The position numbers and the translations under genes are program-made. This document shows, piece after piece, positions 1-32,602 of a stretch of 32,602 nt of DNA. Origin of the DNA: an archaeon (GTDB taxonomy: Archaea > Iainarchaeota > Iainarchaeia > Iainarchaeales > 0-14-0-20-34-12); contig JBBSVU010000007.1 of the NCBI GenBank assembly GCA_038046645.1, forward strand, positions 1 to 32,602, in the 5' to 3' direction. The notes under the pieces were generated by a model. The model worked only from the letters and a program-made list of their open reading frames with translations, was not told where the DNA came from and did no database searches. How positions within the stretch are numbered: position 1 is the stretch's first letter; the number at the start of each line of letters is the position of its first letter.

Positions 1-52
1 TGACAGCGAAATGTATAAAGACAAAAAAGCAAAAAAAGCAGTCAGGGAATAA

Positions 53-1156
53 TTACTTTTTAGCAAAACCAGAATATAATTTTACGAATTCATTTATCCT
101 GTTCTTCCAGGAATATCTCTCTGCGCTATGCCTACTTATTTCTGACAGTCTCTTCTTGTCCTGCCTTGAAATTCCTAAAATTTGATTTGCTGCTTTTTCA
201 GGGTTTTCAAAATCAATTATAAATTCATTTCCGAAATCTTTTGCGAATTCTCTGAATTGCGAAATATCACTAAGCAAAGGAATGCAGCCAGAGGCCATGC
301 CTTCAACAATTGAAATCCCAAAACCCTCATAGGACGAAGCAGAAATAATATATTCTGCTTTAGAATAATATTCAAGCAGTTTTTCCCTTTGGAGCTCGCC
401 TACAAATATCACGTTCTTTTGAATATTGCTCCCAGTTACAAGCTCCTTGCATTTCTGCAGGCAATTATCAAAATCAGTCCCAATAATATGAAGCTTTGCA
501 TCAGGCATTAATTTTGACAAAAATGCAAATGTTTTAACAAGCAAATCAACCCTTTTGTTTGCACTAATTCGGCCAACAAACAAAAATGAGTTTTTTTCTT
601 TCCCTATTTTTATATTTGAGAAATCATCCAGGGAAATAGCATTCTCAATATGGATTAATTTTGAATCTGCAGATATTTTTTTGAATAATTCAAAATCCTG
701 CAAACTGTCAACAACTACAATATCCGCAAAATTAAAGAGAAATTTCTCAAAAAAATTGAAATAAATATTTTTCAGAAAACCGAGTTTTTTTGTGTGGAAG
801 ATTCCACCATGGGATTGCACAATGATTGGCTTATGGTGAAGGAATTTTGTCATAAGCAGGAAATCAGAAAAAAATCCTATTCCGTGAATATGCAACAAAT
901 CGCAATCTTTTATGTGGCTGAGCACTGAAGGCGCTATTTTGTAATATTTCAAATCAAAAAACGGTATTCTAATTATTTCCATATTGCTTAATTTAGCATA
1001 ATGTTCTAATTTCTGGCTTGAATTCGCGCATTTGTTTAAGCAGATAACCTTGCACTCAATTTGATTCTTTGAGAGCTCTTTGCAAAGATCTAAAGTAAAG
1101 GTTTCAATTCCCCCAATGCAAGGATAAAAACGATTAGTAATATGGGCTATTTTCAT
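53..1156 (-). CDS. Glycosyltransferase family 4 (GT-B) protein
   Basis: N-terminal MKIAHITNRFYPCIGGIE, FVGRISANKR, and the GT4 signature SSYEGFGISIVEGMASG. Confidence 0.93.
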   Translation of the reverse strand: MKIAHITNRFYPCIGGIETFTLDLCKELSKNQIECKVICLNKCANSSQKLEHYAKLSNMEIIRIPFFDLKYYKIAPSVLSHIKDCDLLHIHGIGFFSDFLLMTKFLHHKPIIVQSHGGIFHTKKLGFLKNIYFNFFEKFLFNFADIVVVDSLQDFELFKKISADSKLIHIENAISLDDFSNIKIGKEKNSFLFVGRISANKRVDLLVKTFAFLSKLMPDAKLHIIGTDFDNCLQKCKELVTGSNIQKNVIFVGELQREKLLEYYSKAEYIISASSYEGFGISIVEGMASGCIPLLSDISQFREFAKDFGNEFIIDFENPEKAANQILGISRQDKKRLSEISRHSAERYSWKNRINEFVKLYSGFAKK

Positions 1157-1246
1157 AATATATCATTGATTTGAGAATTAAAAAGATAGTAGTATGATAT
1201 TCGCAAATTAAGCAATAAATCCATTAAATTTTTGCTATTTGGGATA

Positions 1247-2392
1247 TCAGCTAAAAATAAATTTTAAGGCTTCAGGGAACAAGGTAAGCATTGACGGTTT
1301 CCTAAATATCTTGCCAACAAACTTTGTTGGATTATCCATATCGCCATAACTGGTCAGGAATTCCCCTAATCCTGCTTTTTTGGCCTTTTGGAATAGCTTT
1401 TCTGTCTTTTCCCTGCCAAGTGAATTAATATAGGAACGTATCTTCCAGTGCATAACAAGCTCCTTATTCAAGCCAGAAAGCATCTTCTCGTAATTCTCAA
1501 GCGGTTTTGAATTTAACAGATTTTCTGAGATTGCATTTGCTGCTGTTTCGGCTGCCCTTAACCCAAATATTATGCCTCCACCAGTGGTTGCCTTTGTTTG
1601 GAAGGCAGCATCCCCTACTAATAATTGATTGCTTAAAACAACATGTTTAAGCGGATGCCCTACAGGAATAATTGAACTAGTTTCAGAAATCTTTTCGAAA
1701 TCAAAATTTTTGCTTGCATAAAAAGAATCGAATGCACTTTTTGGGTTATTCCCTAATGTAACGCCAATGCCCAAATCAGCTTCTTTTTTTGAGTGAGGAA
1801 TTAACCAGGCAAAAAATCCCACTGCTTCCTTGCAAAGGTAAACATTTACTTTTCTGGGGTCAAAATCGCCTGAAACCATCTGTTGGTAGGCATGGACAAA
1901 CATATGGGTAGGGGCATTAAGATTCATTAATTCCCGGGTCCTTGATTGCACACCATCTGCGCCAACAACAATTTTAGATTTTACCATTGTCCCATGGTTG
2001 TCCTTCTGGTAAAAAACATTTTTGTCAGTAAAATTAATCAGTTTGGAATTAAAATCCACTTGGACATCTTTAGAGATTGCTTTTTTGTAAAGGTTTTTGT
2101 CAAATAATTCCCTATCAACCACATATGCAACAGGCCTTTTTCTCTCAACCGTGATTTTTGTGCCTTCAGGCGAAATTATATCTGCGCCATAAATTTCATT
2201 TAATAAAACACCATCAAGTTTTAAATCCAAATCATGGCAGCCGGATTCTGAAATAAGGCCAGAGCAATGCACTGGCACGCCCACTTCCGCGTGTTCCTCA
2301 ATCACTAAAGAAGAGATGCCGGAATCAGAGAGCTTAGAGGCCAAATGCAAACCTGCTGGCCCTGCCCCAACTATGGTAACTTGAATAGCCAT
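1247..2392 (-). CDS. Geranylgeranyl reductase family FAD oxidoreductase (digeranylgeranylglycerophospholipid reductase-like)
   Basis: GAGPAG dinucleotide motif, PVHCSGLIS, VVGADG, GFFAWLIP (YxWxFP-like), GDAAFQTKATTGGGI. Confidence 0.88.
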   Translation of the reverse strand: MAIQVTIVGAGPAGLHLASKLSDSGISSLVIEEHAEVGVPVHCSGLISESGCHDLDLKLDGVLLNEIYGADIISPEGTKITVERKRPVAYVVDRELFDKNLYKKAISKDVQVDFNSKLINFTDKNVFYQKDNHGTMVKSKIVVGADGVQSRTRELMNLNAPTHMFVHAYQQMVSGDFDPRKVNVYLCKEAVGFFAWLIPHSKKEADLGIGVTLGNNPKSAFDSFYASKNFDFEKISETSSIIPVGHPLKHVVLSNQLLVGDAAFQTKATTGGGIIFGLRAAETAANAISENLLNSKPLENYEKMLSGLNKELVMHWKIRSYINSLGREKTEKLFQKAKKAGLGEFLTSYGDMDNPTKFVGKIFRKPSMLTLFPEALKFIFS

Positions 2393-2475
2393 CTTAGATC
2401 TGTTTAATTAAAAGAAGAAACAGCTTTAAAGCTTTGTGGGAAGAATAAAAAAGGGAAAAAAATAAAGGGTAAAAA

Positions 2476-5448
2476 TTACCCTCTATATTTGAATTTCTTT
2501 CCGCTGGCAAAGTCCTCTACTGGATGTGAATCTTTATCCATTGAAAAGCCTGAATTCCCCTTAAAGGAATAGCCTTTTTGCCTTCTTCCCAATAATACAA
2601 TCCCTAAAATTAATACGATTAGGGCAATTACTACAATAGGCATCCACCAGGTGAATTTTAAATCAGGGAATTGGAAACCTGTTCCAGCAGATTGATTTGA
2701 GGAAAGCTTTTCTATAACATTTTCAGTTTCACTCAAAGCAACTGTTGGCGCAAATACTGCATTAAAGTCATCAGAGAACAAATTTACATCTTGATCCACT
2801 TTTTCCTTAATGTAATATGTGATTTCAGCACTATAAACAACGTTTGATGTGTCTACACTTTCATCTGCAAGGTTTGCTGTTGCATTACTGTCCAAATTAA
2901 CATCAACTGTTTCTTTAATCTTGGATATTCCTGGCAGGTTAATGGTGAATAATAATACCGGATCGGATTCCAAAACAGTAAAATTGTAATCTGAAACAAT
3001 GCTGTTAGCGTCCTTGGCAATCTCCTTAGGTATTACTTCAACTATATTGAGGTTTAAATCATATAAGTAATTCTCATCCCTTGCAATCTTAAGTGTAAAC
3101 CTCACATATTTATCGCTGATATTCTTATGTTTTACTTCGATGATTTTCATTTGTTTTGTCAATGAGATTTTATTAAGGGTAGAGGTAGCATCATCTAAAA
3201 TAGAAGAATCTGTTTTCAATTCTTTTAATTTTGCAACAAATTCAGCTTTGCCATAGGAAATTTCTTTTTCTGTAACCGTAACATCAAAGGATGATAAAAA
3301 TTCATCAAACAGTTTCTTTGCTTCCTCTGCTTTTGAATTAGCATCAGAATAATTGCTGTCGCTAAGGGCTGTGTCTGCAGAATTTAATGCCAAATTTGCC
3401 TGTGAAAGCATCAATGAAACATCCGCAGGTAATTCAATGCCAAAGCCGGTTAATTTGGCAATCTTTTCCTCTGCCACAGTTTTTTGTGATTTTACTGCAT
3501 CCACAACTGCAGCAGTGCTTACCTGCACAGGATTATCCAAATAAATAACCCTACTAGCTTCTGTGACATCCTCGGTTCCTCCATTGCCAAATGCCTTTAC
3601 TTTTAAGGTATATTTGCCGTATTTTGTTTCATCATAAGAATATTCATAAGCATAATTGCCTGCATCATCTGCTGAGCCAACTGTGCTTAATGCAGCATCA
3701 TCCAAAAAGAACAGGACCTTTTGAATCCCGCTGCTATCTGTTGCTTTAATGCTAAATTTAATTGGGCTGCTTGAGAAATGTTTTTCATCTGAATCCGGAT
3801 TTACCCAGGTAATTGCTGGTTTTTCAGTATCTGAAGAGGTTGTTGCGCTTGAAGCATTAGCTGCAGAGGTTGAAGTATCTGCGCTAGAACTGCCGGTTAC
3901 TGTTGCTGAAACAGTAGCACTGAATGCACCATAATTGCCAGCGTAATCCTTTGCCCTGACTTTGAAAGTATATGTGCCATTTGATTGGCTTGCGAATGAA
4001 TAACTTGTGCTTGCAGTATTGCCTTGGTTAATATCATTCTTGTACATTTCATACTCTTTTACTGGCGCACCAATTACGCTTGCTGCACCCCAACTCAAGA
4101 TAATAGTAGAGCCGGAAACGCTTGCGCTAGGCGTAGGGACAGAGGGCCCGTTCACATCATAATAAAATGCAACATTTGCATTCTTGTTGTTGTCCGCTAA
4201 ATCTAAAATTTTCAGGTAAACAGTCCTGTTGCCATCTGCATTTGTCGGGCAGCCGGTTGCTGATGCAATATTAAAGCTTGATTTCGTTGAAGCATATGTT
4301 TCTGGTGATGACCAACTTGAGTTATCACAAGAAAAGGCCATTCTCAAAGCTGCATTTGGGGTGTAATGTTCATTATCAAAACCATTAATGTCAAAAGTCG
4401 GGGTTGCTGTTATAACATAATTCTTATCAGAAGCAGCATAAGCTATGCTTGATGTTGCTAAGTTTATTGTTGAAATTGTTGGTGCTTGTGTATCTATAGT
4501 GTAATAAAAACCAATATTCAGGTCATTGCCTGCAACATCCACAGCATTAACATCAATCCAAACATTGCCATCGGAAAATGTGCTTGTCGGGGTAAATGTC
4601 AAGACATAGCCATTTGTGTCTGTCCTTGCAGTCTTTGTCAATGTTCCGCCATAAGAAACACCGCTTGCGTTTTTTACAACCATTGAAACATCAGCTTGGT
4701 TTAAACCAGAAAGTGCATCAGCAATGTTTACATCAATTGAAGCACTGGTTTTTTTATGCACATTTTTGTCTGAAGAAATTGTTGGGTCTGTTTTATCAAT
4801 TCTGACATAAATTGTGTTTGTATCACTTTGGTTTCCTGCCAAATCAACACAGTAAAAAGCCAAGGTATGGTTTAAGTCTGAAGAAATTGAAACGCCTGTT
4901 GAAGCAGAATATGTTGCAGAAGAGCCATCAAGTGTATAAGTAATGGTTGATGCTCCGCTTGCATTTCCTGTTCCGGATTGTGAATTTAAATCATTGCAGT
5001 ATAAATGAACAGTAGCATTAACATTCTGCCAGCTTTTATTGTAATCTGCATTTACATCTGGCTTTTTGTCATCAACCATAAAAGAGGAAGAATGAACATA
5101 TGCGAAAGCGCCTGTTTCATCAAAAACATTAATGTCTAAAGTATAATTTCCATCAGCAAGGGAAATGAAATTATAATTAAAAGTATAAGTGCCGGAAGAA
5201 TTATTCGAGTCTTTCAGATTAACATCATTGAAATATACTACGCTAGTTCCTGTGGAATCTGCGATATTCAAATCTGCCAAAGCAACAGCTGAAGCATTAT
5301 CATCGGTCCAGGCAAAAACAATATTTGATGCTGCTTTGAAATAGGTATTTGTTGCTGGCTGTGAAATGCTCAGGGTCATTGTGCTTGCAAATGCTGCTGA
5401 ACAGAATAGGATAAAAACACTTAAGATTAACAAAAATTTTCTCATCAT
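2476..5448 (-). CDS. Large membrane-anchored cell-surface protein with Ig-like/fibronectin-III repeats
   Basis: Signal peptide (MMRKFLLILSVFILFCSAAFA); repeated DxAGN and YTFKVRAKD Ig/FN3 signatures; Ser/Thr/Ala linker; helical stalk; C-terminal TM helix (WWMPIVVIALIVLILGIVLLG) plus basic tail; GAGGGG-like RBS upstream. Confidence 0.85.
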   Translation of the reverse strand: MMRKFLLILSVFILFCSAAFASTMTLSISQPATNTYFKAASNIVFAWTDDNASAVALADLNIADSTGTSVVYFNDVNLKDSNNSSGTYTFNYNFISLADGNYTLDINVFDETGAFAYVHSSSFMVDDKKPDVNADYNKSWQNVNATVHLYCNDLNSQSGTGNASGASTITYTLDGSSATYSASTGVSISSDLNHTLAFYCVDLAGNQSDTNTIYVRIDKTDPTISSDKNVHKKTSASIDVNIADALSGLNQADVSMVVKNASGVSYGGTLTKTARTDTNGYVLTFTPTSTFSDGNVWIDVNAVDVAGNDLNIGFYYTIDTQAPTISTINLATSSIAYAASDKNYVITATPTFDINGFDNEHYTPNAALRMAFSCDNSSWSSPETYASTKSSFNIASATGCPTNADGNRTVYLKILDLADNNKNANVAFYYDVNGPSVPTPSASVSGSTIILSWGAASVIGAPVKEYEMYKNDINQGNTASTSYSFASQSNGTYTFKVRAKDYAGNYGAFSATVSATVTGSSSADTSTSAANASSATTSSDTEKPAITWVNPDSDEKHFSSSPIKFSIKATDSSGIQKVLFFLDDAALSTVGSADDAGNYAYEYSYDETKYGKYTLKVKAFGNGGTEDVTEASRVIYLDNPVQVSTAAVVDAVKSQKTVAEEKIAKLTGFGIELPADVSLMLSQANLALNSADTALSDSNYSDANSKAEEAKKLFDEFLSSFDVTVTEKEISYGKAEFVAKLKELKTDSSILDDATSTLNKISLTKQMKIIEVKHKNISDKYVRFTLKIARDENYLYDLNLNIVEVIPKEIAKDANSIVSDYNFTVLESDPVLLFTINLPGISKIKETVDVNLDSNATANLADESVDTSNVVYSAEITYYIKEKVDQDVNLFSDDFNAVFAPTVALSETENVIEKLSSNQSAGTGFQFPDLKFTWWMPIVVIALIVLILGIVLLGRRQKGYSFKGNSGFSMDKDSHPVEDFASGKKFKYRG

Positions 5449-5559
5449 TTCCCCTCTTGCTAATTATACTTCTATAATTTCTATATATAGAACAATAATA
5501 TTTATATAAGTAGGGTTTAATGCTGCCAATCTTTAATAAATGATTTTGATGATGCGCTT

Positions 5560-5964
5560 TTATTCAGCCGGGAAATTTGACAAACTTTCAAGTTTAAAGG
5601 TAAGTTCAACAGGGCTTTCGATTACATATGAATCTGCCCCTACCTGTGCATATTCCCCATTAATATAAAATGACCAGTATTCTGAGCTTGTGGAATTAAT
5701 TCCAGATATTCCAGTGATAAATTTCCCAAAAGAATACTCTTTTGTTTCAACAAGCGCAGTCTCTTGCAAAGCCTGCAAAGCTGTTTTACCTTTCTGTACT
5801 GAAATATTCTGGTCAACAATTATTTGGGAATTCGAAATTACTTTAATAGAAACAGCAAATTTTTCCTTGCCTGTTGGCTGCAAATCACTTGAATTTATAC
5901 AGCCTAACAGTAGTATTGCTGCCAGCATCATGCCTGCTAACACTAAGCACTTTAATTTCATCAT
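5560..5964 (-). CDS. DUF4430 (transcobalamin C-terminal-like) lipoprotein
   Basis: Lipoprotein-like signal (LLLGCI); motifs TALQAL, FGKFITGISGI, YWSFYING..AQVGADSY; AGGTGA RBS just upstream. Confidence 0.8.
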   Translation of the reverse strand: MMKLKCLVLAGMMLAAILLLGCINSSDLQPTGKEKFAVSIKVISNSQIIVDQNISVQKGKTALQALQETALVETKEYSFGKFITGISGINSTSSEYWSFYINGEYAQVGADSYVIESPVELTFKLESLSNFPAE

Positions 5965-6580
5965 CAGTCACCTTATTTTTTAATTTTAAGTATTTAGAAA
6001 AAAGCCCTGCAAACCCAGCATTTGCGGCAATATGCGCGAGTGAAAATGGCAGGGAGGTCAAAAAATAAATAGGAAGGGATAATGCGCCTAAAAATAATCC
6101 ATAGAAGAATAACGAACCGAATAAATTCATCAAAATTTCAAAAAAGATTGTACCTGCAACAGACATTATTATGAAATCTTTCTTGCTAACTTGCTTTACC
6201 TTGCCAATTAATCCCGCACCAGCAGCAGGGATTCCTGCGCCCAATGCTTGGAATAATGTCCAGGGGCCCTGTAAACCCCAAACAAAGAAATTGGAAACAA
6301 CATAGGCAAAAAATCCAAGAGAAAAGCCTTCTTTTGCGCCAAACAGAAGGCCTGCCAAAATAGCAATAGGGATTATGGGCTCTACACTTGGAACCCATTG
6401 CAAAGCAACCCTGCCTAAAACAGCGGCCATAAACATAGCTAAGAAAATTGCGGTGCTTTTCACTTCGGAATTTATTTTTTCCTGCTGAAGCTCTTTTTCT
6501 AAATCTTTTTCCTTTGTTTTTTCAACCTGTTTTGCAATCTGATTTAAAAAAGGGCTTTTTTGCTTTTGAACAAGTTCCAT
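5885..6580 (-). CDS. ECF transporter S component (CbrT-like, probable cobalamin)
   Basis: Multiple TM segments; GRVALQWVPSVEP and VSNFFVWGLQGPWT motifs typical of ECF S components. ATG at 6580 preferred over GTG at 6589. Confidence 0.75.
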   Translation of the reverse strand: MELVQKQKSPFLNQIAKQVEKTKEKDLEKELQQEKINSEVKSTAIFLAMFMAAVLGRVALQWVPSVEPIIPIAILAGLLFGAKEGFSLGFFAYVVSNFFVWGLQGPWTLFQALGAGIPAAGAGLIGKVKQVSKKDFIIMSVAGTIFFEILMNLFGSLFFYGLFLGALSLPIYFLTSLPFSLAHIAANAGFAGLFSKYLKLKNKVTDDEIKVLSVSRHDAGSNTTVRLYKFK

Positions 6581-6746
6581 GCAAATCACAACAAGTATCT
6601 AAAAATAGTAGATAAACTATTTAAATTATTGGTGTATGCTAATATACTAAGCAATGTGCAAATGCTAAACATAATATCTAGTGCGGCATAGAAGCAGATT
6701 TTGTGTACCAATTGCTTTATAAGTCGGATAAATATTTTTGATAAAT

Positions 6747-8156
6747 ATGGGCAATAAAAAGATTTTAATTGCTGGCGCAGGCTTAAGCGGCCTAAGTGTT
6801 GCTTACAAATTGTCACAAAAAGGGTTTAATGCAAAGGTAATCGAGAAAAATAATTTTGTTGGCGGAATTTCATCAACATTTGCATACAAGGATTTCCTTT
6901 TGGATTACGGGCCACACAAAATATATACAATCATGCCTGAAATTGAAAATTTCATTAAAGGATTGTTAAAAGAAGAACTGCTAAAAAAGCCAAAAAAATG
7001 CCTTGTGTTCCTTGAGGGGAAATTTTTTAATTATCCTGTGAGAATACCCCAGCTATTATTGGGCATTAATCCAGTTAAATCATTAAAAATGGGATTCAGC
7101 TTTTTATCTTCTTCTTTAAAAAATGCCAAGAAAAAAGATGATAAAAATTACAGCGATTATCTTTCAAACCGCTTTGGAAAAGAGGTATATAATTTAGTTT
7201 TCGATGGCTATGCAAACAAAGTATGGGGCAATCCAAAAGAAATAAGCAGCGACTTGGCAAAAGCAAGGATATCTGCGCCAAACCTTTTGTCTTTAATAAA
7301 AGCCAGCATATTCAAGGAGAAAAAACCGGAATTAAGCGCAGAATTTTTTTATTACCCAAAAAAAGGCATAATACAATTGTCTGAAAATCTTGCGAAGGGA
7401 ATTGAGAAAAACAAGGGCGAAGTAATTCTGAACAAAAAAATATCAACGATATTTTGGAATGAAAAAACGGGTTTTGAATATGCATTGGCTGAAGCCAATG
7501 GCAAGGAAGAAAAAATCCAGGCAGATATTTTTGTATCAACAATGCCGTTGCCTGAGCTCATAAATTCAATGAATCCTAAACCGCCAAAAAAAGTTTTGGA
7601 TGCTGCAAATAACCTAAAATTAAATTCTCTTGTTCTGCTGTATTTAATCATAAAAAAGCCAAGGGCATTGGAATCTAATTGGATTTATTTCCCTGAGAAG
7701 AAATTCCTTTTTAACAGGATTTCAGAGCAGAAAGGCATGAGTGAATTTACCTGCCCAAAATCAAAAACTGCCCTATGCATTGAATTCACCTCCACAAAAG
7801 AGAATTCTTTTGAAGCAATAAGTGCAGAAGACTTATTTGGAAAAATCCTGCCAGACCTTGAGAAGATAGGCATATGCAAAAAAGGGGATATTGAAGAGGT
7901 TTTCATCAAAAGAATACCAAAGGTCTATCCAATATATAGCCTTGATTACAAAGAAAACTTATCAATTATTTTAAATTTTTTGGACAATATTCCGAATATG
8001 CTAACTGTGGGAAGAAATGGTTTATTCAATTATAACAACATGGACCATTGCATTGATTCTGGATTTAAGGCTGCTGAGAACATATATTTGGGCAAAAGCA
8101 GGGAAGAATGGGCAACGGAAAGGGAATCTTTTTATAATTACAAGATAATTGATTAA
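6747..8156 (+). CDS. FAD-dependent oxidoreductase (protoporphyrinogen oxidase / UDP-galactopyranose mutase-like), glycan-cluster associated
   Basis: GAGLSGL, EKNNFVGG, DYGPH, YPIY and GRNGLFNYNNMDH motifs; TTTATAA box about 25-30 nt upstream of the ATG at 6747. Confidence 0.75.
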   Translation: MGNKKILIAGAGLSGLSVAYKLSQKGFNAKVIEKNNFVGGISSTFAYKDFLLDYGPHKIYTIMPEIENFIKGLLKEELLKKPKKCLVFLEGKFFNYPVRIPQLLLGINPVKSLKMGFSFLSSSLKNAKKKDDKNYSDYLSNRFGKEVYNLVFDGYANKVWGNPKEISSDLAKARISAPNLLSLIKASIFKEKKPELSAEFFYYPKKGIIQLSENLAKGIEKNKGEVILNKKISTIFWNEKTGFEYALAEANGKEEKIQADIFVSTMPLPELINSMNPKPPKKVLDAANNLKLNSLVLLYLIIKKPRALESNWIYFPEKKFLFNRISEQKGMSEFTCPKSKTALCIEFTSTKENSFEAISAEDLFGKILPDLEKIGICKKGDIEEVFIKRIPKVYPIYSLDYKENLSIILNFLDNIPNMLTVGRNGLFNYNNMDHCIDSGFKAAENIYLGKSREEWATERESFYNYKIID

Positions 8157-8193
8157 GTGAAAAAATTTAAAGAACATATGTGAGTAATCTATT

Positions 8194-8901
8194 ATGGTTA
8201 ATGAAAAACAGCTTATTTTGTCAATAATTATCCCGGTATTCAATGAAGAGAATACTGTTGATAAAATAATAAACCGGGTAAAAGAGGTTGACCTCTCCAA
8301 ATACGGCATAAGCAAAGAGATAATTGTAATTGATGACGGCTCAAGAGACAACACCTTCCAGGAAATAAAAAAAATAAAAGGGATTACTGCACTTAAACAC
8401 GATAAAAACTATGGAAAGGGAAGGGCAATAAGGACAGGCCTCGCGGAAGCAAAAGGGCAGATTTTTCTGATTCAGGATGCTGACCTTGAATATGACCCAA
8501 ATGATTATATTAAATTGATTGAGCCAATAATAGAAGGTAAAAATGATGTTGTATATGGGTCAAGATTCCTGAATAAAAGCAATGTCATACCCTTGACAAA
8601 ATTCAAAATCGGGAATTATTTGCTTACCTTCTTCGCAAACATATTATACGGGGCAAACATCACTGATGAAGCTACAGGATACAAAGTTTTTACAAAAAGG
8701 GTGAAAGATTCAATAAATCTTAGGTGTGAAAGGTTTGAATTTTGCCCTGAATTTTTTGCAAAAGTGAGAAAAAAAGGGTTTAAGATATATGAAGTCCCAA
8801 TAAGTTATAAATACCGGACAAAAAGCCAAGGCAAAAAAATAAATTGGAAAGACGGCATAATAGCATTGGCAACTTTAATTAAATACAGGTTCTCAGATTA
8901 A
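8194..8901 (+). CDS. Glycosyltransferase family 2, polyprenol/dolichol-phosphate sugar synthase-like
   Basis: [47 protein letters not shown]. Confidence 0.92.
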
Positions 8902-8919
8902 TTATTAAAGGGTGGAATA

Positions 8920-9810
8920 TTGCAGCATGTTAAATGTAATCTGTGCGGGGCTGACAACTATAAAATAGTTTACCCTGCCAAGAATGTTCAGGTGAAGGCT
9001 AGGATTTACAGTGCATCCAGCACAAATATAAATACTGACCAAATAGTTAAATGCAAAAAGTGCGGGTTAATATATGTCAATCCGCTAAGGCCGCACAAAG
9101 AGATAATTGAAGAATATGCAACAGGTTCAGATGAGACATTTGTCTCGCAAAATGATGCCAGGGCAGATACATTTAAAAAATATTTAAAAATATTAGATTC
9201 AAAATTCCCAAAAAAAGGCAAAGTGCTTGATATAGGCACTGCAGGCGGGGCATTTTTAAAAGCAGTAAAGGAAGATAACTGGGACTGCGAAGGCATTGAG
9301 CCAAACAAATGGATGGCTGAATGGGCCATGAAAAGATATGGGGTAAAAATACATATAGGGACATTAGATGATTTCAAGGGCAAAGATGAAACCTATGATG
9401 TAATAACCTTGTGGGATGTTCTGGAACATGTGCCTGACCCTATGAAAACCTTGGAGAAATGCAACAGCCTGCTAAAAAAAGACGGATTGCTGGTAGTTAA
9501 TTATCCGGACATAGGGAGCATAATCTCAAAGATTATGCGCAGCAAATGGGTCTTTTTGTTAAGTGTACATCTATTTTATTTTGACAGGAAAACAATTAAG
9601 GAATACCTTAAAAAGGCAAAATTCGATATCCTTGAAATAAAGCCGCATTTCCAGAAGCTGGAATTAGGCTATCTGGCCCAAAGGATTTCCCCTTACAATA
9701 AAACAATTTCAAAAATTGCAACCAAGGCAGTGGGCACAATAGGGCTTTCAAAAGTGCAAATACCATATTGGCTAGGCCAAACATTGGTAATTGCCACAAA
9801 GAAAAAATAA
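8920..9810 (+). CDS. Class I SAM-dependent methyltransferase with N-terminal Zn ribbon
   Basis: CNLC...CKKC, VLDIGTAGG, YDVITLWDVLEHVPDP; TTG start preceded by GGTGGA RBS. Confidence 0.88.
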   Translation: MQHVKCNLCGADNYKIVYPAKNVQVKARIYSASSTNINTDQIVKCKKCGLIYVNPLRPHKEIIEEYATGSDETFVSQNDARADTFKKYLKILDSKFPKKGKVLDIGTAGGAFLKAVKEDNWDCEGIEPNKWMAEWAMKRYGVKIHIGTLDDFKGKDETYDVITLWDVLEHVPDPMKTLEKCNSLLKKDGLLVVNYPDIGSIISKIMRSKWVFLLSVHLFYFDRKTIKEYLKKAKFDILEIKPHFQKLELGYLAQRISPYNKTISKIATKAVGTIGLSKVQIPYWLGQTLVIATKKK

Positions 9811-9855
9811 ATAAAAAACCCAAATAAATGGACAAATTTGTTATGAAATTTATCT

Positions 9856-11259
9856 GTGATGAATATGCTTAAAGTTCTGTTAATAAATCCCTCAGAATCG
9901 CTTGCTGTCTACAATGTATCCAAAATAAAGATGGCATTGTCAGAAATACCTTTGTTATCGCTTGCTGTTTTAGGCGGCAACCTGCTAAGAAATAATGTAG
10001 AAACAGAAATTTTGGATTTATCAGTAAGCGAAAAGCCAAATGATGATTTAATTAACAAATTTAATGAATTTAAGCCTGATATTGTTGGCATAACCTTTAC
10101 TACACCACTTTTTAGCGAGGCAAAGAGGATTGCTGAGAAATTAAAAGAATTAAACCCAAAAGTAATTTTAGTGTGTGGTGGTGTTCACACATCTTCAATG
10201 CCTGTAGAAACATTAAAAGAAAGCCTTTTTGACATCGGGGTTGTTGGGGAAGGGGATGATACTATTGTAGAGATAGCCCAGAATAAACCTTGGGATATGA
10301 TTAAGGGGATAGTTTACAGGAAAGGAAATGAGATAAGGGTAAATCAGCCAAGAGAATTAATACAAAGCCTTGATTCGCTTGCTATGCCTGCCTGGAATCT
10401 TTATGATATACATAAATATCATTCTTCAAAACTTACCAGCAGAAAAAATCCTGTTGGCGCGATAGAAACAAGCAGGGGTTGTGTATTCGGATGCATTTAT
10501 TGCAATAAAAGCATATTTGGGAGAAGATTCCGTTTTAAAAGCCCTGAAAGAGTGCTTACTGAGATAGAATACATGCTAAGCAAGGGATTTAATGAAATTC
10601 ATGTCTGGGATGACAATTTTGTAACTAATTTGGACAGGGCAAAAAAAGTATGCAAAATGATTATTGAGAAAAAATTGAAGTTTAGCTGGTGCCTTGCCTG
10701 CGGAGTAAGGGTAGATTGTGTTGATAAAGAATTCTTAGAACTTGCAAAGAAAGCAGGTTGCTATGCTGTTTACTTTGGCGTTGAAACCGGCGATGCAGAA
10801 ATAATGAAAAGGATAGACAAGGGCATTACTTTGGACAAAGCAAGAACCGCATTCAAGCTTGCAAAAGAATCAAACCTAGAAACAGTCGGGTTTTTTATGA
10901 TAGGATTGCCAGGGGAAACAATTGAAACAATGGAAAAAACAATCAATTTTGCAACCGAGCTTGATCCTGATTATGCAAAGGTAACAATTACTGTCCCCTA
11001 TCCGTCAACCAAATTGTATAGTTATCTTGAAGAAAAGGGGCTTATAAAAAACAAGGACTGGGATAAATATAATTTCCACACGCCTTCAAAGGTTTATGAC
11101 CATGAAACCCTGGATTGGGAAACACTCAATAAATATTATGACCTTTTTTATAAGAGATTCTATTTCAGGCCAAAATACCTGATAAGAAGGATAATAAAGG
11201 GCATAAAAAGCGGAAGATTAATCATGGAATTGTATTATGCAATGAAAACATGGGGCTAA
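9856..11259 (+). CDS. B12-binding domain radical SAM enzyme
   Basis: N-terminal B12-binding domain (PDIVGIT, GGVH, GEGD), TSRGCVFGCIYC cluster motif, FGVETG, FMIGLPGET. Start may instead be ATG 9859 or 9865. Confidence 0.92.
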   Translation: MMNMLKVLLINPSESLAVYNVSKIKMALSEIPLLSLAVLGGNLLRNNVETEILDLSVSEKPNDDLINKFNEFKPDIVGITFTTPLFSEAKRIAEKLKELNPKVILVCGGVHTSSMPVETLKESLFDIGVVGEGDDTIVEIAQNKPWDMIKGIVYRKGNEIRVNQPRELIQSLDSLAMPAWNLYDIHKYHSSKLTSRKNPVGAIETSRGCVFGCIYCNKSIFGRRFRFKSPERVLTEIEYMLSKGFNEIHVWDDNFVTNLDRAKKVCKMIIEKKLKFSWCLACGVRVDCVDKEFLELAKKAGCYAVYFGVETGDAEIMKRIDKGITLDKARTAFKLAKESNLETVGFFMIGLPGETIETMEKTINFATELDPDYAKVTITVPYPSTKLYSYLEEKGLIKNKDWDKYNFHTPSKVYDHETLDWETLNKYYDLFYKRFYFRPKYLIRRIIKGIKSGRLIMELYYAMKTWG

Positions 11260-11260
11260 C

Positions 11261-12403
11261 ATGGAATTAAATGGGAAAAACCAAAAACAAATTTTAAAAG
11301 ATACAATTATCAGAAATAAATATCTTTTTATCATCCTGATTCTGGCGCTTTTTTTAAGGGTGTATGGTTTAAGCACAATGGGGTTGGGGGTAGATGAAAC
11401 CCTTACAATTAAACAAGCGCAGGATTTTTCACAGATATCCTATCTTGCAAAAACAGTAGAATTCAGCCCTCCTTTGTACTACTTAATTGTATTCACAATA
11501 TTCCAAGCAACGCATGATTTCTTTTATGTGAGATTATTCTCCGCAATAATGGGCATTATTTTAGTATTGCTAATTTTTATTCTAACTAGGGAAATATTCG
11601 GGGAGAATACTGCAACAATTGCAGCATTCCTTGCAGCAATAAACCCGAGCCTAATCGCCTACTCCCATTTAATGAGAAATTACGAATTCTTCTTTGTGTT
11701 AATTTTTTTGACAATTATTTTTACAAAAAAGTATGCTAAAACAGGGAAAAATCTTGCAAATCTTGCTGCCTCGAATGTGATTATGCTGCTGACAGCATAT
11801 CACGGCTTTTTTATCTTGGCAGCTGAATGCCTATTTTTGAAATTAAGCAAGGTGAAAAATCGGATTATAATAGGGCTAATTGCAATTGCAGTAATAGCTC
11901 TTCTGCCACTTATTCCGCTTTTACTCAAAAGAACCGCAGATTGGAATGCGATATATGCTAAAATATACTTTTTAAATTTAGGCCAGATTGCTATTGATTT
12001 CTTTTACATGCTTTACAAATTATCTATTGGCGGCCTTACCCTAAAAACAGCAATAGCTATAACCCCTGCATTATTTATTGTAATTCCCGTAGCCCTATTT
12101 TTATTCTTCAAAGGCATTTGGATTGAAAAAGGCAGGGATTATGTTCTGCATTATTTTTTACTTATACCCGCGGGGATTGCATTAGTTTTCGGCCTAACAG
12201 GTTCTCTTATGTTCAATCACAAATATTTGGCATACCTAATTCCAATATTTCTGATTTTTGTGGCAAACGGACTTGCAAAAATAAAAAATCAGAAACTGCA
12301 AAAAATTTTACTTGCAATAATTATAGTGTGCTGGTTTGTGGCAATATTGACTTTTTATTCAATCAGCAAAACAGACGGCTGGAATGCTTATTTGGGATTA
12401 TAA
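11261..12403 (+). CDS. GT-C superfamily membrane glycosyltransferase (GT39/GT83, PMT/ArnT-like)
   Basis: LALFLR TM1 followed by a DE motif (GVDE), SPPLYY, RLFSAI, AFLAAINP; about 10 TM segments. Confidence 0.8.
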   Translation: MELNGKNQKQILKDTIIRNKYLFIILILALFLRVYGLSTMGLGVDETLTIKQAQDFSQISYLAKTVEFSPPLYYLIVFTIFQATHDFFYVRLFSAIMGIILVLLIFILTREIFGENTATIAAFLAAINPSLIAYSHLMRNYEFFFVLIFLTIIFTKKYAKTGKNLANLAASNVIMLLTAYHGFFILAAECLFLKLSKVKNRIIIGLIAIAVIALLPLIPLLLKRTADWNAIYAKIYFLNLGQIAIDFFYMLYKLSIGGLTLKTAIAITPALFIVIPVALFLFFKGIWIEKGRDYVLHYFLLIPAGIALVFGLTGSLMFNHKYLAYLIPIFLIFVANGLAKIKNQKLQKILLAIIIVCWFVAILTFYSISKTDGWNAYLGL

Positions 12404-12452
12404 AAATTAAAAGTAAAAGCATATTGCTTCAGCAAATAAAAAACAAAAATAG

Positions 12453-13529
12453 TTAGCTGGTTTTACTTGCATCCTTCACTGCTTCAAATAATCTCCTTGC
12501 TTTTGAATCCTTTTCAAAATGCTCCCTAATTGGCTTGATAAATTGATTAAGGTAAGCACTTACTGCATTTTTCAAATCCAAGGGATGAATCTTTCCTGCT
12601 GCAAAAGCAGCTTCCAAAGAAACATAATCCTCAAATTCAACTGTACCGCCAAACTTTGCAGGCCTTTCAATCTTGAATGTTTTGATTTTTTCAAAAATAA
12701 TATATTTGCAATACTCCAAAACAGGATTTTCAATTACCTGCTTTTCAGGGCAAAAAGCCTTATTGATTTTGCGCTTCACATCATCCTCTGAATCGGTCAT
12801 GAAGATGCAGGTGTCAGGCTTTGATTTAGACATTTTCATTTCAATGCCTCTATCAATTCCTGTTAAATTTGATTCCGGCGGCTGGCCCAAGCCTAATAAC
12901 ATGTGGTGAGATATAACAACCGGCTTCTTGTAGCCTAATTTCGGAGCAACCTCCCTTGCCAGCATATTGACCTTTCTTTGGTCCATCCCTAATTGGGTAA
13001 TATCAACATCAAACTCAAAAATATCTGCGCATTGCATGCAGGGATAAATTATCTGCGAGGCCTGCTGAACCTCTTCTTCTTTTCTGCCCATAATCTGGCC
13101 GCAGCGCAGCATTCTTTTAACTGTTGAATTTTGTGCAACCCTCATAACCTTTTTCCAGTATTCCTGGTTGCCTACAACATCTACTGCCCTAATAAATTCA
13201 ACCTTTTTCACATCCATGCCGCAGGCTTTCCAAACCTCGATAAGGTAATCACCTGCAATTTGAATCTTATCCAAATCACCGCCGAATTTCAAATTAGTCC
13301 AGGCATGCCAGTCAGCAGCATACATCTTGAATTTAATCCCTGCATCAAGCATCTTGTTTACATTTATTGCCCTAAGGACTCCTTGTGCTATGTGCGGATT
13401 CCCACTCGGCTCAAAACCATCATAGGCAATTGGCCTGTCATTTGTTTCAAGAAGGTTTTTCAGCTCTTCTTCTGTAACAATCTCCTCGCCAATTGATTTT
13501 ACCAATTCAAAACGTTTTTCTGAATCCAT
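12453..13529 (-). CDS. tyrS: Tyrosine--tRNA ligase, archaeal/eukaryotic type
   Basis: YDGFEPSG, HIAQ (HIGH variant), YPCMQCAD, GMDQRK, KMSKS, HPLDLK. Confidence 0.96.
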   Translation of the reverse strand: MDSEKRFELVKSIGEEIVTEEELKNLLETNDRPIAYDGFEPSGNPHIAQGVLRAINVNKMLDAGIKFKMYAADWHAWTNLKFGGDLDKIQIAGDYLIEVWKACGMDVKKVEFIRAVDVVGNQEYWKKVMRVAQNSTVKRMLRCGQIMGRKEEEVQQASQIIYPCMQCADIFEFDVDITQLGMDQRKVNMLAREVAPKLGYKKPVVISHHMLLGLGQPPESNLTGIDRGIEMKMSKSKPDTCIFMTDSEDDVKRKINKAFCPEKQVIENPVLEYCKYIIFEKIKTFKIERPAKFGGTVEFEDYVSLEAAFAAGKIHPLDLKNAVSAYLNQFIKPIREHFEKDSKARRLFEAVKDASKTS

Positions 13530-13596
13530 ACTATCACAAAGTACAATAAATTAAGGCAATTAGGATTAAAACATTAACCATCATAAAAAGATTATT

Positions 13597-14313
13597 ATGA
13601 TAGGACGAAGACCCCCACTAGCTAAACCAAAACCTAAGAAAATTATTAAAAAAGGCAGAATTGCCAGAAGAACTGATTCTGATGCAAATGCTATTGTAAA
13701 AAAATATATTAGATTTACAAAAAGCATTGCTAGGGAAATGGCTGATTCTATGAGATTGACTCCAAATCTTAAAGACGAACTTAATTCCGTTGCCCTTGAA
13801 GCACTTGTTGTTTCATCAAGAAGAATTAGGATTACTGATGAAAATGAATTAATGGGTTATTTAGGAAAAAGAATACGTGGGGCGATTATTGATTTTCTCA
13901 GGAAGGAAATTATCACAAAAAGAGGAACTAAACGTAAGAGTTACCAAGAAATAAAAGACCCAAAATTGCAAGTAAGTGAAGATATGGCTTACAAGAAGGC
14001 TTTATCGAAAAAAGGCCAGGGCAGGTCTAGGGAGTTGCCTCCTGAAGAAAAAGCAGTAATAAGTGATGCGTTAGGCAAAATAAAGGCAAGCATTAGGAAA
14101 AGATGCAATGGGACGAGGGTGTTAGGGGTAATGCAAATGATATCAAAGGGTTTGACTAATAAAGAAATTGCGGATAAATTAAACGTAACTGAGAGCAGGA
14201 TTTCCCAAATAGTTCATTTGGACATTGAACCAGTATTAACCAGATATGGCTTAAGCGGGAATATTTTGGAATTAATAGCACTTTCCGGCGAGATTGGATT
14301 CACGTGGAGATAA
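13597..14313 (+). CDS. Sigma-70 family (FliA/WhiG-like) RNA polymerase sigma factor homolog with basic N-terminal extension
   Basis: Region 2-like DELNSVALEALV..YLGKRIRGAIIDFLR (cf. FliA RIRGAMLDELR); region 4 HTH LTNKEIADKLNVTESRISQI (cf. FliA LNLKEIGAVLEVGESRVSQL). Confidence 0.8.
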   Translation: MIGRRPPLAKPKPKKIIKKGRIARRTDSDANAIVKKYIRFTKSIAREMADSMRLTPNLKDELNSVALEALVVSSRRIRITDENELMGYLGKRIRGAIIDFLRKEIITKRGTKRKSYQEIKDPKLQVSEDMAYKKALSKKGQGRSRELPPEEKAVISDALGKIKASIRKRCNGTRVLGVMQMISKGLTNKEIADKLNVTESRISQIVHLDIEPVLTRYGLSGNILELIALSGEIGFTWR

Positions 14314-14376
14314 TAGAAAAGCAGAGAATCACCCTTACAAATAAGGTATAAAAATCAATCCTTAATATAGATTTAT

Positions 14377-15105
14377 ATGGCAAATAGCATTGATCCTGAA
14401 AATAAAGGGCATATACTCGAATTTGCTTTTGTTATTGCCTTGGTTTTTGCATTCTTATCTTTAGGTTTGCAGATGCAAACAGGCAATTTTTCAATGTGGT
14501 TGGCCGGTAATGATAGCATAAAAATTACGGTTCTTGAGAAGGACAGTTTGAAGCCAGTATCCAATAGTACAGTAGGGGTAAGCAACATAGATATTTTTAA
14601 TGTGAAATCTGGCAGCACTAAGCTTGCTGCCGCAAAGAGTGGCACGGATGGCAAAGCTGAAATTCCTGTTAAAACCGCTCTTTTATTATTGGGACTAAAC
14701 TCTATGCCTCAAAACATTTACTTGGTCGCTTTTCCGCCATCGAATGCCTATGAACAATCGATTGAGAAGGTAAAATATATTGCAAACACTGAATATAAAA
14801 TATATTTGAAAAAGAAGATGCCAGCAGCAATAAAAGTGGAGATTTACAAGGGAAGCAAGATATATGCCAAAGATGTAAAATTGCTGCTTGAACTTGGAAA
14901 TAAGGCTGTTTGCAAGATATTGGTAACAGCATCAATGAAAGGAAAGATTGAGCTGACAAACAAAACAAAAGGATGCCTTGAAAATATTTGGGTTGGTTCA
15001 GGCTATAAGCTAACAATCCTGCCAATAAACAAGGAATTCAAGGAAATAAAAGAAAACATTACGATTGCAAAAAGCCCATATGCCAAAAAAATGACGATTA
15101 AATAA
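14377..15105 (+). CDS. Hypothetical membrane-anchored protein with beta-sandwich (carboxypeptidase regulatory-like) extracellular domains
   Basis: Single N-terminal TM helix; ITVLEKDSLKPVSNSTV and TDGKAEI segments resemble this fold; Lys-rich. Confidence 0.55.
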   Translation: MANSIDPENKGHILEFAFVIALVFAFLSLGLQMQTGNFSMWLAGNDSIKITVLEKDSLKPVSNSTVGVSNIDIFNVKSGSTKLAAAKSGTDGKAEIPVKTALLLLGLNSMPQNIYLVAFPPSNAYEQSIEKVKYIANTEYKIYLKKKMPAAIKVEIYKGSKIYAKDVKLLLELGNKAVCKILVTASMKGKIELTNKTKGCLENIWVGSGYKLTILPINKEFKEIKENITIAKSPYAKKMTIK

Positions 15106-15137
15106 AGGTTTTTGCTAGTGGCAAATTCTCGGATATT

Positions 15138-15179
15138 TTTTTACTATTGACGAATTATGCTATTTTTACTATTGACGAA
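15138..15179 (+). repeat. Perfect 17-bp direct repeat TTTTTACTATTGACGAA x2 upstream of thi4
   Basis: Copies at 15138-15154 and 15163-15179 (25-bp period), read directly. Confidence 0.85.
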
Positions 15180-15270
15180 GTATTCTTCTAAATCAACAAT
15201 TGGATTATTAAATAGTTGTTATTTTTAATAAATAGTTGAATTGAAAAATGAAATTGTAAAGGGTGAAGCG

Positions 15271-16068
15271 ATGCACATTAATTCTAAAGTTGACGAGGCA
15301 GACATTTCCAGGGCAATAATTGAAGAGTACATGAAAGAACTCTATGATTACACAGAATGCGATGTTATTGTTGTTGGCTCAGGCCCTTCAGGAAGTGTTG
15401 CTGCAAAGATACTTGCTGAAAACGGCTTGAAAACTGCTATTTTTGAAAGGAATTTGAAGCCAGGAGGCGGCATGTATGTTGGCGGCATGTTAATGAATAA
15501 ACTTGTAGTGGAAAGTCCAGCTGAAAAAATCCTAAAAGATGCAGGCGTAAATTCCCTAAAGGAATACAAAAAAGGGCTTTATGTTTGTGATGCTGTAGAA
15601 GCAGGCATAAAATTAATTGCAGAAGCAATCGATGCAGGTGCAAAGGTATTCAATGCAATTGAAACAGTTGATGTGATTTACAGAAAAACAGGCATCTGCG
15701 GAATTGTTGCAAACTGGCATGCTGTTTCAGCTTTGCCAAAATTCATCACATGTGTGGATCCATTATGCTTCAAGAGCAAAATGGTAATTGATGCAACCGG
15801 GCACGCTGCTGAGGTTGCAAGAGTAGCCTCTGAAAAAATAGGGTTCAAATTTGTAGGAAGGGAAGGCTCAATGTGGGTTGAGGAAGCTGAAAAAGCCACC
15901 CTTAAACATACGAAAGAAATCTATCCTGGGTTGATTGTCTGCGGGATGGCAGCAAACAGTGCTTATGGCGCTCCAAGGATGGGTCCAATATTCGGGGCAA
16001 TGTTCCTGTCAGGGCAGAAGGCGGCACAGCTTACAATACAAAAATTGAAAAAACAGAAGAAGAAATAA
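15271..16068 (+). CDS. thi4: Thiazole synthase Thi4 (Cys-type)
   Basis: VVGSGPSG, FERNLKPGGG, CVDP, IDATGH, APRMGPIFGAMFLSG; ATG 15271 follows a GGGTGA RBS. Confidence 0.93.
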   Translation: MHINSKVDEADISRAIIEEYMKELYDYTECDVIVVGSGPSGSVAAKILAENGLKTAIFERNLKPGGGMYVGGMLMNKLVVESPAEKILKDAGVNSLKEYKKGLYVCDAVEAGIKLIAEAIDAGAKVFNAIETVDVIYRKTGICGIVANWHAVSALPKFITCVDPLCFKSKMVIDATGHAAEVARVASEKIGFKFVGREGSMWVEEAEKATLKHTKEIYPGLIVCGMAANSAYGAPRMGPIFGAMFLSGQKAAQLTIQKLKKQKKK

Positions 16069-16092
16069 ACTTCAATTGAAAAAATTGTTAAG

Positions 16093-16119
16093 AAGAAGAG
16101 GTAATTCTCTTCTTTTTTT
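16093..16119 (+). terminator. Possible terminator after thi4 (8-bp stem plus T tract)
   Basis: AAGAAGAG-gtaatt-CTCTTCTT followed by TTTTT. Confidence 0.4.
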
Positions 16120-16134
16120 ATATTTTAGGAAAAT

Positions 16135-16581
16135 ATGCGAATTTTAAAACTAAATGAAAAGGATATTCAAAAAATAATTGATTTGGATATTGCCTCATTT
16201 GGGCTTAATTATGATTTGCCGGCAATTACTGAAAAGCAGGTTAGAAAAATATTGGGCAAAGGAATTATTTTAGGCATTAAAGAAAATGGAATCCTAATTT
16301 CAAACATCCAGGTTGCGGAAAAGAAAAAAAATGTTTGGTTTATTGAGGGAATAGCAACAATTCCTGAGAAACAGCACAAAGGGCTTGCAGAAATATTGCT
16401 GAAAAAAGCAATAAAGATTAGCAGGCAAAAAAGGATAATGAAAATTTCTGCTTTGATAAGGCCTTGCAACCAGAAAAGCATAAATCTGTTTTTGAAAAAC
16501 GGGTTCAAAAAAATAAAAATCATAGAAAATTACTATGGAAAAGGCAAGGATCGAATTTTGGCAGAATTAGCAATAAAATAA
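16135..16581 (+). CDS. GNAT family N-acetyltransferase (RimI-like)
   Basis: IATIPEKQHKGLAEILL acetyl-CoA motif A; N..SINLFLKNGF; ENYYG. Confidence 0.85.
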   Translation: MRILKLNEKDIQKIIDLDIASFGLNYDLPAITEKQVRKILGKGIILGIKENGILISNIQVAEKKKNVWFIEGIATIPEKQHKGLAEILLKKAIKISRQKRIMKISALIRPCNQKSINLFLKNGFKKIKIIENYYGKGKDRILAELAIK

Positions 16582-16592
16582 AAAATACTTTC

Positions 16593-17852
<1,260 letters not shown>

Positions 17853-18058
17853 TCAATCCCCCAATATCCACAAAAATAAAAATTCAGAAAAGTATTAAGA
17901 TTACTAACCAAATTCCCCATTATTCTTACTAGGAAAGACTTTAAAAAACATTCTGCTTAATTAGGTTAATCTATATAATTATGTACGAAATTAGGATAAT
18001 TATACTATATGGTTTATATTAAGAAAAGCAGGGTTAATATAAAAGAAATGGTGGTTGC

Positions 18059-19486
18059 ATGGAAGAAGGTCTTACGTTTGATGATGTTTTGTTAAAGCCA
18101 AAATACTCACAAATACTACCTAAAGAGGTGGATGTCAGAAGTAAATTAACAAATAACATCGAATTGAATGTTCCATTGCTAAGTTCGGCAATGGATACAG
18201 TAACTGAATCAAAAACTGCAATCGCAATGGCAAGGGAAGGTTGCATAGGGATAATCCACAAAAATATGCCGGCAAACAGGCAGGCTGAAGAGGTAATTAA
18301 AGTAAAAAGGGCGGAATCATTAATTGTAATAGACCCTGTAACAGTAAGCCCGAATGATAATTTAGAACAGGTTGCAGCTTTAAGGCAGAAATTTGGGGTA
18401 AACAGCTTCCCTGTGATTGATAAGGGAAAACTTGTAGGCCTGATTACCAAACGGGATATTATATTTGAACACGATTTTACAAAAAAAGTAAAGGACATCA
18501 TGGTTACTGATTTGATTACAGTAAATAAGATGATAGGCCTGGCAGAAGCAAAAGAGATAATGAGGATGAATAAGGTTGAAAAATTACCAGTGATTGATAA
18601 AAACGGAGCTTTGAAAGGATTGATTACAAGCGCAGACATAAGAAAAAGTGAAGTATATAATAATGCATTGAAAGATGCAAAAGGGCATTTGATGGCAGGT
18701 GCTGCAGTAGGCCCAAAGGATATGGAAAGAACTGAGAAATTAGTAAATGCCGAGGTTGATGTTTTGGTAATAGATACAGCACACGGGCATTCAAAAAATG
18801 TAATTGATGCGATTAAGAATTTCAAAAAGCATTTTGAGGTAGATATAATTGCAGGGAATGTTGCAACAGCAAAAGGCGCAAAGGCATTATTGGATGCAGG
18901 GGCTGATGCAATCAAGGTAGGAGTCGGGCCAGGAAGTATTTGCACTACAAGGATAATTACAGGTGTAGGGGTACCGCAATTAACCGCAATAATGGACTGC
19001 TATAAAGCAGTGGGAAATGATATTCCCATAATTGCAGACGGTGGAATTTTATATTCCGGGGACATTACTAAAGCACTAGCAGCAGGTGCTTCCTCAATTA
19101 TGATTGGCTCTTTATTTGCAGGATGTGAGGAAACCCCTGGAAAAGTAATTTATATGAGAAACAGGAAATTCAAGCAATACAGGGGCATGGGTTCTGTTGG
19201 CGCAATGCTGGAAGGCTCAAAGGACAGGTATATGCAGGATTATGTCATTGATAAGGAAAAATTAGTGCCTGAAGGAATTGAAGGGGTTGTTCCATATAAA
19301 GGAAAAATCAGCGAGGTAGTTTACCAATTAATGGGCGGGGTAAAAGCAGGCATGGGCATGATTGGAGCGAAGAATCTTACGGAGTTAAGAAAAAATGCTG
19401 AATTCCTAAAAATAACAGCTGCTTCATTAAAAGAAAGCCATCCGCACAATGTAACAATATTGGAAGAATCGCCAAATTATCCTTAA
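18059..19486 (+). CDS. guaB: IMP dehydrogenase with CBS pair
   Basis: [59 protein letters not shown]. Confidence 0.98.
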
Positions 19487-19662
19487 AAAACAAAATAAAT
19501 CCCAGACAATCCTTAACTAATTGTATTTTATTCTTTTTTTCTTATTTTTAGGTATGCCTAACAGACCGCAGCATATAATTGCACTTGCAAAAAAGCAGCA
19601 TACTATTTATGTCAAAGCAAGGTACTCAAAACAGCCGGCTTAATATTTCATTTTTTATTTTT

Positions 19663-20475
19663 TTATTCCTTTATGATATATACCTTTCCATCCCTAACTG
19701 AATAATTCAAGAAAGACCTATTTATTTTTTGCAGCAATTCTGCCCTTACTGCTTCGGTTACAGGATATCTGCTGGCAAGGGTTTCAAAGAATTTTTTTAC
19801 ATGTGCTTGGCCTGGCAGGAGAATTGCTGCAGAATGCAATAAATCAAAATAGTCCTGATGAAAATAATCAAAGATTTCTTTAGGGTTAGTCCAGTCTAAA
19901 CTTCGCAAATCCCCTTTTTTCCAGTCAATTATTCTTAAGGCATAGCCTGAGCCTCTTCTTATCAAGGCAATATTCCCTGCATGGATATGATTGTGTGAAA
20001 CACGCAAAGCATGAATCCTTGACATTATGCCGGCAAGTTTATCCAAAACAGCAATTCTTTGTTTTTGGCTCAGGGAAGATTCAAGTGAAGATAAAGAATT
20101 TCCTGCAACAGCATAACCCATTGCATGCATAGAACCTAAAGGTTTAATTGCAGGCTTTCTTTCTGGTCCCTGAAAAAATGATTCTTCAACCGGCAAACCC
20201 TTGGATAGTAAAAATCTTATAAGCCTCAAACTATGAGCAGCAACATTTCTTCGGAAATAAGCAACTGGCTTTCCGGTCCTAAGATTCATTATTGCATGGG
20301 TGTCTGAACCGCCTACCCTGTCAAAACCATATTTTGTTGAAATATCCTTTGGAGAAATATCATTAGAACCAGCGTCAACAACAAGCCTTCTGCCTTTCCT
20401 TGATTTTGCAATGCCTTCAGCAACAAAGGCTGGCATAATTATTTTTGAACTTGGCTTTGAATATCTCCTCTTCAT
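19663..20475 (-). CDS. Protein-kinase-like fold protein with HNHIHAGN catalytic loop
   Basis: LAGIMSRIHALRVSHNHIHAGNIAL...IIDW matches the H.D.h..N / DFG pattern, with His at the catalytic Asp position. Confidence 0.6.
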   Translation of the reverse strand: MKRRYSKPSSKIIMPAFVAEGIAKSRKGRRLVVDAGSNDISPKDISTKYGFDRVGGSDTHAIMNLRTGKPVAYFRRNVAAHSLRLIRFLLSKGLPVEESFFQGPERKPAIKPLGSMHAMGYAVAGNSLSSLESSLSQKQRIAVLDKLAGIMSRIHALRVSHNHIHAGNIALIRRGSGYALRIIDWKKGDLRSLDWTNPKEIFDYFHQDYFDLLHSAAILLPGQAHVKKFFETLASRYPVTEAVRAELLQKINRSFLNYSVRDGKVYIIKE

Positions 20476-20530
20476 ATAAACAACTAATATTAAAAGAGTT
20501 TATTTACTTTTTGCACATAGGTATATAGGA

Positions 20531-21751
20531 ATGGGAAAAATATCAAAAGGCAATAACAGGGCATTCGGCTCTATTGAAAAAGCAGTTTCTGACTTGAAAA
20601 AAGGGAAATTAATTATTGTAGTGGATGATGAGAGCAGGGAAAATGAAGGCGATTTGATATGTGCAGGCTCGCTTGTTGACAAGGAAAAGATAAATTTTAT
20701 GTTAAAGCATGGGCGCGGATTAATTTGCGCACCTATTGCAAAAAAAATTGCAGAACAATTTTCCTTAGATCTGATGACAAAACCAAAGGACCCTTTTCAG
20801 ACAGGCTTCACTGTTTCAGTTGATGCTAAAGAAGGCACAACAACCGGGATTTCAGCATCAGACAGGGTAAAAACTATTTCAGTATTGTGTGATGAAAGGA
20901 AAACTGCTGATGATTTAAACAAACCAGGGCATTTATTCCCGTTGCTTGCAAAGGAAGGCGGTGTTCTGCAAAGAGCAGGGCATACCGAAGCAACAGTTGA
21001 TTTATTGAAGATTGCAAAAATGAAACCTGTCGGGGTAATCTGTGAGGTAATAATGCAGAATGGGGAAATGGCTAGGCTGAATGATTTAAAAAGGATGGCA
21101 AAAAAGCACAAATTAGCGCTTGTAAGCGTTGCTGACATTATTAAATACAGGTTAAAAAAAGAAAGCCTTGTTGAAAAGGTTTCAGAAGCGAAATTGCCGA
21201 CAGAGTTTGGTGATTTCAAAGTATTGGCATTTAAGGATAAAATTGCAAATGGCGAATACTTAGCATTAGTAAAAGGCAATATAAAAAAGGAAAAGGAAGT
21301 GATAGTAAGAGTACATTCAGGCTGTATTACTGGGGACATCTTTCATTCATTAAAATGCGACTGCAGAAAACAATTGGAAAATGCAATAAGGATTGTACAG
21401 AAAAGTAATGCTGGAATTATCCTTTACCTGCACCAGCATGAAGGCCGGGGCATAGGGATTGTAAATAAAATAAAGGCATATAATTTGCAGGACAAGGGAC
21501 TAGATACTGTTGAAGCAAATAAAGCCTTGGGATTCTCGGCTGATTTAAGGGAATATGGAATAGGGGCACAAATCCTGAAAGAATTGGGAGTGAGAAAAAT
21601 AAAATTGTTGACAAATAACCCAAAGAAGATTGTTGCCCTTAACGGATATGGCATTGAGATTGTAAAACAGATTCCATTAATTGTGCAGAGCAACAAATTC
21701 AATGAAAAATATCTTGAAACAAAAAGGACCAAATTAGGGCATTTGTTATGA
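20531..21751 (+). CDS. ribBA: Bifunctional DHBP synthase / GTP cyclohydrolase II
   Basis: DDESRENEGD, FTVSVD, TTGISASDR, RAGHTEA, CEV; VRVHSGCITGD..SLKCDC, EGRGIG, LLTNNP. Confidence 0.97.
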   Translation: MGKISKGNNRAFGSIEKAVSDLKKGKLIIVVDDESRENEGDLICAGSLVDKEKINFMLKHGRGLICAPIAKKIAEQFSLDLMTKPKDPFQTGFTVSVDAKEGTTTGISASDRVKTISVLCDERKTADDLNKPGHLFPLLAKEGGVLQRAGHTEATVDLLKIAKMKPVGVICEVIMQNGEMARLNDLKRMAKKHKLALVSVADIIKYRLKKESLVEKVSEAKLPTEFGDFKVLAFKDKIANGEYLALVKGNIKKEKEVIVRVHSGCITGDIFHSLKCDCRKQLENAIRIVQKSNAGIILYLHQHEGRGIGIVNKIKAYNLQDKGLDTVEANKALGFSADLREYGIGAQILKELGVRKIKLLTNNPKKIVALNGYGIEIVKQIPLIVQSNKFNEKYLETKRTKLGHLL

Positions 21752-21814
21752 AATTGCAGGAATATGAAAAAAGTGCGATTGATGCAGCAAAATAAAAAAT
21801 TTTTCTGGAAAGGT

Positions 21815-22423
21815 ATGATTATGGAAAATTTGCCACCAAAGCAGCCTGATGTTGCGGTGTATATCACGCATTCACCTCCAAGAAAAAGAAAAGTCATTGA
21901 TGTTGAAAAGGAAGCTGATGGAAAAACTCGCTTTGAAACATTTGATAAGGGAAAAATACATTTGGATAAAATTGAAAGATTGCTGAGATTTGCCAAAAGG
22001 AATAATCTGCCTGTTTTTTGGGAAAGGATGCATGAAACTACTGATGAACCTGCATTAGGTGAATTATTACAAAAAACAGGCTTCAAAAAAGATGAGATTG
22101 TTTTTTGCCATGGTTCTCCTGAAGATATAAGACGCATGGCAGAAACCCGAAAAATTCGCCCAAAAAGAGTTTTAATTGCAGGCTTTTACGGGGAATGGTG
22201 TTGCAACCTTGCTGCTAATGCACTTGCTTCAGCCTTTCCTAAGGCAGAACTAATTGCAATCAAGGGAGATTTTAACTTATCCATGATGGTTAATTATCAC
22301 AAAGGGCAGACTGTTGCCAGAGAGAAACAGTTAGTTGAAGAATACAGGAAAAGCCTAAAAGAATCCCAAGCAGGAATGGGAATTAAAACCAGAAAACTAA
22401 CAAGGGCTTTGCTGCGCAGGTAA
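21815..22423 (+). CDS. Hypothetical protein, divergent cysteine hydrolase (isochorismatase-like) fold, paralog 1
   Basis: IERLLRFAKRNNLPVFW and RVLIAGFYGEWCC resemble the family; clear similarity to the next ORF. Start uncertain (21764, 21815 or 21821). Confidence 0.55.
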   Translation: MIMENLPPKQPDVAVYITHSPPRKRKVIDVEKEADGKTRFETFDKGKIHLDKIERLLRFAKRNNLPVFWERMHETTDEPALGELLQKTGFKKDEIVFCHGSPEDIRRMAETRKIRPKRVLIAGFYGEWCCNLAANALASAFPKAELIAIKGDFNLSMMVNYHKGQTVAREKQLVEEYRKSLKESQAGMGIKTRKLTRALLRR

Positions 22424-22542
22424 AGCCAACAAGCTAAAAACCCAAACAAGGCAAAAATCAATTCTTTAAATTATACTTTTTTTTGTTAAAATTTTTCTAA
22501 AAACAATTGCTTTTTTTAAACATAGGTAGATTTAGTAAGTAT

Positions 22543-23160
22543 ATGGTTTACACAGGCCCCGTTGTTTTTATTGTGCATTCTCCTTTGCCGCACAGTGAAA
22601 AAGAAGGGGAAAAAGTAGCGCATTTAGCAAAGATGAGAAAGGTAATTGATTTTGCAAATAAAAATAATTTGCCGGTAATCTTTGGGCAAAGAGGAGTAAA
22701 ACATCGGGAAGATTGGCCGCATGGATTTATTTTTGATCTTGATTTAACTACTGCAATATCACCTGAAAACGCAGCAGAATTTAGGGCATTAACCGATGCG
22801 TGTAAAACAAAAAAAGTTATTGTAAGCCTAGCTGAGGATTTTATAGGAAATGAAACAGAAAGTAACCGGTTAACAAGATGGGGAAATGCAATAAAGGAAG
22901 GGCTTAGAACCGCTAAAATAAATCCAACAAAAGTGATTCTTGCAGGATGGTATAGGGAAATCTGCATGAATCGGGCATCAAGGGCATTAAGGGAGTTATT
23001 GCCAAAGGCAGAATTAATTGAATTAATAGGAGATTATTCTTTATCAAAATTAAGGCATTCTAAAGCCGCAAGACAAATGGGGTTTAAGCAAGACCATAAA
23101 ACTGCAAGAAAAGAATTAGGAATAAAAAGAAGGCCTCTTGCAAGGAAAATTCTGGGATGA
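22543..23160 (+). CDS. Hypothetical protein, divergent cysteine hydrolase (isochorismatase-like) fold, paralog 2
   Basis: MRKVIDFANKNNLPVIF, KVILAGWYREICM; TTTTTAAA box about 25 nt before the ATG at 22543. Confidence 0.55.
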   Translation: MVYTGPVVFIVHSPLPHSEKEGEKVAHLAKMRKVIDFANKNNLPVIFGQRGVKHREDWPHGFIFDLDLTTAISPENAAEFRALTDACKTKKVIVSLAEDFIGNETESNRLTRWGNAIKEGLRTAKINPTKVILAGWYREICMNRASRALRELLPKAELIELIGDYSLSKLRHSKAARQMGFKQDHKTARKELGIKRRPLARKILG

Positions 23161-23164
23161 AAAC

Positions 23165-23488
23165 ATGGCATTCACAAAATTAAGGGGTTTAGGAAAAAGA
23201 ATTAGAAGAAATGCCAGAAGATTAAGACAAAAGCTAGCTAACAGGATTGCACAGAAGGGAAGAATAAGGCAAATGCAAACAGGGTTTAAGGATAAAGTAA
23301 ATCCTAAAAATTATGCGTTCCAAGAAACTAAAGAATGGAAGTATGTGGATTCGGGACAATATACTAGACTTGCAAAAGCTTTTGAGAGGAATAATATTGG
23401 TGAGAGGGAGAAGAGAAGGATTCAGGCAGCTGCTGCGTTAAGGGTTCCTCCAACTTATGCTGAAATGAGGAAAAGGTTTGGGTTGTAA
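23165..23488 (+). CDS. Small Arg/Lys-rich hypothetical protein
   Basis: 107-aa ORF from ATG 23165, 4 nt after the upstream stop; purine-rich codon usage like its neighbours. Confidence 0.6.
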   Translation: MAFTKLRGLGKRIRRNARRLRQKLANRIAQKGRIRQMQTGFKDKVNPKNYAFQETKEWKYVDSGQYTRLAKAFERNNIGEREKRRIQAAAALRVPPTYAEMRKRFGL

Positions 23489-23501
23489 GTAACACTTTTA
23501 G

Positions 23502-23562
23502 TGCTCATTGTATTGAGCAATATTGCACATTATTGCTCATTGTGGTGAGCAATGCTTAAATA
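23502..23562 (+). promoter_or_regulatory. Two tandem palindromes TGCTCA-N6-TGAGCA followed by a TATA-like box
   Basis: TGCTCA ttgtat TGAGCA (23502-23519), ATTGCTCA ttgtgg TGAGCAAT (23532-23553), then CTTAAATA (23555-23562). Confidence 0.7.
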
Positions 23563-23569
23563 CTAGTTT

Positions 23570-24847
23570 GTGCATTATTTTATTGTGATTTCAAAGAGTG
23601 TTTTGAGGACAGTGATTGCAGACCAGCTTAAGGAGATGGAGTCTTTAAAGGATTCTGTGCCAAGAACGGTTTTTTCCACTGCTGTTTCTTATAGCGGGGC
23701 TTCTGCTTTTGTTGTCAAGGGAGTGAGAAGATGCGGCAAAAGCACATTGCTAAAGCAGCTGATTAAGGCAAAATTTGAAAACGATTTTTTTTACTTCAAC
23801 TTTGATGACGAAAGAATAGAAGATTTTAAGTCTGAGGATTTTCAGCCACTAATGGAGACACTGATTGAAGCGTTTGGAGAAAAGAAGAACGTCTTTTTTG
23901 ATGAAATTCAGAATATTAAAGGATGGGAATTATTTGTCAACAGGATATTAAGGCAGGGTTACAAAGTTTTCATTACTGGTTCTAATGCAAACCTGTTAAG
24001 CAAGGAACTTGGAACACACTTGACAGGAAGGCATGTGGATTTGGAGCTTTACCCTTTTTCTTTTGCTGAATTCCTAAGAGCGAAAAAAATAGAGGTTCCG
24101 AAGAAAGGAATTTATTCCACCGAGCAAAAAGCCTTGTTTTCAAAGGAATTCAAGGAATATTTTTCGAAAGGGGGAATGCCTGAGGCTGTTGTTTTCTCAA
24201 ACGAAGCGGTTCTAACAACACTACTCACAGACATAATTAGAAAAGACATCTCTGAGAGATATGACATTAGAAAGCCAAGCGAACTGAAAACAGTGTTAAA
24301 ATTCTTAATAGCCAATTCTGCAAACCCTATAACTTACAGGTCTATCAAAAACAATTTTGACATTCAAAGTGCCAATACCATACAAAAATACATTGAATAT
24401 GCTGAAGAAACATACCTTGTCTTCACTGTCCGAAGGTTTGAAAAGAAAATAAAACGATTCGACAAAAACCCAAAAAAGATTTACTGCATTGATAACGGCG
24501 TAATAACAAAAAACACGCCAAGCATTACAGAAAAAAAAGGAGCTCTCTTGGAAAATATGGTTGCAGTTCACCTGAAAAGGCTTGGAAAAGAATTCTATTA
24601 CTTCAAAACAAGAAACAGCGAAGCCGACTTTGTGGTTCCAGCAGAAAAACAAGCCATACAAGTATGCTATGAACTCGACAACAAAAACAAAGAACGCGAA
24701 ACAAAAGGGCTCATTGAAGCAACGCATGAAACCAAAGCAACCAGCGGCCTAATACTAACACTCGAACAAGAACAAGAAATAACAATCCAAAACAAAAAAA
24801 TAATAGTAAAACCAGTTTGGCAATGGCTGCTGGAAAAAGAATCCTGA
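23570..24847 (+). CDS. AAA+ ATPase (AAA_14) with DUF4143 / C-terminal PD-(D/E)xK-like domain
   Basis: Walker A GVRRCGKS, FNFDDER, Walker B FFDEIQ, ITGSN, LTGR, GGMPE, KKIYCIDNG, LLEN, EADF..IQV. True start is probably the GTG at 23585, given the TATA position. Confidence 0.92.
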   Translation: MHYFIVISKSVLRTVIADQLKEMESLKDSVPRTVFSTAVSYSGASAFVVKGVRRCGKSTLLKQLIKAKFENDFFYFNFDDERIEDFKSEDFQPLMETLIEAFGEKKNVFFDEIQNIKGWELFVNRILRQGYKVFITGSNANLLSKELGTHLTGRHVDLELYPFSFAEFLRAKKIEVPKKGIYSTEQKALFSKEFKEYFSKGGMPEAVVFSNEAVLTTLLTDIIRKDISERYDIRKPSELKTVLKFLIANSANPITYRSIKNNFDIQSANTIQKYIEYAEETYLVFTVRRFEKKIKRFDKNPKKIYCIDNGVITKNTPSITEKKGALLENMVAVHLKRLGKEFYYFKTRNSEADFVVPAEKQAIQVCYELDNKNKERETKGLIEATHETKATSGLILTLEQEQEITIQNKKIIVKPVWQWLLEKES

Positions 24848-25039
24848 TGCTTTTCAAGGAAAATTTAAAATTTTAAAACCTAATGAGGGGTTTTAAATGG
24901 ATTATGAAGAGATAAGGAAAATGTTTGGATTGAAATGAAAAAAAGTTACTTTTTGCCCAAAAGTAGCACGCAAGCTTTATGAACTTAATTCTACTTAATG
25001 TTGAATGATATTAACATAAAACCTATTATGTGATTTTGA

Positions 25040-27754
25040 ATGGTTTTCAATCATTTGGAAATTGAGAAGAAATGGCAGGATGCTTGGAAAAAAGAAAAAA
25101 TCTTTGAAGCAAAGGAAGATTCCAATAAGAAGAAATATTATGTTTTGGAAATGTTCCCCTATCCAAGCGGAAAACTGCACATGGGGCATGTGAGAAATTA
25201 TGCAATTGGGGATTCAATTGCAAGATTCAAAAGAATGCATGGCTTTAATGTTTTATATCCAATGGGCTATGATGCGTTTGGGTTGCCTGCAGAGAATGCT
25301 GCAATAAAAAGCAAGGCAGACCCAAAGGAATGGACTTATTCCAGAATTGAAGAAATGAAGGATCAGCAGGAACGCTTGGGATTCAGCTATGATTGGAGCA
25401 GAATGGTAAAAACCTGTGACCCTGAATATTACAAATGGAACCAATGGATATTTCTGCAATTTTTGAAAAAAGGCCTTGTTTATAAGAAAAAAGCGCTTGT
25501 GAATTGGTGCAATTCCTGCGGCACTGTTTTGGCAAATGAGCAGGTTGAAGACGGGAAATGCTGGCGCTGCAAGAATGAGGTTATGCAAAAGGAATTGGAA
25601 CAATGGTTTTTGAAAATAACAAAATATGCTGATGAACTGCTTGAAGATTTAAAAAAATTGGAAGCTGGTTGGCCTGACCGTGTACTAATAATGCAGGAGA
25701 ATTGGATTGGCAAAAGCCAAGGTTTAGAAGAATACTGGCAGGTTGACGGCATGGATTTGAAATTAAGTACTTTTACTACTTGGCCACACACATCGTTTGG
25801 TGCAACATTTATGGTAATTGCCCCTGAACACCCATTAATTGAAAAACTGGTGAAGGACACAAAATATGAAAAGGGTGCGAAAGAGTTTGTTGAAAAATTG
25901 AAAAAACAGAAGCTTGAGGACAGGGTAAATGTTGAAAAGGTAAAAGACGGATTTTTTACCGGCAGATATGTGATTAACCATTTAAATGGAAGAAAAATGC
26001 CTGTTTACATAGCAAACTTTGCGATAATGGATTATGGCACTGGAATTGTAAAATGCACGCCTACGCATGACCAAAGGGATTTTGAATTTGCGGAAAAATA
26101 CGGTTTGGAAAAAGTCCTTGCAATTAAGCCAAAAGATAAAGAAATGAAAGAAAGCGGGATGAAAGAGGCTTACACAGGGGAAGGGGTAATGATAAATGCC
26201 GGGGAATTTACTGGCATGGATACTTTAAAGGCAAGAAAGGCAATTGCTGATTATACAATTAAAAAAGGCAATGGAAAATATGTTACAAATTATAAAATTA
26301 GGGATTGGTTGATTTCAAGGCAAAGGTTTTGGGGCACGCCTATTCCAATAATTTACTGCGAAAAATGCGGGATGTTGGAAGTGCCTGAAAAGGATTTGCC
26401 TGTTTTGTTGCCTGCTAAAGCAGAATTTACAGGCATGGGAAATCCTCTTGACAAGGCAAAAGAATTTGTTGAGGTTAAATGCCCAAAATGCGGGACAAAG
26501 GCAATAAGGGAAACAGACACAATGGATACATTTGTTGATTCTTCATGGTATTTCATGAGGTATTGCTCGCCAAAAGAGGATAGGCAGATATTTGACAAAA
26601 ATAAAGTGAATTATTGGATGCCAGTAAACCAATACATTGGCGGGATAGAACATGCGATCCTGCATCTGTTATATGCAAGGTTTTTCTGCAAGGCATTGCG
26701 CGACCTTAATCTGGTTAAATTTGAAGAACCGTTTGAAAGATTGCTGGCACAGGGCATGGTATTGAAAGATGGGATAAAAATGTCAAAAAGCATCGGGAAT
26801 ATTGTAAATCCCGAAGAGATAATACAAAAATACGGTGCCGATACTGCAAGATTATTTATTTTGTTTGCTGCCTCGCCGGAAAAGGAATTGGAATGGAATG
26901 ATAAAGGGGTTGAATCCTGCCATAAATTCTTGAATAAATTTTACTATATTGTTGAAGAGAACAAGGATAAAATTTTAGATAAAAAAGAATTCAAATTTGA
27001 CATTAAGAAAATGAATTCAAAGGATAAATTTATGCTAAGCAGGGCAAATTCAACCATAAGAAGTGTAACTGAACATATTTTGCTGTTTGATTTCAATTTT
27101 GCAATCCGCGATTTGATGAAATTCATTGATGAATTAAGCAAATATGAAAACCCAAATAAAGAGATATTTTCATTCGGTGTAAAAAATTCAATTTTATTGT
27201 TAAGCCCTTTTGCCCCACATTTGGCTGAAGAATTATGGCAAACTATTGGGCAAAAAGGATTTGTTTCAATTGCAGAATGGCAGATTGCCAATGAAGAATT
27301 AATAGATCCTGCAATGGAAGAGATGCAGAATTTCATTGATGCAATAAGGGCAGACATTATGCACATAAAGGAACTGGCAAAGATTGAAAAGCCGAAAAAG
27401 ATTGCATTATATGTTGCGCCAGAATGGAAATATTATGCATTGCAGGCAATAGCAAAGGCATGCGAAGAAAGGCCTGATTTCAATGCAGCATTAAAGGCTG
27501 TGATGGCCGATAAAAAACTTGAAAATTACAGAAAGGATTTGCCTGCATTAGTGAAAACACTTGTGAATAAAGTTGCAGAGTTAAGGGAAAGAAAAAGGAT
27601 TGATGAATTTACCATACTTGCTGAGGCAAAAGATTCTTTGGCTAAAGAATTTGATTGTGAAATTGCTGTTGAAAAAGCTGATGGTGCGAAATTCGACCCA
27701 GCAAACAAAGCAAAGAATGCTTTGCCGTTTAAGCCTGCAATTTATTTGGAATAA
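25040..27754 (+). CDS. leuS: Leucine--tRNA ligase (bacterial-type core, archaeal-type C-terminal domain)
   Basis: [56 protein letters not shown]-terminus [22 protein letters not shown]. Confidence 0.97.
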
Positions 27755-27774
27755 AACTAGAAAAAATAATTTGA

Positions 27775-29535
27775 TTAATTAACAGTGCTCTTTACACTTA
27801 TTACTGATTTAACCTTCTTCAAATCAGAAATAAGCACTTCAACTTCTTTTTTATTCCTAACATCAACAAGGAACTCTGCCCTGACATTGTTTTCACCACG
27901 AGGGTCAAACATAGTTACATTCTTGATTGATATACCTTTATTTGCTATAACCCTGGTGAGATCTGCAAGCAGGCCCTTTCTATCAACACAATCAACTATT
28001 ACTGCGGCTGGGAATGTAATATCTATGCGGCTTGTTGGCTTCAATTTAAGATCTTTCATGATTAATTCCTTTACTCTCGGGGATTTGACATAATTAAGCC
28101 ACTCCTCATGGGCAGTAACATTCTTCTTAAATCTGACTTTTACAATATCCCCTGTATCAAGTGACTGCCAGAAAGGTGCGTCTTTCCCATTAACCTTTGC
28201 ACAGCACATCCTTGATGCTTTTTTCGGTTTTAATTTATATGCAAAATCAATAACAGAGGAATGCACTGGCAATCGGATAATTTCCCCTTTTTCAGTAAAA
28301 ACATAAATATGAAGCTCCAAAAAGTCAAGCTTCAATGCATCAACAAAGCTTTTGTCATCCTTCATTAAACTGAAACTTTTCAAATCAGACCATTTCTTCT
28401 TGAGGTTGTTTATTATTGCTTTCTTTTCGTTGAGGATTTTTATTAAGCCATATTTTGTAATGTCATCCATTGCCTTGGTCCTTATCCTGGCCCTTAAAAG
28501 TGAATCCCTGCAAACAATAGTCGTATGCAATCCTGAATAAATCAATTGCGGGGTAGCAATATAATCTCGCATCATCTGCGGAATAGGGTGATACAAGCTG
28601 TGAATTAAGCCTAAAGTAACATAACAATCAGAATTATTTTCAGTAAGGATATTCAATGAGACAAAATCATAAAGCTCATCCTTTGACCTTCCCAATTTGT
28701 ACAATTCACGGTAAATTGAATAATAGGGCTTAGGCTCGTTGGCAAAAGAAATCTTTATCTTGTATTTTTTGGATTCATCTTTAAGTACCTTAATTATGCT
28801 GCTTATCAGCAAGGTTTGTTTTTTTCTTTTAGAATCAGTAAACTTCTTTACTATTTTATGCTCTTTTGGATAGGCATACGGGAAAGAGTAACCTGCCAAT
28901 TGGTCTGCAATTGGGTGCAGGCCAATTATCTGGGCCAAGGGAACATAAATATCAAGTATTTGCATTGAAATTCTTTGCTGCTGTTCTTCAGATAAATGCT
29001 CTAGTGTTGAGGCATTATGCAACTTGTCTGCCAATTTTATAATTAAAATACGTATATCCCGTATTGATGCATTCATCAGTATTTTCAAATAATAAGGATA
29101 AGCATCTTTGCCTTTCAATTCAGACCTTACTGAACGATATTTCAATTTGCTTACGCCTTTAACAAGAGTATAAACAGTATCACCAAAATCAGCACGTAAA
29201 GCATCTTCATCAATATAAGTATCTTCAATAACATCATGCAATAATCCTGCAGCAACAAGTTCTGAATCAGCACCAAGCTCTGCAAGTGTATTTGCAGTGC
29301 CATAAAGATGCACAAAATAAGGTTCTCCAGAAGCCCGTAACTGGCCTGCATGCTGCTTTAGCGCAAAATAATATGCTTTTTTTATAAGGCCTGAATCAAC
29401 TCTTTTTTCCATTTCAAAAAGGTGGTTAATGAATACCATTGGATTCCTGACAAGCTTTAACTCAATGGCATGGTTCTTTCTTACTTTTTGGATAAGAACT
29501 TTAAGTTCATGTGCCCCAAAAATCATATGCGCCAT
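27775..29535 (-). CDS. RelA/SpoT homolog (HD - degenerate synthetase - TGS - ACT)
   Basis: RASGEPYFVH, AGLLHDVIEDT, IKLADKLHN; DYIATP; TGS IYVFTEKG..LP...SVIDFAY..AKVNG; ACT DRKGLLADL. Confidence 0.9.
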   Translation of the reverse strand: MAHMIFGAHELKVLIQKVRKNHAIELKLVRNPMVFINHLFEMEKRVDSGLIKKAYYFALKQHAGQLRASGEPYFVHLYGTANTLAELGADSELVAAGLLHDVIEDTYIDEDALRADFGDTVYTLVKGVSKLKYRSVRSELKGKDAYPYYLKILMNASIRDIRILIIKLADKLHNASTLEHLSEEQQQRISMQILDIYVPLAQIIGLHPIADQLAGYSFPYAYPKEHKIVKKFTDSKRKKQTLLISSIIKVLKDESKKYKIKISFANEPKPYYSIYRELYKLGRSKDELYDFVSLNILTENNSDCYVTLGLIHSLYHPIPQMMRDYIATPQLIYSGLHTTIVCRDSLLRARIRTKAMDDITKYGLIKILNEKKAIINNLKKKWSDLKSFSLMKDDKSFVDALKLDFLELHIYVFTEKGEIIRLPVHSSVIDFAYKLKPKKASRMCCAKVNGKDAPFWQSLDTGDIVKVRFKKNVTAHEEWLNYVKSPRVKELIMKDLKLKPTSRIDITFPAAVIVDCVDRKGLLADLTRVIANKGISIKNVTMFDPRGENNVRAEFLVDVRNKKEVEVLISDLKKVKSVISVKSTVN

Positions 29536-29662
29536 AAAATTCCCGAAAAATAGCCCCCTTACTCTGGCTATTACTTACTTTCTTACTATTATAGATATAA
29601 TATAACAATTAGCCCTTTTTAATTGTTTTTTTAGCGAAAAACAACCTCTGAGTTTATTCTCA

Positions 29663-31393
29663 TTACATTTTTTCAAGCACTCGTATGTTTAAAAGCTGCA
29701 AACCTGCCCTAATTGAGATAGAAACTGCTTCAGTCAGTGACAAACGTGCTTCTTTTAAACCAGAATCTGCATTCAACACCTGGCTTTCATGGTAGAAACT
29801 GTTGAAAGAATCTGCTATCTCTAAAAGGTGATTTGCTAATGTGTGGATTGATTTTGTTTCTGCCACGTGTTCAATCACTGCAGGCAAATCATAAATTAAT
29901 TTTATTAATTGCATCTCATTCTCTGAATTAAGCCTTGAAAAATCTGCATTTTTCAGGGAATATTTCTCCGCCTTTGCAAGAATGCTTTTGGCCCTTGCAT
30001 AAGTATATTGCAAATACGGGCCGGAATGCCCTTCGAATGAAATGCTCTGCTCAGGAATAAAAGTAAAGTCCTTTTCATGGTCTATTTTCAGCATCATGAA
30101 TTTTATTGCTGCTAGAGAAATAGCATGTGCCCTTTTCTCAAGTTCATTTGCTGAAAGATCTGAATATCTTTTCAACAATTCTTTTTTTGCCAATTCTTTG
30201 ACTTCATTAATTAAATCATCAGCATCTATAACCTTGCCTTCCCTGCTTTTCATTTTTCCTTCAGGCAGGAAAATCATGCCATAGCTCATGTGGTAGCAGG
30301 AATTAAACCAAGGATAACCTAAAAGCTTAAAGATTGTAAAAAGCTGCTTAAAATAAAGGTTCTGCTCAGAAGCAACAACCCAAATTGATTCATCCAGTTT
30401 GAAATTCTTAAATTTATGCAAGGTCATTGCCAAATCATTTGTAACATAAATGCTTGTTCCATCCTCTCTCAAGATTACTTTATCTGGCAGGCCTTCAGGT
30501 TCAAGCAATGCTAAAATTCTGCCTGTTTCTTCCTTTTTGAAAATGCCTTTTTCCAATCCTTCATCAATAATTGGTTTTGCTTTATCATAGAATTCAGATT
30601 CCATAAGAAAAACATCAAATTCCGAACCGAAATTTTTGTAGGTTTCCTTGAAGCCTTCCAAAACCCAGGAATTCATTTTCTTCCACAATGCTCGGGTTTC
30701 TTTGTCATTCTTTTCCCAAAGGTTTAACAGTTTTTTAGCTTCCTCTTCAAGCACCGGATCTTCCTTTGCATTTTGGTGGAATAAAACATAATATTTCCCG
30801 ACAAATTTGTCGCCTTTTAATTTTTCTGACTCAGGGCTATTTTTACTGCCATATTTTTTATAAGCAAGCATGCTCTGGCATATATGAATTCCTCTGTCAT
30901 TAACCATATTTGCCCTTACAACCTTGTTGCCTTCAAATTCCAAAATATTGCTGATAGCCATCCCAATGGAATCATTTCTCAGATGCCCGACATGCAAGGG
31001 CTTGTTTGTATTCGGCGCAGAATATTCAACCATGATTTTTTTTGGTTTGAAAGATTTTTTCTGGAAGAATTTTTCTTTTTTAGAAAGGATTGCAGGAATA
31101 ATCTCTGAGGCCAAAAGTGCTGAGTCAAAATAAAAATTCAAATAGCCATTTACTGGTTCAATCTTTCTAATGCCTTTCATTTTTTTTGCACTTAATTCTG
31201 CATTTAATTTTGCAGATAACTCCTGTGCAATCTGCACAGGGCTTTTTTTCAGCAATTTGGCAAGCCTGAAGCATGGCAATGATAAATCTCCATAAGATTT
31301 ATCTGCAGGCTGCTCAAGCATTTTGGAAATTTCTTCCTTATCTGAAGTAGTCAATACTGCAATTTCCCGGGCAATCTGCTCTTTCTGGGTCAT
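29663..31393 (-). CDS. argS: Arginine--tRNA ligase
   Basis: YGDLSLPCF, VEYSAPNTNKPLHVGHLRN, KMKSREG, GPYLQYTYARAKSIL, FNSFY, C-terminal EKM. Confidence 0.98.
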   Translation of the reverse strand: MTQKEQIAREIAVLTTSDKEEISKMLEQPADKSYGDLSLPCFRLAKLLKKSPVQIAQELSAKLNAELSAKKMKGIRKIEPVNGYLNFYFDSALLASEIIPAILSKKEKFFQKKSFKPKKIMVEYSAPNTNKPLHVGHLRNDSIGMAISNILEFEGNKVVRANMVNDRGIHICQSMLAYKKYGSKNSPESEKLKGDKFVGKYYVLFHQNAKEDPVLEEEAKKLLNLWEKNDKETRALWKKMNSWVLEGFKETYKNFGSEFDVFLMESEFYDKAKPIIDEGLEKGIFKKEETGRILALLEPEGLPDKVILREDGTSIYVTNDLAMTLHKFKNFKLDESIWVVASEQNLYFKQLFTIFKLLGYPWFNSCYHMSYGMIFLPEGKMKSREGKVIDADDLINEVKELAKKELLKRYSDLSANELEKRAHAISLAAIKFMMLKIDHEKDFTFIPEQSISFEGHSGPYLQYTYARAKSILAKAEKYSLKNADFSRLNSENEMQLIKLIYDLPAVIEHVAETKSIHTLANHLLEIADSFNSFYHESQVLNADSGLKEARLSLTEAVSISIRAGLQLLNIRVLEKM

Positions 31394-31451
31394 AACCTAA
31401 ATAATACATATAAAGAATATAAATTGGCCTGTTTTTGTCATGACATCTGGG

Positions 31452-31476
31452 AACCCACGCCTAAAGGCGTAGGCTT
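31452..31476. repeat. GC-rich imperfect hairpin resembling an IS200/IS605-type terminal palindrome
   Basis: AACCCACGCCT-AA-AGGCGTAGGCTT in an AT-rich intergenic region; TGTCATGACA palindrome adjacent at 31436-31445. Confidence 0.5.
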
Positions 31477-31491
31477 GCGGATAATGTGACT

Positions 31492-32602
31492 TCATTTTTT
31501 GTTTCGGGATTCTTTTCCCAGCAGCCATTTCCAGAGTGGAATGTATTTTATTTTTGCTTTTTCGCCAAACCATTCTGCCTCTTCTTCATTCCCATAATCA
31601 TTTGTTAGGACTATCAAGTTATCGCATTTGAGTTCTTGCTTAGCTTTTATCAAAGCCCTTATTTCCCTCTTTTTAGTGTCAGGATTTGAAATATCATAGC
31701 ATACCTGCATGAGTGCAGTTATTTTTGTGCCATGCTTTATTACAAAGTCAACCTCTTCATGCTGTGCATTTTTCCAGAAGAATACTTTATGCCGCTGCTC
31801 GATTTCACCCTTTTTGAGTTCAATTGCAACAAGGTTCTCAAACAGCCTCCCCCAATCAGGGCTGCTTTTGAATGCTTTGGCAAAAACGAATCCATTGTCA
31901 AAGCAATATATTTTCTTGTTTGAATGTACCTGTTCCTTAGGCTTGAAAGAAAAGCGCGGCACCTCGAAAAAAACAAATGCTTCTTCCAAATACAAGACAA
32001 AACGCTGGAGTGTAATGGTGCTTGTGCCAGAAATTGACTTTTTCAGCGAATTGTAGGAAAATTCCCTTGCAACATTTGAAAACAAAATGCGTGCGATTTC
32101 CTGCATAGCCTTAATTCGCCTAATTTTATAACGTGCCACAATATCCTTGTAGAAAATTGCATCAAACAGCCGCGATATGTAATCCGCATAATCCAGTTTT
32201 TTTACTGCCGGCTCAGGAAAGCCACCATAAGTGGCAAACTCCAAGAGTTTCTGCTTTGTCTCAGGTGTTGTCAGGCTCTTTTTTTCCAGTTCCAAAAACT
32301 CTGCAAAAGAAAACGGAAAGATATAAGCTAAGGTATGCCTACCTGTCAAATGTGTTGCCAGTTCAGCGCCTAACAAATTTGAGTTGCTTCCAGTCAGAAA
32401 TAAATTTCTGCCCTGCCTTTGCAACCTGTTGGCAAGCAATTCCCATTTAGGGAAATTCTGGATTTCATCCAAGAGCAAAAAATGTGGTGAACCGTATAAG
32501 CTATCAACTGCGGCCAGAATTTCATTAAAGTTGTCGATCTTGGCCAATTGCTCATCATCAAAATTAACATACCCAAATGAGCCTAGTTTCTGCAGTTCAT
32601 GG
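31492..32602 (-). CDS. AAA+ ATPase (AAA_14) with DUF4143, 5' end outside the window
   Basis: Frame stays open to the window edge (..FGYVNFDDEQLAK..); LLDEIQ, LTGSN, LTGRH, GGFPE, KKIYCFDNG, EVDF..MQV. Confidence 0.92.
   Translation of the reverse strand, partial: HELQKLGSFGYVNFDDEQLAKIDNFNEILAAVDSLYGSPHFLLLDEIQNFPKWELLANRLQRQGRNLFLTGSNSNLLGAELATHLTGRHTLAYIFPFSFAEFLELEKKSLTTPETKQKLLEFATYGGFPEPAVKKLDYADYISRLFDAIFYKDIVARYKIRRIKAMQEIARILFSNVAREFSYNSLKKSISGTSTITLQRFVLYLEEAFVFFEVPRFSFKPKEQVHSNKKIYCFDNGFVFAKAFKSSPDWGRLFENLVAIELKKGEIEQRHKVFFWKNAQHEEVDFVIKHGTKITALMQVCYDISNPDTKKREIRALIKAKQELKCDNLIVLTNDYGNEEEAEWFGEKAKIKYIPLWKWLLGKESRNKK

Follow-up and report, generated by a model that had tools for sequence, protein, structure and literature searches.

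D-x-N excess in large surface proteins of Iainarchaeota and Micrarchaeota: a possible asparagine-modification motif

The window, the whole 32,602-nucleotide stretch of archaeal DNA analysed here, contains a gene (P0001) whose product carries Asp two residues before Asn (D-x-N) far more often than its composition predicts. The question raised by this locus is whether the tripeptide is an accident, a structural or inherited habit of a surface protein, or a motif that is read by a modifying enzyme. P0001 is a C-terminally anchored, multi-Ig-domain cell-surface protein of the Iainarchaeota (Diapherotrites, DPANN). Its layout and neighbouring genes are given in Table 1.

Table 1. Features of the P0001 gene, its protein and its surroundings in the window
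Feature	Coordinates	Strand	Remarks
Whole gene P0001	2476..5448	minus	990-aa type-I surface protein with 33 D-x-N
Residues 1-22, signal-peptide-like hydrophobic segment	5383..5448	minus	From sequence; model helix 2-16
Residues 23-434, four Ig-like beta-sandwich domains (Big_13)	4147..5382	minus	22/33 D-x-N
Residues 435-520, FN3 / Y_Y_Y domain	3889..4146	minus	1 D-x-N in P0001
Residues 521-639, disordered Ser/Thr-rich linker and Big_7 Ig-like domain	3532..3888	minus	0 D-x-N in P0001
Residues 640-930, three long helices, then alpha/beta domain	2659..3531	minus	10 D-x-N
Residues 931-990, C-terminal TM helix and basic cytoplasmic tail	2479..2658	minus	Model helix 936-955; 0 D-x-N
Geranylgeranyl-reductase-family FAD protein	1247..2392	minus	84 bp downstream, same strand; TIGR02032 191 bits vs cut-off 158.8
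GT4 glycosyltransferase	53..1156	minus	Weak Agl16-like match
Glycosylation-type cluster	8194..12403	plus	GT2, methyltransferase, B12-radical SAM protein, PMT_2-type GT-C

Pfam gathering scores were exceeded by Big_13 (PF19077; 46.2 bits, cut-off 27, in four stretches), Y_Y_Y (PF07495; 35.3 bits, cut-off 26.6, residues 470-516) and Big_7 (PF17957; 35.5 bits, cut-off 24.1, residues 544-617). The FN3 / Y_Y_Y domain is the best conserved part of the family, and the family profile matched the FN3 chains of titin and chitinase A1 with E-values of 1e-22 to 1e-59. The alpha/beta domain carries a conserved E-x-IPKEFA...DP motif and was found in DPANN relatives only. An OmpL47-type beta-barrel domain (NF047446) was a weak match only, at 27.3 bits and below the NCBIfam cut-off of 40.

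Exact counting gave 33 D-x-N against 6.13 expected for a protein of 990 residues with 80 Asp and 76 Asn, which agrees with the hand count of the initial annotation (about 33 of about 76 Asn, with about 6 by chance). Chance or composition might seem adequate for a protein this rich in Asp (8.1%) and Asn (7.7%), and an artefact at the DNA level could have the same effect. However, none of 20,000 whole-protein shuffles reached the observed count (mean 6.10, sd 2.28, maximum 16), which bears out the predicted excess over shuffled controls, and block shuffles of 10-50 residues, in which local composition was kept, averaged 6.6-8.5 and never exceeded 18. D-x-N ranked above every other residue pair at gaps 0-3 in P0001 (z 10.9), with counts for other spacings and directions of DN 5, DxxN 4, DxxxN 8, NxD 4, DxD 3 and ExN 0. 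In the nucleotide sequence of the gene, GAYNNNAAY was found 33/0/0 times in the three sense frames and 2/1/1 times in the antisense frames, and both Asp codons and both Asn codons were in use at the D-x-N sites. The gene was without long DNA repeats; its repeats were confined to short families (19-37 nt, 73-92% identical) and a single 23-nt tandem array. Because the excess is confined to the reading frame, draws on mixed codons and has no DNA repeats behind it, it is a protein-level signal. A DNA repeat, a methylation-type motif and a mutational bias derived from DxD were rejected on the same grounds, NxD being unenriched as well. Together with the recurrence of the pattern in dozens of independent proteins, described below, these controls refute chance, composition or a DNA-level artefact, and we regard such an origin as practically out of the question. 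No enrichment was seen in the 26 remaining ORFs of the window, which hold 21 D-x-N in total against 20.5 expected.

Within P0001, residues 49-472 hold 23 of the sites, 22 of them in the four N-terminal Ig-like domains and one (residue 472) in FN3; residues 697-894, in the helical and alpha/beta parts, hold another 10, and residues 473-696 none. The spread over unrelated domains that had been noted initially thus holds for the Ig-like and the helical/alpha-beta parts, and fails for the stretch between them and for FN3 with its single site. A similar unevenness was found across the family. D-x-N was enriched 2.4-4.4x in the four Ig-like domains, 2.0x in Big_7, 2.07x in the helical part and 3.73x in the C-terminal alpha/beta part; FN3 showed no enrichment (17 vs 19.8 expected, 0.86x), and two LamG_3 domains within D-x-N-rich proteins had 0 sites. 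Binding or enzymatic domains (LamG, deacetylase) were poor in the motif and spacer-like Ig domains rich.

The segment comprising the TM helix and tail had 2 D-x-N against 2.4 expected across the family. ORFs of the window and of 25 related loci, which were found from a 12-sequence alignment, were sorted by crude hydrophobicity rules of our own for signal peptides and TM helices, with at least one wrong assignment (the window GT2 was called secreted); by these classes, 228 cytoplasmic ORFs carried 133 D-x-N against 143.0 expected (0.93x), multipass membrane ORFs 14 against 17.2, and 56 small secreted or single-TM ORFs outside the family 36 against 36.2. The enrichment is confined to the extracytoplasmic parts of surface proteins. 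It is uneven within the ectodomains and not secretome-wide, a general secretome trait being rejected by the small secreted ORFs; equal enrichment in cytoplasmic proteins, which the initial annotation named as a refutation, was not found. A topological contrast within giant proteins of the family was also considered. Their D-x-N-poor C-terminal parts are merely poor in D and N, and therefore give no test of topology.

To see how far the pattern extends, we turn to the relatives of P0001. The D-x-N count exceeded three times the expectation in 39 of 149 relatives, and those high-ratio relatives that bear a name belong to the Diapherotrites (Iainarchaeota) or the Micrarchaeota. As initially supposed, the host is a DPANN archaeon and the enrichment extends across a lineage. 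Pooling of 40 high proteins gave 1547 D-x-N against 339.8 expected, whereas 80 low proteins, which were chosen for a ratio under 1.2 and have the same Ig-like domain homology, gave 274 against 490.2 (0.56x). Asp stood at -2 of 36% of all Asn in the high set and of 3.7% in the low set. Big_13-type matches of the first search (n=28, excluding P0001) had ratios of 0-2.2. Because relatives with the same Ig-like homology fall to that low level, the fold does not require D-x-N, and the excess is lineage-specific rather than fold-specific. Among orthologues the ratio spans 0.3 to 5.7 and differs between sister lineages. Judged from these sequences, the excess appears to run through the large surface proteins of the Iainarchaeota and Micrarchaeota as a trait of these lineages.

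Such a distribution could have been inherited without any present function, if an ancestral Ig-like module laden with D-x-N had spread among DPANN surface proteins by duplication and domain shuffling. The high proteins were all recovered via homology to P0001 domains, and some common ancestry therefore exists. Equivalent sites recur in domains D1, D3 and D4 of P0001 as a DGN...D[IV]N pattern before and in one strand, two DIN sites lie within a common 24-nt stretch that is 92% identical, and high D-x-N is clustered on the family tree (11 changes vs 18.1 in shuffles; FastTree). Descent of one module does not account easily for the enrichment of the unrelated alpha/beta domain and helical part, or for P0146, in which D-x-N extends along ~2,800 residues with only 5 stretches alignable to P0001. 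At ~25% identity, drift should moreover have erased a two-residue pattern, yet more than a third of the Asn in the high set retain the -2 Asp; most D-x-N sites are lineage-specific gains, and particular residues are specifically excluded at x (see below). We consider an inherited, functionless pattern unlikely.

The grammar of the motif was analysed in the high set, where D-x-N reached 4.55x and the related pairs ExN (0.61x), DxD (0.52x), NxD (0.77x) and NxN (0.55x) were all depleted. Pro was nearly absent from x of D-x-N (0.13x, vs 0.90x in the D-x-N of low proteins), and stood at the middle position of other pairs in the high set at 0.78x (DxS/T), 1.11x (S/TxN) and 1.63x (NxD), so that its exclusion is 6-12 times stronger than in other polar i/i+2 pairs of the same proteins. 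Asp, Arg and Lys, like Pro, were specifically excluded at x. Pro was also reduced at +1 (0.38x) and Asp at +2 (0.48x). Pro at i+1 is common in Asx-Pro turns; because it is almost excluded here, an Asx turn is an unlikely explanation. The grammar of D-x-N is sequon-like: it is strictly directional, strongly favours Asp and not Glu at -2, and almost excludes Pro at x.

This likeness raises the possibility of a bacterial-type extended sequon, in which a PglB-like oligosaccharyltransferase would use only the D-x-N-x-S/T subset and other D-x-N would be incidental. Nine of the 33 sites in P0001 have this form, against 1.3 in shuffles, and Pro is disfavoured at x and +1 as it is in the PglB sequon (an excerpt of PMC7226087). 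Given D-x-N, though, about 7 such sites are expected from a Ser+Thr content of 21%, and at 1543 sites of the high set Ser at +2 was at 1.1x and Thr unenriched. The initial statement that most D-x-N lack Ser/Thr at +2 is therefore confirmed, the minority that have it being about background. N-x-S/T occurred 19 times in P0001 (15.7 expected), stood at 1.23x in the high and 1.22x in the low set, and was uncorrelated with the D-x-N ratio (rho = -0.01). These last two results also reject D-x-N as a substitute for N-x-S/T. Since Glu at -2 is in addition depleted, whereas PglB takes D or E, the extended sequon is very improbable.

The chief competing explanation is an idiom of the protein surface that is structural or cation-binding and involves no covalent modification. 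Asp(i)/Asn(i+2) pairs exposed on outer strand faces and at strand starts would hold Ca2+/Mg2+ or clip together through side-chain hydrogen bonds, and so serve rigid stalk domains or lattice or host contacts. Enrichment indeed peaks in strands (4.89x), and successive D-x-N prefer even spacings of 6, 8, 10, 12 and 14 residues. The P0001 model places Asp right before a strand and Asn within it at 9 of the 33 sites, and all 8 sites that lie fully in strands have V, L or I as x; because x is aliphatic there, Asp and Asn are placed on the exposed strand face, exposure being read from the alternation pattern of strands in the model. Among solved structures, the closest in sequence to residues 63-316 are the BIg domains of the Ca2+-binding adhesin SiiE (2yn3/2yn5; E 3e-12, fold match at 21% identity), and Ca_tandemer (NF033510), a Ca2+-stabilised tandem-repeat adhesin model, was matched weakly (22.6 bits, below the NCBIfam cut-off of 50). 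The poverty of LamG, deacetylase and FN3 domains and the richness of spacer-like Ig domains would also recall Ca2+-rigidified adhesin extenders. Finally, hot spots occur at residues 49-51 (11/26 orthologues) and 99-101 (15/26), and some are common to 10-17 of 38 orthologues.

Other properties of the sites fit such an idiom poorly. DxD, NxD, ExN and DxNxD are normally tolerated at metal sites, or preferred there, and these combinations are depleted or at chance in the high set, as is Asp at +2; DxNxD occurs twice in P0001 (0.5 expected). D-x-N falls below expectation in the low relatives despite their Ig-like homology. Helices are enriched as well (44 vs 19.0, 2.32x, close to coil at 2.24x), though i and i+2 point to different helix faces, and the strength of Pro exclusion relative to other polar pairs would not be foreseen. 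Most positions are unconserved: across 38 orthologues, a D-x-N site recurred at exactly the same column in 12.6% of the other members on average, where random placement would give 2.7%, and across 27 orthologues 117 of 188 columns were singletons. Comparison of these sequences suggests that the density of D-x-N is kept and its exact position is not. The initial annotation had offered Ca2+ or surface-lattice motifs as its alternative; this option is weakened by the depleted pairs and the positional turnover, and we regard it as somewhat unlikely.

The surface gene sits in a dolichol/glycosylation gene neighbourhood. In 17 of the 25 related loci, a geranylgeranyl-reductase-family orthologue follows downstream of the family gene. 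In the plus-strand cluster of the window, the GT2 is AglJ-like or dolichyl-phosphate hexose transferase-like and the PMT_2-type GT-C is Agl23-like, the specific NCBIfam names in this cluster all scoring below cut-offs. In eight related loci (L001-L008), Pfam placed the family gene among genes for cis-prenyltransferase, GT2/GtrA/GT1/GT8, flippase-type and sugar-nucleotide enzymes, the scan covering the 112 ORFs of these eight loci, out of 331 in all 25, as well as 9 selected large locus ORFs and the window PMT_2 ORF. For AglB, the W[WYF]DxG motif was found in none of 358 ORFs from the window and the 25 loci (409 kb). By phmmer, the window PMT_2 ORF was not similar to the large multipass ORFs found in L001 and L002, nor were these similar to each other. 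A conserved GT-C partner was rejected, the GT-C-like neighbours being non-orthologous between loci. One ORF, L002:3469-5055, is PMT_2-like by language-model features only (score 0.99).

We tentatively propose, as a possibility held with some reserve, that D-x-N is a motif particular to the Iainarchaeota and Micrarchaeota at which Asn is modified, probably by some form of glycosylation. D-{P}-N would be a short linear acceptor motif, which an enzyme of these lineages would recognise on an extended chain outside the membrane in order to modify the Asn, most likely by transferring to it a glycosyl group carried on dolichol. What selection preserves on the exposed, fast-evolving domains would in that case be how many sites there are and not where exactly they lie. 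All three elements of this proposal are inferred: the modification of Asn, its nature as a glycan and the enzyme behind it. Lineage specificity, the extracytoplasmic limits and the precedent of PglB for Asp at -2 are in favour of it. The exclusion of Pro, the direction, the choice of Asp and not Glu, the turnover of positions, the enrichment in all types of secondary structure and the dolichol/glycosylation neighbours are more in keeping with a sequon that an enzyme reads than with a structural site. Against it stand the lack of AglB in the 409 kb, the non-orthologous GT-C-like neighbours, the small secreted ORFs at chance, the FN3 and LamG_3 domains, the strand peak and even spacings that fit a structural role, the shared hot spots, and the resemblance of the N-terminal domains to Ca2+-binding SiiE. 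The initial idea of D-x-N modification independent of Ser/Thr is thus retained for its sequon-like properties and its Ser/Thr independence, and falls short where the enzyme is concerned, the loci examined having yielded no AglB and no conserved GT-C partner. A bolder version is that the Iainarchaeota and Micrarchaeota own an extracytoplasmic Asn-modifying system with Asp-{Pro}-Asn as its +2-independent acceptor, selected onto about one third of the Asn of large surface proteins. Such a system might employ a divergent AglB or an unrelated dolichol-dependent transferase; in this full form we find the proposal doubtful.

If D-{P}-N does act as an acceptor, it would be the first code for N-linked modification to dispense with a +2 hydroxyl, would revise a supposed universal of oligosaccharyltransferase recognition, and would open a sequence-only route to the surface glycoproteomes of uncultivated DPANN archaea. 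The Asp-{Pro}-Asn system, if real, would be a second, lineage-specific N-glycosylation code. Should the motif instead be a cation-binding idiom, it would represent a new and very dense construction of rigid or adhesive archaeal surfaces. On either reading, the variation in ratio among orthologues is a natural experiment for tracing the responsible gene by phylogenetic profiling.

No description of the D-x-N trait was found in the literature searched, a search that did not extend to Nakagawa et al. 2024 (N-glycosylation, Nanobdellati). Among the closest known counterparts is the Campylobacter PglB sequon D/E-X-N-X-S/T, with which D-x-N shares an Asp at -2, the avoidance of Pro and the occurrence in exported proteins. 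According to an excerpt of PMC7226087, bacterial PglB reads Asp at -2 through R331, Pro is disfavoured at the intervening positions of its sequon, and the characterised STT3, AglB and PglB enzymes all bind the +2 Ser/Thr via the WWD motif. D-x-N differs from that sequon in having no +2 Ser/Thr preference, in not accepting Glu as a substitute and in its archaeal hosts; the lack of a +2 preference would therefore require an unprecedented specificity or a different enzyme. EF-hand, dockerin and FG-GAP loops (D-x-[DN]-x-D-G) also start with D-x-N, yet the Asp that they have at +2 is depleted here and many D-x-N sites lie inside beta-strands. With the Ca2+-rigidified BIg extenders of SiiE, P0001 shares Asp-rich tandem Ig-like domains, whereas its D-x-N positions are mostly unconserved, D-x-D and N-x-D are depleted, and the motif reaches non-Ig domains. 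Compared with N-x-S/T glycoproteins, N-x-S/T is no more frequent than in relatives lacking the trait and D-x-N is conspicuous instead; a resemblance to archaeal surface glycoproteins of the AglB pathway lies in the dolichol and agl-like genes nearby. For the DPANN archaeon Nanobdella aerobiophila, surface proteins with an Ig fold and a C-terminal anchor have been proposed (an excerpt of bioRxiv 10.1101/2023.10.27.564410). In predicted architecture, and in that respect only, P0001 resembles a SlaB-like S-layer stalk, with a signal peptide, beta-sandwich domains, a helical segment and a C-terminal TM helix.

Of the 76 Asn in the surface protein encoded in the window (P0001), which also contains 80 Asp, 33 follow an Asp at position -2 (D-x-N), where 6.13 are expected from composition. 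The initial annotation, which had counted about 33 of about 76 against a chance value of about 6, was exact. Shuffling the protein 20,000 times gave a mean of 6.10 (sd 2.28) and a maximum of 16, and block shuffles that keep local composition (10-50 residues) gave means of 6.6-8.5 and never exceeded 18; chance is thereby effectively excluded, with a probability close to nil. The excess was limited to one spacing and one order (DN 5, DxxN 4, DxxxN 8, NxD 4, DxD 3, ExN 0), and D-x-N was the most deviant residue pair at gaps 0-3. In the gene, GAYNNNAAY was found 33/0/0 times by frame in sense and 2/1/1 in antisense, Asp and Asn were each encoded by both of their codons, and DNA repeats were only short and weak. 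The excess is a property of the protein and not of the DNA. No excess was observed in the remaining 26 ORFs of the window (pooled 21 vs 20.5 expected). A 24-nt stretch encoding T-x-D-I-N-x-F-D recurs with 92% identity at two D-I-N sites (residues 105 and 353) and marks the shared ancestry of D1 and D4, the first and last of the four Ig-like domains.

Features of the window, of P0001 and of related loci, with family-wide D-x-N ratios (observed/expected) for the parts of P0001
Feature	Position	Strand	Remarks
P0001	2476-5448	-	990 residues
N-terminal segment			hydrophobic, signal-like
Ig-like domains D1-D4			next; Big_13 above cut-off, OmpL47-type and Ca_tandemer weak, below cut-offs; ratios 3.95, 3.85, 4.38, 2.42
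FN3/Y_Y_Y	residues 435-520 (3889-4146)		after D4; ratio 0.86
Linker			next; disordered, Ser/Thr-rich; ratio 1.24
Big_7			after linker; ratio 2.0
Helical part			three long helices after Big_7; ratio 2.07
Alpha/beta domain			C-terminal, after helices; ratio 3.73
TM helix and basic tail			end of protein; ratio 0.84 (2 vs 2.4 expected)
24-nt stretches	4375-4398, 5119-5142		D-I-N sites
GT4	53-1156	-	Agl16-like, below curated cut-off
Geranylgeranyl-reductase-family FAD protein	1247-2392	-	84 bp downstream of surface gene; TIGR02032 191 bits, above cut-off
agl-like cluster	8194-12403	+	GT2, methyltransferase, B12-binding radical SAM (HpnJ/BchE-like), PMT_2-type GT-C
AAA_14 + DUF4143 ATPase	23570-24847	+	
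AAA_14 + DUF4143 ATPase	31492-32547	-	AAA_14 part truncated relative to other copy
Leucyl-tRNA synthetase	25040-27754	+	bacterial-type, TIGR00396 leuS_bact 965 bits, above cut-off; C-terminal part matches archaeal model
RelA/SpoT-family protein	27775-29535	-	HD, TGS and ACT domains
RelA/SpoT homologue	L008, 7108-8982		
Four consecutive long ORFs	L011, 9488-20699		
Large multipass ORFs, 526-608 aa	L001, 1394-3004; L002, 3469-5055; L017, 15936-17516; L020, 14634-16460		no Pfam match
LamG_3 domains	P0086, residues 135-289; P0078, residues 825-986		D-x-N-rich relatives of P0001

An exhaustive profile search recovered 2415 relatives of P0001. Among the best 149, all recruited by similarity to P0001, so that common D-x-N may have lifted their scores, the ratio was bimodal (median 0.98; 55 above 2 and 39 above 3). 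The 39 relatives above 3 together with P0001 (high set) held 1547 D-x-N vs 339.8 expected (4.55x) and 80 relatives below 1.2 (low set) 274 vs 490.2 (0.56x), pooled values that describe the two modes and do not test for them, as the sets were chosen by the ratio itself. Asp stood at -2 of 36.1% of Asn in the high set and 3.7% in the low set, and Asn at +2 of 37.5% and 3.0% of Asp, respectively. High proteins such as P0146 (129 vs 22.9 expected), P0071 (96 vs 16.7) and P0045 (109 vs 31.5) have diverse architectures, polysaccharide deacetylase, LamG and DUF2341 among them, and in the majority the N-terminus is hydrophobic and a TM segment lies at the C-terminus. Of ten that were looked up, six had a source name: three were labelled 'Candidatus Diapherotrites archaeon', one 'Candidatus Micrarchaeota archaeon', one 'archaeon' and one, uninformatively, 'hypothetical protein'. 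Apart from P0001, the first search gave 28 Big_13-type hits, whose ratios were 0-2.2; the motif is therefore not required by the fold. Since Iainarchaeota also include low members, e.g., P0108 ('Candidatus ainarchaeum sp.', 0.28), the trait varies within the phylum.

The family sharing the architecture of P0001 has ~900-1060 residues and 22-29% identity to it in alignment. Scanning reference genomes with its conserved C-terminal motif [IV]E[IV]IPKEF yielded 25 loci, mostly Candidatus Iainarchaeum/ainarchaeum, archaeon GW2011_AR10 or Candidatus Forterrea by record title, which assigns the window to an Iainarchaeota (Diapherotrites, DPANN) archaeon. A bioRxiv S-layer survey includes an Iainarchaeota S-layer protein among its entries. 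From the loci and the window (409 kb), 358 ORFs were called and classed by our own simple hydrophobicity rules, which are crude (the window GT2 was classed as secreted): non-family ORFs were at 0.93 when cytoplasmic (228 ORFs, 133 vs 143.0), 0.81 when multipass (41, 14 vs 17.2), 1.0 when secreted/single-TM below 590 aa (56, 36 vs 36.2) and 1.8 at 590 aa or more (5, 32 vs 17.4), and family ORFs at 3.19 when secreted (18, 273 vs 85.7) and 2.36 when other single-TM (8, 45 vs 19.0). The excess thus belongs to large surface proteins and not to the whole secretome. In the comparison of secreted with cytoplasmic proteins proposed by the initial annotation, the excess was absent from cytoplasmic proteins and also from small secreted or single-TM ones. 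In the four-ORF run of L011, a family member was at 2.1x and a 915-aa ORF contained a reductase homologue. The run also includes two ~930-aa surface proteins at 2.8x and 2.4x, so that the trait reaches non-family surface proteins in the same genome.

The grammar of the motif was scored over 1543 sites of the high set. Glu did not substitute for Asp (ExN 0.61x), Asn was not replaced (DxD 0.52x, DxS 0.73x, DxQ 0.60x; DxT at background, 1.06x), and the reversed NxD was not enriched (0.77x). At x, Phe, Gly and Leu were favoured (~2x) and Pro (0.13x), Asp (0.16x), Arg (0.23x) and Lys (0.41x) disfavoured; Pro at +1 was at 0.38x. Middle Pro was not excluded from other pairs of the same set (DxS/T 0.78x, S/TxN 1.11x, NxD 1.63x) or from low-set D-x-N (0.90x), making its exclusion specific to high-set D-x-N. 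No preference for Ser/Thr at +2 was found over these sites (Ser 1.1x), which bears out the earlier claim of independence from +2 Ser/Thr. Canonical N-x-S/T was alike in both sets (1.23x high, 1.22x low) and did not correlate with the D-x-N ratio within the family (rho = -0.01). Accordingly, D-x-N neither replaces the canonical sequon nor falls within bacterial D/E-x-N-x-S/T, and a bacterial-type extended sequon is very improbable and effectively excluded.

An AlphaFold2 model of P0001 was built from 44 relatives (mean pLDDT 82.8). Among solved structures, the nearest relatives are generic tandem Ig/FN3 arrays and, for residues 63-316, the Ca2+-binding adhesin SiiE. In the model, 13 sites are coil, 8 wholly in-strand and 3 helix, and at 9 sites Asp lies right before a strand and Asn within it; x is Val, Leu or Ile at all eight in-strand sites, so that D and N face outward. 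When model secondary structure was transferred to 38 orthologues, an approximate mapping, D-x-N was at 4.89x in strand (203 vs 41.5), 2.24x in coil (241 vs 107.5) and 2.32x in helix (44 vs 19.0). Successive sites prefer even spacings. FN3 is the best conserved part of the family and is not enriched; the two LamG_3 domains contain no D-x-N, and in a deacetylase domain the motif is half as dense as in the remainder of its protein. The exemption of FN3 and LamG_3 suggests interfaces or binding surfaces that need to stay motif-free. The chief rival explanation, in which exposed strand faces bear a structural or cation-binding idiom, draws on this exemption, the strand bias, the even spacing and the resemblance to SiiE; depleted DxD, NxD and ExN, the helix enrichment and the turnover of positions count against it, and we regard it as possible but rather unlikely.

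In 27 orthologues D-x-N occupied 188 alignment columns, 117 of them in a single sequence, and of the P0001 sites only residues 49-51 (11/26) and 99-101 (15/26) were widely common. Over 558 sites in 38 orthologues, on average 12.6% of the other sequences had a given site in its exact column vs 2.7% for random placement within the same domain, although alignment error at ~25% identity may make sharing look too low; hot spots were common to 10-17 of the 38. This indicates some inheritance, yet the majority of sites turn over. In a FastTree phylogeny of 54 orthologues, the high state clustered (11 changes vs 18.1 when shuffled; 0/500 shuffles so low), and the trait was graded, with a ratio of at least 1.7 in 48/54. 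An inherited motif-laden module without present function is placed third, as improbable.

A reductase orthologue (E <=1e-80) lies downstream of the family gene on the same strand in 17/25 loci (L001-L007, L009-L014, L018-L020, L023); its substrate could be membrane lipids or a dolichol carrier. A UppS-type cis-prenyltransferase is frequently close to the pair. L003, L004 and L012, whose contig titles name Chloroflexi, Chloroflexota and Falkowbacteria, contain an Iainarchaeota surface-protein gene with the reductase downstream and look mis-binned; DUF192 flanks are kept in L003 and L004, L004 also has small-multidrug-export and cis-prenyltransferase genes, and orthologue ratios are low in L004 (1.3) and L012 (0.5). 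Pfam scanning of eight loci (112/331 locus ORFs; 9 further selected locus ORFs were also scanned) revealed cis-prenyltransferase, DUF192, type-IV-pilus-type ATPase and small-multidrug-export-family genes around the family gene, together with numerous genes for glycosylation (GT2, GtrA, GT1, GT8, flippase-type Polysacc_synt, GDP-mannose dehydratase, epimerases). In the agl-like cluster next to the surface gene, the window GT2 is AglJ-like or dolichyl-phosphate-hexose-transferase-like and the PMT_2 ORF Agl23-like, with all specific NCBIfam names below cut-offs. This context fits a glycoprotein made via dolichol carriers and is silent on which Asn is used. No WWDxG-type motif was found in the ORFs of the 409 kb, and GT-C-like ORFs compared between loci had no mutual similarity. 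The multipass ORFs of L001 and L002 adjoin glycosylation genes and are dissimilar to each other; that of L002 appears PMT_2-type GT-C-like by language-model features alone (score 0.99).

Because the same folds occur without D-x-N in other lineages, protein physics alone cannot explain the motif, and it must be read by something specific to this lineage. We tentatively place first a lineage-specific modification of Asn, most likely a glycan from a dolichol carrier, in which an enzyme would recognise D-x-N as a linear motif on the extended chain. The traits expected of a motif read in this way are strict directionality, the requirement for Asp over Glu and Asn over Asp, the near absence of Pro between them, turnover of positions, enrichment whatever the final secondary structure, and limitation to extracytoplasmic parts. 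The principal difficulty is that all STT3-family enzymes characterised so far bind the +2 hydroxyl through the WWD motif (PMC7226087), whereas D-x-N sites are indifferent at +2. Asn modification is placed first because the traits of the motif are enzyme-like and Asp at -2 has a precedent in PglB, which reads this residue through R331 (PMC7226087).
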